Source: a virus (taxonomy: Duplodnaviria; Heunggongvirae; Uroviricota; Caudoviricetes). Taken from it: a DNA stretch of 32,640 bases. The DNA lies in the IMG/VR virus record IMGVR_UViG_2541047942_000003, positions 1 to 32,640 of that record. The stretch is one strand, 5' to 3'. Under the pieces are notes generated by a model. That model did not search any database and was not told where the DNA came from. It worked only from the letters and a program-made list of their open reading frames with translations. This document shows positions 1 through 32,640 of this stretch, in pieces; within the stretch, counting starts at the first letter, position 1, and each line of letters starts with the position of its first letter. The position numbers and the translations under genes were made by a program.

Positions 1-29
1 TTAATTTCGATTATTTTTCCCGGATGGAA

Positions 30-84
30 AATTCTTAGAAACCGATCACATACAGCTGCATTTATTAAGGTTATCATCCGTTTC
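30..84 (+). promoter_or_regulatory. Putative cyaR promoter region with a CRP-like half-site (TCACA at 46-50) and a -10-like TATCAT at 72-77
   Basis: Lies immediately 5' of the cyaR-like sequence; motifs read directly from the DNA. CRP dependence is recalled knowledge about CyaR, not shown here. Confidence 0.3.
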
Positions 85-171
85 GCTGAAAAACATAACC
101 CATAAAATGCTAGCTGTACCAGGAACCACCTCCTTAGCCTGTGTAATCTCCCTTACACGGGCTTATTTTTT
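85..171 (+). ncRNA. cyaR: CyaR (RyeE)-like Hfq-dependent small RNA; its 3' terminator hairpin and U-tract overlap the prophage att core
   Basis: Sequence GCTGAAAAACATAACCCATAAAATGCTAGCTGTACCAGGAACCACCTCCTTAGCC...CTTATTTTTT matches my recollection of E. coli CyaR, including the CACCTCCTTAG anti-SD element and a terminal hairpin (GTGTAA/TTACAC) followed by a T-run. Identified from memory, not by search. Confidence 0.55.
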
Positions 172-172
172 A
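145..172. repeat. attR core: 28-bp direct repeat AATCTCCCTTACACGGGCTTATTTTTTA, reconstituting the cyaR 3' end
   Basis: Exact copy at 32138-32165; agrees with my recollection of the P2 attP/attB core (AAAAAATAAGCCCGTGTAAGGGAGATT on the other strand). Confidence 0.8.
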
Positions 173-235
173 CGCGTAATACAATGAAATAAAAGGATTT
201 ATTTCTGGTCACGTCCACACATTGACCACATCGAC

Positions 236-266
236 AAAAAAGCCCCTCGACTGAGGGGCTATTTTT
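236..266 (-). terminator. Bidirectional rho-independent terminator downstream of ogr
   Basis: 8-bp GC-rich stem (AGCCCCTC / GAGGGGCT) with a 4-nt loop, flanked by an A5 run and a T5 run. Confidence 0.6.
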
Positions 267-270
267 GTGA

Positions 271-489
271 TCACATCCACATAATTTGCTGCCCTGACGG
301 CAACGGGTGCGGCCTCACGGCGTGGACTTCTCCCGGCTTCACGATGTATCGCTGTACCGACTCATAAGTGATGAACGTGGCGCTGCAATTCACGTTCTGA
401 CACTGGTGATAACGCTCTTTTGTCGTGTCAGTGATATAGCGACTTGTACGCGCATGTGCGGCATGCTGGCATAAAGGACAATGAAACAT
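271..489 (-). CDS. ogr: Ogr late-gene transcriptional activator (zinc finger), 72 aa
   Basis: Translation MFHCPLCQHAAHARTSRYITDTTKERYHQCQNVNCSATF... with a Cys4 zinc-binding pattern. The true start is the internal ATG at 487-489; the 93-aa track ORF is an upstream extension. Confidence 0.9.
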   Translation of the reverse strand: MFHCPLCQHAAHARTSRYITDTTKERYHQCQNVNCSATFITYESVQRYIVKPGEVHAVRPHPLPSGQQIMWM

Positions 490-570
490 CGCGAGCACCT
501 CTTCCGGTTTTGTTGATGGTGTCATTTTAGTTAATTTATCCTTATAAAACAAACAGATAAAATAAAAATA

Positions 571-1734
571 TCACTCATCATCTTCTGTTTCGTACTCCAC
601 ATCAGAAAGCCTGACCTCAAGCTCTAAGGACGTCGTGAAGCCGCTATTATTCAGAAAATGTGTCACCTTAGTGATGGTCCAGTCCTGCTCGTCTATGACG
701 CGCTTAAAGCCTGACACTTTAACCGGCGTTTCCGTGTAAATATCTGCCCGACCAGTGGCAAGGCTGATGGAGAACTCCGCAACGCCCCGTTGCAGTTTGT
801 CCCACTTCGCCTGAGCGGCGCGCATAGCCTGCGCTTTCGTGGCATATACCGTGGTCAGGGCAAAAACGTTATCAGCCTCACCAGCCATGTATTCACCTTC
901 GCGCGCTTCCGGTACTTTTGGCGCTTTCTTCTGCGTGACTGGTTTCGCTTTCGGGTGCTCCAGTGCGCGCAGGTGTTTCTCTTTCTTTTTGCGTTTCAGT
1001 TTTACCTTCTGCTTTTGCGGCTTCGGGTCTTTGGTGTGTAACCACTTTGCCGTTACGCCGGTATAGGCTCCACGGTCAGCAATCGCAAAATGATGGCGGT
1101 CGCCGTCGCTGCGGGTTATGGTGACCTGCGGGATTTTTTTACCACTGGCCGTCACCCCCTGCCCCGCTTTGAGAAACAACAGTTTTCCCATTTTTACCGA
1201 CACCTCACCGCCGTTGCGTTCTGCAAGACGGGTCAGGAATTTCGCATCAGACTCCTGCGACTGGTCGATGTGCGGGATTTTAATTCCGGCCAGTGACGGA
1301 GCAACACTGGCTTCCAGCCTGTTACGGGAGGCTATCGCCTCAACAATCGCACCGAGCGTGGTGTCATGCCATGAGCCTTCACGGCGGGAATTGAGCGTCC
1401 CGCGAAAATCTGCACTTCGGGCGCGGATGGTAACCACATCCGGCGCGCCCCGGTGTTCAACCTCATCAACGGTAAATTTCCCTTTGCATACCAGGGCAAA
1501 ACCTTTCCAGCCGATATACACCGTCAGGACAGCGCCACGAACCGGTAGCCCTACCTGCCCGTCGGCATCGTTCAGTTCAATATCAAGCTGGTCAGCCTCA
1601 AAGCCCCGGTTATCCGTCAGAGTCATGCTCATCAGACGGTCGCTGATATTGCCGGTAATATCCCTGCTGTCGAGCATCAGCATGTAATCCGGCGTCAGCG
1701 TACTGCCTGCATCAAATGTCAGTGCATCCAGCAT
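571..1734 (-). CDS. D: Tail protein gpD (late control D)
   Basis: 387-aa translation matches P2 gpD; the start overlaps the U stop. Confidence 0.9.
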   Translation of the reverse strand: MLDALTFDAGSTLTPDYMLMLDSRDITGNISDRLMSMTLTDNRGFEADQLDIELNDADGQVGLPVRGAVLTVYIGWKGFALVCKGKFTVDEVEHRGAPDVVTIRARSADFRGTLNSRREGSWHDTTLGAIVEAIASRNRLEASVAPSLAGIKIPHIDQSQESDAKFLTRLAERNGGEVSVKMGKLLFLKAGQGVTASGKKIPQVTITRSDGDRHHFAIADRGAYTGVTAKWLHTKDPKPQKQKVKLKRKKKEKHLRALEHPKAKPVTQKKAPKVPEAREGEYMAGEADNVFALTTVYATKAQAMRAAQAKWDKLQRGVAEFSISLATGRADIYTETPVKVSGFKRVIDEQDWTITKVTHFLNNSGFTTSLELEVRLSDVEYETEDDE

Positions 1735-2213
1735 TATCCCGCCCCCGTCATACCCGTGAATCTGGTCGCCATACTGCCAGCTTTACCGATGAGCGATTCC
1801 GCCTGTTTACCGATATCGCCATAAAGCGCGGCCAGTGATTCATCAACGCGGGTGAGCGACAGCGTAAAATCAATTTTCCGGGGTGTGCCGTCTGCAAAGA
1901 AAATACTCCCTGTTTCACTCACCCTGCTGATGACATACATGCCGTAAATCATGCCGGTGCCATCCAGCAACGGCCACGCCCGGCCTTCCTCTGCCATCAG
2001 CCTGAGCGTGGTCATCGTCAGCTTGCCGCCGGTCAGTTCGGGATAAAGCACACCGGCCAGCGTCATGTTTTCCTCACCCACACCGAGAAACTGGTAGGCA
2101 TCCCGTTTACCGATACGGGAATTTGACGGCCAGCGATAATCTGATTCACGCTGCATGGTCTGGTGTGGCAACGTCTGGCGCATAAAAACAAACATACCTA
2201 ACGCGAGCATCAT
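1734..2213 (-). CDS. U: Tail protein gpU
   Basis: 159-aa translation; position between T and D; P2 gpU-like sequence. Confidence 0.9.
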   Translation of the reverse strand: MMLALGMFVFMRQTLPHQTMQRESDYRWPSNSRIGKRDAYQFLGVGEENMTLAGVLYPELTGGKLTMTTLRLMAEEGRAWPLLDGTGMIYGMYVISRVSETGSIFFADGTPRKIDFTLSLTRVDESLAALYGDIGKQAESLIGKAGSMATRFTGMTGAG

Positions 2214-2227
2214 TTTTCGTCACCTCC

Positions 2228-4675
2228 TTAACCGTCATGCATCATGCTGGCACGGGCGCGCGCACGTTTATCCCGCTCGTATTTTTCGAGCGCATCCTGT
2301 AACTGGCGGTCAAGCTGTGTCCCCGGCGCAGTACCACCCGTCAGGCTGATGTGATATTCGTTTTTACTCTGGTCCACATAAGAGCGGCCAGCCGGTGCCG
2401 TGACCGGCTGATAAGCCTGATAGCCTGCATAAGAACTGGTCGCCGGAATATAACCACCGGTGCCATACGTGGCGGCATGAGTTCTGGCGGCGGTCTGGTC
2501 AAGTGTGTCTGACTCTTTGTTGATAACACCGAGTTTTTCCAGTACCCAGTCAATACCACTGCGCAGTTTGTTGAACGCATTAAGCGGCAGCATCAGCGCG
2601 TCAGCCAGTGCCTGCCCGAACATGACGCCCGTGTCACGGCAACGGTTCAGGGTGTCCTGGGTGGCTTTAACCGGGGCAATCAGGTTTTTAAACCACTGCC
2701 ACGCGGCCTGTAACTTTTCGCCCAGCCAGTCAAACACCGGCTTCAGTGGCGTGAACAGTTCCCCCACCGGCGCAAATGCCGCTTTCAGCCCTTCAACCAC
2801 ACCGCCAAAGAATGCGCTGACAGGCTCCCAGTATTTACGGATAAGTAACGCCCCGGCGACAATGGCGGCCACCACAGCCACAACCGGCCAGCTAATCGCC
2901 CCGATGGCCGTCATAACAGCACTGCCAACCGTCGTGAAGATTGCCCCCATTGCGCCTGCTGCCGCGATGATGGCATTAATGCCGGTGATAACCGGCCAGG
3001 CTACAAGACCAATTGCACCGATGATGCCAATAAGCGCCAGTGCGCCACCGACAATGAGGCCGATGGTTGACGCCAGTGATTTGTTTTTCTGGATCCAGCC
3101 GTCGAGTTTTAACACATACTTTGTGGCCGTCTGAGTGAGCTTACGCAGTGCGCCTTCCTGCTGGTCAAACAGGTCAGTCCCCACCGCCTCATAAGCGGAC
3201 TGAAACTCCTTAAAGTCACCGCCGAGGTTGTCCTGCATGATTTTAACCAGCTCTTCCGTTTTACCGTCCGAGGCTTTCAGCGTGGCGGTCAGCGTATCCA
3301 GTTTTCCGCTTGCTGCCGCTGCCAGTAAAACGTTCGCTGATTTCAGTGCTTCCTCACCAAAAATGGTTTTAAGGTATTCCCCCTTCTGAGACGTTCCCAG
3401 CTTGTGTTTATCAAAGCTGGCCTGAATCTCTTTCAGAATGGTGAACAACGGGCGCATATTTCCCTTTTTGTCCGAGGTTTTAACGCCAAGCTCTTTGAGT
3501 GCATCCCATGCTTTCCCTGTCGGAGCCTGTAATCGGGTGACAACGGCACTGCTACCCGTACCCGCCATTGACCCCCTGATGTTATTGTCATGCAGCACAC
3601 CTGTCATGGCCGCTGCCTGCTCAAGACTTACACCTGCCGTCCTCGCAACCGGCCCGAGGTAAGTCAGTGCATCACTGAGCCCCTGAAAATCAGCCGCCGA
3701 CTTATTCATCGTTGCCGACAACACGTCGCCCACATGGCTGACATCATCATTTGACAGTTGAAAGGATGCCTTAGTCCCCAGCAACAGTTGCGCGTTTTCT
3801 TCCATCGACCGCTGATTCGCCAGTGCCATATTCAGCGTGACCGGCGTTGCCGCCTGAATAGCCGCAGCATCTCCACCCGCTTTCGCAATGATAATCTGCG
3901 CACCGGCCGCATCATCCGCCGAGGCGGCGGTATTATCGCCGAGCTGGCGCGCCTGCTTGCGTAGTGCAGCCATTTCGGCGGAGTCTTTTGCCACTCCGAG
4001 CACGGCCTGCAATTCTGAGTTTTTCTGCGCAAACTCATAACCGGGCATCAGCAACTTAACTCCGGCCATCGTTCCCGCCGCCGCAATCCCCACACCGGCA
4101 GCGCCCACCGAGGCCATATTTCCGGCCAGTTCCTTTCCGGCCTGATAACGCTGTTTTACTGCGTTAAGTTTTGCCTGTTGCGCACTGACACGCGCCAGCG
4201 CATCACGCTGACGGTTAAGCTGTGCAGTGGTTTCACCGATACGGTTTTTCAGTCCCTGCTCGTCATGTGCAAGATTGCGGGTATTAATTCCCACAGCGGC
4301 CAGCTCCCGCTGCTGGCGTTTAACGGAATCCGTCAGGCGGTTATATTTCGCCTGTAAGTCCTCCGCCGCTCGCTTTGCGGATTCCAGCACTTTCGCCTGA
4401 GCACGGGTCGGACGTTCGGTATTTTTAAACTGTGTGGCAAGGGCTTCGGCTTCCAGCCGTGCCTTTTCAAGTGCATGACCAGTCACGGCAAGCTGTGCAC
4501 TGGTCTTGCGGAATCCCTCAATACGGGATGCGTGACCGTTCAGCTCGCGCAGTGATTTTTGTGTTTCCCGGATATCCCCCGACAGCGACTTACTCGCTGT
4601 GCGGATGGATTTAAACGGGCGGGATGCCTGGTCAACAGCCCTGAGCAATACCTGTAATTTTACATTGTTACTCAT
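2228..4675 (-). CDS. T: Tail tape measure protein gpT
   Basis: 815 aa, coiled-coil and Ala/Gly-rich hydrophobic stretches typical of tape measure proteins; synteny downstream of E/E'. Confidence 0.9.
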   Translation of the reverse strand: MSNNVKLQVLLRAVDQASRPFKSIRTASKSLSGDIRETQKSLRELNGHASRIEGFRKTSAQLAVTGHALEKARLEAEALATQFKNTERPTRAQAKVLESAKRAAEDLQAKYNRLTDSVKRQQRELAAVGINTRNLAHDEQGLKNRIGETTAQLNRQRDALARVSAQQAKLNAVKQRYQAGKELAGNMASVGAAGVGIAAAGTMAGVKLLMPGYEFAQKNSELQAVLGVAKDSAEMAALRKQARQLGDNTAASADDAAGAQIIIAKAGGDAAAIQAATPVTLNMALANQRSMEENAQLLLGTKASFQLSNDDVSHVGDVLSATMNKSAADFQGLSDALTYLGPVARTAGVSLEQAAAMTGVLHDNNIRGSMAGTGSSAVVTRLQAPTGKAWDALKELGVKTSDKKGNMRPLFTILKEIQASFDKHKLGTSQKGEYLKTIFGEEALKSANVLLAAAASGKLDTLTATLKASDGKTEELVKIMQDNLGGDFKEFQSAYEAVGTDLFDQQEGALRKLTQTATKYVLKLDGWIQKNKSLASTIGLIVGGALALIGIIGAIGLVAWPVITGINAIIAAAGAMGAIFTTVGSAVMTAIGAISWPVVAVVAAIVAGALLIRKYWEPVSAFFGGVVEGLKAAFAPVGELFTPLKPVFDWLGEKLQAAWQWFKNLIAPVKATQDTLNRCRDTGVMFGQALADALMLPLNAFNKLRSGIDWVLEKLGVINKESDTLDQTAARTHAATYGTGGYIPATSSYAGYQAYQPVTAPAGRSYVDQSKNEYHISLTGGTAPGTQLDRQLQDALEKYERDKRARARASMMHDG

Positions 4676-4847
4676 TCGTGTTTCCGCTTCGCCGGAGCGC
4701 CTTTTCGCGCCATGTGATGAGTTCGGTCAGACTCATGGGATACAGTTCTGATGGCGGCCAGTGAAATATCACTGCCACATCCGCCATCAGGTCATCGACC
4801 GACAGATTTTTCGGGAACGTCACTGCACCGAGTTCGGCGACAAAAAA
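4632..4847 (-). CDS. E': E' extension of the gpE+E' fusion, reached by a programmed -1 frameshift at the TTTTTTG heptamer (4841-4847, minus strand)
   Basis: Slippery heptamer in the last codons of E; the -1 frame is open from there to a TGA at 4632-4634 (hand translation), overlapping the T start at 4675. Confidence 0.6.
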
Positions 4848-5095
4848 CCGACCACCTTACCGGCCAGCGCCACAAGGTCAGGCAGTTCCAGCGCGGCGAC
4901 CTCCTGCTCGGTCAGCATCGGTGCCGTCATGCGCGGCAGCACTTTAATCAGTGCATCGACTTCGGAGTTTGCGACCGCAGCCAGACTGACACCGCGCAGC
5001 GTCCCGGCATTAGGTTTCATCAGCGTGACCTGTTCGATAACCTGTTCACCACGTTTAACCGGATTATCCAGGGTAATGACGTTTTCTTTGTTCAT
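4820..5095 (-). CDS. E: Tail assembly chaperone gpE
   Basis: 91-aa translation MNKENVITLDNPVKRGEQVIEQVTLMKPNAGTLRG... matches P2 gpE; ends ...GFLSPNSVQ with a TGA at 4820-4822. Confidence 0.88.
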   Translation of the reverse strand: MNKENVITLDNPVKRGEQVIEQVTLMKPNAGTLRGVSLAAVANSEVDALIKVLPRMTAPMLTEQEVAALELPDLVALAGKVVGFLSPNSVQ

Positions 5096-5151
5096 GGTTT
5101 TCTCACTTCTGAATCGGGGTTAACCGGTCAGCCAGGCTGACCGGATGAAAA

Positions 5152-5670
5152 TCACAGGCCGATATTGCGGCGGTGTTGCTCCAGCCGGTCGACGCCGTTC
5201 ACCTTCTCAATCATGTTGATGGTGTCGATTTCGACCAGCTCCTTACCGTCCATCGTCAGCCGGAAATAGGTGCAGACCACGGAGATTTTCGACTCGGTGT
5301 CTTCTCCTTGTTTACCCTCGCCGGTGTCGATTTCTTTCTGACGGCCACGCATGACCACCTCGACGGCCACCGTTTCGCCGGTATCGTCGCGCTGGTAAGA
5401 ACCGGCAAAACGAATCGGCACAGCATCCACACCGGTTGCGGCGTAAAGCTCCCAGATAACCGAATCCGGGAAGCCCCCGAGCGACCACTCCATTGACAGC
5501 GCATCGTCATCAAGGCCGAGGTCTACCGGTGCGCTGCCGTTCATTCCCGCACCGCGATAGTTTTCGAGCTTACGGGTCAGTTTTGGCAGCGTGATGGACT
5601 TTGCAACGCCCTGATAGCTGTAGCCGTTCAGAAAGACGTTCATTAACTTGAGTTTGCGCGGCATTGCCAT
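5152..5670 (-). CDS. FII: Major tail tube protein gpFII
   Basis: 172-aa translation matches P2 FII; synteny. Confidence 0.9.
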   Translation of the reverse strand: MAMPRKLKLMNVFLNGYSYQGVAKSITLPKLTRKLENYRGAGMNGSAPVDLGLDDDALSMEWSLGGFPDSVIWELYAATGVDAVPIRFAGSYQRDDTGETVAVEVVMRGRQKEIDTGEGKQGEDTESKISVVCTYFRLTMDGKELVEIDTINMIEKVNGVDRLEQHRRNIGL

Positions 5671-5682
5671 CGGTCAGGCTCC

Positions 5683-6873
5683 TTAATTGCTGTTAACCGA
5701 AGTGACCAGATTTGCCAGGTATTTATCGGTAATACGCTGGCGCAGGGTCAGGTTTTCGAGAGGAGGCACCGGTGTATAGTCGTAGTCGATATACAGTTTT
5801 CCGGCCTTGAGGGTTTCCGCATCGTTGGATTCTTCGCTGAACCAGCAGGTCGCATCCACGATATAGCCGTTTGTTTTCAGCTCACGGAATTTGGCATTGA
5901 TGCCGTCAACGATGTCGCGAATCAGCGTTGCGGTGATGGGCTTGTCCACCGCCCACATGTGCGCCTCAGCCATCGTGTCGGCCAGCACCTGCGCGGTGCG
6001 GGTGTAGTTTTCAAAGAGGAACAGCGGGTCATCAGAGCAGGTACGGTTACCCCAGAATCGGAAACCGTCGCGGCGAATCAGCGTAGTGACACCTGACTCG
6101 TTAAGCAGGTCAGCATCGGTGCCGGACTCCTGCAAATCCCAGAATACAGATGCGCTGATGCCGGTAACACCGTTTACCCCGACGTTGGACAGCGTTTTAT
6201 GCCAGCCCTGCTCCTGGTCGATTTTAGCGCGCAGACCCAGTGCACGGGCGGTGGCATACGCGGTGGCGGTGGTACTGGTGACCGTATCCCATGCGAGGAA
6301 ATCCGGCCAGATGACCATCAGCTCACGCTGGCTGAAATTCTGACGGTAGGCTTTCACCTCGGAAATGGTTTTACAGCCCCATGCGCTGATATACCCGAAA
6401 GCGCGCAACTTCTGACAGACTGATGCCAGTGCAACAGCCACCTCTTTGGTATCCAGTCCCGGTACGCCGAGAATACGCGGTTTAACGCCGGTAACCGACT
6501 CAGCGCCCATCAGGGCTTTCAGTCCGGTGTACTGACCGTTTTCGTCGGTGGTGCCGATGATATTGGAAACGGTCTGCGCGAGTTTCGTTTCCTCGTCGTC
6601 GCCGGTGCCGTCTTCCACACGCACAACAACGGTGACCGGTTTTGACTGGTCGGCGATGGCCTGCAACGATGCCGCCAGCGTGCCTTTTTTACCGGCCTTT
6701 GCAATTACACTCTGCACATTGGTAATCAGCACCGGTTTATTGAGGGGGAAGGTTTCCGCATCCGCATCGCTGGCCGTGCAGACCATGCCGACAATGGCAG
6801 TGGATACGGTGGAAATGACACGTGTGCCGTCGTTAATCTCCAGCACCTGCACGCCGTGATGATAGTCACTCAT
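5683..6873 (-). CDS. FI: Contractile tail sheath protein gpFI
   Basis: 396-aa translation matches P2 FI; synteny. Confidence 0.9.
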   Translation of the reverse strand: MSDYHHGVQVLEINDGTRVISTVSTAIVGMVCTASDADAETFPLNKPVLITNVQSVIAKAGKKGTLAASLQAIADQSKPVTVVVRVEDGTGDDEETKLAQTVSNIIGTTDENGQYTGLKALMGAESVTGVKPRILGVPGLDTKEVAVALASVCQKLRAFGYISAWGCKTISEVKAYRQNFSQRELMVIWPDFLAWDTVTSTTATAYATARALGLRAKIDQEQGWHKTLSNVGVNGVTGISASVFWDLQESGTDADLLNESGVTTLIRRDGFRFWGNRTCSDDPLFLFENYTRTAQVLADTMAEAHMWAVDKPITATLIRDIVDGINAKFRELKTNGYIVDATCWFSEESNDAETLKAGKLYIDYDYTPVPPLENLTLRQRITDKYLANLVTSVNSN

Positions 6874-6970
6874 CCGTTTAACTCCGTGGTTAATGGGTGA
6901 GTGGTATTTTCAGTTGTGCAGGGCATGAGATGCTATTTGACCTGGCTGGTCAGGGGATGAAACAACAGAT

Positions 6971-6995
6971 AAAAAAGGCGGGCAATCAGCCCGCC
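6971..6995 (-). terminator. Rho-independent terminator at the end of the V-W-J-I-H-G operon
   Basis: Stem GGCGGGC / GCCCGCC with a 5-nt loop, followed on the minus strand by a T6 tract (A6 on plus at 6971-6976). Confidence 0.55.
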
Positions 6996-7203
6996 TGTAT
7001 TTATTGCGGTATTTCCGACCATTCAGGATTTGCAGGATCCACACGACCAGAAAGACAGCTACTGATTAATCAGGCCAATAAATACATGAACAGTAAGCAA
7101 TAGCCCGGCAGGTCTGAGGTACTGGCGCAATATAATTTGTGGCTGGATTACCTGTACGCACCGGAGCGGTCCGATACTTCCGGTGCGTCAGATATTGAAT
7201 GGC

Positions 7204-7614
7204 CTACGCCTCCTGCAGTTCAGGCCAGATGACATCCGGTGCGGTGCTGGTATCTGTTGCCGTCACAGCGTCGATATAATCCAGCACAACGTTAAGTCGG
7301 GTAGTTTCTTCTTGCGTCAGTTTGCGCCCGGCCTGCAGCTTTAACTGAATCACGCTGATATTGACCATTGCTGCGTCTATCAACGACTGTTTTTTCTGTT
7401 CAGCGTCAGCTACCAGTTCATCATGAGAACGTTCCGGAGGGAGCGGCGCAGTAAATACCCCGTCTGAATACGCCCAGCCGATTCCGGGCTGCTCACTGAT
7501 ATCAGAAATATTAATGAGCTGCTGATCATCCGGCACTGTGAATTCATCCTCGCCATCCCAGACAATGACATTCACAACCATCCCATTTTCAATAACTGCA
7601 TATGACGCATTCAT
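7204..7614 (-). CDS. G: Tail fiber assembly protein gpG, 136 aa
   Basis: Translation MNASYAVIENGMVVNVIVWDG... is a typical tail fiber assembly chaperone. The start ATG at 7612-7614 overlaps the H stop TAA at 7614-7616; the track ORF start at 7638 is an upstream extension. Confidence 0.8.
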   Translation of the reverse strand: MNASYAVIENGMVVNVIVWDGEDEFTVPDDQQLINISDISEQPGIGWAYSDGVFTAPLPPERSHDELVADAEQKKQSLIDAAMVNISVIQLKLQAGRKLTQEETTRLNVVLDYIDAVTATDTSTAPDVIWPELQEA

Positions 7615-9293
7615 TATGCAAACTCCTCGATAATACAAATCCCTGCAGCGCCTTTCCCGCCCGTCATACTGGTTCCGCTATAACCGGCATCGTATGCACC
7701 ACCGCCACCTGAACCATATGCCTTGCCGCTAACACCACCGCCAGCGCCTGCGCGTCCACCGCCCCCCCAGTACGATGTTCCGCCTTCACCGCTGACGCCG
7801 ATATTTCCGGACTGACCGTCGCCTCCACATCCACCAATGATGTTGATATCGCCAGTACTCGGCACACCTCCGTTACCACCGTTTGTGTTTGTGACTCCTG
7901 ACTTTCCGCCGCCTGCGCCACCAGGAGCAATTAACGATGCGAATACGCTATTCCCGCCCCTGGTGCCGTTCGTCGCACTAACACCACCGGCCCCACCTGC
8001 GCCGATAGTGACTGGATAACTATTCTGTGTCGGGGTCATTATTGAAATTATTGTTCCACCGGCCCCACCGCCAGCACCGAAAAACGTTTCATTATTGGAT
8101 ATAGCCTTGCAGCCGCCCCCTCCGCCACCGCCGCCCGTTATTGTGACCCTGATCCGTTTTGTTCCTGGTGTCGGGGTGTACGTACCTGATGACGTGAAAA
8201 CCCGGGTATTCACCAAGCGTCCCACGTATCCGCTTGTATCTCCCAAACCAAGATAATGAATAACCTCCTGTTTGCTTGTTTTAGCCAGAATATCCCGTCC
8301 AACATTAGTCAGGGTTGTCAGGCTGGCTGTATCATTCCCCGTAAAATACGGTAGTTTGTCTGCCGCAGTGGCAAGGCCTGCCAGTGCGGTCAGTGTGGCG
8401 TCGGCAGGTTGTTTTCCATTGGCAAGGTCATATACAGCCTTCACGGCTTTTGGTGTGGCAGCCTGCGTTTCTGACGTGCTGTTAGTGGCACTGCTGAGCT
8501 GGACAAGGCCTTTTCCCGCTGTGGTCGCGTCCTGTGCGGTATATTTCCCGTTAGCAAGGTCATATGCTGTCTTTACCGCCTTTGGCGTTGCCGCAAGCGT
8601 TTCAGAATCGCTGTTGGTGGCACTACTGAGCTGGACAAGACCTTTTCGCGCTGTGGTCGCGTCCTGTGCAGTATATTTCCCGTTAGCAAGGTCATACGCG
8701 ATCTTTACCGCTCTCGGCGTTGCGGCCAGTGTTTCAGACGTGCTGTTGGTTGCGCTGCTTAACTGAGTAAAACCTTTTGCGGTCAGCGATGCATCCGGGT
8801 GTCGTCGTGACTGTTCGTGTTCTGAGATTTTGTCATCCACATATTTACGGGTCGCCAGTACCACCGACGGATCGATTTTCAGCGTGATGGCTTCGGTATT
8901 CGAGACAACCAGAATCATGCGGATAGTCTGGGTACGACCACTGCCTTCCTGCAACTGCGGTTTGTACGTTTCCGGGCAGTTCGCCACCGCAATGAGTACG
9001 CCTTCATCATCATAAAGCCCAATCTCACGGATCCAGAATCCTCCCTCGTTTTCAGGGATAATTTGCTCCACAATAATCTGGCTCTGATTGTTAGGGTCAA
9101 CACTCAGAAGATTCAGCGGTGCAATGCGTTTCTGGTTAATCAGTTTTGTCTGTACCGGGTCTGGTGTCGGCAAGACACCATTCGCATCACCAACGGCCAT
9201 TTGCGTCAGATTCAGCTTACTGCCGAGCATCGTCGCGTTAGCCAGTCGTGCTGCGCCCTGATTAGTCAGAATGGCGTAGTATTTCACTGTCAT
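7614..9293 (-). CDS. H: Tail fiber protein gpH with internal tandem repeats and a glycine-rich C-terminal domain
   Basis: N-terminal part is P2 gpH-like; three tandem copies of a roughly 44-aa unit (QLSSATNS.SETLAATP.AVK.AYDLANGKYTAQDATTA); C-terminal 200 aa rich in GG/GGxGG. Confidence 0.85.
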   Translation of the reverse strand: MTVKYYAILTNQGAARLANATMLGSKLNLTQMAVGDANGVLPTPDPVQTKLINQKRIAPLNLLSVDPNNQSQIIVEQIIPENEGGFWIREIGLYDDEGVLIAVANCPETYKPQLQEGSGRTQTIRMILVVSNTEAITLKIDPSVVLATRKYVDDKISEHEQSRRHPDASLTAKGFTQLSSATNSTSETLAATPRAVKIAYDLANGKYTAQDATTARKGLVQLSSATNSDSETLAATPKAVKTAYDLANGKYTAQDATTAGKGLVQLSSATNSTSETQAATPKAVKAVYDLANGKQPADATLTALAGLATAADKLPYFTGNDTASLTTLTNVGRDILAKTSKQEVIHYLGLGDTSGYVGRLVNTRVFTSSGTYTPTPGTKRIRVTITGGGGGGGGCKAISNNETFFGAGGGAGGTIISIMTPTQNSYPVTIGAGGAGGVSATNGTRGGNSVFASLIAPGGAGGGKSGVTNTNGGNGGVPSTGDINIIGGCGGDGQSGNIGVSGEGGTSYWGGGGRAGAGGGVSGKAYGSGGGGAYDAGYSGTSMTGGKGAAGICIIEEFA

Positions 9294-9901
9294 GCGTTTA
9301 CTCTCAGGTTATCAATTAAATGAATGACCGAGGCCGGGAAATAATCCCCTCCGACAATAATGGCCTCCGGGGTGTAGGGATAAACCGTCAGGGCGTCACC
9401 GTGATAGCATCCCGTTCCGGCAAAAATGTTGCCGGTTGTACTTAAACTGATAGCCAGTCCCGTCAGATGGCGACTCGCCGGTTTTGCATCAGCAACGAGA
9501 CGTTCCAGCTCCAGATACATTTCTTCGGTAATACCCTGCTCAAGCACGCCAACAACGATACGGAACGTCCCCGGCTCCTCGTTGAGCTGCCACCACTCCC
9601 TCACTTCAATCAGATAGCCGAGCGGCTCCACAACACGCCGGATTGCGCCGACAGTACCCTTATGACAGTGGATGAAATAGGCATCGCGGATAACGGTGCG
9701 TTTTGTCGCTTCCGGCCACTTTTCATCCCACCTGTCGACCGAAAAGGCCCACGCCAGCCACGGCAGCAGATTTGCCGGGCAGGTGTCCGGGTTCCACAGC
9801 TCACGAATACTGACCGGCGTTTTTTCAATTTCTGCACAGGCTTTCGCGGCAGCAATTTCAAGCGGTGATGAGCCGGTCGGCAGCAGGCGCGAATCACTCA
9901 T
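9290..9901 (-). CDS. I: Baseplate protein gpI
   Basis: 203-aa translation matches P2 gpI; synteny. Confidence 0.88.
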   Translation of the reverse strand: MSDSRLLPTGSSPLEIAAAKACAEIEKTPVSIRELWNPDTCPANLLPWLAWAFSVDRWDEKWPEATKRTVIRDAYFIHCHKGTVGAIRRVVEPLGYLIEVREWWQLNEEPGTFRIVVGVLEQGITEEMYLELERLVADAKPASRHLTGLAISLSTTGNIFAGTGCYHGDALTVYPYTPEAIIVGGDYFPASVIHLIDNLRVNA

Positions 9902-10802
9902 CCGAGCCTCCGGTCACGACGTGGTATTCGGTACAGAAAGACGCCTGCGTACTGTTGAGCACGATATCGGCCAGTGGTGCAGCCAGTTCGACACGCTGCA
10001 CGCCTTCCACATGCAAAGCGGCATAAATGGCAGACAGACGGATGTCGCGCCCCAGCCGGTGCTGTGCCGTGATATATGCTTCCAGTTTTTTCACGGCGGC
10101 CGCGCGGATGGGTTCGCTTTCGGGACCAGGGTAAAGGTAAAGCGTGGCGTTTATCTGGTATTCAACAATGGCGGCAGACTGCACGGTCACGCGGTCGGCC
10201 ACCGGTCTGACGTCCTCGCCATTAAGGGCGTTACGCACCACGGCCAGCAGGTCTTCGGATGCGACGCCGTTATTTTCACGTGACAGCACAGAGATGGTGA
10301 CGCAGGCCGGAGACGGACTGGTGACAGAGATATCCGCGACGCGCCCGTCGGCACTGCGACCATGATACTGATAGGCACCCACCGACCCGGCGACGCTTAA
10401 ACCCTCAAACGCCTGCTGAATACGCAGACGATAATCGGTGTCAGACTCCATCACTGCCGGTGTCGGCGGGATGGTCGAATCATCTGCCGGGGTGATAATC
10501 AGGCGCGTGGTGTTGTAATTGGCACCAATCACATCAAGGTCATTACCGGCGGCACAGGCCAGCATTACCGCCCGTGCGGCCTCATTCACACGCTGACGCC
10601 AGATAAGCTCACGATAAGCATTTTCCTCCAGCAGTTTGACGAGAGGCTCAGATTCCAGCGTCAGGGTACGGGCGACCGCCTCCTGCTGGTCTTCCGGGTA
10701 AAGGGAAATCAGTGTCGCCTTGCGTTCGGCGAGAATGGTTTCAAAGTCCAGCTCCTCGACCACATCCGGTGCGGGTAGCTGGTTCAGGTCGATAATCGGC
10801 AT
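9894..10802 (-). CDS. J: Baseplate wedge protein gpJ
   Basis: 302-aa translation matches P2 gpJ. Confidence 0.9.
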   Translation of the reverse strand: MPIIDLNQLPAPDVVEELDFETILAERKATLISLYPEDQQEAVARTLTLESEPLVKLLEENAYRELIWRQRVNEAARAVMLACAAGNDLDVIGANYNTTRLIITPADDSTIPPTPAVMESDTDYRLRIQQAFEGLSVAGSVGAYQYHGRSADGRVADISVTSPSPACVTISVLSRENNGVASEDLLAVVRNALNGEDVRPVADRVTVQSAAIVEYQINATLYLYPGPESEPIRAAAVKKLEAYITAQHRLGRDIRLSAIYAALHVEGVQRVELAAPLADIVLNSTQASFCTEYHVVTGGSDE

Positions 10803-10806
10803 GGTT

Positions 10807-11154
10807 TCAACTCACAGGGATGGTTAACGAAAGTGGCTGGCCGGTGTCGTTGTGCTGACCGGTTAACGTGACCGTCATTCGCCCGTCAAAACTGCGCGCC
10901 GTGGTGACGGATGACAGGGTGACGCGGGGTTCCCATTTCAGCACTGCCATGTAACAGGCGACCTTAATCTGCAACTCAAGCGCCGGAGTCTGCGGCTGGT
11001 CAATCATTGACGCCAGCAACGAGCCGTAATCACGACGCATCACCCGTGAGCCGACCGGTGTGCGCAGGATATCGCCGATACTCTGGCTGATATGCTCAAG
11101 GTCAGTGACCGTCAGGCCATCACTGCGATTCATTCCGAGATAACGCGCTGTCAT
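10807..11154 (-). CDS. W: Baseplate protein gpW (gp25-like)
   Basis: 115-aa translation matches P2 gpW. Confidence 0.9.
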   Translation of the reverse strand: MTARYLGMNRSDGLTVTDLEHISQSIGDILRTPVGSRVMRRDYGSLLASMIDQPQTPALELQIKVACYMAVLKWEPRVTLSSVTTARSFDGRMTVTLTGQHNDTGQPLSLTIPVS

Positions 11155-11786
11155 AAAGGACTCCCGGTTGTGCCGCCGCTGTCGCCGGGGTGTTTGTGGG
11201 TATGCAGTACCTTACCGTTTGATGAGAGTTCACCGCCGGTGTGTTCAATGTTGCCGCGCATCGTCCCGCCCTTCTGCACTTCCAGCGTGCCGGTAGTCAG
11301 TTTGTTAGTGCAGACCACTTCCGGTGTGTCCAGGGTGACACGGGTTGACGCTTTCACCGTGACCACCGGTACCGTGGCAGTAACAGAATCAGAAGCCGTC
11401 ACGCTGGCCGTTTTAATTCCGCTTACCGTGAGTGCACTGGTTTCGGGTTCATACTCAATCACCGCCCCGTCAGGGAAACGGATATGCAGGGCATCCGCCG
11501 ACGCAGACGGCGCGCGGTTATCGCCGGAATAAATCCCCGGCAGAACGAACGCCGTGTCGAGTTCACCGCCCACGGCCAGAATCAGCACCTGTTCCCCCAC
11601 GGAAGGTGCCCACCATGTGCGCGAACGTCCGGCGCGATGGGTCAGCCACTGAAGCCAGTCGGTGCACATGCCGCCGGTCTGCACACGGCAGCGACCGGCG
11701 TTAAGGTCGGTTTCGACGATAATGCCGGTGCGGATCATGTTGCGCAGTGCGCGCGCGAGTTCCTGAATATTTGCGAGAGTGTTCAT
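11151..11786 (-). CDS. V: Baseplate spike protein gpV
   Basis: 211-aa translation matches P2 gpV. Confidence 0.9.
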   Translation of the reverse strand: MNTLANIQELARALRNMIRTGIIVETDLNAGRCRVQTGGMCTDWLQWLTHRAGRSRTWWAPSVGEQVLILAVGGELDTAFVLPGIYSGDNRAPSASADALHIRFPDGAVIEYEPETSALTVSGIKTASVTASDSVTATVPVVTVKASTRVTLDTPEVVCTNKLTTGTLEVQKGGTMRGNIEHTGGELSSNGKVLHTHKHPGDSGGTTGSPL

Positions 11787-11852
11787 AACGGGAAGGATGC
11801 CGCCGGGTCATACCGGCGGCAATGTGACGATGAGGTGTCGGGAATGGCACAA

Positions 11853-12305
11853 CTAACGGTCGAGGTGCGCCAGAATAATCTCTTCAATCATCTGCACATC
11901 CTCACCGGTAAAGCCGAGCAGAGGACGCGCCGGATAATCAATTTTCTTACCGTCTTTCCGGGTTTCTTCCGACAGACCGAACTGATGCACACTGGCGATT
12001 TTCGGCGACTTCCCGCCGTAAAATTCCATTGATGCCTGTTCCGGGCTGGCGCGGATATGCAAAAAACGACTGGTGATAAGTTTCGCAAACATTTTTCGCT
12101 TAACACGACCAGTCTTTTTTCTGGCGCTCTGCTGCTGGCGTGGCGCGTAGGGTGTGCCGTCCGGGGCTTTCTGTGCCATCACCCGACGCTGCTGACTCTG
12201 ACGCAGACGTTTCGCCAGTTCGGCACTCAGTCGCCGACGCCCTGACGGTGACAGCGATTCAATCAGTCCGGTCAGCCGGTCTTCAAAACGCTTAAACTCA
12301 TTCAT
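11853..12305 (-). CDS. S: Tail completion / virion morphogenesis protein gpS
   Basis: 150-aa translation matches P2 gpS. Confidence 0.88.
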   Translation of the reverse strand: MNEFKRFEDRLTGLIESLSPSGRRRLSAELAKRLRQSQQRRVMAQKAPDGTPYAPRQQQSARKKTGRVKRKMFAKLITSRFLHIRASPEQASMEFYGGKSPKIASVHQFGLSEETRKDGKKIDYPARPLLGFTGEDVQMIEEIILAHLDR

Positions 12306-12765
12306 CCCACTTGCTCACCAGTTCGCCATTGATATAAAGCTCCATCGGGCGGGTGACCGGCTCCGGCGGCGTGGGTTCCGGGATATTCTTCACATGCAGC
12401 GCGCCGTCCACCTCACTGACCAGCGTGCGCTCGGTCAGCATCAGGCTGATGCTGATATCAAAGCTGCTGTCATTGTTGATGTCTGCATAAAACGTGAAAC
12501 CTTTTTTCTGGCCTTCGTCGGTGGTCATGATGTCGGGCTGATTTTCCCGCAGCCACGCCAGCACCGGCACGATGAGCAGGTCAAAATCACCGGTAAAGTC
12601 GGTCACAATGATATTGAGCGTGTAACGCTTTTCGAATGACAGCGACGTCGCCAGTGTGGAGGCAATACTCCCGTTATCCACGAATATCCGCAGCATCTCG
12701 GGGCTGGTTTTCAGCACCGTGACGGCATCAGTCAGTGCCCTGCGCAGGCTGTCGGGTTTGAGCAT
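12298..12765 (-). CDS. R: Tail completion protein gpR
   Basis: 155-aa translation matches P2 gpR. Confidence 0.88.
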   Translation of the reverse strand: MLKPDSLRRALTDAVTVLKTSPEMLRIFVDNGSIASTLATSLSFEKRYTLNIIVTDFTGDFDLLIVPVLAWLRENQPDIMTTDEGQKKGFTFYADINNDSSFDISISLMLTERTLVSEVDGALHVKNIPEPTPPEPVTRPMELYINGELVSKWDE

Positions 12766-13018
12766 CGTTTTCGTCCTGACAGTGTTTAATCATTTTTACC
12801 TGGCTGGCACAGCGTGCCAGCGCGTTCTCAAGCTGCCGGATATCGGCACTTAAATCACCGTTCGTCTCCGGGTCGCTGCCCGGCATCGGGCAAAGACTCA
12901 CTTTCGGGCAGGCGTTGGCGACAATCACTGGCGTCAGTGCAGGCCGGACGCTGGTGCAACCGGCGCACAGCATCAGGCAGGTCAGCGCCGTACCAGCGGC
13001 GAAAATCTTCGTTTTCAT
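12728..13018 (-). CDS. lysC: LysC, Rz1-like outer-membrane spanin lipoprotein, about 96 aa
   Basis: Internal start MKTKIFAAGTALTCLMLCAGC with a lipobox (LCAGC); lies in the +1 frame inside the 3' half of lysB and runs into R, as in P2. Start chosen by me at the ATG ending at 13018. Confidence 0.65.
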   Translation of the reverse strand: MKTKIFAAGTALTCLMLCAGCTSVRPALTPVIVANACPKVSLCPMPGSDPETNGDLSADIRQLENALARCASQVKMIKHCQDENDAQTRQPAQGTD

Positions 13019-13298
13019 TGAGTAACCTCGTGATGGTTTTCTCGCGCTGTGCTTCACGCTTCGCGGCGTTCTCCAGTTCCTGACGCAGTGCCACCTGCGC
13101 CAGCTCGTTTTTGTCTGCCCTGGTGAGGGCAACATGAAGCTGATTTTTCAGCATGGTGATGGTCGTCTGCTGTTCACTGGCGACGTTATTCGCCCTGTCC
13201 AGCGAGGCGCGCAGGCTGGCATTTTTGTGTTTCACCAGAAACAGACCGGTCACCGCCAGCGATAACAACACGACCAGCACAATCATCAGCTTTGACAT
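12855..13298 (-). CDS. lysB: LysB, Rz-like inner-membrane spanin
   Basis: 147 aa with an N-terminal TM segment (MSKLMIVLVVLLSLAVTGLFLV) then a charged coiled-coil region; position after lysA. Confidence 0.8.
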   Translation of the reverse strand: MSKLMIVLVVLLSLAVTGLFLVKHKNASLRASLDRANNVASEQQTTITMLKNQLHVALTRADKNELAQVALRQELENAAKREAQREKTITRLLNENEDFRRWYGADLPDAVRRLHQRPACTDASDCRQRLPESESLPDAGQRPGDER

Positions 13299-13711
13299 AG
13301 TTCCCGCCCCTCAAGACGCTGACGACAGGCTTTACGTATCAGCCGGAAAAACAGCGATGCCACGAGATAAATCAGTGCGGTAAAAATCCACCCGGCAGCG
13401 ACCAGCGAGATAAACGTCACCACCATCACCACCAGAGCCGCCGCCCGTCTGCACCACGGCACCGGCTGCAAAAACAGCGACGTGACAATCTTCACGGCCA
13501 GCGATTCCGGTGGCAGCTCCCGCCCGTAGCGTTCCAGCACATACTCAGTGGCATACACGCCGACACCACCGGCAACCACACAGATAACCGTCGCCAGAAT
13601 CGCCCAGGCGGCGACAAAATTGGCGGCCACGCTCTGCGGGTAAATCAGGGACAGTGCCAGCATCAGCGCCAGCGACACGTTCAGCATCAGTGAAAGGGAT
13701 AATTTCTTCAT
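13286..13711 (-). CDS. lysA: LysA, membrane protein of the lysis cassette
   Basis: 141 aa with several hydrophobic helices; P2 LysA-like sequence and position. Confidence 0.8.
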   Translation of the reverse strand: MKKLSLSLMLNVSLALMLALSLIYPQSVAANFVAAWAILATVICVVAGGVGVYATEYVLERYGRELPPESLAVKIVTSLFLQPVPWCRRAAALVVMVVTFISLVAAGWIFTALIYLVASLFFRLIRKACRQRLEGRELCQS

Positions 13712-13725
13712 GGTGTTTACTCCGT

Positions 13726-14223
13726 TTAAGCCGGTACGCCGCCAGCGGTACGCCAGACGGTGACCAGTTTTTCCAGTGAATGCTCACGCTGACCGTAACC
13801 GGCACCCGGCAGGGACGCCCAGATATTTCGACAGCGTGAAATGGCGCGCTCAATGCGTCCCGCCCGGATGTCATCCAGCGCACCGCGTTCGCGGATCAAC
13901 TGAATGGCGAGTCTGTCCTGCGACAACGGACTGAAATCCGGCAGGGCAAGCTGTTTGCGGTAATGCGGCCAGAACAGGTAAAGCTGCTGATAGCGACCGG
14001 AGGCCGTGGATTTTTCACCGCGACGGTTAAACACCTTCGCCGGTCGGCCATGCGCGAACGGGTGGTCACTGTAGTCGGTGAAGATTTCCGGCTTCCCGTC
14101 CAGTCCGGTGACTATCACGTCATAGCCCCGGTTTTTCGTCAGCGGATGATTCGCCGTCCCTTCGGACACGGCCAGCATGTCGAGAAAGGCGGCGATATTC
14201 TGATGCGTGTTAATTACCGGCAT
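13726..14223 (-). CDS. K: Endolysin gpK
   Basis: 165-aa translation matches P2 gpK; sits between holin and lysA. Confidence 0.88.
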   Translation of the reverse strand: MPVINTHQNIAAFLDMLAVSEGTANHPLTKNRGYDVIVTGLDGKPEIFTDYSDHPFAHGRPAKVFNRRGEKSTASGRYQQLYLFWPHYRKQLALPDFSPLSQDRLAIQLIRERGALDDIRAGRIERAISRCRNIWASLPGAGYGQREHSLEKLVTVWRTAGGVPA

Positions 14224-14504
14224 TACTGTTTCCCCCTGCCCTTAAAGCGGCGCTGAATGGCAATCTCAATCACCTGATAACCGGCGATACCCAGCATGGA
14301 GCCGATGCCGCACACCGCAGGCAGTGACAGGTCAGGAAACTGCACCAGAACAACACCGGCAACCATCGAGACAAAACCACCGAGCAACATGCGCCCGATA
14401 AACAGACGCGGGGTGATGGGTTCACCACCGGCAAGCACCTTGCCGACAACAATCAGCACCCCAATCATGAAAAGCGACAGGACGCTTTTTTCTTCTGCTG
14501 TCAT
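14223..14504 (-). CDS. Y: Holin gpY
   Basis: 93 aa with hydrophobic TM segments and a charged C-terminus; P2 gpY-like. Confidence 0.88.
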   Translation of the reverse strand: MTAEEKSVLSLFMIGVLIVVGKVLAGGEPITPRLFIGRMLLGGFVSMVAGVVLVQFPDLSLPAVCGIGSMLGIAGYQVIEIAIQRRFKGRGKQ

Positions 14505-14507
14505 GCG

Positions 14508-14711
14508 TTACTCCCACAGATTGACAGTTTCAGCCACGGGCGCGGTCTGAACGTCGGGCAGTTCGACGGCGGTGCCGTGCGGCAGCACCGCCCCCAGTTC
14601 AGCCAGTCCCGGATTTGCGGCGAGCACGGTCTCAACCACGCCCTCAGTGCGCCCGTAATACCGGACACAAATGGCGTCGAGCGTGTCGCCCTGTAGCGCA
14701 AAGGTCTTCAT
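14508..14711 (-). CDS. X: Tail protein gpX (LysM-like), 67 aa
   Basis: Translation MKTFALQGDTLDAICVRYYGRTEGVVETVLAANPGL... from the internal ATG; its start overlaps the L stop. The track ORF start at 14780 is an upstream extension. Confidence 0.85.
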   Translation of the reverse strand: MKTFALQGDTLDAICVRYYGRTEGVVETVLAANPGLAELGAVLPHGTAVELPDVQTAPVAETVNLWE

Positions 14712-15220
14712 CAGATTTGACTCACGATGCAGCGCGGCTTGTCCTGGATACGCGCCACCGCCCAGCGCATATCCCGCCACAGTTCATCAATGGTGCTGTC
14801 AATGCTGTCAGCCTTCTTGTCGCCTTTCGCACTGGCATCCACACCGCGATAACGCTCATAAAGCGATGCGGTCGCCATCGCACACACGGCGCGCTCGTAG
14901 TAAAAAACTTTGATGCTTTCACCGTCGATGTCGTCCGCCGGGACGTCCGCCAGACGCGTAAAACCGGCAGCAATTTTCTGTTCGCGGTACTCGTACAGCT
15001 CCGCATTCGTCTCCGCCATGCCTGACTTGATGGCCTCACGCAGACGGGCGGGGGCGACGGTCTGCTCAAGGCGCATACGTTCCCGGACGCGCTTCGGGTC
15101 GATATCGGGAAAAAAGAACGTGTTTTTAATCACCGGCTCGTCGCCTGCCGGTTGCGGGATGACCACCGTACCCTCACCGGACACGGGAGCCTCCTTTCGC
15201 GGAATAATCAGCGTCATCAT
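14711..15220 (-). CDS. L: Head completion protein gpL, 169 aa
   Basis: Translation from MMTLIIPRKEAPVSGEGTVV... matches P2 gpL; start taken at the internal ATG ending at 15220. Confidence 0.85.
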   Translation of the reverse strand: MMTLIIPRKEAPVSGEGTVVIPQPAGDEPVIKNTFFFPDIDPKRVRERMRLEQTVAPARLREAIKSGMAETNAELYEYREQKIAAGFTRLADVPADDIDGESIKVFYYERAVCAMATASLYERYRGVDASAKGDKKADSIDSTIDELWRDMRWAVARIQDKPRCIVSQI

Positions 15221-15319
15221 GACTACCTCTGAAAAGTCGGGCGGTGGACGCCGGTGCAGTGTCAGGTGATTCACCCTCACTGACCGGCGTGCCGCCCTGG
15301 CGCGGGGCGCATTCGGTTG

Positions 15320-16063
15320 TTAACTGGCTTTCTTTTTCGGGCGTCCACGTTTTGCCGGTGTCACGCTCCGGGTCTTACGCGGGGCGCGGGTGGCCGCTTT
15401 GGGCTGCGGCTCCGGCTTCGGTTTCAGCTCCCGCTCCAGTCGTTCAATCTCTTTTTTGACACCTGCCTGACAGTCGAGCTGTGTCGCACGTTGCAGGTGA
15501 GCCAGCGCACCGGCGGCATCACCACCATCACGCAGAAGCAGACCGGTGATTTTGTGCAGCTTTGCGCGCACTTCATCAGGCATGTCAGCCGTGGCGGTCA
15601 GTTCAAGGGTCTCCGTCAGCAGGCGGGTATCCACAGACTCACCGGCAGCGTGGGCGCGCATGGCCGCGAGCGCCACCTCCTCGGTGAACATGTATGGCGG
15701 GGTGCGGCGGTGTTTACCCGGCATGGTCAGACCGTACTTCAGGGCATAACGGGCAATCTCCAGCGCACCGCCAATATCGCCGGTATCCAGACGCCACAGC
15801 ATGACCGTCATCAGAATGTCATCCTGTGCACCTTTGCCCTGCTCCAGCACGCCGTTCACCCACGGCAACCAGAACGGCAGCAGTTCGCGTTTTTTCGCGG
15901 CCTTCAGCTCTTTTGAATAAATCGCTTTCAGTGTGCGCTGGTCTGCGGCCAGCTTGACCAGCATCTGCTCATAGACAGTTGCATGTCGCAGCGGGGCGGC
16001 TTCCCGCTGCGCGGTCATCGCTGCCGAGACCCGCATCATGTGGCGCTGTGCGGGACTCGTCAT
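15320..16063 (-). CDS. M: Terminase endonuclease (small) subunit gpM
   Basis: 247-aa translation MTSPAQRHMMRVSAAMTAQREAAPL... matches P2 gpM. Confidence 0.9.
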   Translation of the reverse strand: MTSPAQRHMMRVSAAMTAQREAAPLRHATVYEQMLVKLAADQRTLKAIYSKELKAAKKRELLPFWLPWVNGVLEQGKGAQDDILMTVMLWRLDTGDIGGALEIARYALKYGLTMPGKHRRTPPYMFTEEVALAAMRAHAAGESVDTRLLTETLELTATADMPDEVRAKLHKITGLLLRDGGDAAGALAHLQRATQLDCQAGVKKEIERLERELKPKPEPQPKAATRAPRKTRSVTPAKRGRPKKKAS

Positions 16064-16066
16064 CGG

Positions 16067-17140
16067 TTACGCTCCCGGCTCTGCGGTCGCTTTAGCCGGT
16101 GTGGAGAAATCACCGACCTTAATTTTTTCCACCAGACAACCGGCGGCGTAGTCCTCCACCACGTAATCAATGTTCATTGACTCGTAGTTCTCCACGCGAT
16201 CGAGTTTCGGGTTTTCCTCAATCACGCGGCGATGGCTGTCATCCATGTAGTAGATGGACAGGTTTTCCAGCTTCGTGATGAGCATCGCATCAGCCGGGAA
16301 GTACGGGACGCGTACCGCTGGCAGGTTGCCGATGCGTTTCTGGCTGATGATGACGTCAGCGGCCAGCATTTCGCTGTTGTCCTGCTCCTTGTTGACGATG
16401 GGAAAATACTTGTCCGCCAGTAGCTGACGTCCCACAATCACCACAAGGTCAGGGTCTTCCTGATACCACGGCTCAATCAGGTTGTTGGTCGCATCCATCA
16501 CCAGTGCATCAAGGCTGGCATAATCACCGCCCTTACCCACGCGGATGACCTCAGAGGTGGTGTGCCCTTCCTCGTCAGTGACCTTGCTCATCACGCGCGC
16601 CGGAGCTTCATTGCGGTATTTCTGCAGCCAGCCGACCGCCACATCCTGCAGCATCGGGTTACTGCTGCGGTCAGAGGTTTCGGCACGCTTCACGCCGTTA
16701 AAACCGGCCATGATTAAATCAAGGGACTGGCGTTTGATAATGGCGTTACGGACACGGAGCTGGAAATCCTGATAACGCGCCCACAGGTCCAGCGTTTTGT
16801 AGCGGATATAAAAATCGAAGTTAATCTGGTCGCATTCGTACTTGTTTGACGCCAGCTTCGAGAAGTCCTTCGGCTGACGCTCGGTGCCACCGGCGGTGTC
16901 GGTGGTGCTGGCGATGGAGCCGGTGACACCAATACCAATTTTTTCCCCTTTCATTTCGCTGACCGGCACAATGTTGATGCGGGTCAGAAAGTCAGAGGAC
17001 TCCTGCATGGTGTTCATCAGGGTCTGGGTGACCGACGGTTCAACGGTGAATTTTTTCGACACATCACCGGCGTCGATGCCGTTCAATTCGGCAACACGGG
17101 ACAGGTAAGCATTAAATTTAAAGCGGGTTTCCTGGCGCAT
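16067..17140 (-). CDS. N: Major capsid protein gpN
   Basis: 357-aa translation matches P2 gpN. Confidence 0.92.
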   Translation of the reverse strand: MRQETRFKFNAYLSRVAELNGIDAGDVSKKFTVEPSVTQTLMNTMQESSDFLTRINIVPVSEMKGEKIGIGVTGSIASTTDTAGGTERQPKDFSKLASNKYECDQINFDFYIRYKTLDLWARYQDFQLRVRNAIIKRQSLDLIMAGFNGVKRAETSDRSSNPMLQDVAVGWLQKYRNEAPARVMSKVTDEEGHTTSEVIRVGKGGDYASLDALVMDATNNLIEPWYQEDPDLVVIVGRQLLADKYFPIVNKEQDNSEMLAADVIISQKRIGNLPAVRVPYFPADAMLITKLENLSIYYMDDSHRRVIEENPKLDRVENYESMNIDYVVEDYAAGCLVEKIKVGDFSTPAKATAEPGA

Positions 17141-17199
17141 AGTTTTTCCTGAAAATTAAGGGTTAATCGTGAAGGTTTTCCCGGACTGACTGACGCCGG

Positions 17200-18054
17200 T
17201 CAGCAGTTCGTCATCAGGGCGTCACCGCCACCGCCGGTGGCCTTGCTGCGGCGCTGCTGGGTCAGACTTTCGGTGTGGTCGAGGCTGTTTTTCAGGCGGG
17301 TGAATGCCTGGCTGGTTTCATCCGCCCTGTCAGTCACCTCCTGCTTAAGTGCGGAAAAGGCGGTTTCCATCTCAGCGAGGCGCTGCTCAGTGGCGCTCAG
17401 TTTTTCCTGCACATGTTCAGCAACAGCGGTCACCGCTTCATGCACGTCATTCAGACGGGCATCATCGCTGGCCTGTTTGCGGCCAAAAATGGACTTCACC
17501 TTTTCGGTCAGGGCGGTGAACACGGTTTCAGGCAGGTCTTCAAATTCCAGCTCAACGGGCGTTGCCACTGAAATCAGATTTTCAGGGCTTAATTTGAAGC
17601 GGTTCAGGGGATTGTGTTTTGCCGTGCGGCAGAATTCCAGGTATTCCGTGCCAAGGCTTGCCGGGTCATCGGTGACGGCCAGCCCCACCAGATAACATTT
17701 GCCGGTATTGGCAAAGTTCGGCTGAATTTCCATTGAGGTATAGACCTTCTGCGCGGCCTTGTTCATCGCGATAAGGTCATCGGTCGGGGTGATTTTCGCA
17801 AACAGCGCCCATTTGCCTTTCAGCGCCGAATCGTCATCAATCTTTTCAGCCTTCAGTTCGGCCACATCGCCATAACGTTTAAAAATGCCGTCAGGCAGGA
17901 TGCCGCGCAGATGTTCCAGGTTAATGCGGCAACCATAGACTCGCGGGTCAAAGGTTTCGGCCATTTCCTGAATATCCTGCGCACTGATGACACGCCCGTC
18001 ACAGGTGTCACCCTCAACGCCGATACGAAAGAATTTTGAGACTTTTTTTGCCAT
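17200..18054 (-). CDS. O: Capsid scaffolding protein gpO, 284 aa
   Basis: Translation from MAKKVSKFFRIGVEGDTCDGR... matches P2 gpO; start at the ATG at 18052-18054 rather than the track start at 18120. Confidence 0.88.
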   Translation of the reverse strand: MAKKVSKFFRIGVEGDTCDGRVISAQDIQEMAETFDPRVYGCRINLEHLRGILPDGIFKRYGDVAELKAEKIDDDSALKGKWALFAKITPTDDLIAMNKAAQKVYTSMEIQPNFANTGKCYLVGLAVTDDPASLGTEYLEFCRTAKHNPLNRFKLSPENLISVATPVELEFEDLPETVFTALTEKVKSIFGRKQASDDARLNDVHEAVTAVAEHVQEKLSATEQRLAEMETAFSALKQEVTDRADETSQAFTRLKNSLDHTESLTQQRRSKATGGGGDALMTNC

Positions 18055-18227
18055 TGTCAGGAGTCCTGAATAGTGATTAGAGGAGTCACATGTCGGCATC
18101 AGTTTCCCGACGATGCGCATCCTCCGCCATCAGTCCCGGATGGCTTATCACTGACACAACAGCACCTTAGCGAATCGCGGGGCGCGACTCAGTAGCCTTG
18201 CCGTGTATTCATCACGGCGAGGTATTC
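18055..18227. promoter_or_regulatory. Divergent late promoter region between O and P; contains a 6-bp inverted repeat (GCCGTG...CACGGC) in the P leader
   Basis: Intergenic position between divergently transcribed O and P, as in P2. I could not locate a canonical Ogr TGT-N12-ACA dyad by eye. Confidence 0.35.
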
Positions 18228-20000
18228 ATGACCATCACCACAGACACCACTCTTTTACACGACCCGCGTCGTCAGGCGGCGCTGCTGTACTGGCAGGGGT
18301 TTTCCGTGCCGCAGATTGCCGCCATGTTGCAGATGAAACGCCCGACGGTGCAGAGCTGGAAACAGCGCGACGGCTGGGACAGCGTTGCCCCCATCAGCCG
18401 TGTCGAAATGAGTCTGGAAGCGCGACTGACCCAGCTCATCATCAAACCGCAGAAAACCGGCGGTGACTTCAAGGAAATTGACCTGCTGGGACGCCAGATT
18501 GAACGACTGGCACGGGTCAACCGCTACAATCAGACCGGCAACGAGGCAGACCTTAATCCGAACATCGCTAACCGCAACAAAGGCGGGCGGCGCAAACCGA
18601 AAAAGAATTTTTTCAGCGACGAGGCTATCGAAAAGCTGGAGCAGATTTTCTTTGAGCAGTCTTTCGACTATCAGTTGCACTGGTATCGCGCCGGGCTTGA
18701 GCACCGCATCCGCGATATCCTGAAATCCCGCCAGATTGGCGCGACGTTTTATTTTTCCCGCGAGGCGCTGCTGCGCGCCCTGAAAACCGGCCATAACCAG
18801 ATTTTTCTGTCGGCCAGTAAAACGCAGGCGTATGTGTTCCGCGAATACATCATCGCCTTTGCCCGGCTGGTTGACGTTGACCTGACCGGTGACCCGATTG
18901 TCCTGGGCAATAACGGCGCAAAACTGATTTTTCTCGGCACCAACTCCAACACCGCACAGAGCCATAACGGCGACCTGTACGTCGACGAGATTTTCTGGAT
19001 CCCGAATTTTCAGGTACTGCGTAAGGTGGCATCAGGTATGGCCTCACAGAGTCACCTGCGCTCGACCTATTTCTCCACCCCGTCCACGCTGGCGCACGAC
19101 GCCTACCCGTTCTGGTCGGGTGAACTGTTCAACCGGGGACGCGCCAGCGCCGCCGAACGCGTGGAAATCGACGTCAGTCATAACGCCCTTGCCGGTGGGC
19201 TTCTCTGTGCGGACGGCCAGTGGCGGCAGATTGTCACCATTGAGGACGCCCTGAAAGGTGGCTGCACGCTGTTCGACATTGAGCAGCTCAAACGCGAAAA
19301 CAGCGCCGACGATTTTAAAAACCTGTTCATGTGTGAATTTGTTGACGACAAGGCGTCGGTGTTCCCGTTCGAGGAGCTGCAACGCTGCATGGTCGACACG
19401 CTGGAAGAATGGGAAGACTATGCGCCGTTTGCCGCGAATCCGTTCGGCTCCCGCCCGGTATGGATTGGTTACGACCCGTCACACCGTGGCGACAGTGCCG
19501 GATGCGTGGTGCTGGCACCGCCGGTGGTGGCCGGTGGCAAATTCAGAATACTTGAGCGTCACCAGTGGAAAGGCATGGACTTTGCCACTCAGGCGGAATC
19601 CATCCGCAAACTCACCGAAAAATACAACGTCGAATACATCGGTATTGATGCCACCGGCCTCGGTGTCGGCGTGTTCCAGCTCGTGCGCTCGTTCTATCCC
19701 GCCGCGCGCGATATCCGCTACACACCGGAAATGAAAACCGCAATGGTGCTCAAGGCAAAAGACGTTATCCGCCGTGGCTGTCTGGAATATGACGTCAGCG
19801 CCACCGACATCACCAGCTCGTTTATGGCTATCCGCAAGACCATGACCAGCAGCGGACGCAGCGCCACCTATGAGGCCAGCCGCAGCGAGGAAGCCAGCCA
19901 CGCCGACCTCGCCTGGGCGACCATGCACGCCCTGTTAAATGAGCCACTCACCGCCGGTATCAGCACCCCGCTGACATCCACCATTCTGGAGTTTTACTGA
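18228..20000 (+). CDS. P: Terminase ATPase (large) subunit gpP, 590 aa
   Basis: Translation from MTITTDTTLLHDPRRQAALLYWQGFSVPQIAAM... matches P2 gpP; start at the ATG at 18228. Confidence 0.9.
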   Translation: MTITTDTTLLHDPRRQAALLYWQGFSVPQIAAMLQMKRPTVQSWKQRDGWDSVAPISRVEMSLEARLTQLIIKPQKTGGDFKEIDLLGRQIERLARVNRYNQTGNEADLNPNIANRNKGGRRKPKKNFFSDEAIEKLEQIFFEQSFDYQLHWYRAGLEHRIRDILKSRQIGATFYFSREALLRALKTGHNQIFLSASKTQAYVFREYIIAFARLVDVDLTGDPIVLGNNGAKLIFLGTNSNTAQSHNGDLYVDEIFWIPNFQVLRKVASGMASQSHLRSTYFSTPSTLAHDAYPFWSGELFNRGRASAAERVEIDVSHNALAGGLLCADGQWRQIVTIEDALKGGCTLFDIEQLKRENSADDFKNLFMCEFVDDKASVFPFEELQRCMVDTLEEWEDYAPFAANPFGSRPVWIGYDPSHRGDSAGCVVLAPPVVAGGKFRILERHQWKGMDFATQAESIRKLTEKYNVEYIGIDATGLGVGVFQLVRSFYPAARDIRYTPEMKTAMVLKAKDVIRRGCLEYDVSATDITSSFMAIRKTMTSSGRSATYEASRSEEASHADLAWATMHALLNEPLTAGISTPLTSTILEFY

Positions 20001-21019
20001 TGAGCAAGAAAAAAGGGAAAACACCGCAACCTGCGGCAAAAAAAATGACCGCCAGCGCCCCGAAAATGGAGGCATTCACCTTTGGTGAGCCGGTGCCGGT
20101 ACTCGACCGCCGTGACATTCTGGATTACGTCGAGTGCATCAGTAACGGCAGATGGTATGAGCCGCCGGTCAGCTTTACCGGTCTGGCGAAAAGCCTGCGT
20201 GCTGCCGTGCATCACAGCTCGCCGATTTACGTCAAACGCAATATTCTGGCCTCGACATTTATCCCGCATCCGTGGCTTTCCCAGCAGGATTTCAGCCGCT
20301 TTGTGCTGGATTTTCTGGTGTTCGGTAATGCGTTTCTGGAAAAGCGTTACAGCACCACCGGTAAGGTCATCAGACTGGAAACCTCACCGGCAAAATATAC
20401 CCGCCGTGGCGTGGAGGAGGATGTTTACTGGTGGGTGCCGTCCTTCAACGAGCCGACAGCCTTCACGCCCGGCTCCGTGTTTCACCTGCTGGAGCCTGAT
20501 ATTAATCAGGAGCTGTACGGCCTGCCGGAATATCTCAGCGCCCTTAACTCTGCATGGCTGAATGAGTCGGCCACGCTGTTCCGCCGCAAGTATTACGAAA
20601 ACGGCGCACATGCCGGATACATCATGTACGTCACCGATGCCGTGCAGGATCGCAACGATATCGAAATGCTTCGCGAAAACATGGTGAAGTCGAAAGGCCG
20701 CAACAACTTTAAAAATCTATTTCTCTATGCCCCACAGGGGAAAGCCGACGGCATTAAAATTATCCCGCTCAGTGAAGTGGCAACGAAGGACGATTTTTTT
20801 AATATCAAAAAAGTCAGCGCCGCAGATCTGCTGGACGCACACCGCATCCCCTTTCAGTTGATGGGCGGCAAGCCGGAGAACGTCGGGTCACTGGGGGATA
20901 TTGAGAAAGTGGCAAAAGTATTTGTCCGTAATGAACTCATTCCATTACAGGAGAGAATAAAGTCAATAAATGAATGGTTAGATATGGAAGTCATAAAATT
21001 CCATGATTATAACTTATAA
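20000..21019 (+). CDS. Q: Portal protein gpQ; the last 25 or so codons are encoded by AT-rich DNA
   Basis: 339-aa translation matches P2 gpQ; DNA composition changes sharply near 20940. Confidence 0.9.
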   Translation: MSKKKGKTPQPAAKKMTASAPKMEAFTFGEPVPVLDRRDILDYVECISNGRWYEPPVSFTGLAKSLRAAVHHSSPIYVKRNILASTFIPHPWLSQQDFSRFVLDFLVFGNAFLEKRYSTTGKVIRLETSPAKYTRRGVEEDVYWWVPSFNEPTAFTPGSVFHLLEPDINQELYGLPEYLSALNSAWLNESATLFRRKYYENGAHAGYIMYVTDAVQDRNDIEMLRENMVKSKGRNNFKNLFLYAPQGKADGIKIIPLSEVATKDDFFNIKKVSAADLLDAHRIPFQLMGGKPENVGSLGDIEKVAKVFVRNELIPLQERIKSINEWLDMEVIKFHDYNL

Positions 21020-21031
21020 GTAAATATATAA

Positions 21032-21057
21032 AGTGGGCGGAATGCAATCCCGCCTAC
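21032..21057. terminator. Stem-loop between the convergent Q and two-TM genes (putative bidirectional terminator)
   Basis: AGTGGGCGG ... CCGCCTACT, a roughly 9-bp stem with one G-U pair and a loop containing AATGCAA. Confidence 0.4.
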
Positions 21058-21061
21058 TTAA

Positions 21062-21769
21062 CTATATATACTTCCTTTTTATTCTACTTAATTCTATCAC
21101 CGATGAGGAATGACAAAATGACAAATTAATAGTATCGATATAATCCAAAATTTGACTCTCAACCTCGATAAAAATATTCTTGGGTCCATTACTAATCGAT
21201 ATACCGATTTCATCCAAAACAGCCATCATTTTTCTCTGATGAGTTTTATATTTATAGTCTTTATTTTCCTCTGTAATATGTGCATTAGCTTCCTCAATAA
21301 CACATTTGATTCTAGATATTATTTCTAGATAATCTCTCGAAACAGATATATCACCGCCCTGTGCTTCAGGAAACATAACCCTATACCATCTAAAAAAATT
21401 AACTTTCTCTGGATAGATGCTACTTCTTTTAGTTAACTCAGCACTTGCAAATTCTCTAAACATCGTCAGATGACTAGTATAATTACTATTGTTATTATTT
21501 TTAACTCCAGCGTTATATGTCATCAAAGCAATCATAACACCAAAAACGGTAACAAAAGTTGTTATAAGCCATCCAAATGCCTGAAAATACATCACTATAC
21601 CAGATGTTTTTTCCGCAAAAAATTTCAAGCACTGGCTATCAAAGCATATATCTCGTTCATATAGCCTTTCATTCTGAATAGTTTCCAAAAGAGAAATTAG
21701 CGAAAAAATCAAAAAAAGAACTGACGACACACCGACAATACATTTAAGAAGTCTAATATTTGCATTCAT
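21062..21769 (-). CDS. Two-TM membrane protein, 235 aa; candidate effector of the reverse transcriptase module
   Basis: Two predicted N-terminal hydrophobic helices (LLKCIVGVSSVLFLIFSLISLL and IVMYFQAFGWLITTFVTVFGVMIALM) and a soluble C-terminal domain; the start ATG overlaps the RT stop (ATGA); AT-rich. Confidence 0.6.
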   Translation of the reverse strand: MNANIRLLKCIVGVSSVLFLIFSLISLLETIQNERLYERDICFDSQCLKFFAEKTSGIVMYFQAFGWLITTFVTVFGVMIALMTYNAGVKNNNNSNYTSHLTMFREFASAELTKRSSIYPEKVNFFRWYRVMFPEAQGGDISVSRDYLEIISRIKCVIEEANAHITEENKDYKYKTHQRKMMAVLDEIGISISNGPKNIFIEVESQILDYIDTINLSFCHSSSVIELSRIKRKYI

Positions 21770-22956
21770 AATGGTTTTAAAGATGCCAATCTAGATTTAA
21801 AACACTCCAGTTTTTCTTTAAATGATTCAGATCGAGTAAGGATAATCATCTTATATCTCGTCAAATCATACTTTCTTTTATACCAATGTTTATTTTGATT
21901 ACCTTTCGAATACGACAACTCTAAACTTTTTATAGCTGCATCAATCACAGCAACATCTCTTTTAGATGGCATCGGTTTTATTGCCTGTAACTGTTTCTTG
22001 AATGATTCATATTTTTCATGCCCAACACGACCAAGCTTATTAACTCTCCCCATACATCTATTGAATTCTTTTCTGTATGCAACACTTGTTTTTGTATTAT
22101 TTTTTGCCGCCAGCAATTTCAAATTATGTATAGATGCCCTGATTCTTTTGACTTCATCAGATGGTAGTCGAGGTGAGTCATAGTCAACTCTTAAACCATG
22201 TACTTTTATAGGTTCAGATGAACAGTGAAATATTTTAGTTTTGTGCTTATTTATCGGCAAGTCATGCTCAGAAAGCATCCTCTCTATATGGCTTTGCATT
22301 TGAGAAAAATCATAATTACTTATTTTAGATGACACAGTAATATCATCTACCAAACGCGTATAAATAAGTCCTTTTCTCTGCGCACGCCTTACCACATCCC
22401 CTTCAACAGCGAATAAACACAAAGTTGCTATATAGCTTGATGTTAAGGCCCCCTGTACGACAAAATCATTCTTAGTACATATATCCACCAAGTATTCAAG
22501 AGCCTCATCCTTAATATGCAATATATCCTCAAACACGCTCCTAACCAGATCTCTATGAATATTATCGAAAAAATTACTTATATCCACCTTGAGAACTGTT
22601 TTTGCTCCACAATGAGCCTTTGCGCATGAAACATAGTCACGTTTGACGTTAGAATTTAAAACATCATTTTTACTAGGGACTGAACCAAACAAAAATGAAG
22701 GAAAAACCACCAATTCCTTAAAGATACGTTTATTAATTCTACTCTGTAATAATCTCATTTTAGGATGCAGGGAGTAGACAATCCGTTTGCTTCCGTCAAT
22801 TTTGGGAATTTCTTTTAGAGTATATTTCTCATCTAATGGTAGTTCTGCAATAGCTTTAAGCTCTTCAACAGAAATCGATAAAGCCTTTGACAGCTTTTCA
22901 AGTGTTGTGATAGGAGCATTGGATTTGCTGTATGGTTTAAATTTATCCATAAACAT
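21766..22956 (-). CDS. Retron-type reverse transcriptase, about 396 aa
   Basis: Motif order typical of retron RTs: LSKALSISVEEL, VLKVDISNFFDNI, QGALTSSYIATL, GLIYTRLVDDITVS (YADD position reads LVDD), KTKIF...VHG. The track start at 23040 is a TTG and is probably false; I place the start at the ATG ending at 22956 (MFMDKF), which is uncertain by a few tens of nt. Confidence 0.75.
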   Translation of the reverse strand: MFMDKFKPYSKSNAPITTLEKLSKALSISVEELKAIAELPLDEKYTLKEIPKIDGSKRIVYSLHPKMRLLQSRINKRIFKELVVFPSFLFGSVPSKNDVLNSNVKRDYVSCAKAHCGAKTVLKVDISNFFDNIHRDLVRSVFEDILHIKDEALEYLVDICTKNDFVVQGALTSSYIATLCLFAVEGDVVRRAQRKGLIYTRLVDDITVSSKISNYDFSQMQSHIERMLSEHDLPINKHKTKIFHCSSEPIKVHGLRVDYDSPRLPSDEVKRIRASIHNLKLLAAKNNTKTSVAYRKEFNRCMGRVNKLGRVGHEKYESFKKQLQAIKPMPSKRDVAVIDAAIKSLELSYSKGNQNKHWYKRKYDLTRYKMIILTRSESFKEKLECFKSRLASLKPL

Positions 22957-22973
22957 ACCATTCAAATTCAAAG

Positions 22974-23280
22974 TTACGTACGGTCTTCCCATACTCAAGG
23001 GTGGAACAGCAGAGATGCTTACATCAACAATTGTCAGCAACAGCCTCTGCTATCTTTCGACCGTACGTAATGTCGTCGGCTACAGCACCATCGTAGTTGA
23101 CGACGGTGGGGCCTCGCTGATAGGTCCATAGTGGACGCTTTTTTGTAAAAGCAAAAACTGACAATTTAGTATTGTTGACTGCCGCATACCAAGCGAATCG
23201 CTGGTGCGCTAAGAATAATGCAACAAAAAAATAAGAATTTCAATCGAGTAACTGCAAGCCAGCGACATCGTTTGGCGCGC
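22974..23280 (-). ncRNA. Structured noncoding region between cos and the RT start; candidate retron msr-msd or other RT-associated ncRNA; boundaries unresolved
   Basis: Perfect 12-bp inverted repeat TTACGTACGGTC / GACCGTACGTAA (23059-23070 and 22974-22985) enclosing a nested AGCAGAG / CTCTGCT repeat; a further hairpin at 23072-23104 and a palindrome GCTTTTTTGTAAAAGC at 23137-23152. Confidence 0.3.
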
Positions 23281-23281
23281 A

Positions 23282-23300
23282 GTGCTTTCCCCGCCTCGCC
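23282..23300 (-). other. cos: P2-type cos (19-nt cohesive-end sequence GGCGAGGCGGGGAAAGCAC on the minus strand)
   Basis: Reverse complement of 23282-23300 reads GGCGAGGCGGGGAAAGCAC followed by TGCGCGC, matching my recollection of the left end of the P2 genome. Confidence 0.65.
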
Positions 23301-23395
23301 CGCCCGCTTCATGGGGCGGTTTTGATGCAACCTCGTATTAAAGGGGACACCATAGCCCATCAAACCTCAGACTTCGCCCCTAGCTAACGTTTATG

Positions 23396-23422
23396 AATGC
23401 AATGTAATGCAACTTAATGCAA
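23396..23422 (+). promoter_or_regulatory. Three AATGCAA heptamers spaced exactly 10 bp apart, upstream of the helicase-nuclease gene; putative protein-binding sites
   Basis: AATGCAA at 23396, 23406 and 23416; followed by an AT-rich -10-like GATAAT (23434-23439) and an AAGAGG ribosome-binding site 7 nt before the ATG at 23484. Confidence 0.4.
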
Positions 23423-23483
23423 GTTATGGTAATGATAATTCTGCGTTAACAATTAAACTAATGTACCTGTAAGAGGATAAAAA

Positions 23484-25967
23484 ATGTCTGGTTTTTTCCT
23501 TGATTTAACCAAGCTTTCGCCCAGTGTAAATAGCGACACAGCGATTCCACCGCGAGATATATTTACAGCTCTACCGAGCAAAGACACCAAATTTCAATAC
23601 CCTCGAGATGTGCAATCAGAGGTCTGGGAAAAATGGTATGAAGCAAGGAGAAGCCCAACCAATGTAATAAAAATGAATACCGGAAGCGGTAAAACTTCAG
23701 TTGGGTTAATCATTCTTAAAAGCTGTATAAATGAAGGAGAAGGTCCCGCTGTATATGTTGTTCCTGACAACTATCTAGTTGAGCAAGTGGTTTTGGAGGC
23801 TAATCAACTTGGTATACCTGTAACTCAAGATGAGAGGTCCCCCAAATTTATTGCAGGTAAAGAAATTTTAGTTACAAATATATTCAAAGTGGTTAATGGA
23901 CGTTCTGCATTTGGCGTTGGAGATGATGGACAAAAAATACCAATAGGTTCTATAATAATTGACGATGCTCACGCTTGCCTTTCTTCAATTGAAGAACAAT
24001 TCTCCATTAGCATTCAAAAAAATAACCCTGCCTATGATAAATTATTCAGAATTTTTGAAAATTCACTAATGACACAAGCTGGTGCAAAAACACTAGAGAT
24101 AAAATCCGGCGATAGAAATGCTTATGTGAGAGTTCCATTTTGGAAATGGCAAGAAAGCATAAATGATATAATGACAATCTTGTTAGAAAATAAAGACCAT
24201 GATGACTTGAGTTTCAAATGGCCATTAATAAAAGACAATCTAATATTATCGAAATGCGTTGTAAGTGCTTCCAAAATAGAGATATCACCTCATTGCATAC
24301 CAATCCAAATGATCCCAAGCCTATCAAACGCAAGAAGAAAAATATTCATGACAGCTACTCTTGTCGATGAATCCATTCTAGCGAGCCACTTCGGAATAAC
24401 GGATGAATCACTCTCTAATCCGATAACACCAAAAACAATTGGTGATATTGGTGATAGAATGATACTAATGCCTCAGGTTATAAACCCTAGTCTTTCTGAT
24501 GTAGATATCAAAGCTATGTGCAAGGAGATATCCTCCAAACATAATGTTGTTGTAATTGTACCATCCGATTACAGAACTAGATTTTGGCAAGATGTTGCAG
24601 ACAGAATATTAGATAAAAATACAATTTATCAAGGTGTACAAGAATTAAGGACACAACATGTTGGCTTAGTAGTCCTAGTTAATAGATATGATGGTATTGA
24701 TTTACCAAATACCGCATGTCGTCTATTAGTAATAGATGGACTTCCTGACGTTCGTAGACTAATAGATAAAGTCTCACAAAGCTTATTGCTTGGAAGCGAA
24801 AAAACCAAAGATGAAATTATCCAGAAAATTGAACAAGGAATGGGGCGAGGAGTGAGATCAAGCGACGACTTCTGCGGAGTGATCTTACTTGGCAAAGCAT
24901 TAAATGGCGCTGTTTTCCTTGGCTCCTCCTTAGAAAGGTTTTCTCCAGCAACGAAAGCACAAATTCAACTTTCACAGCAATTGGTATCGATACTGCCGGA
25001 TACAACTATTGATTCAATCAAAGGTGCTCTTGATTATTGTCTGTTACGCAATTCTGACTGGGTCTCAAAAAGCAAAGGTATATTGACTGGCTTAACATTG
25101 GAAAATAAGCAGATTGACCAGCATACTATAAACAAAAGATTGGCATATGACTTAGCATCACGAAATATGTTTCAACAAGCCGCTTTAACTCTAAAAAATG
25201 ATAGTAGTACAGCTGACAAAGTTTATAAGGGTTATCTAAAAGAACATGCTGCGGAATATGTAAACTTATATGACAAATCTGAAGCTCAGATATTGCTTCA
25301 GTCTGCATCAAACGATAACTATCGGGTATTAAAACCACTAATCGGCGTAACATATAATAGACTTAATGGTGCGGCACTTGAACAGGCCAGGGAATGTAGC
25401 TCCTATCTCAGAAGTAATTTTGAATCGGCGAATCAAGTCGTTGTGCATACTAATTCAATAATAGAAAACCTTATTTTCTCCGAGGGCACATCGAATCCCT
25501 TCGAAGATGCTATCGAAAAAGTTGCATATTTGGTCGGTTTTCGTAGCCAACGGCCAGAAAATGATACAGGTAAAGGACCTGACAATTTATGGGCAATGGG
25601 AGAAAACAATTATCTAGTAATTGAATGCAAAAATGGAGCAACCGCAGAAAGAATAAGTAAGCATGACTGCAATCAGTTAAATGGGTCGGGTGCATGGTTC
25701 AGAAACATGTATGATCAAACTGCTACCGCCACACCTATAATGATACATCACTCTAACATGCCTGAATATGCCGCAACACTAAACGAAGGGTCTCGAATAA
25801 TGACCATAAATGATCTTGAACGTTTTAAAGCATCTATCCTCAGTTTTATCACGGCCATTTGTACAAGTGATAAACGACACGATGAGATATTTATAAGAGA
25901 ACAATTGATCACATGTAAATTACGTGCATCAGACATAGTTGAGACCTATACGCGAAACCCTCGTTAA
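23484..25967 (+). CDS. Helicase-nuclease fusion, 827 aa: Rad3/DinG-like SF2 helicase with a C-terminal PD-(D/E)xK-like motif; candidate single-gene defence protein
   Basis: Walker A NTGSGKT (aa 65-71), motif II IIIDDAHA (aa 157-164), motif III FMTATL, motif VI QGMGRGVRSSDDFCGVILLG, and C-terminal E...GPD(aa 700)...VIECK(aa 714-716); strong RBS; AT-rich; occupies the P2 old/tin position. Confidence 0.7.
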   Translation: MSGFFLDLTKLSPSVNSDTAIPPRDIFTALPSKDTKFQYPRDVQSEVWEKWYEARRSPTNVIKMNTGSGKTSVGLIILKSCINEGEGPAVYVVPDNYLVEQVVLEANQLGIPVTQDERSPKFIAGKEILVTNIFKVVNGRSAFGVGDDGQKIPIGSIIIDDAHACLSSIEEQFSISIQKNNPAYDKLFRIFENSLMTQAGAKTLEIKSGDRNAYVRVPFWKWQESINDIMTILLENKDHDDLSFKWPLIKDNLILSKCVVSASKIEISPHCIPIQMIPSLSNARRKIFMTATLVDESILASHFGITDESLSNPITPKTIGDIGDRMILMPQVINPSLSDVDIKAMCKEISSKHNVVVIVPSDYRTRFWQDVADRILDKNTIYQGVQELRTQHVGLVVLVNRYDGIDLPNTACRLLVIDGLPDVRRLIDKVSQSLLLGSEKTKDEIIQKIEQGMGRGVRSSDDFCGVILLGKALNGAVFLGSSLERFSPATKAQIQLSQQLVSILPDTTIDSIKGALDYCLLRNSDWVSKSKGILTGLTLENKQIDQHTINKRLAYDLASRNMFQQAALTLKNDSSTADKVYKGYLKEHAAEYVNLYDKSEAQILLQSASNDNYRVLKPLIGVTYNRLNGAALEQARECSSYLRSNFESANQVVVHTNSIIENLIFSEGTSNPFEDAIEKVAYLVGFRSQRPENDTGKGPDNLWAMGENNYLVIECKNGATAERISKHDCNQLNGSGAWFRNMYDQTATATPIMIHHSNMPEYAATLNEGSRIMTINDLERFKASILSFITAICTSDKRHDEIFIREQLITCKLRASDIVETYTRNPR

Positions 25968-25976
25968 ACAGTAAAA

Positions 25977-25999
25977 GACCACCTCCTAAGGAGGTGGTC
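25977..25999. terminator. Perfect 10-bp stem-loop GACCACCTCC-TAA-GGAGGTGGTC, 10 nt after the helicase stop codon
   Basis: Read directly from the DNA; flanked by AAAA upstream and a T-rich stretch downstream, so it could terminate either convergent transcript. Confidence 0.5.
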
Positions 26000-26206
26000 C
26001 TTGTATAATAAAAAGAACCAGTTTTTATTGTTAATAATACAATTCTCGAATTTCAACATAGACTTATTGTACCACCAGTAAAATCATCAATATTAATATA
26101 TAGAAAAAAAGAAATGTCGATTATTTGTACGTAGCGTAATCATATTAACATATACAGATAAACAGCAACCTTACCATTATGCAACCAATCTAAAACATTA
26201 TGTTTA

Positions 26207-28486
26207 TTACTCTGAATAACCAGAAAACCCACTCCACTCATCTACACTAGGATATGAAAATTGCTTTTCATTGTAATTGACGATCGCACCGCGTACTAAC
26301 GCCTCAAGCTCCCATCGCTGCGGCCTGATACCGTTTTGAGCAAGGTCAACGCGGATACGGGTGATTTGCATTCGTTCCGACCTGGTCAGTCTGGCCGATG
26401 GTGCAATTTCATGTGGTTTTAACGGGCTTCCGTTTCTTTGCTGACGACTTGGCGTTCTCCGACCGTGTTTTAATGCACCCCTGAGCGCCCTCACGACCTC
26501 CGGGTCATTCCATTCGATAACACCGTCATCAACCAGATTTAGCACTGCTGCGGCGTGCTCAGAAGGTGTGGGAGCCGGTAACGAAGTATCACCACCGGTG
26601 AGCTTTCCACAGTTATTGACAGGACTCCGAGGCGCGGCGATGCCGCTTTTTAAAGTCAAAGGCTCAAAGACCGGCACTTTCGGAACAATGCGCCAGTCCG
26701 TCGTTCTGGTGATATGAATATGACGCGCGCCGAGATGCGGCGCGTAAATGCCGACCACTCTCTCGACTTCTTCCTCATACTCGTTAACGTCATCCGACGG
26801 GCTACGGGCGACCCTGACAGTCTGACAATCGCGCGGGACATTTGCCCCACCCTGCGCGCTGATATACAACGCAAAATCACCACTGTCTGCGGCGGCGCGT
26901 GCAGCCTCGACGCGCTCGTCAAACTCATCAGCAATGCTGACGCCGCGAGGCAATTTGCGTAGTTCACGGTAAGCCCCCATTGTCGGCAGACCAACCGTTT
27001 TAAATTGCGGGATGCGCCACGTTGACGCCCATGCGGTAACAGCCGCGGCAGTGTCTTTCAGCGGTCTGCCGGTATCATTATCGAGCTGACCATCCAGTGC
27101 ATATCCGTCGATATTTTTTGAGATGTATTTCGCGATATACCCCGCAGCACCGCCCCGGTTAAGGTGTTTCGCCTGAAAACGGTTTCGCGCGGCTCCTCTT
27201 TCGTCGCCATCCTCTTTGAGCGCGTAGCGACGCATGATTTCAATAATCTGGTTACGCTGGCGTGGATTACAAAAAAGCATCATATGCCAGTGCGGCGTTC
27301 CGTCGTGGTGTGGCTCGACGACTCGCAAACCGTAGGCCTGTAAATCATTATCCTTGAATGCCGTGCGCATCAGGCTCCAGATGCGGCAGAGATAACGCTG
27401 AGCATCCTTTGGATTAAATGCCTCATCATTCCAGCCGTGATTTAGCTGGACGGTTTTACTTTCGCCTTTTCCGACCTGACGTGTCGGGTGATACTTTGAC
27501 GGCGCGGTCAGCGTGATAAACATCCCCACATCACCCTCTGCGGCGGCGTAACGCTCAATACCGGCAATGGTGTTCATCAGCTCCATCCGGCGAATTTCAG
27601 GATTAGAAATACTGCCCATCACCTTACTGATAAGGTCGATGCGTTCGCCGGTTTCCCTGTTTTCAAGGTCACACGATTTAAGAAATTCCAGATTTGCCTG
27701 GCGGCGCGCACGCACATCACGAATGGCATGTTTACTGGCATAAGGAGAACGGTCTTTATTGACCTCCCCGACAGCAATCAGTAACGCCTCATGCCAGCGC
27801 ATACGCTGGCCTTTAAGCTGATGAGTCCACCACTCATCGTTAAACAGGCGGGCAATAGCAGAATATGCCTGCCTCGTGGTCATCTGTCCTTTACGGTATT
27901 TTTTCCAGTAGAGAGGGGAAATATTGAAAGCACGTGCAGCGCCAGCAACATGACCATAGAGGTGAGCCTGCGCCTCATCCGTAAACAGCGATTCTTTCTC
28001 GCCATGCGCATCCACCCAGGCATCGCAGAGTTCCTCATACATCATGAAAAGCTGTGATGAGATACGGGCGGCAAACTTTTTCAGCTCCTTGTCATTCATT
28101 CCCGGCAGGCGCGCATAGTGGTCACGCTCTGCCAGAAACAGCAACGACGCGTCGGTGTTCATTTCATGGCGCTGATTCACACGCTCAATGCGCGGCCATA
28201 AACGACGCTGAAAAGTGGATGTGAGGAAATAAAACCCGTGCACCGGGCTTTTATTGCGCCGGATGTAGTCATAGCGTGAAGTAAACAGCGAGCGCAAAAA
28301 GTAAGGCAGGCGGTTAATCGTGGATAAAACACCTTGCACCTGACGCATCTCGTCACGTGTAAGGGGTCTTTCGCGCCCGACAGCCTCGCGTGGCGCGTTC
28401 CATGCATAAGCACCGGTAAACGCCTTACCGGTGCCTGCAGCAAATGCTGACGGAGGGACAAAACGCCCGGAGGCTTTAACGGCCAT
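26207..28486 (-). CDS. A: Replication initiation protein gpA (rolling-circle nickase), 759 aa
   Basis: Translation from MAVKASGRFVPPSAFAAGTGKAF... matches P2 gpA; start placed at the ATG ending at 28486 rather than the track start at 28528. Confidence 0.9.
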   Translation of the reverse strand: MAVKASGRFVPPSAFAAGTGKAFTGAYAWNAPREAVGRERPLTRDEMRQVQGVLSTINRLPYFLRSLFTSRYDYIRRNKSPVHGFYFLTSTFQRRLWPRIERVNQRHEMNTDASLLFLAERDHYARLPGMNDKELKKFAARISSQLFMMYEELCDAWVDAHGEKESLFTDEAQAHLYGHVAGAARAFNISPLYWKKYRKGQMTTRQAYSAIARLFNDEWWTHQLKGQRMRWHEALLIAVGEVNKDRSPYASKHAIRDVRARRQANLEFLKSCDLENRETGERIDLISKVMGSISNPEIRRMELMNTIAGIERYAAAEGDVGMFITLTAPSKYHPTRQVGKGESKTVQLNHGWNDEAFNPKDAQRYLCRIWSLMRTAFKDNDLQAYGLRVVEPHHDGTPHWHMMLFCNPRQRNQIIEIMRRYALKEDGDERGAARNRFQAKHLNRGGAAGYIAKYISKNIDGYALDGQLDNDTGRPLKDTAAAVTAWASTWRIPQFKTVGLPTMGAYRELRKLPRGVSIADEFDERVEAARAAADSGDFALYISAQGGANVPRDCQTVRVARSPSDDVNEYEEEVERVVGIYAPHLGARHIHITRTTDWRIVPKVPVFEPLTLKSGIAAPRSPVNNCGKLTGGDTSLPAPTPSEHAAAVLNLVDDGVIEWNDPEVVRALRGALKHGRRTPSRQQRNGSPLKPHEIAPSARLTRSERMQITRIRVDLAQNGIRPQRWELEALVRGAIVNYNEKQFSYPSVDEWSGFSGYSE

Positions 28487-28751
28487 ATGAGCCAAAAGCC
28501 TCTGAACAACGCTTGCTGAGTTGCTCAACCTGCGCGTTTAAATCAGCAAAAGACTTTGCGCTTCCGGTCAGAATATCGTGATGCATCAGGCCGGAAACGA
28601 GCTGGCTTAATTTCGGGTAATAACCAACCACCGCCAGCCATTCCTGACCGGCGTTTTTACCGCTTTCCGCTCTCTTTTTCTCGTGGAGAATAAACTGGAA
28701 GCTGTCACTGGTAACGACATAACGTTCGCCAATTTCAATACGAATACTCAT
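28476..28751 (-). CDS. Small early-operon protein, 91 aa, at the P2 orf83 position
   Basis: Lies upstream of A in the cox-B-A operon; assigned by synteny only. Confidence 0.6.
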   Translation of the reverse strand: MSIRIEIGERYVVTSDSFQFILHEKKRAESGKNAGQEWLAVVGYYPKLSQLVSGLMHHDILTGSAKSFADLNAQVEQLSKRCSEAFGSYGR

Positions 28752-28972
28752 GCCGTTCTCCGGTAATGTTTGTTTTTTGCTTCAAAGACTGACTGACAGG
28801 AAACACAACGCGTGGCTGACGGATAAGCCGCACGACGGGCAGCAGGTATTGGCGCGTCACACTCTTCGCAAACCAGCGCAGAAGCACCGCAATGTTTTAC
28901 CCTTGCCGCGTTAATCTGGCGCTCCAGTAATTCAGCCTGTTGTTCCTGAATGAAATCTACGTTGTCCGGCAT
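28748..28972 (-). CDS. TraR/DksA-type C4 zinc-finger protein, 74 aa, at the P2 orf82 position
   Basis: CEECDAPIP...CVSCQ four-cysteine motif; synteny. Confidence 0.7.
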   Translation of the reverse strand: MPDNVDFIQEQQAELLERQINAARVKHCGASALVCEECDAPIPAARRAAYPSATRCVSCQSVFEAKNKHYRRTA

Positions 28973-29277
28973 TACCAGTTCCTTTTGTCGTTCAGTTTCT
29001 TAAATTCATCAGCGCAATAGCTGGCGAGTTCTGTCGTTAATTTTGTCAGTTCATCCACTGAGGAAATTTGCTTGTGAAATACAGCGCGTTTCACAAGTAA
29101 ATTGATCACATCAGACAGGAGGTTTAATTCGCTCTGATAAATCGCGATAACAGATTCAGTTATGTCGCGCTTTTCTTTATCAAGACCAAGTTGAATAAGA
29201 GACAAATCGCCATTTTCCATAACGGCGATTTTTAAGGCGTTATTCAGTAATACAACTGAATGAGAACAGGACATCAA
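28972..29277 (-). CDS. Hypothetical early-operon protein, 101 aa, at the P2 orf81 position
   Basis: Synteny; start and stop overlaps with neighbouring genes. Confidence 0.6.
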
Positions 29278-29498
29278 AGCACCTCCCCACGAGACAATCC
29301 GATATTGTGAAATTTTTCCGACTCCTGACTGAGCAGCTCGACTATCTCCACGCGGGATAACTCCGCCTTTGTGATGTGGCGAATCATGGCGTCAAGATGA
29401 GAAGAAAAGCGCGTCGCAGCGTCGGCCTGTGCTTCGGTTCTGGCCTGTTGCAGCAGTAATGCGTATATACCGCACTGATTTTCAGAAACTGTATGCAT
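29274..29498 (-). CDS. Hypothetical early-operon protein, about 74 aa, at the P2 orf80 position
   Basis: Internal ATG (MHTVSENQ) preceded by GGAG; synteny. Confidence 0.55.
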
Positions 29499-29561
29499 GA
29501 CTTTCTCCAGGCAAAAAGAAGCCCCGCACAATTAAGTGCGTTAAAAACTCTGGTTAATTAC

Positions 29562-30068
29562 TTAATGCAGATATTGCTCTGGTTTTACCGACGTCAGAAT
29601 TGTCGGTGCATACTCAAACAGACTGAATAATTCACGTAATGCACGGAATAAAGCATCACGCCAGTAACATGATTCTTCATTAATTCGCCAGTATGGCTGG
29701 TTAAATTCTTTTTCTGTCAGTCGTGCGTGCATAAATAAAGTGCGACGCTGACTGACTGTTAAAAAACTAATATATGCATACTCACTTGCGCCAACCTGAC
29801 GGCGTTTTGAGAATGCCCCACGCAATTCATCAATTGCACATACCAGTCGTTCACGTTCGACGTCGTTCATTTCTTCAAAACGCATCGTTGCGTGACGCTG
29901 TTTTAACTGCGCATGGAAGCAAACCGTTAGCCGTTCACGTTCCATCATCTGATTATAATAATCGCATGTCTCCTGCCAGCGAGGGACGGCCAGATGCTTA
30001 CCAATTATCCGGCGCATAGTTGCTGGCTGTTTTTCAACGAGATTGAGCGTCATCACTGTCATTTCCAT
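29562..30068 (-). CDS. B: Replication protein gpB (helicase loader-like)
   Basis: Translation ...MTVMTLNLVEKQPATMRRIIGKHLAVPRWQ... matches P2 gpB; the exact start may be 2 codons into the track ORF. Confidence 0.88.
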   Translation of the reverse strand: MEMTVMTLNLVEKQPATMRRIIGKHLAVPRWQETCDYYNQMMERERLTVCFHAQLKQRHATMRFEEMNDVERERLVCAIDELRGAFSKRRQVGASEYAYISFLTVSQRRTLFMHARLTEKEFNQPYWRINEESCYWRDALFRALRELFSLFEYAPTILTSVKPEQYLH

Positions 30069-30253
30069 ACCCTCCGGCTTTTCAGAAAGGTCAGAGCCTT
30101 TTTTAACGGACTCTGTTTTTTGGTGCGGATAATGATTCCCTTACGCCCCTTACCGTGGGTGATGTTGAAGTCAATCGCCCTGGGGCTTTCGTTACGCAGT
30201 AACTGAGCAATACAACGAGGCTCATTCATACGGTTCTCCTTAACGTGGTTCAC
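30059..30253 (-). CDS. Small hypothetical protein at the P2 orf78 position
   Basis: Synteny between cox and B; start uncertain. Confidence 0.5.
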   Translation of the reverse strand: MNHVKENRMNEPRCIAQLLRNESPRAIDFNITHGKGRKGIIIRTKKQSPLKKALTFLKSRRVWK

Positions 30254-30515
30254 CGAGACCTAACCACATCAACCAGCCGTCACGAATCTCTTTAGGGCGG
30301 CTTTCATAAGCCAGTTTTAGTCCGTTATTCCATGCCGGAAGGTATACCCAATATTCACCTGCACGACCTGAAGCTGATTGTGGATCGGTCATATCAATTA
30401 CAGGCAGCTTTCCTTTATCGATCATCCGACGAACCGCTCCTGTCGATTTTCCTATTAGTTTTGCGAACTCCTGATAAGGAATCGCATCAGTCATGAGTGT
30501 TACTTGCTTGCTCAT
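30240..30515 (-). CDS. cox: Cox excisionase and early-promoter repressor
   Basis: 91-aa translation MSKQVTLMTDAIPYQEFAKLIGKSTGAVRRMIDKGKLPV... matches P2 Cox. Confidence 0.92.
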   Translation of the reverse strand: MSKQVTLMTDAIPYQEFAKLIGKSTGAVRRMIDKGKLPVIDMTDPQSASGRAGEYWVYLPAWNNGLKLAYESRPKEIRDGWLMWLGLGEPR

Positions 30516-30629
30516 GTCGTCCTCCAGCCCTCATGAATTGCGTTTAATGCCTTATAATGCCTTTTAGTGCCCACATCCAAGCACTAAACAATCTACATCT
30601 AAACTAAATACTATTGAGATCTAAACACC
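30516..30629. promoter_or_regulatory. Immunity switch region between cox and C: consensus TATAAT (30553-30558) flanked by direct repeats TAATGCCTT (30546-30554 and 30556-30564)
   Basis: Motifs read directly; interpreted by analogy with the P2 Pe/Pc face-to-face promoters and C operator direct repeats. Confidence 0.45.
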
Positions 30630-30929
30630 ATGTCAAACACGATAAGCGAGAAGATAGTCTTAATGCGAAAATCAGAGTATTTGAGCAGACAACAACTTGC
30701 TGATTTAACAGGGGTTCCGTATGGCACGCTGAGTTACTATGAAAGTGGTCGTTCAACACCTCCAACAGATGTCATGATGAACATCCTGCAGACCCCACAA
30801 TTCACCAAATACACTTTATGGTTCATGACCAATCAGATCGCTCCTGAGTCCGGGCAAATTGCGCCCGCTCTCGCACACTTTGGGCAAAACGAAACAACGT
30901 CGCCCCACTCCGGTCAAAAGACTGGTTAA
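30630..30929 (+). CDS. C: Immunity repressor C
   Basis: 99-aa translation with a helix-turn-helix (LSRQQLADLTGVPYGTLSYYESGR); matches P2 C. Confidence 0.9.
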   Translation: MSNTISEKIVLMRKSEYLSRQQLADLTGVPYGTLSYYESGRSTPPTDVMMNILQTPQFTKYTLWFMTNQIAPESGQIAPALAHFGQNETTSPHSGQKTG

Positions 30930-31044
30930 CAATTCATCGTGAATATATTCATCACAAGTGCCTACTATTGGTGGCTAAATTTCAGCCACCACGAAAAAAG
31001 CGATTAGTAGTCGCCAAAAAACACACCACTCGGAGGGTTTTCTG

Positions 31045-32058
31045 ATGGCAATCAAAAAACTCGATGATGGTCGATATGAAGTGGACATCCGCCCTACTGG
31101 ACGTAATGGAAAACGCATCCGTAGGAAGTTTGATAAGAAAAGCGAAGCTGTCGCTTTCGAGAAATACACGTTGTACAACCACCACAATAAAGAATGGCTA
31201 TCAAAACCAACAGACAAGCGACGTCTGTCGGAGCTGACACAGATCTGGTGGGATTTAAAGGGTAAACACGAAGAGCATGGGAAATCTAATCTTGGAAAAA
31301 TTGAAATCTTCACAAAAATAACGAATGACCCATGCGCATTTCAAATTACGAAATCGCTTATCAGCCAGTACTGCGCCACCCGAAGAAGTCAGGGTATTAA
31401 ACCTTCGAGTATCAATCGTGATTTAACATGTATTAGCGGCATGTTTACAGCCCTGATTGAAGCGGAGTTATTCTTTGGTGAGCACCCTATCAGAGGGACA
31501 AAAAGGCTTAAGGAGGAAAAACCAGACACAGGCTATCTCACGCAGGAAGAAATTGCCTTACTGCTTGCTGCTCTTGACGGCGACAATAAAAAGATTGCGA
31601 TTCTTTGCCTGAGTACTGGAGCACGTTGGGGAGAAGCAGCTCGTTTGAAAGCAGAAAATATCATCCATAACCGCGTCACGTTTGTTAAAACGAAAACAAA
31701 CAAACCACGCACCGTCCCGATCTCAGAGGCTGTTGCCAAAATGATCGCGGATAACAAACGAGGTTTTTTATTCCCTGATGCTGATTACCCTCGCTTCAGA
31801 CGAACAATGAAAGCAATAAAACCGGATTTGCCAATGGGGCAAGCCACACATGCACTAAGGCACAGCTTTGCCACTCATTTCATGATTAATGGAGGAAGTA
31901 TTATCACGCTACAACGGATACTAGGTCACACGCGGATTGAGCAAACTATGGTTTACGCTCACTTTGCGCCAGAGTACCTTCAGGACGCCATTTCTCTTAA
32001 TCCGCTAAGAGGTGGTACTGAGGCCGAGAGTGTCCACACAGTGTCCACAGTAGAGTAA
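31045..32058 (+). CDS. int: Tyrosine integrase
   Basis: 337-aa translation matches P2 Int, with HALRHSFATH and a C-terminal catalytic Tyr region (MVYAHF); adjacent to attL. Confidence 0.92.
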   Translation: MAIKKLDDGRYEVDIRPTGRNGKRIRRKFDKKSEAVAFEKYTLYNHHNKEWLSKPTDKRRLSELTQIWWDLKGKHEEHGKSNLGKIEIFTKITNDPCAFQITKSLISQYCATRRSQGIKPSSINRDLTCISGMFTALIEAELFFGEHPIRGTKRLKEEKPDTGYLTQEEIALLLAALDGDNKKIAILCLSTGARWGEAARLKAENIIHNRVTFVKTKTNKPRTVPISEAVAKMIADNKRGFLFPDADYPRFRRTMKAIKPDLPMGQATHALRHSFATHFMINGGSIITLQRILGHTRIEQTMVYAHFAPEYLQDAISLNPLRGGTEAESVHTVSTVE

Positions 32059-32137
32059 CGTTTAAGGGCTTTCAGTGGTAATTTATGCCGCTCAAACCCG
32101 CATTGTACCGTTGAAAGCCCCTACTGGTGACACCCTA

Positions 32138-32165
32138 AATCTCCCTTACACGGGCTTATTTTTTA
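32138..32165. repeat. attL core, 28-bp direct repeat identical to 145-172
   Basis: Exact repeat AATCTCCCTTACACGGGCTTATTTTTTA. Confidence 0.8.
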
Positions 32166-32322
32166 TGCATAAGCCCTATCTCTGGTAACCGTCTTCCATT
32201 GACCACATCGATAGAATCCTCCTTCATAGCACGATGCCTTTCACTTATCGGCATCGTGCTCCCACAGGTTCCGGCTACGCACAGCCAGAACGCGCATATT
32301 TGACGCTTACCAAAAAATATTC

Positions 32323-32640
32323 TCACTCTCCACATTTGAATGTCAGACGAGCGACGCCATGTAATCCTGCACCTTCTGTCTTCAGGTCAACTATCTGCAT
32401 TTTTTTGCCCTGAGTAACACAGAAATGGGCTGCATCATTTTTTACTATATTTTCTGCACCAGATATTCTGCCCCTGGCTAAAGAAGCTTCGGCTTCGGTG
32501 TAGTATTGGTTATCGAGTTTACGCTGAATATTACTTTTATATGCAAGACCAAATTTACCGATACTTGTCTCATCATTATGCACAGCACAACCAGACATAA
32601 TAAAAATACTAATTAATGATATAGCAGCTATCTTTTTCAT
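32323..32640 (-). CDS. Host-side small lipoprotein, 105 aa; possibly YegR-like. Start is at the window edge.
   Basis: Signal peptide with a lipobox (IFIMSGC); lies outside the att repeat. The YegR suggestion rests only on my recollection of the E. coli cyaR-ogrK-yegR neighbourhood. Confidence 0.45.
   Translation of the reverse strand: MKKIAAISLISIFIMSGCAVHNDETSIGKFGLAYKSNIQRKLDNQYYTEAEASLARGRISGAENIVKNDAAHFCVTQGKKMQIVDLKTEGAGLHGVARLTFKCGE

Follow-up and report, generated by a model that had tools for sequence, protein, structure and literature searches.

Attachment sites that rebuild the 3' ends of RNA genes carry sequence for which, in the established view, the origin is host DNA. One of the genes used in this way is cyaR (ryeE), which encodes a CRP-regulated and Hfq-dependent small RNA with a functionally important U-tail at its terminator. 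The insertion site of concern here lies between yegQ (trhP) and yegR-yegS on the chromosome of Escherichia coli, and it is locI, the canonical and long-known attB of phage P2. Both the locI site and the P2 remnant found in strain K-12 were reportedly described by Barreiro and Haggard-Ljungquist in 1992. The gene ryeE was already named as a known phage target by Bobay et al. in 2013 (PMC3603311), citing Wassarman 2001, and a related case is the integration into the 3' end of ryeB/SdsR in Salmonella (PMC3603311).

In the present study we have analysed a stretch of 32,640 nucleotides, called the window in the following, which corresponds to positions 1 to 32,640 of the IMG/VR record IMGVR_UViG_2541047942_000003. 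It holds a P2 prophage at locI together with a piece of the chromosome on the yegR side. The overall reading proposed here is that the host DNA next to the prophage carries the relic of a P2-type attachment-site arm, and that the islet around yegR is a P2-type remnant older than the prophage itself. To this reading as a whole, with the P2 prophage at locI included, we assign a probability of roughly 0.8. For the comparison with other species, at least 120 loci with the cyaR pattern were collected from species-representative genomes; among the matches listed there is one Escherichia genome other than E. coli (E1V33).

Results

The coordinates of all features are collected in Table 1. A search with all P2 proteins against the window (tblastn) gives the gene order D-U-T-E-FII-FI ... 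V-S-R-lys-K-Y-X-L-M-N-O / P-Q / cos / A-B-cox / C-int. All essential genes are present in the order of P2 and with 92-100% identity, with the exception of the tail-fibre genes, of which H is recombinant and G remained without a match in this search. C, Cox and Ogr are 100% identical to those of P2, and of the non-essential genes only orf30, fun(Z), orf91, tin and old are either absent or have been replaced. The best match of the prophage among the phage records is Escherichia phage pro147 (96%), and a genome that is identical over window positions 32100-32640 annotates the integrase there as site-specific. No credible Rfam match was found for a retron non-coding RNA near the reverse transcriptase.

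The attP arms contain the Int arm sites, the IHF site and the Cox sites in the same order as in P2. The near-identity of these elements to those annotated in AF063097 identifies the prophage, as far as its sequence is concerned, as a complete phage P2 sitting in the attachment site of that phage, which is formed by the final 27 nt of cyaR. The consensus of P2-type arm sites is tgTGGaCa (PMC3448106), which the two P-arm repeats GTCCACAC and GACCACAT fit on the other strand.

Table 1. Features of the window, with positions counted from its first base.
Feature	Position	Strand	Basis
cyaR (ryeE) sRNA gene, intact	85..171	+	Rfam RF00112, fold, identity to K-12
CyaR intrinsic terminator stem-loop	136..163	+	Terminator scan (11 pairs, then TATTTTTT); structure line of the Rfam alignment
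Core copy, ogr-side junction (attR in P2 usage)	145..172	+	145-171 is the 27-nt P2 core; 172 is an extra identical base
IHF binding region, P2 attP arm	170..203		AF063097 protein_bind, transferred by alignment
Complete P2 prophage	173..32137		tblastn of all P2 proteins against the window
Int arm-type sites ('P arm')	207..234		AF063097 protein_bind; repeats GTCCACAC and GACCACAT, 11 nt apart
Bidirectional terminator, ogr and F operon	241..260		Terminator scan on both strands; AF063097 annotation
ogr, late-gene activator	271..489	-	100% identical to P2 Ogr, 72 aa
cos, 19-nt P2 cohesive-end sequence	23282..23300		Exactly AF063097 1-19, reverse-complemented
int, tyrosine integrase	31045..32058	+	99.7% identical to P2 Int, 337 aa
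Int arm-type sites (P' arm)	32024..32050		Two GTGTCCACA repeats within the end of int; transferred from AF063097
Cox (excisionase) binding region	32048..32121		Transferred from AF063097; identical to P2 here
Core copy, int-side junction (attL in P2 usage)	32138..32165	+	Exact repeat; no 5' stem arm upstream
Putative relic of a P2-like attP arm, host side	32166..32216		Alignments to the P2 arm; shuffle test
11-bp hairpin without T-run	32228..32260		Read from the sequence; not called as a terminator
yegR, 105-aa predicted lipoprotein (PF27694)	32323..32640	-	RefSeq annotation of matching genomes

At the other end of the prophage, base 1 of the window corresponds to position 1357 of the cyaR locus of EA2 (L001), a strain in which the site is unoccupied, and the annotated yegQ CDS of that strain ends at 1356. 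The same neighbourhood is found widely, with yegQ (trhP) upstream of cyaR in 118 of 120 loci among the matches listed. A sequence-only reading of the window made before the present analysis had recognized positions 85-171 as resembling CyaR, and this is borne out by Rfam: the family RF00112 (CyaR_RyeE) matches positions 83-168 on the + strand over its full length (model positions 1-85 of 85), with 100.7 bits (gathering score 47) and an E-value of 3e-19. The gene is 87 nt long, and in its predicted fold the terminator stem is followed by the T-run. Window positions 1-175 agree with E. coli K-12 at all 175 bases, the cyaR promoter region (1-84) included, and with EA2 at 171 of 175, the mismatches being confined to bases past the U-run. 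The terminator and promoter scan of the window gave no sigma-70 consensus match at the cyaR promoter, as expected for an activator-dependent promoter.

The longest repeat common to the two ends of the window is the exact 28-mer AATCTCCCTTACACGGGCTTATTTTTTA, found in direct orientation at 145-172 and at 32138-32165. It brackets the 32-kb prophage, can be extended to 35 nt at 94% identity, and includes the 27-nt attP core annotated in P2 (AF063097, 24356-24382), to which window positions 145-171 are identical. The true core is 27 nt long, and the 28th matching base is part of the relic homology discussed below. Two further claims of the earlier reading, namely that the att core is the terminator end of cyaR and that integration regenerates the 3' end of the sRNA, are confirmed as well. 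The exact repeat lies in the end of 85-171, and the core spans the loop, the 3' arm and the subsequent T-run of the CyaR terminator, so that integration rebuilds cyaR, in line with the complete identity to K-12, and leaves exactly one functional copy. The second copy of the core forms no terminator because the 5' stem arm is absent there, and no terminator-like site or hairpin was detected at this copy in a scan of 31900-32640. In terms of mechanism, Int-mediated exchange within the 27-nt core shared with the P2 attP would give an intact cyaR at the ogr-side junction, with the terminator 3' arm and the U-run of the lysogen gene supplied by phage DNA, and an orphan core copy would remain at the int-side junction.

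In EA2, cyaR runs directly into the sequence that is seen from window position 32166 onward. The int-side junction is present in 820 of 5426 complete E. coli genomes, and cyaR is joined to the P2 arm in 1195 of them, such that P2/cyaR junctions are found in about 15-22% of the complete genomes of the species.

It is the DNA just beyond the int-side core that is of main interest here. The sequence-only reading had pointed to a block with the motif TCTGGT that is shared between this host flank and the phage DNA at the opposite end, and had interpreted it as the remnant of an earlier P2-like occupant. The block and its coordinates are correct. By pairwise alignment, positions 200-239 and 32177-32216 are identical at 30 of 40 bases (75%), with TCTGGT at 205-210 and 32182-32187 and with the 15-mer CATTGACCACATCGA present exactly at 220-234 and 32197-32211. 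On the phage side, the block corresponds exactly to the Int 'P arm' binding site of the AF063097 annotation. The copy in the host flank runs colinearly with the core, in the same orientation, and sits 16 nt nearer to the core than the phage copy does. The interpretation as a remnant is supported too, considering both this match to the Int P arm and the location of the block inside an insertion of E. coli (see below).

Going outward from the core, the host-side sequence starts with ATGCATAA, to be compared with ACGCGTAA in P2. A 16-nt gap over the centre of the IHF site follows, and then TCTGGT. The first of the arm sites is destroyed (GTCTTCC), and the second one is intact within CATTGACCACATCGA and identical to that of P2. 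While most of the IHF site is missing from the common allele, most of the 16-nt gap is filled by P2-like sequence in two rarer alleles, those of strain 98200 (L133) and of an IMG/VR contig (L153), which retain ...GGATTGATCCC(A/T)GGT... where P2 has GGATTTATTTCTGGT. Further outward, the 11-bp hairpin lies approximately at the position of the terminator in the P2 arm; its stems are invariant in nine of ten E. coli genomes and have one mismatch in the tenth (AVS0528).

The significance of the similarity was estimated in several ways. A 15-nt exact match between two stretches of ca 130 nt has a chance expectation of ca 1.6e-5. When the alignment to the P2 arm is anchored at the core, the common allele scores 24, to be compared with a mean of -13.5, a standard deviation of 6.4 and a maximum of 10 for 2000 dinucleotide shuffles. 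The anchored scores of the longer alleles are 38 (L133) and 44-47 (L153). For the two alleles tested, the shuffle maxima are 10-13, and none of the 2000 shuffles reaches the observed score. The local score against the P2 arm is 34-38 for E. coli and 61-97 for eight loci of other species that have a full P2-type arm. The cyaR flanks of other species without such an arm, among the matches listed, do not exceed 24, except for one apparent relic (L101) at 30. These comparisons argue strongly that an older P2-type attP has left its ogr-side arm, now decayed, just beyond the int-side core, and that this DNA is not ancestral chromosome. The relic is near-fixed in E. coli, being present in 5400 of 5426 complete genomes, and is not a recent local event.

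The comparison with other species gives the extent of the inserted DNA. In at least 58 Enterobacterales loci, yegS starts 76-151 nt past cyaR; these short loci include members of Klebsiella, Enterobacter, Citrobacter, Kosakonia and Pectobacterium, and also Escherichia sp. E1V33, in which the distance is 87 nt. Aligning E. coli with E1V33 reveals an insertion of ca 790 nt in the former, which starts exactly at the T-run of cyaR and ends at ...GAACTGAC(T)TTTT|ATCCTCCGACTTTCATCC, where the homology upstream of yegS resumes. Its GC content is 39% (37% in the yegR region), compared to 50-54% in the flanks. This yegR islet, carried by the same number of complete E. coli genomes as the relic (5400 of 5426), consists of the arm relic, the 11-bp hairpin, the minus-strand gene yegR and ca 320 nt of AT-rich DNA. 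It extends ca 320 nt past the end of the window, to a putative decayed second core.

At this right end, the terminal 75 nt of the insertion can be aligned with the int-side arm and core of P2 (P2 CCGTTGAAAGCCCCTACTGGTGACACCCTAAATCTCCCTTACACGGGCTTATTTTTT, E. coli CCATTGCAAGCTCCTGGTGGTAACCACTGAATCCTCCATACTTGAACTGACTTTT; ca 2265-2322 of locus L001 of EA2). The anchored score is 25, which is not reached by any of 2000 shuffles (mean -7.3, standard deviation 6.9, maximum 19) and is reached by 4 of 4997 real 75-mers. The best ungapped match to the core within the islet, 17 of 27 positions, is found exactly at the boundary; the Bonferroni-corrected P of this match is ca 0.1 when no position is prescribed beforehand. 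An unconstrained local alignment of the right end is not significant, as 44 of 500 shuffles reach its score, and among 118 IMG/VR loci there is no extant P2-like int-side arm that is closer to the right end than that of P2. That the right end of the islet represents a decayed P2-type int-side arm and core is thus a moderately supported assignment.

Protein fossils of P2 were searched for in the islet with tblastn of all P2 proteins, which returned noise only. When window positions 32166-32345 and the rest of the islet were compared by blastn with 50,697 phage records, only two records matched, both of which include host flank. One is AY639599 ('phage TP'), a K-12-type remnant, and the other is vB_EcoM-720R8; they were considered as a phage source for the relic and rejected. 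The same two records are also the only ones in which tblastn finds YegR among phages.

The homologue search for YegR returned only proteins of the Escherichia/Shigella type. Relatives of yegR with 66-80% identity are located at ordinary chromosomal loci of enterobacteria and have only the coding sequence in common with it. The gene may thus have come in after the element itself, or else be old cargo. The candidates P0016, P0044 and locus L064 were considered as divergent YegR lineages and rejected, since they are E. coli assemblies with homopolymer indels or fragmented gene calls.

From its ends, its composition and the outgroup comparison, the whole yegR islet can, with moderate confidence, be regarded as what is left of an element that had used the same core for its integration, and a single insertion with both ends derived from att sites is the most economical reading. 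As a part of cyaR, the left core would then have been kept without change, and the right core would have decayed together with the adjoining int-side arm. Modern P2 phages would reuse the preserved left core, and new prophages would therefore stack to the left of the old stub.

Other occupants of the same site were also compared. K-12 has the order cyaR-core-ogrK-D'-partial core, followed by the same host-side sequence as in the window. D' is fused at TACACGGG within the int-side core, after which the universal relic begins. The T-run on the cyaR side of K-12 has six T, as in P2, and the one on the yegR side has seven, as in EA2. These counts suggest that strand exchange takes place to the left of the T-run, the length of which is polymorphic at unoccupied sites. 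In other species, full P2-like prophages follow cyaR at three loci (L092, L105 and L117) and short inserts of 1.9-2.9 kb bearing a P arm at three more (L034, L073 and L101). In Enterobacter, loci L020 and L057 have islands of ca 1.9 kb that have a further copy of the cyaR 3' end at their boundary and carry no P2-type arm.

Alternative Explanations

Given that the shared block is short, with 30 identities over 40 positions, and that it is displaced by 16 nt relative to the phage copy, one can ask whether it is a chance resemblance and the host flank plain E. coli intergenic DNA. This objection, which the sequence-only reading itself had raised, is excluded by the shuffle and cross-species controls. 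Namely, the anchored score is reached by 0 of 2000 shuffles, and the flanks of other species lacking the full arm stay at or below 24 (with one apparent relic at 30), compared to the 34-38 of E. coli. In addition, the block contains a 15-nt exact run and is colinear with the core in the same orientation, and the longer natural alleles carry the homology into the region of the IHF site. We therefore consider a chance match to be extremely improbable. A shared origin could also be explained by the reverse direction, in which P2 acquired its attP arm from E. coli chromosomal DNA located downstream of cyaR. For the 27-nt core itself, an origin in the host is indeed required. However, the block lies inside an insertion that is missing from E1V33 and from at least 57 other Enterobacterales loci, and transfer from phage to host would therefore be the direction. 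Moreover, the intact P arm, with the IHF site and both repeats, is found in P2-like prophages of other species, on chromosomes without the islet, and it is the host copy that is degenerate, one of its arm sites being destroyed, the IHF site deleted and the sequence polymorphic for indels. Capture by the phage is thus very improbable.

A different question is whether the block, although derived from a phage, has been kept for a function, either by binding Int as an auxiliary site, and so helping to make locI the site that P2 prefers, or by serving yegR as a regulatory or 3'-end element. The surviving arm site is identical to that of P2, and the 31-nt stretch ACCGTCTTCCATTGACCACATCGATAGAATC is the same in all of 10 diverse E. 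coli genomes, and in nearly all of the IMG/VR flanks, while the sequence immediately to its left is hypervariable and rich in indels. However, with ca 0.13 variable sites per position, 31 invariant positions have a nominal P of ca 0.015, before correction for the post hoc choice of the region compared. The intergenic stretch of the 10 genomes also has invariant runs of similar length outside the block, from which the block does not stand out statistically, and purifying selection on it is accordingly not supported. Furthermore, the loss of the IHF site and the 16-nt shift in spacing mean that the attP-like geometry is gone, and inactivation of yegR gave no phenotype in chemostats (PMC3708739). 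A retained function is accordingly improbable. Finally, the left arm relic could be real while the rest of the islet, with yegR, its AT-rich upstream region and the putative decayed core, is of separate origin, two or more unrelated events having hit one spot, or the element could have been a small island or satellite with a P2-type attP. Here the points in favour are that blastn and tblastn find no phage genes in the islet, that relatives of yegR reside at non-phage loci, that the evidence for the right end is moderate, and that the Enterobacter islands of ca 1.9 kb are bounded by a duplicated cyaR 3' end without a P2-type arm. On the other hand, the right end of the E. coli islet resembles the phage-specific side of attP and not cyaR, it stops exactly where the ancestral sequence resumes, and one insertion accounts for both ends more economically. 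We regard this last scenario as unlikely, but as one to be taken seriously, and prefer the reading of the islet as one P2-type remnant.

Discussion

That P2 resides in the end of cyaR is textbook knowledge, common and already known, and no new mechanism is opened by the present results. What is new, and what the arm comparison strongly suggests, is that the 'bacterial' flank of the classic attB would itself be derived from a phage. The yegR islet is probably the fossil of an earlier P2-like occupant that has come close to fixation in the species. No earlier account of the relic was found in the searchable literature. The reading offers an origin for an uncharacterised gene neighbourhood that is restricted to E. 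coli (yegR, PF27694), and it provides a clean and datable case of one sRNA 3' end being used repeatedly by one integrase family. In K-12-like and in lysogenic strains, remnants of three ages would adjoin one another.

There is also a caution for the automated calling of att sites, since the identity at the junction overshoots the true 27-nt core because of the relic homology. Some lysogens even have the phage-type ACGCGTAA on the host side. In lysogens, the int-side junction resembles a near-complete pseudo-attP, consisting of the P' arm, the Cox sites, the core and a partial P arm. One can speculate that the surviving arm site, and perhaps the decayed second core, still aid the strong preference of P2 for locI by giving Int an extra foothold, or bias excision and tandem integration at that junction, but we find this improbable.

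Compared to P2 at locI, the prophage of the window has the same 27-nt core, an Int that is 99.7% identical, the same layout of P arm, IHF site, Cox sites and P' arm, and the same site between yegQ and yegS. The mechanism is the same as for the reference P2, and only accessory loci differ.

The likeness to integration into the 3' ends of tRNA, tmRNA and other sRNA genes is that attP here, too, duplicates the 3' end of the RNA gene, so that the gene survives. As at other RNA-gene hotspots, the site is reused by related elements and the remnants gather distally. Unlike the usual RNA-gene targets, however, the gene encodes an Hfq-dependent sRNA, and its U-tail is supplied by the phage after integration.

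With respect to the arm sites of complex attP sequences, such as those of lambda and P2, the relic keeps one P2-type repeat in its native orientation relative to the core. It differs from them in that it adjoins attB, where arm sites are not expected, and in that the partner repeat and the IHF bend site are missing.

A parallel to the islet is the K-12 remnant, composed of ogrK and a truncated D gene (annotated as yegZ), which has the same site and orientation and likewise would be a prophage reduced by deletion. On the cyaR side the junction of the remnant has remained intact, and at the opposite end it passes into the core of the int side. The two differ in age. The K-12 remnant is young, being ca 96-97% identical to P2, with ogr retained, and specific to the strain, whereas the yegR islet would be old, with arms that are ca 70% identical to P2, no phage genes, and a presence in 5400 of 5426 genomes. 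K-12 carries the young remnant and the yegR islet side by side.

Variation at the host site

It is important to point out that the relic, the decayed P2-like attP arm on the host side, is not uniform within E. coli, as its left part is polymorphic for indels. Two longer alleles, found from position 769 in locus L133 (strain 98200) and from position 4502 in the IMG/VR contig L153, keep P2-like sequence of the IHF region, and one shorter allele (L249) is without TATCTCTGGTAA. In four IMG/VR contigs (L160, L185, L245 and L253) the phage-type ACGCGTAA takes the place of ATGCATAA right after the core and leads directly into the relic, which suggests an exchange or conversion reaching past the 27-nt core. 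The core itself also varies. In E. coli AVS0528 (L136) the cyaR terminator has ACACAGGC for ACACGGGC, a one-base change in the att core, and the same genome carries an AT-rich insertion of ca 170 nt directly 3' of the yegR stop codon. Two-piece matches resembling those of AVS0528 were obtained for several further genomes in a search of complete E. coli genomes.

Islands of ca 1.9 kb were also observed between cyaR and yegS in Enterobacter hormaechei B56 (L020) and E. nematophilus (L057). In each case the far boundary is formed by a duplicate of the cyaR 3' end that shows 4 mismatches in 27 positions. Downstream of cyaR, no P2-type arm is present in either island, and for this reason they may represent a different element at the same site.

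YegR homologues with 66–80% identity were found away from cyaR in seven enterobacterial contigs (L126, L127, L130–L132, L143 and L144). Their neighbours are either ivy and nitroreductase genes, or a bestrophin-like gene on one side and a MerR gene on the other, and only the coding sequence is conserved between these contigs and E. coli yegR.

Records and assemblies

Two records labelled as phage contain E. coli chromosomal flank. AY639599.1 ("Phage TP") is a K-12-type cyaR-ogr-D' remnant locus and includes yegQ, labelled there as "putative protease", while ON470606.1 (vB_EcoM-720R8) extends through yegR. Records of this type can give false phage matches for host DNA. Seemingly divergent YegR, YegS and YegQ proteins in a large protein collection were traced to E. 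coli assemblies (L064, ECMA0423; L129, GCA_026134665.1; L142) in which homopolymer indels are numerous or the gene calls are broken up; these do not represent divergent lineages.

Gene content of the prophage

Features of the window prophage
Feature	Window position	Strand	Basis
Tail-fibre gene H	7614-9293		P2 similarity in N-terminal part only
Type IV retron	21062-23040	-	RT + 2TM effector, PADLOC matches
PDC-S28 candidate defence protein, 827 aa	23484-25967	+	PADLOC, 1055 bits

The match of H to its P2 counterpart is confined to the N-terminal 404 amino acids (58% identity). Downstream of this part, H contains three tandem 132-nt repeats (window 8412-8807); compared with the reference copy, they are 100%, 83% and 64% identical. 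The window prophage has no counterparts of P2 G, fun(Z) and orf30.

In reference P2 no more than ca 190 nt separate the portal gene Q from cos, and in the window this interval is occupied by the retron. It consists of a reverse transcriptase of 424 aa (RT_IV, 586 bits in PADLOC) and a 2TM effector of 235 aa (2TM_IV, 282 bits). For an msr/msd-type RNA, no Rfam match was found in window 22800-23600, a stretch that takes in the region upstream of the reverse transcriptase gene.

Finally, the PDC-S28 protein, which also has weak matches to DinG-helicase-like proteins, is encoded at the place where reference P2 has old, tin and orf91.

Follow-up and report, generated by a model that had tools for sequence, protein, structure and literature searches.

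The window is a 32,640-nt stretch of DNA that represents an E. coli P2-like (Peduovirus) prophage located beside yegR, the E. coli host flank. Its backbone carries P2-type P, Q and A genes (identified with Pfam) in a gene order that agrees with Peduovirus records, and the matched stretches of the Q and A flanks share 96-97% DNA identity with those records. The initial annotation had noted a sharp drop to AT-rich sequence from about 20940 to about 26300, which was borne out: GC content was 0.361 (36%) in 20940-26300 and 0.538 (54%) in the remainder of the window. The profile in 400-bp windows was non-uniform, dropping from 0.53-0.59 to 0.31-0.40 in the interval ~20900-~26300, with a local peak of 0.49 at 23000-23400. 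Mean GC was 0.369 in the inside windows (n=12) and 0.540 in the outside windows (n=67; Mann-Whitney p=4e-8), and the lowest outside value (0.427) lay close to the highest inside value (0.432). The following features were assigned to this stretch and its borders:

20000-21019, plus strand: portal gene Q, 339 aa (Pfam Phage_portal; alignment with eight relatives; BLAST boundaries; GC3)
21036-21054: probable terminator, a GC-rich hairpin where the Q and 2TM genes converge (terminator-like site scan)
21062-21769, minus strand: retron Ec48-family 2TM effector, 235 aa (PADLOC 2TM_IV, 8.7e-85; NCBIfam retron_Ec48_2TM)
21766-22956, minus strand: retron RT, type IV, 396 aa (PADLOC RT_IV, 8.3e-177; Pfam RVT_1)
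22974-23178, minus strand: predicted retron ncRNA (msr-msd) and RT leader (inverted repeats; RNA fold z=-3.5)
23086-23108, minus strand: hairpin H3 of the retron ncRNA
23215-23243, minus strand: candidate sigma-70-like promoter TTGAAA-17-CATTAT between cos and the retron ncRNA (consensus scan only)
23275-23329, strandless: conserved cos core, 55 bp, GC 0.69 (BLAST against eight loci)
23396-23422, strandless: 10-nt repeat AATGCAAnnT, 2.7 copies, upstream of the Hna gene (Tandem Repeats Finder)
23484-25967, plus strand: Hna-type SF2 helicase/PD-(D/E)XK nuclease, 827 aa (PADLOC PDC-S28; Pfam; phmmer)
25974-26002, minus strand: 13-bp hairpin with T-run abutting the Hna stop, probable terminator of the A (early) operon (terminator-like site)
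26003-26206, strandless: AT-rich spacer from the terminator to the A stop
26207-28528, minus strand: replication gene A, longest ORF 773 aa from TTG at 28528 (Pfam Phage_GPA, 1.2e-123)

Judged from its sequence, the Q-side arm (~20900-23274) is a type IV (Ec48/Eco6-family) retron consisting of an ncRNA, an RT and a 2TM effector. The RT scored 586 bits against the PADLOC profile RT_IV, the runner-up being RT_V with 212 bits; its start was set at ATG 22956 after the annotation of phage pro147, and the longest ORF extends to TTG 23040. The effector matched the NCBIfam equivalog retron_Ec48_2TM with 226.7 bits (cutoff 65) and has two predicted transmembrane segments, with hydrophobic stretches that begin around residues 3-14 and 58-68. 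The start of the effector gene and the stop of the RT gene share 4 nt (21766-21769). In the predicted ncRNA, a1 (23178-23158) and a2 (23037-23024) form a helix that ends at G23158 and covaries with distant type IV retrons, and a second helix nearer the RT gene (23070-23059 with 22985-22974, 12 bp) is conserved more widely; comparison with such retrons showed compensatory changes in the ncRNA helices. The a1/a2-like helix and the second helix cross each other, so the msr/msd boundaries are ambiguous. Another candidate, an msd hairpin at 23104-23072, received no support from covariation. No Rfam retron family was detected in 20800-26400, where only chance sub-threshold matches (E~0.7-1) occurred. 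Promoter-like matches in the region did not exceed shuffled expectation, and promoter assignments are therefore weak.

The type IV Retron-Eco6 was reportedly described by Millman in 2020. Like the window locus, Retron-Eco6 (Ec48; Mestre 2020, PMC7736814) comprises an RT, an overlapping two-TM gene and an upstream ncRNA, and the deviations LVDD, VHG and xAxxH published for RT-Ec48 are also present in the window RT (LVDD, VHG and CAKAH). Under one model, the window ncRNA would yield a predicted cDNA of 48 nt. By homology to Retron-Eco6, for which a mechanism of RecBCD guarding has been described (PMC8632793), the RT would turn the upstream ncRNA into msDNA, and the RT-msDNA complex would keep the two-transmembrane effector inactive up to the point at which RecBCD is inhibited by a superinfecting phage. 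Once released, the effector would kill the cell, resulting in abortive infection.

The A-side arm (23330-~26310) is, by its protein matches, a single-gene Hna helicase-nuclease. The Hna abortive-infection system is said to have been reported by Sather in 2023. The encoded protein matched PADLOC PDC-S28 with 1055 bits, and PADLOC 2.0 names this family only as candidate PDC-S28; Pfam domains ResIII, DEAD and Helicase_C_2 were also found. Against the S. meliloti Hna structures (PDB 9YHN/9YKJ/10UJ), phmmer gave E=5.8e-121 over essentially the full length (query residues 60-792, chain residues 62-806 of 845). The helicase motifs GSGKT and DDAH (Walker A, DExH) lie opposite GQGKT and DDAH of S. meliloti Hna, and the nuclease motif PDNLWA...YLVIECK lies opposite PDNLWA...YLLFECK. 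The catalytic lysine is kept, since by chain numbering K729 of S. meliloti Hna is the lysine of ECK. The window protein is a divergent orthologue, encoded by an E. coli prophage rather than by S. meliloti pSymA (PMC13381803). By homology to the S. meliloti protein, for which the mechanism and K729A have been reported (Hooper 2026, PMC13381803), Hna would sit as an ATP-bound autoinhibited dimer that phage SSB would switch into a 3'-5' ssDNA exonuclease, leading to abortive infection. Defence activity and triggers of both arms are read from homology, and both systems would shield the lysogen and hence the prophage. Weak sub-threshold Rfam sRNA matches at 25974-26002, next to the Hna stop, reflect the hairpin alone.

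Between the two arms, the 19-nt cohesive end was located at 23282-23300 (its reverse complement reads GGCGAGGCGGGGAAAGCAC), and linear phage records terminate exactly at window position 23282. The retron genes lie left of cos on the minus strand and the helicase gene right of it on the plus strand, both pointing away from cos, so that the gene strands and the position of the cos 19-mer agree with the description of two divergent modules flanking the packaging site.

The initial annotation had also placed the junctions of the AT-rich stretch inside the 3' ends of Q and A, and alignment with P2-like relatives mapped the breakpoints inside both genes. In Q, GC3 dropped from 0.64 in codons 1-313 to 0.31 in the final 26 codons, in line with the claim that about the last 25 codons are AT-rich. 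The fall began at about codon 300, which delimits a cassette-linked tail of codons ~300-339 (about 20900-21019), and BLAST homology to P2-type Q DNA stopped at 20958, corresponding to codon 320 of 339. This AT-rich tail remained homologous at the protein level to the Q tails of eight aligned relatives (LQERIKSINEWLDMEVIKFHDYNL versus LQDRIREINGWLGQEVIRFKNYSLDTDNG, divergent homologous ends). Each of the 57 E. coli genomes that contain the retron arm had the same Q tail, and a tblastn search of 50,697 phage records did not find its donor, the best match outside pro147 being 64% over 28 aa.

The product of gene A is annotated as 723-768 aa in relatives. GC3 in A was 0.55 in the body, 0.40 in the final 35 codons and 0.25 in the final ~16 codons. 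Its tail was AT-rich as claimed, although the proposed length of about 20 codons was slightly short: the cassette-linked segment that differs between relatives covers the last ~30 codons (26207-26299). Loss of homology in A was staggered over 26145-26373, its position varying with the relative compared (BLAST), and 26145-26206 is common to phage vB_EcoM-569R9, whose cargo differs. A mismatch map showed that near-identity to an E. coli S51 prophage stops at 26351; the Hna arm differs from it by 3 nt in 3076 bp, compared with about 1 in 25 nt past 26351. The ends of Q and A have been replaced by divergent homologous tails, and neither gene is truncated or fused.

In eight P2-like phages with 91-98% identity in Q and A, the DNA between these genes is wholly different and includes CDT toxin, ParaMORC3/Dcm, Fic, DUF4209 and DUF4238 genes. 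The cos core (23275-23329) was the only stretch in 20959-26144 common to all eight, which identifies the arms as foreign cargo rather than backbone. The retron arm occurred in 57 of 5426 complete E. coli genomes; it was at most 97.7% identical to that of other prophages, which carry other A-side cargo, and it was partnered with at least four other A-side arms and A tails. Escherichia phage pro147 (NC_028896) resembles the window in the retron arm, the AT-rich Q tail and the cos core (97% identity), whereas its A-side arm has another RT gene and another A tail (...PGFSTNI*). Dozens of genomes contained the Hna arm at 99.9% identity, in prophages without the retron arm, and it occurred in combination with an empty P2-type Q-cos spacer. 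Eighty-seven records matched the island query (20900-26350) at 99% or more; all 25 that were listed contained the Hna arm, with the same A tail throughout (99.8-99.9%). The two donor-like relatives overlap solely at the cos core. The pairing of an Ec48-type retron with Hna, that is, both arms together, was absent from the 5426 E. coli genomes and the 50,697 phage records searched. The retron and Hna arms thus assort independently and constitute two cassettes. The view that cargo straddles cos was correct; the single island is better described as two cassettes, one on either side of the cos core.

With a probability of roughly 0.9, we interpret the locus as a cos-proximal hotspot of a P2-like prophage in which the retron and Hna arms were swapped by crossovers at cos and in Q or A. 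Exchange of an arm between P2-like phages would take two crossovers, one in or at cos and the other within the 3' end of Q or A. With the second crossover placed in the neighbouring core gene, the cassette would bring the donor's own Q or A C-terminus along. We infer both this recombination pathway and the position of the first crossover within the 55-bp cos core, the latter from the endpoints of shared segments. As for the donor of the retron, a search of genome contigs with the RT retrieved only six loci, located in marine gammaproteobacteria and an Acholeplasmataceae MAG; P2 genes adjoined none of them, and no donor was identified.

The same AT-rich stretch might be a single island that an AT-rich donor supplied in one event, with cos included by chance. 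The arms are alike in low GC content (0.345 and 0.369) and contiguous apart from 55 bp, but their differing histories, with 99.9% identity for the Hna arm and at most 97.7% for the retron arm in separate prophages, and the lack of both arms together in any record searched make this reading highly improbable. Even less credible is that the low GC content reflects ancestral backbone or local mutational drift. P2-like genomes do have other lower-GC segments, such as the lysogeny region (GC 0.44-0.45 at 29000-32000 of the window); nevertheless, relatives with 91-98% identical flanks have unrelated sequence at this locus, and the same retron family forms an AT-rich island in GC-rich marine bacteria as well. 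The restriction of the retron arm to just 57 of 5426 genomes also argues against ancestral sequence, as do the listed matches at 99% or more (25 of 87), all to the Hna arm, with the retron arm never exceeding 97.7%.

Site-specific or transpositional insertion at a fixed target by cos, driven by an integrase, a transposase or retron-mediated retrotransposition, would be compatible with the presence of an RT and with the occurrence of cargo in the same interval in many phages. However, no integrase or transposase was found within the island. The cassette borders showed no flanking direct or tandem repeats or target duplications, and thus no sign of this kind of insertion. The A-side homology boundaries are staggered (26145-26373), and both junctions lie within homologous coding sequence, so that insertion is about as improbable as acquisition in a single event. 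Exchange by crossovers at cos and in Q or A remains the preferred reading.

The gpA-gpQ cos-proximal hotspot reportedly has a precedent in Odegrip et al. 2006. The region analysed here is this already known defence hotspot (the 'tin/old' or 'TO' locus): it lies between A and Q, is adjacent to cos and varies in content among close relatives, and its cargo (type IV retron and Hna/PDC-S28) belongs to defence genes by homology only. Rousset et al. (2022, PMC9122126) described the hotspot with defence genes including retrons as cargo and with high cargo turnover among near-identical phages, and de Sousa et al. (2026, PMC13586616) have also been cited for it. Exchange through recombination at cos together with a homologous crossover was proposed by Rousset et al. 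without mapping, and the window agrees with their model. Nothing essential sets the window apart from this hotspot, although its cargo occupies both sides of cos, whereas P2 and seven of the eight relatives have only ~160 bp from Q to cos. According to Dodd & Egan 1996, as cited in PMC6868368, retrons Ec67 and Ec86 occupy 186-related prophages next to cos. They likewise sit in the interval that separates cos from the end of the adjacent DNA-packaging gene of a P2/186-family prophage and are said there to replace ~180 bp from cos to the terminator of that gene. The junction in the window, by contrast, falls within the portal gene, where the terminal 20-40 codons are replaced, and the retron is of type IV with a 2TM effector. 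The hotspot and both cargo families had been described and annotated previously, so that the locus is a real but ordinary example and no new kind of system. It offers a clean, base-resolved case of prophages exchanging immune genes, with two arms, a 55-bp cos pivot and probable crossovers in the terminal parts of essential genes.

Tentatively, defence cassettes may carry the replacement Q or A C-termini as portable homology 'handles', an idea that we regard as somewhat doubtful. If it were true, cassettes could enter any P2-like genome by recombination and, on occasion, a different hotspot; the variable tails would then belong to the mobile unit, and the true borders of the hotspot would lie inside essential genes. 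The idea derives from two observations. Each cargo type met here comes with a Q or A tail of its own. Furthermore, one P2-like element (L024) carries a 76%-identical type IV retron between its tail-fibre and sheath genes, with an orphan remnant of the Q C-terminus 1.3 kb from the retron.

The window comprises nearly exactly one P2-like prophage, with the head and tail genes in its left part; its final 580 bases are the yegR flank of E. coli and match a chromosome of that species at 100% identity. In a 400-bp sliding profile, GC was 0.53-0.59 up to ~20800, fell to 0.31-0.40 at ~20900-~26300 apart from a local peak of 0.49 at 23000-23400, and returned to 0.51-0.58 thereafter. Overall GC was 0.361 for 20940-26300 and 0.538 for the remaining window, a non-uniform profile that bears out the sharp AT-rich drop described in the initial annotation. 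Non-overlapping 400-bp windows averaged 0.369 inside (n=12) and 0.540 outside (n=67; Mann-Whitney p=4e-8), and the fall is genuine and well past chance. The flanks of the island in Q and A were 96-97% identical to Peduovirus records. Within it, 23282-23300 has the reverse complement GGCGAGGCGGGGAAAGCAC, which we take to be the P2 cohesive end; as separate evidence, the linear phage records H24 and H25 terminate exactly at 23282. The two divergent modules proposed to flank cos were recovered, with retron genes on the - strand to the left (retron arm) and an Hna gene on the + strand to the right (Hna arm). The second variable locus of P2, Z/fun (tail-fibre assembly/sheath genes; 6873-7204), appeared empty, with ~330 bp between ORFs, suggesting that the accessory cargo of this prophage lies entirely at the cos hotspot.

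Features of the prophage and its cos-flanking island
18198-20000, + strand: terminase P (expected Pfam family)
20000-21019, + strand: portal Q (expected Pfam family)
21036-21054: hairpin between convergent units, Q side
21062-21769, - strand: two-transmembrane (2TM) effector, 235 aa (PADLOC 2TM_IV, 8.7e-85)
21766-22956, - strand: retron reverse transcriptase (RT), 396 aa (PADLOC RT_IV, 8.3e-177)
22974-23178, - strand: retron ncRNA leader (fold z=-3.5; compensatory changes)
23484-25967, + strand: Hna-type helicase-nuclease, 827 aa (PADLOC candidate PDC-S28, 1055 bits)
25974-26002: hairpin between convergent units, A side
26207-28528, - strand: replication protein A (expected Pfam family)
31045-32058, right of the island: putative int, 337-aa ORF (position alone)

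Eight P2-like phages were compared with the window by BLAST. All of them matched to 20958-20994 in Q and resumed matching at 26145-26373 in A; between these points seven matched 23275-23329 only, the exception being pro147, which shared the entire retron arm (20600-23329). The unrelated cargo of the relatives included DUF4209, ParaMORC3 with Dcm, a Fic protein, a 3'-5' exoribonuclease, cytolethal distending toxin, ParB with a methyltransferase, and DUF4238, and in seven of the eight the Q stop lay only ~160 bp from cos. Foreign cargo, as initially claimed, is thus supported by relatives that hold unrelated DNA between matching Q and A flanks, apart from the retron arm of pro147. The claimed junctions inside the 3' ends of both genes coincide with the points where matches are lost and regained and with AT-rich gene tails. 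The portal is 339 aa in the window and pro147 versus 344 aa as annotated in six of the seven other relatives, and its final ~24 residues are LQERIKSINEWLDMEVIKFHDYNL in the former two versus LQDRIREINGWLGQEVIRFKNYSLDTDNG in the others. This Q tail is homologous to those of the other relatives, but its codons are AT-rich: third-position GC was 0.64 over codons 1-313 and 0.31 over the final 26, declining from near codon 300. In A, the last ~30 codons, past the conserved TGGGAGCTTGAGGCG (26300-26314, complementary strand), differ in each relative except pro483, whose A gene stops just short of this variable tail; the window carries the AT-rich VRGAIVNYNEKQFSYPSVDEWSGFSGYSE. At 26145-26250, the end of the A tail and ~60 bp of DNA downstream from the A stop were common to the window and vB_EcoM-569R9 (~91% identity over 26145-26700), a phage with otherwise unrelated cargo (DUF4209); the sharing looks like the footprint of nested, staggered recombination events.

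The initial annotation treated the AT-rich sequence as one island. Cargo of this composition does lie on both sides of cos, but as two independently assorting arms. Among complete E. coli genomes, the Hna arm match ran from exactly 23275 to the query end at 26350 with 99.8-99.9% identity in all 25 matches listed, and 87 records matched the island query at ≥99%, presumably all Hna arms because no retron arm exceeded 97.7%. Against the E. coli S51 prophage, which has the Hna arm, there were 3 mismatches in 23275-26350 and ~1 per 25 nt past 26351; the Q of this prophage is of the normal P2 type, and its spacer between Q and cos is empty. The full-length retron arm, AT-rich Q tail included, was found in 57 of the 5426 genomes at ≤97.7% identity. 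In pro147, UPEC-245U and seven IMG/VR contigs its A-side partners were other arms, at least four in all, whose A tails also differed, and its shared segment ended at 23329 every time. Both arms together occurred in none of the 5426 complete E. coli genomes or 50,697 phage records. The separate partners, together with this lack of a joint record, indicate that the arms reassort, and the ends of the shared segments suggest an exchange point within the 55-bp cos core. The island contained neither an integrase nor a transposase, and neither arm was flanked by direct repeats; with A-side boundaries staggered between relatives, this speaks against site-specific insertion and argues for homologous or illegitimate recombination. 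The breakpoints are consistent with the exchange model of Rousset et al., in which one crossover at cos is combined with one homologous crossover (PMC9122126).

The gpA-gpQ locus beside cos is a published hotspot, where 18,150 loci of E. coli showed 1,650 gene arrangements and retrons form part of the cargo (PMC9122126), and a 2026 re-analysis described fast swapping of its defences (PMC13586616). In the account of Dodd & Egan (1996) relayed in PMC6868368, retrons Ec67 and Ec86 take the place of DNA lying between cos and the packaging-gene terminator of 186-like prophages, and the window retron likewise lies beside cos. This kind of feature is already known, as are both cargo families; the window adds an unreported arm pairing and resolves, at base level, junctions that fall within Q and A and carry homologous replacement tails.

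Two traits define type IV retrons: the clade of their RT and a gene for a two-TM protein that lies downstream of the RT gene or overlaps it (PMC7736814). Here the 2TM gene and the RT stop overlap by 4 nt, and the 2TM protein, with two hydrophobic segments, matched the NCBIfam equivalog 'retron Ec48 family effector membrane protein' at 226.7 bits (cutoff 65). The RT has LVDD as its YxDD box, VHG for VTG and CAKAH for NAxxH. It shares the VHG and xAxxH deviations with RT-Eco6 (Ec48), for which they were reported (PMC6868368); the references of that paper also cite an RT from E. coli whose YXDD box reads LVDD. The structured - strand region between RT and cos contains a bipartite a1/a2-like helix (23178-23158 with 23037-23024) that ends at G23158 and encloses a ~118-nt loop; the retrons of Marinobacterium and Marinobacter, and two IMG/VR relatives, show compensatory changes in this helix. 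A second helix of 9-12 bp, with a 73-82-nt loop, ends 11-29 nt ahead of the RT start in all type IV loci examined (the window; L009, 5748-5949; L010, 5847-5948; L011, 5832-5933; L024, ~3775-3990). These two long-range helices cross and both carry compensatory changes; together they must adopt either alternative folds or a pseudoknot. A 48-nt cDNA (23038-23085) would result if branching occurs at G23158 and the RT halts where hairpin 23108-23086 has its base. The type IV retrons of the marine gammaproteobacteria Marinobacterium and Marinobacter (L009, L013) are AT-rich islands too (GC 0.31-0.36 in L009 6000-9000 versus 0.55-0.62 in its flanks), indicating that low GC goes with the retron family rather than with an E. 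coli-specific donor.

Residues 60-792 of the 827-aa protein in the Hna arm matched PDB 9YHN/9YKJ/10UJ (phmmer, E=5.8e-121), the first two being cited in the Hna study (PMC13381803); the matched chain is 845 aa, the same length as S. meliloti Hna. The latter, an SF2 helicase with a PD-(D/E)XK nuclease, is a 3'-5' ssDNA exonuclease that is autoinhibited in an ATP-bound dimer and activated by phage SSB (PMC13381803). Conserved in the window protein are GSGKT (Walker A), DDAH and, in the nuclease, D...ECK with the counterpart of K729. A 10-nt repeat (AATGCAAnnT; 2.7 copies, 23396-23422), located in the 99.9%-conserved arm between cos and the start codon of Hna, could be a binding site for a regulator or host factor.

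Unlike the part identities, composition, breakpoints and independent assortment, which were observed here, the defence action is drawn from knowledge of the two families, by which a lysogen would express two abortive-infection systems. An Ec48-type retron was reported to guard RecBCD, a phage inhibitor that blocks RecBCD rendering the two-TM effector active (PMC8632793); RecBCD inhibition by a phage would likewise activate the 2TM effector of the retron arm. The Hna arm would be triggered by phage SSB and degrade ssDNA from 3' ends (PMC13381803). Both cassettes are predicted to be transcribed outward from cos, converging on Q or A.

It is conceivable, though rather doubtful, that the gene-tail fragments belong to the mobile unit and serve as homology handles, a hint being that a related retron at a different hotspot has an orphan remnant of the Q tail next to it. 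This type IV retron (L024; IMGVR_UViG_2869551831_000002, 3947-5886; RT 76% identical) lies in another P2-like element between tail-fibre and tail-sheath genes, a Z/fun-like position. The remnant, a 98-aa ORF (2444-2740) 1.3 kb upstream of the retron, is an orphan portal C-terminus with 50% identity to Q residues 270-339 and the LQER...NEW motif of the window Q tail. In one relative with the retron arm (L017; IMGVR_UViG_2585427795_000009), an extra ~2.6 kb (5892-8530; GC ~0.42-0.50), possibly an insertion, separates the 2TM gene from the Q tail. A further type IV RT (74% identity; L025, IMGVR_UViG_2558860204_000002, 1-5188) lies beside holin, tip-attachment-J-like tail and impB/mucB-like genes, indicating that this retron family is carried by non-P2 prophages as well.

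Follow-up and report, generated by a model that had tools for sequence, protein, structure and literature searches.

Genes and borders of the cos-proximal module

The window analysed here, a stretch of 32,640 nucleotides from a P2-like prophage, carries a reverse transcriptase (RT) gene, an overlapping gene for a membrane protein and, upstream of both, a structured noncoding RNA (ncRNA), all on the minus strand and all between the portal gene Q and the cos site. The features of the region are the following:

20000-21019: portal gene Q, which ends before the effector gene; the two genes are convergent
20959..23274, no strand assigned: the whole replacement module, delimited by blastn against P2 (NC_001895) and including the diverged 3' end of Q (20959-21019)
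21036..21054, no strand assigned: GC-rich, terminator-like hairpin in the gap where the Q and effector genes converge, from a terminator scan
21062..21769, minus strand: effector gene, encoding a 235-aa Ec48-family membrane protein with two N-terminal transmembrane (TM) helices and an all-alpha C-terminal domain
21766..21769, minus strand: ATGA overlap of the RT stop codon (TGA, 21768-21766) and the effector start codon (ATG, 21769-21767)
21766..22950, minus strand: type IV retron RT of 394 aa, counted from ATG 22950, with alternative starts at ATG 22956 and ATG 22992
~22974..23204, minus strand: retron ncRNA (msr-msd) with extra conserved elements, from the match to the printed Eco6 ncRNA and from covariation
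23215..23243, minus strand: promoter-like site TTGAAA-17-CATTAT, from a consensus scan (9/12 matches), with a predicted start at ~23208, just before hairpin P0
23282..23300, minus strand: P2 cos cohesive-end 19-mer, the right-hand landmark, an exact match to GGCGAGGCGGGGAAAGCAC, annotated as cosL in NC_001895
26207-28528: presumed gpA ORF, assigned by position only

In the blastn comparison, P2 homology ended at window position 20958 (P2 nt 263) and restarted at 23275 (P2 nt 26); hence the 2316 bp in between were taken as replacing P2 nt 27-262. The Q protein of the window was 96% identical to P2 gpQ overall and 5 aa shorter, and 13 of its last 22 residues matched those of P2 gpQ. The GC content was 0.30-0.39 over positions 21000-23000, compared with 0.53-0.62 in the P2 genes on either side, dropping from ~0.55 to ~0.30 at the module edge. 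Thus, three claims of the first-pass annotation held: the gene pair lies between cos and Q, is AT-rich and is absent from canonical P2. The hairpin at 21036..21054 takes the place of the P2 tQ terminator, which is located in the lost P2 nt 27-262; judged from its sequence, it is a terminator-like site serving the retron operon, and the P-Q operon might also use it.

The same annotation had called the insertion point unusual, a view that the comparison with other prophages overturned. Complete E. coli genomes with the same module in the same place numbered 57, and phage pro147 (NC_028896) has it too, the retron there likewise lying between Q and cos, with a module identity of ~97.5% across these genomes and the one phage record. 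Rousset et al. (2022) define the P2 defence hotspot as the whole gpA-cos-gpQ interval, and the present block has the corresponding features, being variable, AT-rich, situated between conserved gpQ and gpA and adjoining cos. A "Type IV retron" appears among the P2-hotspot systems of their Table S5B, and the 2TM protein of that retron was identical to the window effector at 230 of 235 positions. According to the account of Dodd & Egan (1996) given in PMC6868368, Ec86 and Ec67 replace a short cos-to-terminator segment in 186-related prophages. Retron-Eco1 (Ec86) and Retron-Eco2 (Ec67) occupy the same kind of site, from cos to the packaging-operon terminator of a P2/186-family prophage; they differ from the window system in retron type, in their effectors, which are NDT-like or Toprim proteins, and in their ncRNAs, which are unrelated to that of the window, and also in that the window replacement reaches 76 nt into the Q gene (P2 numbering). 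The insertion site is the classic retron slot, and the locus is real but ordinary. Across cos, the window carries PDC-S28 as defence cargo, whereas pro147 and UPEC-245U carry AbiP2.

Reverse transcriptase and membrane effector

The mechanically called RT ORF spans 21766..23040 (minus strand) and opens at TTG 23040. Positions 22974-23040, however, are conserved as RNA structure rather than as coding sequence (see below), and the RT start is likely ATG 22956 or ATG 22950, the 394-aa form being present in RefSeq. The end at 23070 and the D232/D233 numbering proposed by the first-pass annotation presuppose the TTG start and could not be maintained; counted from ATG 22992, the catalytic aspartates are residues 216/217, in agreement with the D216A/D217A mutant numbering of Millman et al., and in the 394-aa form they are D202/D203. 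Both the 394-aa and a 408-aa form of the protein are present exactly in NCBI (WP_021570161.1). The Shine-Dalgarno sequence ahead of the likely start looks weak when read by eye.

The retron character of the RT, proposed from the sequence motifs, was confirmed by profile searches. The PADLOC RT_IV model scored 586.1 bits over profile positions 2-385 of 386, compared with at most 212 bits for every other PADLOC RT model (RT_V 212 and RT_VI 181 being the next), and Pfam RVT_1 scored 110 bits on the RT ORF. In a PDB sequence search, no solved structure was close to the RT; its closest relatives there were the retron RTs Ec86 (E=3e-16) and Kva2, and all nine matches (9/9) were retron RTs or generically named RTs. 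The family is large, with 649 homologues at E ≤ 1e-20, mostly of ~394-408 aa among the 120 matches listed, and type IV RTs have a C-terminal extension of ~75 aa.

The motif readings needed correction. The catalytic motif is YTRLVDD, not YADD, and the VTG triplet reads VHG, with CAKAH in the place of NAXXH. These deviations equal those published for RT-Eco6, in which the Asn of NAXXH is replaced and VTG has become VHG (retron RT signature regions X and Y; Simon 2019). Across 22 homologues, C109, H113, V250, H251, G252 and Y197-D203 were invariant or nearly so, and every invariant residue of the family is kept in the window copy.

The group II intron and Abi-P2 classes were compared by profile score, which placed the RT with retron type IV. 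A group II intron RT/maturase was rejected (TIGR04416 44.6 bits, cut-off 300), and Rfam gave no match to a group II intron RNA over 20500-24500 at E ≤ 10. An RT of the Abi-P2/UG class (DRT), ~500 aa long with a helical C-terminal domain, would carry out protein-primed, template-independent DNA synthesis without an ncRNA. AbiP2 is indeed carried by P2-like phages, classically in the variable locus of the coliphages of this group, and the prophages most closely related to the present one have its gene immediately beyond cos as seen from the retron. The true AbiP2 of one such related locus (L001) scored 536 bits with the PADLOC AbiP2 model, whereas AbiP2 was absent from the best 25 PADLOC families of the window RT; the NCBIfam models Drt2, Drt3a and Drt4 gave 15.9-39.5 bits against cut-offs of 200-450. 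Moreover, none of the solved Abi structures in the PDB matched the 394-aa RT by sequence, and a covarying msr-msd RNA lies upstream of it. The HMM scores refute the Abi-P2/UG reading, to which we assign practically no probability.

Downstream of the type IV RT, the ATGA shared by its stop codon and the effector start codon was read directly from the sequence, as had been claimed, and because of this overlap the two genes are probably translationally coupled; type IV effector genes are known to lie just downstream of the RT gene or to overlap it (Mestre 2020). The proposed 235-aa protein with two N-terminal TM helices agrees with both Kyte-Doolittle hydropathy, which gave two hydrophobic segments (residues ~5-31 and ~58-86), and an AF2 model with long helices at both segments (mean pLDDT 76.6). 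The effector scored 281.9 bits with PADLOC 2TM_IV over residues 3-235 and 226.7 bits with NCBIfam retron_Ec48_2TM (cut-off 65), and its sequence is identical to WP_021570160.1, which bears the Ec48-family name. Together with the RT_IV score, these matches bear out the suggested Ec48-type layout of an RT and a two-TM protein. A PDB sequence search with the effector returned zero matches, and a Foldseek search of the AF2 model against the PDB returned nothing significant, with generic helical proteins only (best E=2.2).

Noncoding RNA, identity and proposed mechanism

The ncRNA, which the first-pass annotation had called unresolved, could be located on the minus strand at ~22974-23204 by its match to Eco6. 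It agrees almost completely with the ncRNA of Retron-Eco6 given in the supplement of the retron census, differing at ~3-4 positions from that printed, machine-read sequence. Searching with Rfam models over 20500-24500 at E ≤ 10 still gave chance snoRNA and miRNA matches only and no retron family, a full-text literature search with msd and ncRNA sequence strings gave no match, and no Eco6 sequence stands in text form in the supplementary files of Palka 2022 or of Kong 2021. Pair counts for the elements below were obtained from a structure-blind MAFFT alignment of 35 loci:

23202-23192, minus strand: 5' hairpin P0, 100% paired (35 loci)
23187-23158, minus strand: a1, with a candidate branching G at 23158
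23152-23137 and 23136-23124, minus strand: msr hairpins, 82% and 89% paired (35 loci)
23039..23086, minus strand: predicted reverse-transcription template (msd), from its position just 5' of a2 and the reported msDNA length
23038-23015, minus strand: a2; distal a1/a2 91% paired, with 5/5 pairs covarying (35 loci)

The energy of the a1/a2 duplex had z < -2 in 34 of 35 loci, the single-sequence fold of the ncRNA reached -82.7 kcal/mol (z = -4.2), and all helices are intact in the window copy. From the template position we infer an msDNA of approximately 5'-AACAGCCTCTGCTATCTTTCGACCGTACGTAATGTCGTCGGCTAC(AG)-3', 45-48 nt long with ends accurate to +/- ~2 nt; for Eco6, 48 nt was originally reported and 45 nt was obtained by sequencing. 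The predicted 3' end falls on a conserved GTAG motif, and the predicted msDNA is weakly structured (-4.9 kcal/mol, z = -1.15). A window-specific msd stem, GTCGTC/GACGAC, was considered and rejected, as it was unconserved in the alignment (34-41% paired).

The arrangement of ncRNA, RT and overlapping 2TM effector is that of Retron-Eco6 (Ec48; Mao et al. 1997, Millman et al. 2020, Mestre et al. 2020), whose RT shares CAxxH, VHG, LVDD and the DD numbering with the window RT. The window differs from Retron-Eco6 by a few substitutions only, and the function of its allele is read from this likeness; the identity of ~97-98% to the tested Ec48 rests on partial comparisons, namely the ncRNA text and the 2TM sequence of Rousset et al. 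A decayed or silent remnant, with recognisable and nonfunctional genes, would fit the weak-looking Shine-Dalgarno sequence before the likely RT start and the promoter prediction: promoter-like sites in the region were no more numerous than in shuffled sequence, so that the call at 23215..23243 is positional only. Against decay stand two ORFs of full length relative to their profiles, the intact invariant residues and ncRNA helices, and the upkeep of the module at high identity in the 57 complete genomes and the phage record, and we consider a remnant highly unlikely. With the genes identified, an ncRNA with a1/a2 and msr hairpins shown, and the site found to recur elsewhere, the locus is very probably an intact three-part type IV retron (Retron-Eco6/Ec48), carried as defence cargo by a P2-like prophage in the cos-portal slot. 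The system is already known: this is another copy of the characterised Retron-Eco6 (Ec48) anti-phage system.

By analogy with that system, a single promoter upstream of the ncRNA would drive the ncRNA, RT and effector. The RT would bind the folded ncRNA, prime from the 2'-OH of the G that ends a1 and copy ~45-48 nt of the msd, after which RNase H1 would trim the template to yield msDNA; in Eco6, the length of the RT-DNA is set by RNase H1. The RT-msDNA complex would then keep the two-TM effector inactive as long as RecBCD works, and a phage that inhibits RecBCD (through lambda Gam or T7 gp5.9) would set the system off. The membrane effector would then kill the cell or halt it before any phages are released, an abortive infection, and the prophage would gain by shutting out competing phages. 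In Ec48, defence is lost without RT catalysis or without the TM helices, cells die in response to Gam or gp5.9, and a recB deletion strain could not be transformed with the system (Millman et al. 2020). Triggering of Eco6 by Gam was reproduced in later work, Eco6 protects against T7, and its effector by itself was without toxicity on overexpression.

The 3' part of type IV transcripts

Further conserved structure was found between the template and the RT start, consisting of the following elements:

22969..23074, minus strand: conserved 3' domain (S1, S2 and H3), from covariation, RNAalifold and a covariance model
23070-23059 with 22985-22974, minus strand: helix S1, 89% paired, with 12/12 pairs changed on both sides
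23054-23045 with 23014-23005, minus strand: helix S2, with its five loop-proximal pairs at least 91% paired
23001-22988, minus strand: hairpin H3, 95% paired

The domain joins the template to the leader ahead of the RT start, with a2 in the loop of S2. Four of the five loop-proximal pairs of S2 covary, with four to six pair types each, and the helices formed by the leader (a2 to RT start) with the template covary strongly across about 35-50 type IV loci. RNAalifold, unprompted, predicted S1, S2 and H3; of the 31 pairs that it predicted, those of the msr hairpins among them, 29 showed compensatory changes. With the window excluded from its building, a covariance model matched only the 3' domain within the window (76.1 bits, E=5e-18); the same model also recognised distantly related type IV loci, and it gave no match in the 13 RT loci of other types that were searched (0/13). 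Judged from these sequences, the geometry would be either a pseudoknot or an alternative fold.

Two other functions of these elements were considered and set aside. A conserved ATG inside H3 was dismissed as the start of the RT or of a small ORF, since just 5 of the 37 loci keep it in frame and open. An intrinsic terminator formed by S1 and a U-rich stretch was not adopted either: the tract is a semi-conserved TATWTTKW with no U run, and the terminator scan was silent.

The leader/template helices loosely resemble the hybrid RNA of type VI retrons, and RT_V and RT_VI rank next in PADLOC, as would be expected if the locus belonged to one of the sister types of RT clade 3, V or VI, with, e.g., the msDNA-dependent derepression of a small toxic peptide described for type VI. 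In the type VI Retron-Vpa2 (Zhang et al. 2025, preprint), whose RT belongs to a sister clade, the structured transcript exceeds the canonical msr-msd, as in the window, with a proposed role of template and cDNA in controlling what is expressed downstream. The type VI RNA, however, holds a toxic small ORF, whereas the extension in the window is a ~65-nt non-coding leader that pairs with the template, and type VI msDNA is absent until triggered, whereas Eco6 msDNA is constitutive. The RT_IV match at 586 bits across the whole profile, the 2TM_IV/Ec48 effector in place of a cold-shock, HTH or small-peptide gene, and the match of the ncRNA to Eco6 all argue against type V or VI, which we regard as extremely unlikely.

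Within type IV, the alignments of earlier ncRNA surveys were trimmed at a1/a2, and no description of the leader/template helices of type IV was found in the searchable literature. We tentatively propose, while holding it somewhat doubtful, that type IV transcripts, including that of the window, have an apparently undescribed 3' domain made up of a ~65-nt leader, the S1 and S2 helices with the reverse-transcribed msd, and H3. Because S1 and S2 pair the leader with the reverse-transcribed template, the leader in effect repeats most of the msDNA sequence in RNA form; it may be either a pseudoknot partner of the a1/a2 priming helix or a competitor to it.

For annotation, the value of the locus lies in the correct RT start, in the ncRNA coordinates and in showing that the 408-aa "RT" annotation swallows part of the ncRNA. 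If the proposed 3' domain is real, the leader could gate reverse transcription, or fix the 3' end or the stability of the ncRNA. It could also tie the expression of RT and effector to template use, since RT and RNase H destroy the template and would thereby free the leader. The domain would then provide a handle on the Ec48-type control of reverse transcription and of RT/effector expression, and on why ncRNA constructs trimmed at a2 could differ from native loci, both of which bear on how retrons work and on their use in genome editing.

Identity of the cos-proximal gene pair

Two open reading frames occupy the minus strand between 21062 and 23040. One encodes a reverse transcriptase (RT) with a Pfam RVT_1 domain (110 bits), and the other a 235-aa protein whose start codon shares an ATGA (21769–21766, minus strand) with the RT stop and which has two hydrophobic segments, at approximately residues 5–31 and 58–86. 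The GC content of this block is 30–39%, as against 53–62% in the P2 genes on either side. The first-pass annotation had described an RT gene overlapping a two-transmembrane (2TM) gene in an AT-rich block between cos and the portal gene, and open reading frames, GC content and hydropathy bear out each of these elements.

Against the PADLOC profiles, the RT matched the type IV retron RT model (RT_IV) over the whole profile with 586 bits, followed by RT_V (212 bits), RT_VI (181 bits) and, lower still, the remaining retron types. An Abi or group II intron affiliation, the alternative to be weighed according to the first-pass annotation, was far weaker: AbiP2 was not among the 25 best PADLOC families for this RT, and the NCBIfam models for group II intron RT, Drt and AbiA scored far under their cut-offs. 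The closest solved structures by sequence were the retron RTs Ec86, Kva2, Ec67 and Ec78. The RT carries CAKAH in place of NAXXH and VHG in place of VTG, together with YTRLVDD, and these residues are invariant or nearly so among 22 homologues. RT-Eco6 (Ec48) departs from NAXXH and VTG in exactly the same way (Simon et al, 2019). Numbered from the ATG at 22992, the catalytic aspartates are residues 216 and 217, the same numbering as in the Ec48 D216A/D217A mutant (Millman et al). The identical protein is in NCBI as WP_021570161.1.

The 235-aa protein scored 282 bits with the PADLOC effector profile 2TM_IV and 226.7 bits, against a cut-off of 65, with the NCBIfam equivalog retron_Ec48_2TM; NCBI has it verbatim as WP_021570160.1, under the name 'retron Ec48 family effector membrane protein'. 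It had no sequence relative among solved structures. In its AlphaFold model (mean pLDDT 76.6), the two hydrophobic segments become long helices ahead of an all-alpha domain; a Foldseek search with this model returned no fold relative (best E = 2.2). There was no match in a copy of Pfam-A lacking PF28197; effector homologues (P0017, P0165–P0183) bear this family as a precomputed assignment. The locus is an Ec48-type retron, and the earlier comparison of its layout with Retron-Ec48 was correct on both the RT_IV and the retron_Ec48_2TM scores.

By analogy with the Ec48 experiments, the window retron would share the mechanism described there. Millman et al reported that Ec48 defence requires RT catalysis and the effector transmembrane helices, that the RecBCD inhibitors lambda Gam and T7 gp5.9 cause death of Ec48 cells, and that a strain lacking recB cannot be transformed with Ec48; they interpreted Ec48 as a guard of RecBCD that acts by abortive infection. 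Triggering of Eco6 by Gam was seen again in 2025. Eco6 has also been reported to defend against T7. The 3' end of the msDNA is set by RNase H1, and the effector by itself was not toxic.

Replacement at cos and its recurrence

Homology to P2 (NC_001895) ends at window position 20958 (P2 nt 263) and restarts at 23275 (P2 nt 26); P2 nt 27–262 have therefore been swapped for 2316 bp, in agreement with the earlier claim that the pair is missing from canonical P2. The left-hand neighbours of the block are the P2 genes P (terminase) and Q (portal, end 21019), and its right-hand neighbour is the P2 cos 19-mer (23282–23300). The lost segment contains the tQ terminator and the final 76 nt of Q. The 3' end of Q (20959–21019, plus strand) is part of the AT-rich replacement, and the C-terminus has diverged from P2 gpQ (13 of the final 22 residues identical, 5 aa shorter); the junction at which the retron module recombined is therefore within Q. 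A hairpin stands where P2 has tQ:

21036–21054: GC-rich hairpin GGCGGGATTGCATTCCGCC, between the convergent Q and effector genes, 3' of the effector gene (consensus match only)

This hairpin could serve both the Q operon and the effector operon.

Among 5426 complete E. coli genomes, 57 have the same module beside the portal gene, at about 97.5% identity, and Escherichia phage pro147 has it too. Rousset et al (2022) defined the cos-proximal interval from gpA to gpQ as a P2 defence hotspot, and a 'Type IV retron' entered in their Table S5B has a 2TM protein that matches the one in the window except at 5 of 235 residues. In 186-related prophages, retrons Ec86 and Ec67 likewise take the place of a short stretch from cos to the packaging-operon terminator (Dodd & Egan, 1996, as summarised by Simon et al). 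Retrons thus classically occupy the cos–Q position in P2/186-family prophages, and it is not the unusual insertion point first proposed. The system is already known, with near-identical copies in public catalogues, and the high interest initially attached to it is not supported.

Across cos, the cargo varies between prophages. In the window, 23484–25967 (plus strand) encodes an 827-aa DEAD/ResIII helicase-like protein (PADLOC candidate PDC-S28, 1055 bits). Its gene is on the old/tin side of the P2 hotspot, and the protein has a C-terminal stretch with an 'ECK' motif; the exact protein occurs on 434 contigs, and its 90%-identity cluster has a member in Salmonella. The closest related prophages, E. 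coli UPEC-245U and phage pro147, each have a second RT gene there, which in UPEC-245U is AbiP2 (PADLOC, 536 bits):

L001 (E. coli UPEC-245U locus), 8591–10138, plus strand: second RT gene, ~515 aa, just across cos from the same retron
L003 (phage pro147), 7608–9152, plus strand: second RT gene, ~515 aa, on the far side of cos, close to the same retron

In pro147 the gene bears the annotation RNA-directed DNA polymerase, and it agrees with the UPEC-245U AbiP2 in position and roughly in size. UPEC-245U and pro147 would each have two distinct RT-based defences next to each other.

Structure of the type IV retron RNA

The first-pass annotation left the ncRNA unsettled; 5' of the RT lies a near-identical copy of the Retron-Eco6 ncRNA given in the retron census supplement (Eco6 RT, WP_097505494.1), with support from covariation. 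About 50 type IV loci were fetched from other genera, and 35 upstream regions were aligned with MAFFT without structural input. In this alignment, the distal part of the priming inverted repeats a1/a2 was 91% paired, with five of five pairs changed on both sides, the two msr hairpins were 82% and 89% paired, and a 5' hairpin was 100% paired. None of 500 shuffles reached the observed covariation score, and all slid controls fell below it. A per-sequence duplex calculation gave z < -2 for the three-part a1/a2 helix in 34 of 35 loci; the helix ends at a conserved G, in the window at 23158, in every locus inspected. The template at approximately 23039–23086 is predicted to yield a weakly structured msDNA of 45–48 nt, which fits the reported Eco6 length of 48 nt, or 45 nt by sequencing. 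The 5' hairpin (AGCG-NNN-CGCT, 23192–23202, minus strand) lies upstream of a1 and directly 3' of the predicted transcription start, covaries, and is paired in every locus aligned there; it may be a protective 5'-terminal stem.

23243–23215, minus strand: promoter-like TTGAAA-17-CATTAT, which would start the transcript just 5' of the hairpin (consensus match only)

The leader, ~65 nt from a2 to the RT start, is structured and not neutral. Helices S1 (23070–23059 with 22985–22974) and S2 (23054–23045 with 23014–23005) join this leader to the template region, and a conserved hairpin, H3, lies at 23001–22988. In the structure-blind alignment, S1 was 89% paired, with 12 of 12 pairs changed on both sides; the five loop-proximal pairs of S2 were at least 91% paired, four of them covarying with four to six pair types; and H3 was 95% paired. 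Unaided, RNAalifold recovered S1, S2 and H3; of its 31 predicted pairs, a count that takes in the msr hairpins, 29 show compensatory changes. The full RNA, folded as a single sequence, has all three in its minimum-energy structure (-82.7 kcal/mol, z = -4.2). Trained on 34 loci from outside E. coli, with the window left out, a covariance model gave exactly one significant match in the 32.6-kb window (22969–23074, minus strand, 76.1 bits, E = 5e-18) and also found distant type IV loci; it matched none of the 13 non-type-IV RT loci searched. The domain also lies just upstream of the RT start in the fetched type IV loci (L004–L055), and a conserved hairpin loop has the consensus YTNNRGTAT. Because a2 lies within the S2 loop, a1/a2 and S2 form either a pseudoknot or alternative folds, and the leader, as the pairing partner of the template, repeats much of the msDNA sequence.

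In public records the RT begins at 22950 (394 aa) or at 22992 (408 aa), and the mechanical open reading frame starts at TTG 23040. The ATG at 22992 sits within H3 and is open and in frame in only 5 of 37 loci; this start is not conserved, so what is conserved there is the RNA. A start at 22956 or 22950 is more likely for the RT than one at 22992, and in the longer forms some of the ncRNA is probably read as protein.

The ncRNA alignments of Mestre et al were cut at a1/a2, and the extension in the 'hybrid RNA' preprint on type VI, a sister clade, is unlike the type IV 3' domain; our search of the available literature found no description of the latter. The domain might act as a gate on reverse transcription, contribute to stability or termination of the RNA, or make RT expression depend on consumption of the template. 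Conserved leader–template pairing in type IV retron RNAs, which lies outside the claim of the first-pass annotation, is the only element with some potential for novelty.

Follow-up and report, generated by a model that had tools for sequence, protein, structure and literature searches.

The structured leader of a type IV reverse transcriptase gene in a P2-like prophage is very probably the RNA gene of a close Retron-Eco6 (Ec48) allele

The retron Ec48, listed in the retron census as Retron-Eco6, is a well-studied antiviral defence system. Its defence activity needs both the activity of the reverse transcriptase (RT) and a two-transmembrane (2TM) effector (Millman et al.), and the effector is triggered when phage proteins, for instance lambda Gam or T7 gp5.9, inhibit RecBCD, resulting in abortive infection and cell death. 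The DNA product, msDNA-Ec48, is reported to be 48 nt long, or 45 nt by sequencing, and in Eco6 RNase H1 gives the cDNA a better-defined 3' end. In canonical retrons, terminal a1 and a2 repeats close the msr-msd RNA, and the branching G lies directly after a2. Retrons also belong to the known cargo of the interval between gpA and gpQ, which has been published as the cos-proximal defence hotspot of P2-like phages.

The locus analyzed here lies in such an interval. The window, i.e., the whole stretch of 32,640 nucleotides that was analyzed, is a P2-like prophage whose left border adjoins the sRNA gene cyaR (CyaR/RyeE, nt 83–168 on the plus strand, 100.7 bits), a position that matches a known P2 attachment site. 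Tail and head genes follow cyaR, and after them come the terminase gene (18198–20000) and the portal gene Q (20000–21019), while the right end carries the replication gene A (26207–28528, Pfam Phage_GPA) and an ORF at 31045–32058 that, by its position as in P2, is a putative integrase gene. Between Q and A are found a 235-aa ORF (21062–21769, minus strand, PADLOC 2TM_IV), an RT ORF (listed as 21766–23040, minus strand, PADLOC RT_IV), the structured region that concerns us, and an 827-aa helicase-like ORF (23484–25967, plus strand) that matches PADLOC PDC-S28 over its full length with 1055 bits and contains ResIII, DEAD and Helicase_C_2 domains.

Close copies of the retron cassette exist elsewhere. 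A uropathogenic E. coli (UPEC) strain has 97.6% identical DNA, in which RefSeq annotates a 'reverse transcriptase family protein' and a 'retron Ec48 family effector membrane protein', and phage pro147 carries the same cassette in approximately 97% identical DNA, with the effector annotated under the same Ec48 family name. In both of these the slot taken by the PDC-S28 gene in our window holds an 'RNA-directed DNA polymerase' gene instead (L001 5491–7038 in the UPEC strain, L089 4208–5530 in pro147), so that two RT genes flank cos in those prophages. Close retron relatives also occur in other mobile contexts (L084 381–599, L082 1–50, L087 2613–3422): a Providencia relative adjoins Ogr/Delta-like and primase-like genes and other relatives adjoin integrase genes. 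This variety of settings indicates that the cassette moves between types of element.

The RT itself is readily classified. The 394-aa protein encoded at 21766–22950 (minus strand, ATG 22950) matches PADLOC RT_IV with an E-value of 8.3e-177 over the full profile, compared with 4e-63 for RT_V and 7.6e-54 for RT_VI as the next profiles, and Pfam RVT_1 with 1.7e-31. The catalytic V-D-D residues are at 201–203, and the surrounding motif Y197-T-R-L-V-D202-D203 is invariant or nearly so (≥90%) across 21 homologues. Exact-sequence look-ups of two close RT homologues (P0002 and P0006) gave no match. The downstream gene (21062–21769, minus strand), whose start overlaps the RT stop codon by 4 nt, encodes an Ec48-family two-transmembrane effector (PADLOC 2TM_IV, 8.7e-85), and its homologues in related loci carry the domain PF28197 Retron_Ec48_antiviral.

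Where the RT begins matters for everything upstream of it, because a start at TTG 23040, or at ATG 22992, would mean that the repeats discussed below are translated as coding sequence. The frame is indeed open from TTG 23040, and ATG 22992 is used by some gene callers as well as agreeing with published numbering: the catalytic residues D216/D217 of Ec48 (Millman et al.) are D202/D203 here plus 14 codons, which places the start of that ORF at ATG 22992 and gives the 408-aa form. Nevertheless, we regard translation through the repeats as very unlikely, and the preliminary description was right to suspect the TTG-initiated extension. Homologues are mostly 394–396 aa long, the RefSeq start is ATG 22950, the RT_IV profile match begins at residue 36 of the 424-aa ORF, and tblastn matches in other genera begin at residues 1–6 of the 394-aa protein. 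The extension would moreover cross covarying RNA helices, and the changes seen upstream are paired compensatory substitutions of the kind expected of RNA helices. Finally, the AUG corresponding to ATG 22992 (nt 22990–22992, within UAUGG), which sits in the loop of a small hairpin that we call H4, is not in the RT reading frame in Pseudomonas (L006), so that the motif is conserved as RNA.

To identify the upstream region we compared it with the reference ncRNA and the sequenced RT-DNA of Retron-Eco6, both from the supplement of the retron census (PMC10849725). On the minus strand, the Eco6 ncRNA corresponds to 23229→23044 with three substitutions and three one-base gaps, and at least two of the gaps look like machine-read text errors because the RT-DNA string of the same entry matches the window at those places. 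The Eco6 RT-DNA aligns to the plus strand from 23063, and the two reported lengths then put the msDNA at 23063–23110 (48 nt) or 23063–23107 (45 nt). The msd template thus occupies 23063–23110 on the minus strand, with a DNA product reading 23063→23110 on the plus strand, GTACGTAAT-stem-loop-stem-GGTGGG; folded as DNA, the 48-mer forms a hairpin of 12–13 bp with a 9-nt 5' tail. An imperfect hairpin had been described at 23072–23104, and we find it there with 12-nt arms, ten Watson-Crick and two G-T pairs, and a 9-nt loop. Given the mapping of the RT-DNA, this hairpin is the msDNA stem-loop, and by near-identity with Eco6 it is expected to give rise to msDNA.

The differences from the published Eco6 sequence are small: the last base of the msd loop is U here and C there, and two substitutions fall in the bulge of an msr segment (LR5, see below). 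A search of the region against Rfam returned no match at the gathering score, with chance-level hits alone at E ≤ 10. Of the identities that had been suggested for the region, a retron msr-msd is correct, and an additional RT-regulating role is possible: the sequence is nearly identical to the ncRNA and RT-DNA of Retron-Eco6 and adjoins a type IV RT with a 2TM effector. We conclude with high confidence that 23243–22970 on the minus strand comprises the promoter and msr-msd gene of a type IV retron that is a close allele of Retron-Eco6.

The inverted repeats that first drew attention to the region are largely as described. The perfect 12-bp repeat consists of TTACGTACGGTC at 22974–22985 and its exact reverse complement at 23059–23070, 73 nt apart, and the 12-mer occurs at just these two sites in the entire window; allowing up to one mismatch, approximately 0.13 matches are expected, and one of 100 shuffles reached two. 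A full-text literature search for the 12-mer had its sole match in an unrelated paper. Enclosed within the repeat are the nested 7-bp repeat AGCAGAG/CTCTGCT (23008–23014 and 23045–23051) and the CAATTG palindrome (23028–23033), both present where they were reported. The spacing of 18 nt between the end of the repeat and the RT start is correct if counted to ATG 22956; to ATG 22950, the start common to homologues, the distance is 24 nt. The '16-bp palindrome' at 23137–23152 is correctly located, but it is not a perfect palindrome: it is a 6-bp stem with a 4-nt loop, GCTTTT-TTGT-AAAAGC. RNA folding, which had been proposed as a check, gives −41.8 kcal/mol for the minus strand of 22970–23075, compared with −23.6 ± 3.0 for shuffled sequences (z = −6.2, none of 200 shuffles being as good), and the 351-nt leader as a whole folds with z = −3.95.

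For comparison we assembled 50 type IV loci from species-representative genomes, those of Pseudomonas, Marinobacter, Aliivibrio, Aeromonas and Proteus among them, together with seven closer relatives. In an inverted-repeat scan of these loci three pairings recur, each at a set distance from the RT start, with sequences that differ between lineages. In an alignment of 53 sequences (A2), RNAalifold independently predicts six helices, which we label H1, H2, H3, O, I and H4, and 37 of the 39 RNAalifold pairs show compensatory changes across the 53 loci. A further pairing, LR, connects two distant segments. Taking all helices and LR together, 89% of cells are paired, compared with 34–44% when the partners are slid, and the covariation score is 0.683 against 0.10–0.17 for slid partners; none of 500 shuffles matches the observed values.

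Read along the minus strand from its 5' end, the RNA is predicted to begin with hairpin H1 (23181–23209), GCGCACCAGCG-AUU-CGCUUGG...UGCGGC, the inner stem of which is predicted by RNAalifold; six of seven pairs have compensatory changes and 93.8% of cells are paired. It is followed by LR5 (23158–23178), UCAACAAU...AAUUGUCAG, an msr segment recovered through the inverted repeats I6 and I9. Hairpin H2 (23137–23152), which is the '16-bp palindrome' mentioned above, has covariation at four of five pairs and 94% of cells paired, and H3 (23124–23136), GUCC-ACUAU-GGAC, directly abuts it, with covariation at all four pairs and 91.5% pairing; both are RNAalifold predictions. The msd template comes next. 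Set among otherwise variable hairpins, the 3' arm of its stem contains a near-invariant G-U-A-G (23080–23083, minus strand, approximately columns 233–236 of A2), which reads CTAC in the msDNA and is a possible site of recognition by the RT, the effector or a host factor.

The template runs into the 12-bp repeat. Its upstream arm, O5 (23059–23070), is supported by the inverted repeat and by covariation; the outer 8 nt (23063–23070) are the first template bases, whereas the inner 4 nt, GGUC, are kept as GGYC throughout the family. Inside it lies the inner stem I, with a 5' arm I5 (23042–23054) made of the nested 7-bp repeat plus a GCU extension and covarying at ten of ten pairs, and a 3' arm I3 (23005–23019) found both by RNAalifold and by covariation. 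The loop of this inner hairpin, LR3 (23024–23037), CUGACAAUUGUUGA, contains the CAATTG palindrome and is complementary to LR5, so that the two would form a pseudoknot or an alternative helix. After I3 comes H4 (22988–23001), CCC-UUGAGUAU-GGG, with 95.6% of cells paired and a highly conserved loop sequence (CCCU..G.UAUGG) that includes ATG 22992, the RT start of some annotations. The downstream arm of the repeat, O3 (22974–22985), then closes a three-way junction of O, I and H4.

The 12-bp repeat in particular is a conserved helix in this sense: in helix O ten of ten scored pairs show compensatory changes and 92.9% are paired across the 53 loci. For LR, one half (columns 38–42/315–319) is 94.6% paired with covariation at five of five pairs, and the other half is 71% paired because the MAFFT register slips by one column in the Pseudomonas group. 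An alignment-free test, in which the duplex energies of cognate arms are compared with those of arms taken from unrelated loci, leads to the same picture: −19.6 versus −8.1 kcal/mol for helix O, −13.4 versus −5.2 kcal/mol for stem I, and −16.7 versus −8.3 kcal/mol for LR. Within the Ec48 subgroup, helix O is preserved despite several double substitutions in two relatives whose RTs are 59–60% identical (L084 and L087). A covariance model of the 3' domain (R1), another of the proposed checks, hits the window once, at 22972–23071 on the minus strand with 85.8 bits; nearly all type IV loci have a match upstream of the RT, eleven of them from outside the seed, and the 27 loci with distant RTs have none. 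On the strength of these sequence comparisons, the 12-bp repeat is a conserved helix that closes a three-way-junction domain of approximately 100 nt between msd and the RT start, and the contact of the CAATTG loop with msr is covarying and appears pseudoknot-like, with LR and stem I either coexisting or alternating.

The preliminary description also considered that the region could be part of a cos-proximal packaging signal, and cos is in fact nearby. The record of phage L-413C begins at the cohesive end, and its nt 1–26 match 23300→23275 exactly, identifying a P2-type cohesive end and placing the structured region 200–300 nt inside the left genome end, and the P2 defence hotspot is known to flank cos. 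The repeats could then be terminase binding sites, but several observations make this extremely unlikely. Conservation across more than 2,000 E. coli genomes is confined to 23275–23330, the 55-nt cos core, which is the only part of the query that these genomes have in common. Retron-less P2 phages are unrelated to the window between cos and Q and have no counterpart of 22974–23152. Type IV RTs of Pseudomonas, Marinobacter, Aliivibrio and other genomes come with this RNA architecture too, and the gene tables of four related loci list neither head nor packaging genes of phages in the 1.5 kb on either side. The covariation, too, fits a folded RNA rather than protein-binding DNA repeats. Thus, the proximity of cos stands, whereas the repeats belong to the retron.

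In the retron-less P2 phages the end of Q is approximately 190 nt from cos; the retron cassette is therefore inserted between the two, and the retron promoter now begins approximately 30 nt from the conserved cos core. In P2, old and tin lie on the gene A side of cos, but the retron is on the gene Q side; the PDC-S28 gene, on the side of gene A, is by its profile match a second candidate defence cargo. A reading of the 55-nt stretch as a small dispersed repeat was rejected, as the stretch is the cos core of P2. This core is overlapped by a terminator-like hairpin, CCGCCC...GGGCGG with TTTT after it (23300–23319, plus strand). Between cos and the PDC-S28 gene, AATGCAA occurs three times, exactly and 10 nt apart (23396–23422), and a fourth copy, ATGCAA(C) at 23325–23331, abuts the cos core; this phasing suggests a protein-binding array, for a terminase or a regulator.

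The 5' end of the RNA can be predicted from its promoter. A scan of 22700–23500 finds a single promoter-like site, a sigma-70 promoter at 23215–23243 on the minus strand with a −35 element TTGAAA (23243–23238), a 17-nt spacer and a −10 element CATTAT (23220–23215). In 42 of the 53 loci the best sigma-70-like site ends 5–9 nt before the conserved first G of H1, from which we infer that the native RNA most likely begins at H1, with a predicted transcript start at approximately 23209–23207; the 3' end is likewise a prediction. A start at H1 leaves no space for a 5' a2 arm, and the U-rich 5' stretch of the census ncRNA would then be promoter spacer. Consistent with this, a comparison of the 60 nt upstream of H1 with the region past the template start in 50 loci gives a duplex z of approximately 0, i.e., no conserved a1/a2. 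Weak, G-U-rich complementarity does exist in the window between 23222–23234 and 23050–23062, inside the predicted promoter spacer. Helices O and LR may therefore stand in place of the a1/a2 duplex. As a tentative generalization, which we put at somewhat below even chances, type IV RNAs start at the first msr hairpin without a1/a2, and the 3' domain of approximately 100 nt together with the msr contact of 15–18 bp substitutes for them. If so, the 3' domain would position the primer and join the two RNA halves once the template is degraded.

The first template base, C23063, lies in arm O5, four pairs from the three-way junction, and those four pairs are conserved as GGYC/GRCC. In the sequence of the window, G22981, beside GACC and facing the first template base, fits the geometry of a branching G. 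As a family-wide primer, however, G22981 was rejected: L084 and most other lineages have an A there. No invariant unpaired G can be assigned as the branching G in the type IV alignment, and the supplements of Mestre 2020, Simon 2019 and Palka 2022 do not contain a branch-point sequence. A 'permuted' model of priming, with G22981 or, after 4-nt 5' trimming, G22985 as primer, fits the sequence of the window and may apply here. As a lead in this direction, the published Eco6 RT-DNA string spans the whole 5' domain to 23222, which is easier to explain with a primer 3' of msd; the census entry (PMC10849725) uses the Eco6 data of Palka et al., in which RT-DNA lengths are far broader without RNase H1.

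Putting these elements together, we propose the following sequence of events. The sigma-70 promoter would start an RNA at H1 that consists of the three msr hairpins H1–H3, the msd hairpin and the 3' domain, and the RT encoded downstream would copy 23110←23063 into an msDNA of approximately 48 nt. In the unprocessed RNA, helix O joins the first 8 template bases and GGUC to a segment that ends 24 nt ahead of the RT start. The O/I/H4 junction, with LR, may then be a scaffold that is recognised by the RT and presents the template start, replacing a1/a2. Helix O would be found in the precursor alone: the RT would open it by copying its outer 8 bases, and RNase H would then remove the RNA template strand, as it does in other retrons. 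The census entry bears on how far this helix is needed: its ncRNA, which ends at 23044 without the downstream repeat arm, is listed with low-level editing (0.66%, or 0.2× that of Eco1), so that helix O may help cDNA synthesis without being strictly required for it.

An alternative is that the 3' domain is mainly a cis-regulatory leader, a terminator, an attenuator or a translational control element that sets the ratio of ncRNA to RT/effector mRNA. A U-rich, partly conserved tract follows helix O (CUUUGAAUUU here, CUAUUUUUAA in Pseudomonas), and copying of the first 8 template bases would release O3, which lies just upstream of the ribosome-binding region of the RT. In type VI retrons, the sister group, an extended structured RNA is released from translational repression by msDNA, and the type IV leader might respond to msDNA synthesis in the same way as the type VI hybrid RNA, a role that is compatible with one in the ncRNA. 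However, a terminator scan of the minus strand of the region returned no match, the stem encloses 73 nt, which is atypical of an intrinsic terminator, and the RT start and the purine-rich stretch upstream of it are outside the helix. The strongly conserved loops (GAUGAAUGCA and CCCU..UAUGG) also look more like sites of protein binding or tertiary contact. We therefore consider a mainly regulatory function unlikely, at roughly one chance in five, and favour the proposed scaffold.

The retron system as such is already known, as retron Ec48, and the sole new angle is a 3' RNA domain that is possibly under-described. The domain and the LR contact are well supported by covariation, and we find no description of them in the searchable papers; the scaffold role that we propose for them, if correct, would bear on priming geometry, possibly with a primer 3' of msd, for which we likewise found no description. 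What had been a structured leader is now explained as the RNA gene of a RecBCD-guarding defence system, with the RT start corrected and the retron separated from cos. For practical purposes, the commonly used definition of the ncRNA cuts off both the 3' domain and LR, which matters for the engineering of Eco6 (DNA production and editing) and for priming in clade 3.

The window and Retron-Eco6 have nearly identical ncRNAs and RT-DNAs, the same RT type and a 2TM effector, and both carriers are P2-like (cf. pro147). The published Eco6 census ncRNA ends at 23044, whereas the conserved structure described here continues for approximately 75 nt, to approximately 22970. As in canonical retrons such as Retron-Eco1 (Ec86), the ncRNA gene is just upstream of the RT on the same strand, msr hairpins precede the reverse-transcribed msd, and RNase H1 helps to set the 3' end of the cDNA. 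Unlike in canonical retrons, the RNA would start at H1, the template start lies within a helix formed with sequence downstream of msd, and a segment of msr pairs with the loop of a downstream hairpin. Another parallel is offered by type VI retrons (Retron-Vpa2; RT clade 3, the sister group), whose structured RNA also runs far past msr-msd and has additional arms that inverted repeats connect. In type VI, a small toxic effector is encoded in the extension, which hides the ribosome-binding site of that effector, whereas in the type IV extension of approximately 100 nt no conserved reading frame was seen, judging from the frame of the H4 AUG in Pseudomonas. Unlike in type VI, moreover, the type IV effector is encoded by a 2TM gene of its own that follows the RT, and the msDNA of Eco6 is made constitutively.

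Follow-up and report, generated by a model that had tools for sequence, protein, structure and literature searches.

The stretch of viral DNA analysed here (the window; 32,640 nt, IMG/VR record IMGVR_UViG_2541047942_000003, assigned to the Caudoviricetes) carries a P2-type cohesive-end sequence that does not lie next to the portal gene, but in the middle of an island of cargo genes, with a reverse transcriptase (RT) module between cos and the portal gene. This raises the questions of whether such a layout is a departure from the P2 plan, and of whether the signals used for DNA packaging have to share their sequence with the leader structures of the RT module, as had been proposed in a first-pass annotation of the window.

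The prophage and its cos site

The prophage is about 32.0 kb long and is bounded by two exact copies of a 28-bp direct repeat, the left one lying in the 3' end of cyaR (CyaR is found at 83-168; Rfam RF00112, 100.7 bits). None of the P2 packaging and head genes is missing, and the structural, lysis, replication and integration genes examined are all full length. The following features serve as landmarks:

145-172, plus strand: attL copy of the 28-bp direct repeat, in the cyaR 3' end (exact repeat)
15320-16063, minus strand: terminase small subunit gpM (Pfam Phage_term_smal, E 9e-48)
16067-17140, minus strand: capsid gene N
17200-18120, minus strand: scaffold gene O
18198-20000, plus strand: terminase large subunit gpP (Pfam Terminase_6N, Terminase_6C and Terminase_5)
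20000-21019, plus strand: portal gene Q (Pfam Phage_portal)
26207-28528, minus strand: replication gene A, which closes the hotspot on its far side (Pfam Phage_GPA, E 1e-123)
31045-32058: integrase
32138-32165: attR copy of the 28-bp direct repeat (exact repeat)

The 19-nt sequence GGCGAGGCGGGGAAAGCAC occurs once in the window, on the minus strand at 23282-23300, with no mismatches; dinucleotide shuffles of the window gave a mean of 0.01 matches with up to three mismatches permitted. It is identical at 19 of 19 positions to the annotated cosL/cosR of P2 (NC_001895), and the cos sequence given at first pass is thus confirmed letter for letter against the ends of the P2 record. The setting is also of the P2 type, in that the site lies between Q and A, with the same orientation to both genes as in P2, and that the gpM and gpP terminase genes are present in the same prophage. 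Around the cohesive end, four elements can be distinguished:

23275-23329, no strand assigned: 55-bp cos core, in which the 19-nt overhang is flanked by 7 bp towards Q and by 29 bp towards gpA
23282-23300, minus strand: 19-nt P2 cohesive end (cosN); GGCGAGGCGGGGAAAGCAC, read 5' on the minus strand, corresponds to the left end of virion DNA
23300-23329, plus strand: G+C hairpin (CCGCCC/GGGCGG), T run, then GATGCA, within the cos core
23395-23423, plus strand: three AATGCAA repeats with 10-bp spacing (ATGCA at 23397, 23407 and 23417)

The limits of the core were defined by comparison. The stretch 23275-23329 is the only one common to the window and 71 P2-like phage records, and it coincides with the near-invariant block seen over 149 distinct P2-like loci, which extends from offset -7 to offset +47, counted from the first base of the 19-mer. 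In 35 loci with unrelated Q-side cargo, each position of the core carries 1.5-2 bits. The core is kept in P2 and P4 too, and only about 2-3 of its positions differ between P2 and the window. The same segment is known as the '55-bp core' of the P2/P4/186 cos, which is attributed to Ziermann and Calendar (1990) in the passages of PMC5694545 and PMC9594776 that cite this work. Within the core, a terminator-like match was found for 23300-23319 plus TTTTGATGCA, and this hairpin and T-run stretch is kept in P2 and P4; it may act as a terminator, in recognition by the terminase, or in both.

From the Q stop at 21019 to the overhang the distance is 2262 bp, in agreement with the gap of about 2.2 kb, with an RT gene and a gene for a protein with two transmembrane segments (2TM), reported in the first-pass annotation. 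The P2 value with which this gap had been compared, a couple of hundred bp, also proved to be right: in NC_001895 the Q stop and cos are 167 bp apart, nothing but the terminator tQ lies between them, and the cargo genes old and tin are all on the gpA side. The window differs from P2 in having cargo on both sides of cos, namely a retron on the Q side and a PDC-S28 helicase on the gpA side, so that cos does lie between two cargo modules, as had been described.

The retron between cos and the portal gene

The Q-side interval is occupied by the following retron elements, some of them candidates:

21036-21054, no strand assigned: hairpin between the convergent Q and 2TM genes; terminator-like match on the minus strand, in the place of P2 tQ
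21062-21769, minus strand: two-transmembrane retron effector (PADLOC 2TM_IV, E 9e-85)
21766-22956, minus strand: retron RT, type IV (Ec48 family; PADLOC RT_IV, Pfam RVT_1)
22970-23209, minus strand: conserved structured leader upstream of the RT gene, presumed retron ncRNA
23215-23243, minus strand: candidate sigma-70 retron promoter (TTGAAA, 17-nt spacer, CATTAT; consensus scan)

The RT gave a full-length match to the profile PDLC02947 (RT_IV, E 8e-177), in an alignment that begins at residue 36 of the long ORF. Its start is likely to be the ATG at 22956 rather than the TTG at 23040, and the RT of Escherichia phage pro147 (KR073660) is annotated as a protein of 396 aa. The effector also matches the NCBIfam equivalog retron_Ec48_2TM (retron Ec48 family effector membrane protein) with 227 bits, the cut-off being 65, and its gene overlaps the RT gene by 4 nt. 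A type IV RT, a 2TM effector overlapping the RT stop and a non-coding leader upstream are likewise the components of Retron-Eco6 (Ec48), the type IV retron presented as a guardian of RecBCD by Millman et al. (2020), according to the account of that work in PMC8632793.

The leader, about 240 nt long, is approximately 90% identical to its counterparts in two divergent retrons, L174 and L175, where the RT is only 74-76% identical; this difference indicates that the leader is under a constraint of its own. Its consensus fold consists of several hairpins with 65 pairs, two of which show compensatory changes, and the fold has a z-score of -4.3. The leader also contains an inverted repeat with perfectly matching 12-nt arms (23070-23059 / 22985-22974) and a G directly after it, a possible a1/a2 pair with its branching G, although no more than 73 nt separate the arms. 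Alternative a1/a2 pairs were considered and rejected: I5 (22960-22969 / 23235-23244), which overlaps the candidate -35 hexamer, as well as I3 and I11, are not kept in L174 or L175. No retron or msr family of Rfam was found in the whole window at the gathering threshold, nor in 22900-23500 at E<=10, where the matches were chance ones such as mir-9 and K10_TLS.

As regards the promoter, the scan returned 11 sites, as against 10.5 in shuffled sequences, and this lack of excess makes the retron promoter a candidate by virtue of its position and conservation only. The -35 hexamer and the A2 and T6 of the -10 hexamer are kept in L174 and L175, and the roughly 30 bp between the candidate promoter and cos show no conservation in the same two retrons.

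The other end of the cassette was located from the portal gene. Compared with P2 and with canonical relatives, Q is 95-100% identical as far as about 20900 and only about 50% identical past 20930, whereas the identity to the retron-bearing locus L084 stays at 93-100% past this point. The last 29 or so residues of the portal protein differ from those of P2, and Q is 5 codons shorter. Downstream, canonical relatives have GCCGCCTGCGGGCGGCTTTTTT at the place of the 21036-21054 hairpin, which has no T run on the Q strand. The break in identity near 20930, along with the match to L084, implies that the cassette carries its own last 30 or so portal codons. Judging from these alignments, the retron cassette does not begin at the Q stop but some 90 bp before it, within Q, and is not an insertion but a replacement, to use the term in the title of Dodd and Egan (1996). 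Other Q-side cargos are likewise accompanied by variant C-termini of Q.

The cargo on the gpA side

On the opposite side of cos, between the ATGCA repeats and gene A, lies the following gene:

23484-25967, plus strand: candidate defence helicase PDC-S28 (PADLOC PDC-S28)

The match to the PDC-S28 profile PDLC04986 is full length (1055 bits, residues 6-825), and the Pfam domains ResIII, DEAD and Helicase_C_2 are found within residues 40-471. The gene had previously been described as a helicase-nuclease beyond cos. Its position and the helicase domains agree with this description, but the nuclease part does not find a counterpart in Pfam, considering that the C-terminal 355 aa of the protein contain no Pfam domain at E<=1, nuclease domains included. 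The same protein is present at 99.8-100% identity in three other loci (L151, L101 and L094), in which the Q side is empty and the spacer between Q and cos is 169 bp.

Occurrence of the layout in P2-like prophages

Loci with relatives of the window's portal gene, 160 in all (80 from species-representative genomes and 80 from IMG/VR), were surveyed, and the Q stop, cos and gpA were located in each. Among the surveyed loci listed, the median distance from Q to cos is 170-178 bp. A distance greater than 500 bp was found in 29 of 74 species-representative P2-like prophages (39%) and in 7 of 79 IMG/VR relatives (9%) among the matches listed, frequencies that are rough because the loci were chosen by portal similarity, up to a limit of 80 per collection. 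The DNA accommodated in this interval is highly varied: over 153 loci, 35 distinct Q-side cargos were recognized, including many unrelated gene families. By homology only, sampled cargos matched the PADLOC systems Lamassu (LmuA/B), Avs5, Olokun (OloA/B), PD-T4-4, NsnA and an AbiL-like system, as well as the candidates PDC-S02, PDC-M03, PDC-M18 and PDC-S49. Of 5426 complete E. coli genomes, 57 contain the portal-2TM-RT-cos arrangement itself, about 97.5% identical to that of the window, and the homology ends exactly at 23329. With cargo between Q and cos in 39% and 9% of the surveyed loci of the two collections, and with 57 E. coli genomes of identical layout, the window can no longer be regarded as a departure from P2, as it had been at first pass.

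An instance that is also documented by experiment is phage pro147, which has the portal, 2TM and RT genes and cos with the same 2262-bp spacing, and is 97.6% identical to the window over 23040-23329. This phage was induced, forms plaques, and its virions were imaged by electron microscopy (PMC5285337). It differs from the window on the gpA side, where its cargo is a 556-aa protein of another family and not PDC-S28. In the pro147 record, the 2TM effector is misannotated as AlkB.

A more distant parallel is offered by retron Ec86. In the Ec86 locus of E. coli BLR(DE3), a 186-type cos, read by eye, occupies about 4998-5016 and is followed by the retron (5091-7139) and by the portal stop (7157); the retron fills the interval from cos to the portal end, as it does in the window. 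The two loci differ in other respects. Ec86 belongs to the St85/Ec86 family and has another effector, whereas the window has a type IV RT with a 2TM protein; the gene order and the orientation relative to cos are also different; and the cos of the Ec86 locus is of the 186 type, with no match to the P2 19-mer anywhere in that locus at up to three mismatches. The location of the retrons Ec86 and Ec67 in 186-related prophages was reported by Dodd and Egan (1996, Virology 219:115), as far as the accessible part of that article goes, and the interval between cosL and Q is referred to as a hotspot, with Dodd and Egan (1996) and Nakayama (1999) as sources, in the relevant passage of PMC5694545. That P2/186-like prophages can have cargo, retrons included, between cos and the portal gene has therefore been on record since 1996.

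More recently, Rousset et al. (2022; PMC9122126) surveyed 18,150 gpA-gpQ loci as a cos-adjacent defence hotspot, and the survey was repeated across RefSeq in a 2026 study (PMC13586616), according to the accessible text of the two articles. The island of the window resembles this hotspot, and that of P4-like satellites, in its location, in its closeness to cos and in its variable, defence-rich cargo. In the same portions of text, gpA-gpQ is treated as a single hotspot, whereas the present data divide it into two independently assorting bays with the 55-bp core between them, one on the Q side with a sharp boundary at offset -8, and one on the gpA side that begins only past the ATGCA array. As a layout, portal-retron-cos is a known and recurrent state of a known hotspot, and in this sense ordinary. 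In the annotation of P2-like prophages, defence cassettes are to be expected on either side of cos.

Reach of the packaging signals

In the 35 loci with mutually unrelated Q-side cargo, offset -8 marks a fall of the information content from some 2 bits to nearly 0. Towards gpA, the sequence stays conserved to about +54, is weakly so again from +68 to +83, and clearly so from +115 to +119 and from +125 to +129. The motif ATGCA is found at +43 (23325), +115, +125 and +135 from the overhang in the window, at +43, +115, +125 and +137 in P2, and at +43, +115, +125 and +138 in P4; the resemblance of the window to P2 thus includes, besides the identical overhang, the hairpin with its T run and ATGCA at +43, +115 and +125. 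To our knowledge, the satellite P4 and P2 have nothing in common but cos. Over 149 loci, the occupancy of ATGCA is 96%, 60% and 54%, with a background of 0.6%, and the intervening sequence is unrelated. The number of copies of the 10-bp repeat is three in the window and four in L151.

From this pattern of conservation we infer that the part of cos recognized by the terminase is on the right-end (gpA) side, and we propose, with much less confidence, that the ATGCA array represents binding sites for the terminase small subunit. The array could instead be a promoter or another regulatory element of the right-end cargo, but its occurrence in P4 as well speaks against such a role.

Beyond the conserved end of cos on the Q side, which is 7 bp past the overhang, the candidate retron promoter is reached after 31 bp and the leader after 65 bp. 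The expectation of the first-pass annotation, i.e. that packaging signals are forced to coexist with the RT leader, is at variance with a Q-side conservation that stops 7 bp from the overhang. Nor do packaging-type motifs appear to overlap the leader, considering that the extra conserved motifs are all on the gpA side and that the plaque-forming pro147 has the same layout. A subtler version of this idea would be that packaging signals and retron expression interact, either because recognition extends into 23210-23274 or because transcription or folding of the leader affects the use of cos. A single-sequence minimum free energy (MFE) fold, in which 23250-23285 pairs with the 5' part of the leader, would be in keeping with such an interaction, and so would the weak inverted repeats I3 and I11, which join 23257-23268 to downstream sequence, and the finding that longer cos flanks, on a side that is not specified, raise cosmid transduction (PMC9594776). 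However, the stretch 23244-23274 is conserved neither among P2-like loci nor among type IV retrons; the pairings are missing in L174 and L175, and the MFE pairing of cos-proximal sequence with the leader was rejected on this account; and a transcript with its start near 23209 would not contain the cos-proximal stretch. An interaction of this kind is improbable.

An asymmetric cos, with its recognition signals on the gpA side, would be of practical interest, as it leads to a hypothesis of a minimal cos for the design of P2/P4 cosmids and transducing particles, consisting of 7 bp to the left of the overhang and of some 145 bp to its right, a length that takes in the ATGCA array.

Two probable cargo bays joined at the cos core

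The history of the island can be read from two loci that each share one half of it. L151 is a locus with PDC-S28 in which the Q side is empty; the window is identical to it to the right of and including offset -7, over the whole ATGCA array, repeat copy number aside, and unrelated to it to the left of -8. When compared with L084, which has the retron and another gpA-side cargo, the window is near-identical on the left, as far as +47, and unrelated past that point. At the level of sequence, then, the window combines two cassettes in an exact chimera, with the 55-bp core as the joint. Retron-bearing loci have at least four different gpA-side cargos, and the window's own retron-cos-PDC-S28 junction is present in none of the 5426 complete E. 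coli genomes. The chimeric structure, together with these mixed pairings, indicates that Q-side and gpA-side cassettes are separate and assort independently, and it follows that counts of 'hotspot arrangements' mix two loci.

On these grounds it is highly probable that 23282-23300 is the functional cos of an apparently intact P2-like (Peduovirus) prophage of about 32 kb, and this estimate applies to the two-bay explanation as a whole, which can be outlined as follows. As expected from established P2 biology, the gpM/gpP terminase would cut at 23282/23300, leaving 19-nt 5' overhangs, and in virion DNA the retron would be the left-terminal cassette and the PDC-S28 helicase the right-terminal one. 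Towards Q, the recognition signal would reach only 7 bp past the overhang, and towards gpA it would comprise the rest of the core and the ATGCA array about 115-140 bp out. Such an asymmetric recognition would leave DNA free to vary between offset -8 and the 3' end of Q, and also past the ATGCA array up to gpA. These two bays would be independent cargo slots of the gpA-gpQ defence hotspot, and the 55-bp core would provide the common segment at which cassettes from different phages recombine. In the window, the Q-side bay would hold a retron of the Ec48 family equipped with a promoter, leader, RT, 2TM effector and terminator of its own, a module that presumably overwrote the last 30 or so codons of Q and the terminator tQ, while the gpA-side bay would be filled by PDC-S28.

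Cassette exchange may well proceed by recombination within or at the core. In the accessible text of Rousset et al. (PMC9122126), recombination at cos is suggested as a mechanism, and the chimera data fit this idea.

Two other origins of the layout have to be weighed against the two-bay explanation. Retrons of different kinds (Ec67, Ec86 and the Ec48 family) might be mobile agents that insert site-specifically beside the left cohesive end. Ec86 in E. coli B and the Ec48 family do occur at the same site, and Ec67 would be a third case, going by the title of Dodd and Egan (1996); moreover, L174 and L175, despite their divergent RTs, keep a cosL-like 27-mer (20 of 27 positions) at the same distance from the leader. 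Nevertheless, the same boundary at -8 is found with 35 unrelated cargos, among which Lamassu, Avs5, Olokun, PD-T4-4 and AbiL have no RT, and a boundary common to unrelated cargos must be a property of the site. In addition, the left edge of the module inside Q looks like the result of homologous replacement, and neither a target duplication nor repeats at the retron ends were seen. Site-specific insertion by retrons is for these reasons an improbable origin. The other possibility is that cos is a relic in a defective prophage, in which the 2.3-kb replacement, by giving the portal protein a new C-terminus and by removing tQ, put an end to packaging. The altered and shortened end of Q described above, and the lack of a T run on the Q strand in the hairpin that took the place of tQ, are what a damaged locus might display. 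Against this stand the full-length structural, lysis, replication and integration genes, the intact att repeats, and the fact that the same Q variant, retron and cos are found in the plaque-forming pro147 and also in 57 E. coli genomes (about 97.5% identical). A dead prophage in which the replacement abolished packaging is accordingly unlikely.

The two-bay explanation can be extended to the way in which the cassettes are acquired. It is conceivable, although we consider it doubtful, that the hotspot is composed of two mechanistically different bays hinged on the core, with the left cargo taken up or exchanged via the cleaved left cohesive end, and with the ATGCA array (3-4 copies) acting as the gpM site, the equivalent of cosB at the right end. 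Some support for capture at the left end comes from L174 and L175, which keep the cosL half-site outside a P2 context. In both loci, the far side of this half-site is not the P2 cos core, and only a fragment of Q is found nearby. A capture of this kind would also be in keeping with the constant start of the left-end bay, which in all lineages is exactly 7 bp from the nick.

Sequence elements on the gpA side of cos

The side of cos that faces gpA carries repeated ATGCA motifs whose offsets from cos (+43, +115, +125 and about +135, counted towards gpA) are fixed, being common to the window and to the right ends of P2 (L003/L002) and of the satellite P4 (L164/L165). In the window, these motifs are the following:

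23325-23329, ATGCA motif, gpA side of cos
23397-23401, ATGCA motif, gpA side of cos
23407-23411, ATGCA motif, gpA side of cos
23417-23421, ATGCA motif, gpA side of cos

The last three are spaced by 10 bp, and at the matching place L151, a relative that has PDC-S28 and an empty Q side, contains four copies versus three in the window. The array is a candidate that could be bound by the small subunit of the terminase.

The invariant cos core includes a G+C hairpin followed by TTTT (window 23300-23319), and this hairpin is kept in P2 and P4; judging from its orientation in the sequence, it would block transcription running from the Q side through cos into the cargo on the gpA side. Some 68-83 bp from cos towards gpA, many relatives (e.g. 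L033, L035, L038, L044 and P4) show a palindrome-like CCGCGCCAGC(N)CTGGCGG block, which falls at about +68 to +90 in the gap separating the core from the ATGCA array. The block is absent from the window, and among the loci with Q-side cargo it has an information content of about 1 bit per position.

Extent and relatives of the retron module

On the other side, the exchanged retron module reaches into the portal gene and includes its final ~30 codons (window 20930-21019); Q ends in ...SINEWLDMEVIKFHDYNL in the window versus ...EINGWLGQEVIRFKNYSLDTDNG in canonical relatives, and is 5 codons shorter. Distinct Q C-termini accompany other Q-side cargos too, whereas in L088 and L135 the canonical end of Q and the P2 terminator tQ are retained.

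Two IMG/VR contigs with divergent type IV retrons (L174 and L175; RT identity 74-76%) present a half-site resembling the left cohesive end:

L174 2659-2685, and the matching position in L175, cosL-like 27-mer GGTCTGGCTGGGAAAGTATTGCGCGAC, upstream of the type IV retron

This sequence is identical to the cosL 27-mer at 20 of the 27 positions, and its distance from the retron leader is exactly the distance between leader and cos in the window. Its far side is devoid of the P2 cos core in both contigs, and in L174 the portal is present only as a 70-aa C-terminal fragment, about 1 kb off. The type IV retron may have moved along with a left cohesive end.

Occurrence in E. coli and integration site

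Against 5426 complete genomes of E. coli, window 20900-23500 reached at best only about 97.5% identity in the retron module, and none of the matches extended past 23329; therefore, none of these genomes pairs the retron with PDC-S28 exactly as the window does. The window may come from a host other than a typical E. coli. The prophage, about 32.0 kb between attL and attR, is inserted in the sRNA gene CyaR (RyeE), at its 3' end; gene and attL together span window 83-172, and the att sites are a 28-bp direct repeat (AATCTCCCTTACACGGGCTTATTTTTTA; right copy at window 32138-32165).

In pro147 (KR073660), ORF30 (L001 4023-4730) is a 2TM retron effector of the Ec48 family; its GenBank label, 'alkylated DNA repair protein AlkB', looks like a misannotation.

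Follow-up and report, generated by a model that had tools for sequence, protein, structure and literature searches.

Phased ATGCA repeats at a fixed distance from the cohesive end of P2-like and P4-like elements, a probable distal part of cos

Three AATGCAA repeats that look like promoter elements of a helicase gene in a P2-like prophage were found to keep a fixed position relative to the cos cohesive end, and they are conserved family-wide whatever cargo genes lie beside them. By analogy with cosB of phage lambda, the repeats are probably the distal recognition module of the P2/P4 cos for terminase; we infer that terminase would be the binding protein and that the block would be needed for packaging. 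A promoter-looking repeat is hence reassigned here from the cargo to the phage backbone.

The window (the whole stretch of 32,640 nucleotides analyzed) is a P2-like prophage, and its features are collected in Table 1. Its cos is placed between the portal gene Q and the replication gene gpA, and the two cargo systems, a type IV retron and the candidate defence system PDC-S28, flank cos, one on each side. The region between gpA and Q, adjoining cos, has been described as a defence-gene hotspot (PMC9122126). The retron (21062-23250, minus strand) sits between Q and cos, and its msr/msd RNA is expected in about 23040-23250. A promoter-like TTGAAA-17-CATTAT was seen on the retron side, on the minus strand at 23243-23215, and an Rfam scan of 20900-23600 gave chance-level matches only. 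The same type IV retron also occurs in phage pro147 and is missing from E. coli strain 219. A hairpin, GGCGG-AATGCAATC-CCGCC (21036-21056), lies between Q and the 2TM gene; its T-rich tail is on the minus strand, and it looks like a terminator of the retron operon rather than one of Q.

Table 1. Features of the window that bear on the repeats, with positions in the window
Feature	Position	Strand	Evidence or remark
gpM, small terminase subunit	15320-16063	-	Pfam PF05944 Phage_term_smal, E = 9e-48
Capsid protein N	16067-17140	-	
Scaffold protein O	17200-18120	-	
gpP, large terminase subunit	18198-20000	+	Pfam Terminase_5 (residues 22-79), HTH_23, Terminase_6N, Terminase_6C
Portal Q	20000-21019	+	
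Type IV retron 2TM protein, 235 aa	21062-21769	-	PADLOC 2TM_IV
Type IV retron reverse transcriptase, 424 aa	21766-23040	-	PADLOC RT_IV
cos core, 55 bp	23275-23329	+	common to P2, P4 and other P2-like phages
19-nt cohesive-end sequence of cos, GTGCTTTCCCCGCCTCGCC	23282-23300	-	reads GGCGAGGCGGGGAAAGCAC on the minus strand, towards the retron and gene Q
Proximal ATGCAA copy	23325-23330	+	offset +37, right edge of the cos core
Spacer, cos core to distal repeats	23331-23395	.	family-variable sequence, conserved length
Three AATGCAA repeats	23396-23422	+	ATGCAA at offsets +109, +119 and +129; distal repeat block of the cos region
SF2 helicase, PADLOC candidate defence system PDC-S28	23484-25967	+	PADLOC E = 0; Pfam ResIII, DEAD, Helicase_C_2
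Replication protein gpA	26207-28528	-	
Cox homolog	30240-30515	-	
C repressor	30630-30929	+	
Integrase	31045-32058	+	

The repeat array was confirmed by the sequence, by Tandem Repeats Finder and by shuffling. As shown by the sequence (TGAATGCAATGTAATGCAACTTAATGCAAGTTATGG; 23390-23429 reads TTTATGAATGCAATGTAATGCAACTTAATGCAAGTTATGG), the three heptamers start at 23396, 23406 and 23416 on the plus strand, and their spacing of exactly 10 bp falls a little short of the 10.5 bp of a B-DNA turn. Tandem Repeats Finder reported a period-10 array of 2.7 copies at 23396-23422, and the phased triple was present in none of 100 dinucleotide-preserving shuffles of the window. Furthermore, ATGCA-N5-ATGCA has a single site in the window, at the repeat block, where 0.2 matches would be expected by chance. 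The array starts 95 bp past the cohesive-end sequence and ends 61 bp before the ATG of the helicase (23484), so that the placement between cos and the helicase start given in the initial annotation was correct. The same annotation had pointed to a further AATGCAA in the hairpin after Q. That copy exists, at 21041-21047, where it forms the loop of the hairpin and belongs to the retron cargo, but its tie to the repeats was not upheld: the single heptamer is no more frequent in the window than chance predicts (9 copies, 8.5 expected), and therefore the copies at 21041-21047 and 23217 carry no weight, were rejected as linked to the repeats and are regarded as coincidence.

Next, the cos site was delimited. 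When the window was compared by blastn with a phage collection, only 23275-23329 aligned, with an identity of 87-98%, to P2 and to some 70 further P2-like phages, and the homology stopped at 23329/23330. The exact 19-mer GGCGAGGCGGGGAAAGCAC constitutes the first 19 bases of the P4 record and is identical to the P2/P4 cohesive end as quoted in the literature (PMC3931495). A 19-nt cohesive end inside a core of about 55 bp fits a P2/P4-type cos, and the 55-bp core has been described as the conserved or required cos region of the P2 family (PMC5694545, PMC3931495, PMC9594776); one group found that cosmid transduction improved with longer cos flanks (PMC9594776). From the proximal ATGCAA copy at the edge of this core to the first distal copy, the distance is 72 bp, start to start.

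The conservation of the flank was analyzed family-wide. IMG/VR was scanned with the cos core pattern TCCCCGCCNCGCCNGCCCGCTT alone, a pattern that is blind to the content of the flank, and the sample comprised 100 distinct right flanks (73 clusters at <80% identity); the P2-like and P4-like elements from which they came differ widely in cargo. Offsets were counted from TCCCCGCC, and the zero point for information content is 23288 in the window. At least one ATGCA was present between +100 and +140 in 99 of the 100 flanks, at least two in 78 and at least three in 45. With the pattern ATGC[AG], at least two copies were found in 98 flanks and at least three in 80, about 20% of the flanks having only two. 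Nine control stretches of the same size contained at least one copy in 2-12 of the 100 flanks and at least two in 0-1, and control stretches on the Q side of cos showed no ATGCA enrichment.

The copies are also fixed in position. ATGCA was found at +37 in 98 of the 100 flanks, and its copies peak at +37, +109, +119 and +128/+132. The first distal copy stands at +109 in 62 of 79 lineages (clusters) and the second follows 10 bp after the first in 68 of 77 clusters, while the third is variable (9, 10 or 13 bp past the second). The offsets are +37, +109, +119 and +129 in the window, +37, +109, +119 and +128 in P2, and +37, +109, +119 and +132 in P4; the window thus has the distal ATGCA block layout as defined here, with copies at +109, +119 and +128 to +132 in addition to the one at +37. 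Similarly, the information content shows a strong core from -13 to +48, low values from +49 to +104, which is a spacer whose length is nonetheless conserved, a second conserved block (cATGCaaA..cATGCA) from +108 to +123, and values near zero past +141. The block is also found beside cohesive ends of the 186 type (CCACGCC). The initial annotation had offered control of cargo expression or a part in cos recognition as roles for the repeats. Recognition of cos is favored by the fixed offset, the presence in 99 of 100 flanks with any cargo, and the occurrence in P2 and P4, whereas control of the cargo was not borne out as the reason for their conservation.

Some variation was observed among the flanks. 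A weakly conserved inverted repeat, GCCAGnnCTGGC, is located at +66 to +77 in most P2/P4-type cos spacers (for example L130-L244), and it is missing in the lineage of the window (23354-23365 in the window, and the prophages L002 and L003). This lineage is also without the TGCAT half of the proximal ATGCAnnTGCAT palindrome. In one contig (L011, IMGVR_UViG_2698536401_000016, 2924-2959), there are four AATGCAA units, not three, by way of an extra CTTAATGCAA unit.

More distant relatives were then compared. In Ralstonia phage phiRSA1, the proximal motif is ATGCAggTGCAT, and ATGCA copies follow 71 bp further on, the first two being 10 bp apart. Pseudomonas phage phiCTX (L245) and three IMG/VR contigs (L251, L255 and L264) have CTGCR at +37/+45 and +108/+118; in these phiCTX-like phages the layout is kept, and the proximal and distal motifs change together. 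This motif-change argument rests on phiCTX and one cluster of three contigs. In HP1 (L247) and K139 (L248), repeats of the form ATT(T)CCGTGG lie close to that same end, the right end. ATGCA is the motif of P2, P4 and phiRSA1, and CTGCR that of the phiCTX-like phages at all positions, in a comparison of motifs alone across few independent lineages. The motif differences may constitute a lineage-specific packaging code across the Peduoviridae.

Matches to a triple ATGCAA-N4 pattern elsewhere in IMG/VR were mostly unrelated arrays (tandem repeats of giant viruses and 3′ ends of ORFs in gut phages) that are not linked to cos, and they were rejected. Long ATGCAAnnnn arrays, located at ORF 3′ ends, were seen in the phage contigs L013, L025, L031, L047, L075, L082, L109, L114, L116, L120, L123 and L126, with (ATAATG)n-like repeats after them and no linkage to a P2-type cos. 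In these unrelated phage contigs, the arrays may be origin iterons.

We then considered what might read the block if it is a packaging element. One reading is that a host architectural protein (IHF, HU or Fis) or the shape of the DNA itself, curved by its phased A-rich units, bends cos for cleavage. Several features agree with it, namely the fixed length and free sequence of the spacer, the 10-bp phasing, the A-rich bases that follow copy 1 in the consensus of the family and the IHF sites annotated near cos in the phiCTX record. However, what is conserved is the specific pentamer ATGCA, which contains G and C, rather than an A-tract, and by hand reading the spacer of the window contains no convincing IHF consensus. 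Moreover, the change to CTGCR at all positions in the phiCTX-like phages suggests a phage-specific reader. We therefore regard a host protein or DNA shape as an unlikely reader of the block.

The relation of the repeats to the helicase was analyzed by gathering helicase orthologs at graded identity through protein homology, together with the contigs that encode them. Among complete E. coli genomes, 70 contained the region at 99% identity or more and are so uninformative on conservation. Two further P2-like prophages, L002 (90% helicase identity) and L003 (82%), retain three invariant hexamers in phase, even as the bases between copies 1 and 2 (TGTA, TCTA and TATG) and those after copy 2 (CTTA, CCTA and CAAA) differ among the window, L002 and L003. 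Judged from these alignments, the invariant hexamers with changing spacers are a phylogenetic footprint. They support the suggestion in the initial annotation that the repeats are putative iterated binding sites for a regulator or architectural protein, and the conservation in related islands on which that suggestion had been made to depend was found.

At 80-81% identity, the helicase orthologs of L004 and of L005-L007 are preceded by unrelated DNA in which no repeats were found. L004 is a conjugative element in which the helicase lies next to TraU and TraC, and L005-L007 represent an integrase island of Pectobacterium, indicating that the gene moves between kinds of mobile element. A scan of genome contigs with the helicase protein returned no relative, and tblastn of the helicase against isolated phages gave one match only, at 30% identity. 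In E. coli strain 219, the order is Q-cos-repeats-ISEc12-helicase, with no retron; thus, the repeats stay with cos whatever the content of the Q side, and an insertion sequence can part them from the helicase. The partial match of strain 219 had been a candidate natural variant of the region and was rejected as such, being an ISEc12 insertion. In NZ_CP020514.1 (L001, 421-2990), this IS21-family element lies between the repeats and the ribosome-binding site of the helicase, at the equivalent of window position 23469. ISEc12 in strain 219 probably uncouples the helicase from its native upstream region.

These results bear on a second alternative, in which the repeats would be an operator or activator array of the PDC-S28 helicase promoter, overlapping the -35 element and controlling the cargo in the lysogen. 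In its favor, 61 bp separate the last repeat from the ATG, gene and repeats are retained together in L002 and L003, and a promoter for the helicase must lie somewhere within 23396-23483. Furthermore, TTATGRTAWTGAT, which follows the third copy, is conserved in the lineage and by hand reading contains -10-like hexamers, although the -10 candidates read by hand upstream of the helicase are weak, and their conservation is partial. A position in the block or just downstream of it is probable for the helicase promoter. In contrast, a sigma-70 scan of 22900-23700 called no plus-strand promoter, the orthologs in the conjugative element and the Pectobacterium island lack the repeats, and P2 and P4 both carry the block without the PDC-S28 helicase. 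The same block also stands at the same cos offset beside unrelated and mostly converging cargo: of 65 evaluable lineages, 46 have a first large ORF on the right that runs on the opposite strand towards the block, and 19 have one that points away. Because the neighboring ORF points at the block in those 46 lineages, the block is not in general a promoter element. As for a gene-specific operator, the repeats neither travel with the helicase nor are restricted to positions upstream of a co-oriented gene. The converging neighbors and the repeat-free orthologs thus speak against the helicase promoter, to which the initial annotation had assigned the repeats, as the reason for their existence, and we consider an operator array improbable. 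The PDC-S28 helicase is a neighbor of the repeats and no part of the repeat element.

Folding was analyzed in view of a third alternative, in which the block would act as a terminator or insulator and keep cargo or late transcription from passing through cos. Copies 2 and 3 read CCATGCA...TGCATGG, with a T run behind them, in P4 and in many of the P4-like flanks, and the stretch from +100 to +150 folds significantly better than shuffled sequences in 20 of 79 lineages. However, the other 59 lineages have no significant hairpin and the motif is kept in all, while the direct-repeat orientation and the fixed offset are maintained whichever way the neighboring gene points. In the window, 23385-23445 has no stable fold (-3.1 kcal/mol, z = +0.74), and a Rho-independent terminator there was rejected on this ground. 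The conserved property is the motif, not a structure, and a terminator is very unlikely as the general role of the block. Another role of the block is possible in P4-like elements, where copies 2 and 3 also pair into a hairpin that a T run follows.

Another array of similar phasing was observed in the Pe-Pc control region of the prophage, where 30543-30572 contains direct repeats with a 10-bp phase (AATGCCTTAT AATGCCTTTT AGTGCC). This array looks like the Cox-box array of the prophage. P2 Cox binds direct repeats one helical turn apart, and a Cox homolog is encoded in the window; the cos-distal repeats might accordingly be read as binding sites of this recombination directionality factor and regulator, the more so as the Pe-Pc array shares AATGC with them. 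The likeness is limited to AATGC, and family-wide the cos block has cATGCA as its consensus; where TGCCTT(A/T)T(A/T)A is read in the Pe-Pc array, the cos block has ATGCAA, which does not match a Cox box. Moreover, the block is also found at 186-type cohesive ends, in P4 and in phiRSA1, and the 186-type phages, P4 and phiRSA1 encode different directionality factors. We know of no function of Cox at cos, and Cox binding is a highly improbable explanation of the block. Finally, a recent, functionless slippage duplication of a 10-bp unit, which the tandem unit and the four-copy variant might suggest, is hardly credible given position-specific conservation across 73 sequence clusters and three phage genera, and given inter-hexamer bases that diverge while the hexamers do not.

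Recognition of cos by terminase is thus the explanation that we prefer. The block has the properties of a recognition element for the packaging enzyme, because it keeps a fixed distance from the cut and is independent of the cargo and of its orientation, and also because helper and satellite, which otherwise share only cos, have the block in common and, in another genus, the motif has switched jointly at every position. As in a cosB-like element, the repeats adjoin the nicking site and are common to P2, P4 and 99 of 100 sampled flanks. In the proposed mechanism, cos would be bipartite: the 19-nt cohesive end lies in a 55-bp core with an ATGCA at its right edge (+37), followed by a spacer of about 60 bp, fixed in length and free in sequence, and then by two or three ATGCA copies at +109, +119 and about +129 to +132. 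Terminase would bind the phased copies on one face of the helix. The candidate readers, suggested by analogy, are gpM and/or the N-terminal helix-turn-helix domain that Pfam recognizes in gpP, and both proteins are encoded in the window. Binding would anchor and orient terminase beside the nicking site, after which cos would be cut and that end fed into the prohead; by the lambda parallel, the first end to enter would be the one bearing the block, on the gene A / old side. The 72 bp between the proximal and the first distal copy correspond to about seven helical turns, and with the 10-bp phasing, all copies would lie roughly on one face; a terminase oligomer could then contact both modules, the spacer possibly being bent. 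P4-like satellites would retain the block because they depend on the terminase of the helper.

A broader proposal can be put forward tentatively. It may be that the P2/P4 packaging signal is bipartite and that its undescribed distal module, two or three phased ATGCA copies 72 bp from the proximal one, is a determinant of terminase specificity that satellites mimic, that switches as a set across the Peduoviridae (CTGCR in phiCTX-like phages, other motifs in HP1 and K139) and that fixes the inner edge of the hotspot; we hold this wider view to be possible rather than probable. In the literature searched, which did not include a cos mapping study of 1990, neither a distal ATGCA block nor a gpM binding site was found described, and the bipartite layout of cos may be under-described across the family. 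That study, by Ziermann and Calendar (Gene 96:9), is said to have mapped the functional extent of the P2/P4 cos by deletion.

The assignment has consequences for the hotspot and for the use of cos. With the block counted as part of cos, the inner limit of the defence hotspot falls at the block; the boundary of the P2 cos module, and hence the inner edge of the hotspot, would be at about 23425 (+137) and not at 23329, where the 55-bp core ends, and the helicase cargo begins right past the block. For cargo swaps at the hotspot, or for minimal P2/P4 cosmids in DNA delivery, about 150 bp (-13 to +137) should accordingly be kept. The block is a concrete candidate for what the terminases of the P2 family read and what P4 satellites have copied, and CTGCR is a natural variant motif by which specificity could be probed. 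If the signal is indeed bipartite, both the packaging specificity between helper and satellite and the design of P2/P4 cosmids become testable by a few point mutations.

Compared with known systems, the closest reference is the 55-bp core of P2-like phages itself. The stretch 23275-23329 of the window is the same locus, with the proximal ATGCA as its right edge, whereas the three repeats of the window lie 67-93 bp beyond the core as it is usually quoted. In the phiCTX record (NC_003278), a 'region3; containing R4, R5, R6 repeats' and IHF sites are annotated around cos. CTGCR at +37/+46 and +108/+118 gives phiCTX the same layout as the window; on the other hand, R4-R6 could not be mapped onto the CTGCR copies, and attP is also close to cos in phiCTX, so that some of the annotated repeats may serve integration. 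Arrays of directionality factors, such as the P2 Cox boxes and the 186 Apl sites, resemble the block in being direct repeats at one-turn spacing, as described in the literature (PMC7498355). In contrast to them, the block differs in sequence and location and is common to elements that have different directionality factors.

Terminase-recognition repeat arrays within cos sites are already known as a kind, and the repeats of the window are not surprising in principle. In lambda, cosB is composed of R3-I1-R2-R1; its R sites lie to one side of cosN, and gpNu1, the small subunit of terminase, binds them. The sequences are unrelated to those of the window, and the conserved core is 5-7 bp here as opposed to 16 bp in the R elements of lambda. 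Furthermore, the distal copies of the present block are direct repeats at intervals of exactly 10 bp, the spacer of the window has no recognizable IHF site, and binding by gpM or gpP is putative. P2, unlike lambda, is reported to package from monomeric circles and not from concatemers. The likeness lies in the organization: in both, a short element recurs several times within the packaging signal, to one side of the nicking site and with a spacer in between, and the copies are conserved among the genomes that are packaged by the same terminase.

Follow-up and report, generated by a model that had tools for sequence, protein, structure and literature searches.

The locus raises the question of what a single long gene between the cohesive-end site and the replication gene of a P2-like prophage encodes, and whether its product serves defence. 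The window, that is, the whole stretch of DNA analysed, comprises 32,640 nucleotides (positions 1 to 32,640 of IMG/VR virus record IMGVR_UViG_2541047942_000003). The gene, here named hna, and its immediate signals are as follows.

23484..25967, + strand: hna, 827-aa Hna-family helicase-nuclease CDS including the stop codon (ORF, PADLOC, PDB, Foldseek, RefSeq)
23471..23477, + strand: Shine-Dalgarno-like AAGAGGA, 6 nt upstream of the hna ATG (read from the sequence)
25974..26002, no strand assigned: 13-bp G+C-rich hairpin between the convergent genes hna and A, directly past the hna stop (sequence)

The 827-codon open reading frame begins with ATG and ends with TAA, and a frame of such length in 37% GC DNA cannot be of chance origin. 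Its product is the same protein as RefSeq WP_021570163. The G+C content of hna is 0.375, compared with 0.537 in the remaining prophage. The initial annotation had described one AT-rich 827-aa frame with a ribosome binding site of its own, and the intact frame, its composition and AAGAGGA confirm this description. No sigma-70-like promoter stood out upstream of hna; the number of sites in the scan did not exceed that in shuffled sequence, and for this reason no hna promoter is claimed. The hairpin is terminator-like, yet has a weak T tail on either strand. A search of Rfam over positions 20500-26500, with E values up to 0.1, returned no matches.

By sequence comparison, the 827-aa protein is a full-length homologue of Hna, a family already described. 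Hna of Sinorhizobium meliloti (PDB 10UJ/9YKJ/9YHN) was matched by phmmer at E 5.8e-121, with residues 60-792 aligned collinearly against 62-806, and by BLASTP with 32% identity (E 7e-131). The alignment with proteins of the S. meliloti clade is collinear, N terminus included; the N terminus of that clade was read from close relatives, the best of which, from Paraburkholderia, is 68% identical, and a genome-contig scan with a fragment of S. meliloti Hna, reconstructed from the alignment, did not have S. meliloti itself among its results. All functionally tested residues of S. meliloti Hna are invariant across both clades except the dimer-loop positions.

A structure search of a predicted model and a PADLOC check had been proposed in the initial annotation, and both lead to Hna. 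The AF2 model of the hna product has a pLDDT of 82, and its first Foldseek matches are Hna monomer and dimer entries (E 7e-61 for 9YHN, then 2.7e-44 and 2.6e-28), with XPD, DinG and CasDinG ranking behind them at E of about 1e-11. PADLOC assigned the full length of the protein to the candidate system PDC-S28 (PDLC04986) at 1055 bits. The same model scores 1022-1083 bits on S. meliloti-clade proteins, so that PDC-S28 takes in the clade of S. meliloti Hna as well and corresponds to the Hna family. The best non-Hna PADLOC match is typeIV_DinG, at 44 bits, and phrog_16128 was matched at 1979 bits over 827/827 positions. Where the protein had earlier been called either Hna-like or a member of an uncharacterised family, the first option stands, in the form of a full-length homologue, and the second does not. 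Membership in Hachiman, Shango, Pbe or Cas3 was rejected, as only weak PADLOC matches in the N lobe were obtained for them.

From the N to the C terminus, sequence and model predict a flexible conserved loop, a Q-motif (R41, Q44), RecA-like lobes, a helical region, a linker and a nuclease. The corresponding features are listed below.

23538..23615, + strand: N-terminal loop and Q-motif, residues 19-44 (conservation, pLDDT)
23682..23696, + strand: Walker A / motif I GSGKT, residues 67-71, the lysine being K70 (G67, G69, K70 and T71 invariant)
23961..23972, + strand: motif II DDAH, residues 160-163, a DEAH-box variant (D160, D161, A162 and H163 invariant)
24351..24362, + strand: motif III TATL, residues 290-293 (sequence, alignment)
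24834..24857, + strand: motif VI QGMGRGVR, residues 451-458 (Q451, G452, G454, R455 and R458 invariant)
25371..25964, + strand: C-terminal segment of hna
25575..25583, + strand: G698-P699-D700, nuclease metal-binding PD motif, corresponding to P712/D713 in S. meliloti Hna (alignment)
25620..25631, + strand: I713-E714-C715-K716, nuclease ExK motif, corresponding to E727/K729 in S. meliloti Hna (alignment)

Sequence and predicted structure give an SF2 core of XPD/DinG type that has two RecA-like lobes, carries a small Arch-like insert and lacks an Fe-S domain. Pfam ResIII matches residues 40-168, and motif VI falls within the Pfam Helicase_C_2 match, with SSDDFCGVILLG at residues 459-470 immediately after QGMGRGVR. 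The 13 cysteines are scattered; C165 lies directly past DDAH, and C81 is the only one between Walker A and motif II, a segment of about 90 residues that has no inserted domain in the AlphaFold model. The linker (approximately residues 612-629) is of low confidence in the model. It is followed by the C-terminal PD-(D/E)xK nuclease domain (E674, P699-D700, E714-x-K716), in which the catalytic PD...ExK is present. In S. meliloti Hna, cleavage is reduced in P712A/D713A/E727A, and exonuclease activity is abolished by K729A (Hooper et al. 2026, PMC13381803).

The architecture first read from the letters, an SF2 ATPase of XPD/DinG type that lacks an Fe-S cysteine cluster and is fused to a C-terminal PD-(D/E)xK core, is thus upheld by the Pfam and fold matches. 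Each helicase motif, from GSGKT through DDAH and TATL to QGMGRGVR with the adjoining SSDDFCGVILLG, was found at the residue given for it, as were GPD (698-700) and IECK (713-716). The residues picked for mutagenesis were well placed, K70 being the Walker A lysine and D700, E714 and K716 the equivalents of D713, E727 and K729.

The N-terminal region combines a shared and a clade-specific part. R41 and Q44, invariant in both clades, are the counterparts of R36/Q39, which coordinate ATP in S. meliloti Hna. Within its own clade, P23, R24, F27, L30, P31, K33, Y39, P40, R41, D42 and Q44 are invariant. The position of the loop in residues 19-44 matches that of the Hna dimerisation loop, and residues 35-38 are probably unstructured, because their pLDDT is below 50. 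[quoted passage not shown] 2026, PMC13381803). The loop reads DTKFQYPRDVQ here versus DKGPL---RPAQ in the S. meliloti clade and also differs in length; as its sequence differs between the clades, T30/D31/P34 have no clear one-to-one counterparts. Judged from these sequences, the ATP-driven dimerisation and SSB competition of S. meliloti Hna may be altered on transfer to the E. coli clade.

The surroundings of hna are defined by three features.

20000-21019: portal gene Q
23282..23300, - strand: cohesive-end sequence cos of P2, read as GGCGAGGCGGGGAAAGCAC on the - strand, bounding the hna cassette on the left (exact 19-nt match)
26207..28528, - strand: gene A of P2, encoding the replication endonuclease and bordering the hotspot on the right (ORF and RefSeq arrangement)

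P4 has the same 19-nt sequence in its own cos region, and the annotated cosR of P2 lies at the end of that phage. P2-like phages share a conserved block of 55 bp (23275-23329), and hna-carrying genomes match the window from 23275 on. The start of hna lies 184 bp from cos, and its transcription is convergent with that of gene A. In P2 (NC_001895), old and tin are transcribed towards A from a point about 150 bp inside cosR, which agrees with the position and orientation initially ascribed to hna. No further ORF of at least 50 aa was found between hna and A. In E. coli AH01 and WP2-W18-CRE-03, no gene other than hna lies between A and portal gene Q, and the view of a single-gene cassette holds in these two genomes.

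Rousset et al. (2022) defined a P2 hotspot bounded by portal gene Q and replication gene A. Its system #28, "ResIII/DEAD", which occurs 130 times and is annotated as "Type III REase" (Rousset et al. 2022, Table S5B), is a one-protein system outside the set that was cloned and tested. Over the approximately 400 residues printed in Table S5B, its sequence is identical to that of the hna product. The gene hna is cargo of this cos-proximal defence hotspot, a variable cassette in a P2-like prophage. An Ec48-type retron lies across cos from hna in the same prophage.

Among 5426 complete E. coli genomes, hna is present in 70 (1.3%), in all cases on the chromosome and at least 99% identical; a second Hna type was not found in these genomes by blastn with a Serratia gene of the S. 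meliloti clade. Members of its own clade (Enterobacterales, Pseudomonas, cyanobacteria) are about 52-56% identical, and identity to the S. meliloti clade is 28-32%. The Pseudomonas and Pectobacterium relatives lie within integrase-bounded islands and have differing neighbours, the Pectobacterium gene being located 5.6 kb from a gene with an LmuB_C domain. At the DNA level, a phage collection yielded no match to hna, its matches being confined to the cos block and to the side of the retron, and tblastn gave one match, 30% identical, on a Salmonella contig. A search of the literature that combined Hna and P2-like gave no result.

Hna, including an E. coli Hna, was reportedly described by Sather et al. 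2023. Anti-phage activity has been demonstrated for the family, and the abortive infection of S. meliloti Hna is triggered by phage SSB. According to a paper citing Sather 2023, both S. meliloti Hna and an E. coli Hna are activated by phage SSB. The preferred reading, with a probability of about 0.8, is that hna encodes a member of the Hna family, a single-polypeptide abortive-infection defence, carried here as cargo of a P2-like prophage hotspot. By analogy with the 32%-identical S. meliloti Hna, the protein in an uninfected cell would be an ATP-bound homodimer linked by the N-terminal loop of HEL1, with the nuclease domain disengaged and inactive. On infection, the phage SSB would compete at the dimer interface and break the dimer. 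The released enzyme would leave its ATPase-dominant state and become an active, Mg2+-dependent 3'-5' exonuclease on DNA whose 3' ends are single-stranded, and unregulated DNA degradation would stop the infected cell from making phage. The ATPase core would probably act as an ATP- and ssDNA-sensing switch, not as an unwinding motor. In vitro, S. meliloti Hna did not unwind duplexes (Hooper et al. 2026, PMC13381803), and "helicase" therefore names the fold and not a shown activity.

A variant of this reading, considered unlikely, keeps the protein in Hna and has its clade regulated or triggered unlike S. meliloti Hna: another phage protein or a DNA structure could be the trigger, another interface could provide autoinhibition, or replication intermediates could be degraded directly. 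Such a divergence would fit the identity of just 28-32% to the S. meliloti clade and a loop of different length whose sequence is the clade's own and invariant at the site of the dimer/SSB interface; moreover, diversity in trigger recognition among Hna orthologues is expected (Hooper et al. 2026, PMC13381803). The conservation of catalytic and ATP-binding residues, domain order and fold argues the other way, as do the conserved unstructured loop at the equivalent place and the SSB response reported for an E. coli Hna in the citing paper mentioned above. That the clade, with its invariant loop P23-R24..F27..L30-P31.K33.....Y39-P40-R41-D42.Q44, forms a functionally distinct Hna subtype is a tentative and rather doubtful suggestion from the alignment; as the loop at the dimer/SSB-interface site is its own, the clade could sense another phage factor or use another geometry of autoinhibition.

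Abortive infection by Hna was also weighed against two roles outside this family. An orphan type III Res subunit would cleave DNA that lacks modification once ATP-dependent communication along it has taken place, and the ResIII match at residues 40-168, the similar architecture with a PD-(D/E)xK nuclease C-terminal to an SF2 ATPase and the "Type III REase" note of Rousset et al. (Table S5B) all recall such an enzyme. It is nevertheless extremely improbable: the C-terminal helicase lobe matches Helicase_C_2, which is of DinG/XPD type, and the top 50 Foldseek matches contain no type III Res, Hna being followed by XPD/DinG instead. NCBIfam gave sub-threshold matches only (dnd restriction with 23 bits, the cut-off being 600; Cas3g). 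A Mod methyltransferase is absent both from the cos-to-A interval and from the single-gene hotspots of the two E. coli genomes, so that the earlier argument against type III restriction from the lack of a methyltransferase nearby is sustained, and the fold search contradicts Res as well. A role outside defence, as a helicase-exonuclease of DinG/XPD type that would serve the DNA metabolism of prophage or host in repair or replication, is very improbable, too. XPD and DinG are indeed the nearest solved folds after Hna, and weak PADLOC and PHROG helicase matches exist; however, the Fe-S domain of XPD/DinG is missing, and the gene is patchily present (1.3% of complete E. coli genomes), low in GC relative to the prophage and located in a hotspot that is variable and non-essential and is occupied by old/tin in P2. 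The position of relatives within integrase islands and the demonstrated anti-phage activity of the family also speak against a repair role.

As a member of the Hna family, hna is not new: the family has been named and tested in vivo, its structures have been solved, and the protein has been catalogued as P2 hotspot cargo. It currently carries the labels "DEAD/DEAH box helicase family protein" in RefSeq, "unknown function" in PHROGs, "candidate" in PADLOC and "Type III REase" in the hotspot catalogue, all four of which should become Hna. The prophage is a further case of a P2-like element arming its host with systems for abortive infection, Hna and an Ec48-type retron flanking cos. The gain for biology is small, the point of some interest being a possible effect of the divergent N-terminal loop on the trigger.

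Compared with known systems, Hna shares with Hachiman HamAB, Nhi, HmaA, DdmD and type III/ISP restriction the combination of an ATPase/helicase sensor and a PD-(D/E)xK effector, but these have other helicase subfamilies and domain orders and no significant sequence match; several of these helicase-plus-nuclease defences respond to phage SSB. P2 Old/Tin resemble hna in the cos-proximal slot and the direction of transcription; all are exclusion genes carried by prophages, and Old, too, is an ATPase-nuclease. They have no homology to hna, Old being an ABC-ATPase/Toprim protein (OLD-family) and Tin unrelated, so that position alone is held in common. XPD, DinG and CasDinG (Csf4) share the two RecA lobes, the Arch-like insert and the Helicase_C_2 match, whereas identity is 10-17% and Hna adds the C-terminal PD-(D/E)xK nuclease; XPD and E. 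coli DinG carry an Fe-S domain, which Hna lacks. PDC-S28 and phrog_16128 match over the full length, but are labelled "candidate" and "unknown function", and system #28 of Rousset et al., from the same gpA-gpQ locus, is labelled "Type III REase" there and Hna here. The closest known system is S. meliloti Hna, likewise a single gene (845 aa, versus 827 aa here) with the domain order HEL1, HEL2, helical region, linker and NUC, an XPD/DinG-like core without Fe-S, and conserved Q-motif R/Q, Walker A, DDAH, motif VI and PD...ExK. It differs in belonging to a separate clade at 32% identity and in the sequence of the dimerisation loop, and it is encoded on the pSymA megaplasmid, whereas the hna described here resides in a P2-like prophage at the cos hotspot.

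The ORF map shows the window to be essentially a single P2-like prophage. The gene under study, hna, and its neighbors are arranged as follows (window positions; motifs by residue of the hna product).

20000..21019: portal gene, separated from cos by the second (retron) cassette
21062-23040, minus strand: retron cassette, type IV (Ec48-type), with reverse transcriptase (RT) and 2TM effector, between cos and the portal gene
23070-23268, minus strand: putative retron msr-msd non-coding RNA, between the RT start and cos
23282-23300: P2 cohesive-end sequence, 19 nt, exact match
6 nt 5' of the hna ATG, plus strand: AAGAGGA, read from the sequence
23484..25967, plus strand: hna ORF, ATG start, 827 codons
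residues 67-71: GSGKT
residues 160-163: DDAH
residues 290-293: TATL
residues 451-458: QGMGRGVR, with SSDDFCGVILLG immediately after
residues 698-700: GPD
residues 713-716: IECK
26207..28528, minus strand: replication gene A, convergent with hna

All motifs quoted for this ORF in the initial annotation were found at the residues assigned to them. The Fe-S cluster is missing, as had been noted: the 13 cysteines are dispersed, and lobe 1 has no cluster of four. The gene also has a Shine-Dalgarno-like sequence of its own (AAGAGGA) and the AT-richness ascribed to it (37.5% G+C versus 53.7% in the remainder of the prophage). The hotspot is AT-rich throughout 21000-26200 (0.33-0.37 GC versus 0.54 in the prophage backbone), which fits horizontally acquired cargo. 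Three exact copies of AATGCAA with 10-bp spacing (23396-23422) are located 62-88 bp 5' of the hna start codon, within the upstream region specific to the hna cassette, and could be an operator or promoter element. Between the convergent hna and A, 7 nt 3' of the hna stop, a perfect 13-bp G+C-rich hairpin (25974-26002) looks like a terminator, though neither strand has a good T tract.

The 19-nt cohesive-end sequence is annotated as cosR in P2 and is also present in P4 cos regions. From cos it is 184 bp to the start of hna, which reads toward A. In P2, old and tin are transcribed toward A from about 150 bp inside cosR, so hna occupies the same slot in the same orientation, as first proposed. 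The A-cos-Q interval was defined as a defence hotspot by Rousset et al. 2022.

Pfam assigned only generic helicase domains to the product (ResIII/DEAD, 40-172; Helicase_C_2, 400-471) and had no match in the C-terminal third. Full-length matches were obtained with the PADLOC candidate single-gene system PDC-S28 (1055 bits) and with phrog_16128 of PHROGs, labelled "unknown function". Decisive for identity was the search of solved structures, in which residues 60-792 matched the 845-residue chain of 10UJ, 9YKJ and 9YHN (E 5.8e-121), which are the cryo-EM structures of Sinorhizobium meliloti Hna according to their data-availability statement. BLASTP against this protein gave 32% identity (E 7e-131), and the last 200 residues alone retrieved the Hna nuclease domain (E 4.7e-17). 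Foldseek comparison of an AlphaFold2 model (30 homologues, pLDDT 82) with the PDB placed the three Hna entries on top (E 7e-61, 2.7e-44 and 2.6e-28), followed by XPD, DinG and CasDinG at about 1e-11. The early suggestion of an Hna-like protein is thereby upheld, and membership of the Hna family is assigned a probability of about 97%. Proteins of the S. meliloti clade score 1022-1083 bits on the PADLOC profile PDLC04986, much as the window protein does (1055 bits), so PDC-S28 and Hna are one family. It comprises more than 3,900 clusters at E 1e-5 or better, from Proteobacteria and cyanobacteria, with a near-constant length of 827-838 aa.

The gene was found in 70 of 5426 complete E. coli genomes, always chromosomal and at least 99% identical, and is annotated there as "DEAD/DEAH box helicase family protein". 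Strains AH01 and WP2-W18-CRE-03 have no other gene between Q and A. Only the window allele occurs in the complete E. coli genomes, and blastn retrieved no S. meliloti-clade hna gene from them. An E. coli Hna was reportedly tested by Sather et al.; since the complete genomes carry this allele only, it was probably the same one. The protein, WP_021570163, is listed in Table S5A of Rousset et al. 2022. Table S5B of that study contains system #28 "ResIII/DEAD" (P2 hotspot, 130 occurrences, note "Type III REase"), whose printed sequence of about 400 residues is identical to the window translation; the system was outside the set cloned. In Pectobacterium, an 80%-identical Hna (15675-17953 of locus L085, from CP051652.1) lies in an integrase-bounded island, with MC3-domain and LmuB_C-domain (Lamassu-like) genes about 5.2-7.5 kb 3' of it. 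Genes from an integrative element (integrase, AAA_25 and RepC) precede the Pseudomonas aeruginosa homologue.

The reading as an orphan type III Res subunit is rejected, because a Mod gene is absent from the cos-to-A interval and from the single-gene hotspots of other genomes, the protein has a DinG-type C-lobe, and the top 50 Foldseek matches include no Res structure. The reading as a housekeeping DinG-like helicase is at odds with how patchily the gene is distributed, with its place in a hotspot and its foreign base composition, with the integrase islands around its relatives and with the lack of an Fe-S domain. The only serious alternative lies within the Hna family, namely a trigger or regulation other than that of S. 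meliloti Hna.

The retron cassette across cos shares 97.5% identity with Escherichia phage pro147, in which the effector carries the name "retron Ec48 family effector membrane protein". PADLOC matched the RT to RT_IV (E 8e-177) and the effector to 2TM_IV (E 9e-85). The mechanical RT ORF (424 aa) has a TTG start at 23040; the RT_IV match begins only at residue 36, so translation probably begins at an internal methionine, M29 or M31 ("MFMDKF..."), which would leave roughly the first 28-30 codons (22936-23040 region) non-coding. The segment 23070-23268 is the probable msr-msd RNA: inverted repeats at 23070-23081 and 23257-23268 form a long-range closing stem, and the fold has -74 kcal/mol (z = -2.8 versus shuffles). 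Rfam gave no match to it. None of the complete E. coli genomes in RefSeq combines retron and hna as the window does; in genomes with hna, the match to the window is confined to 23275 (cos) and rightward, and on the retron side the matches are to other prophages. The two cos flanks appear to swap cargo independently.

The domain anatomy, the conservation of ATP-binding and nuclease active-site residues and the stand-alone mobile context were established in this analysis. By analogy with S. meliloti Hna, ATP binding would keep the protein as a homodimer via an N-terminal loop, and in this state the nuclease domain would be flexible and inactive. Phage SSB would compete for the loop interface, dissolving the dimer and relieving ATP inhibition; the freed Hna would degrade DNA with single-stranded 3' ends, 3'-5', by its PD-(D/E)xK site, and the infected cell would die or stall without phage release. 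As S. meliloti Hna unwound no duplex in vitro (Hooper et al. 2026, PMC13381803), the "helicase" core is best seen as a switch depending on ATP and ssDNA.

In S. meliloti Hna, K729A abolished the exonuclease, P712A/D713A/E727A weakened it, R36A/Q39A left the ATPase dead and the nuclease hyperactive, and T30A/D31A/P34A broke the ATP-stabilised dimer (Hooper et al. 2026, PMC13381803). Counted through the pairwise alignment, P712, D713, E727 and K729 correspond to P699, D700, E714 and K716 here; alignment with five S. meliloti-clade proteins (52-68% identical to S. meliloti Hna) equates R36/Q39 with R41/Q44. All six are invariant in both clades, as are K70, T71, D160-D161-A162-H163, Q451, G452, G454, R455, R458 and E674; the mutants initially suggested (K70, D700, E714, K716) are sound choices. 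The pre-Q-motif loop is the sole region without carry-over, DKGPL---RPAQ in the S. meliloti clade versus DTKFQYPRDVQ here. It is almost invariant inside the clade of the window protein (Enterobacterales, Pseudomonas and cyanobacteria), and residues 35-38 are predicted to be disordered (pLDDT <50). The mechanism outline quite likely holds for the E. coli protein, doubt arising chiefly from this divergent loop. Both the defence gene and the hotspot that carries it were known before, and the practical gain is a corrected annotation: Hna is the identity of PDC-S28, of phrog_16128 and of the "Type III REase" listed by Rousset et al. as system #28.
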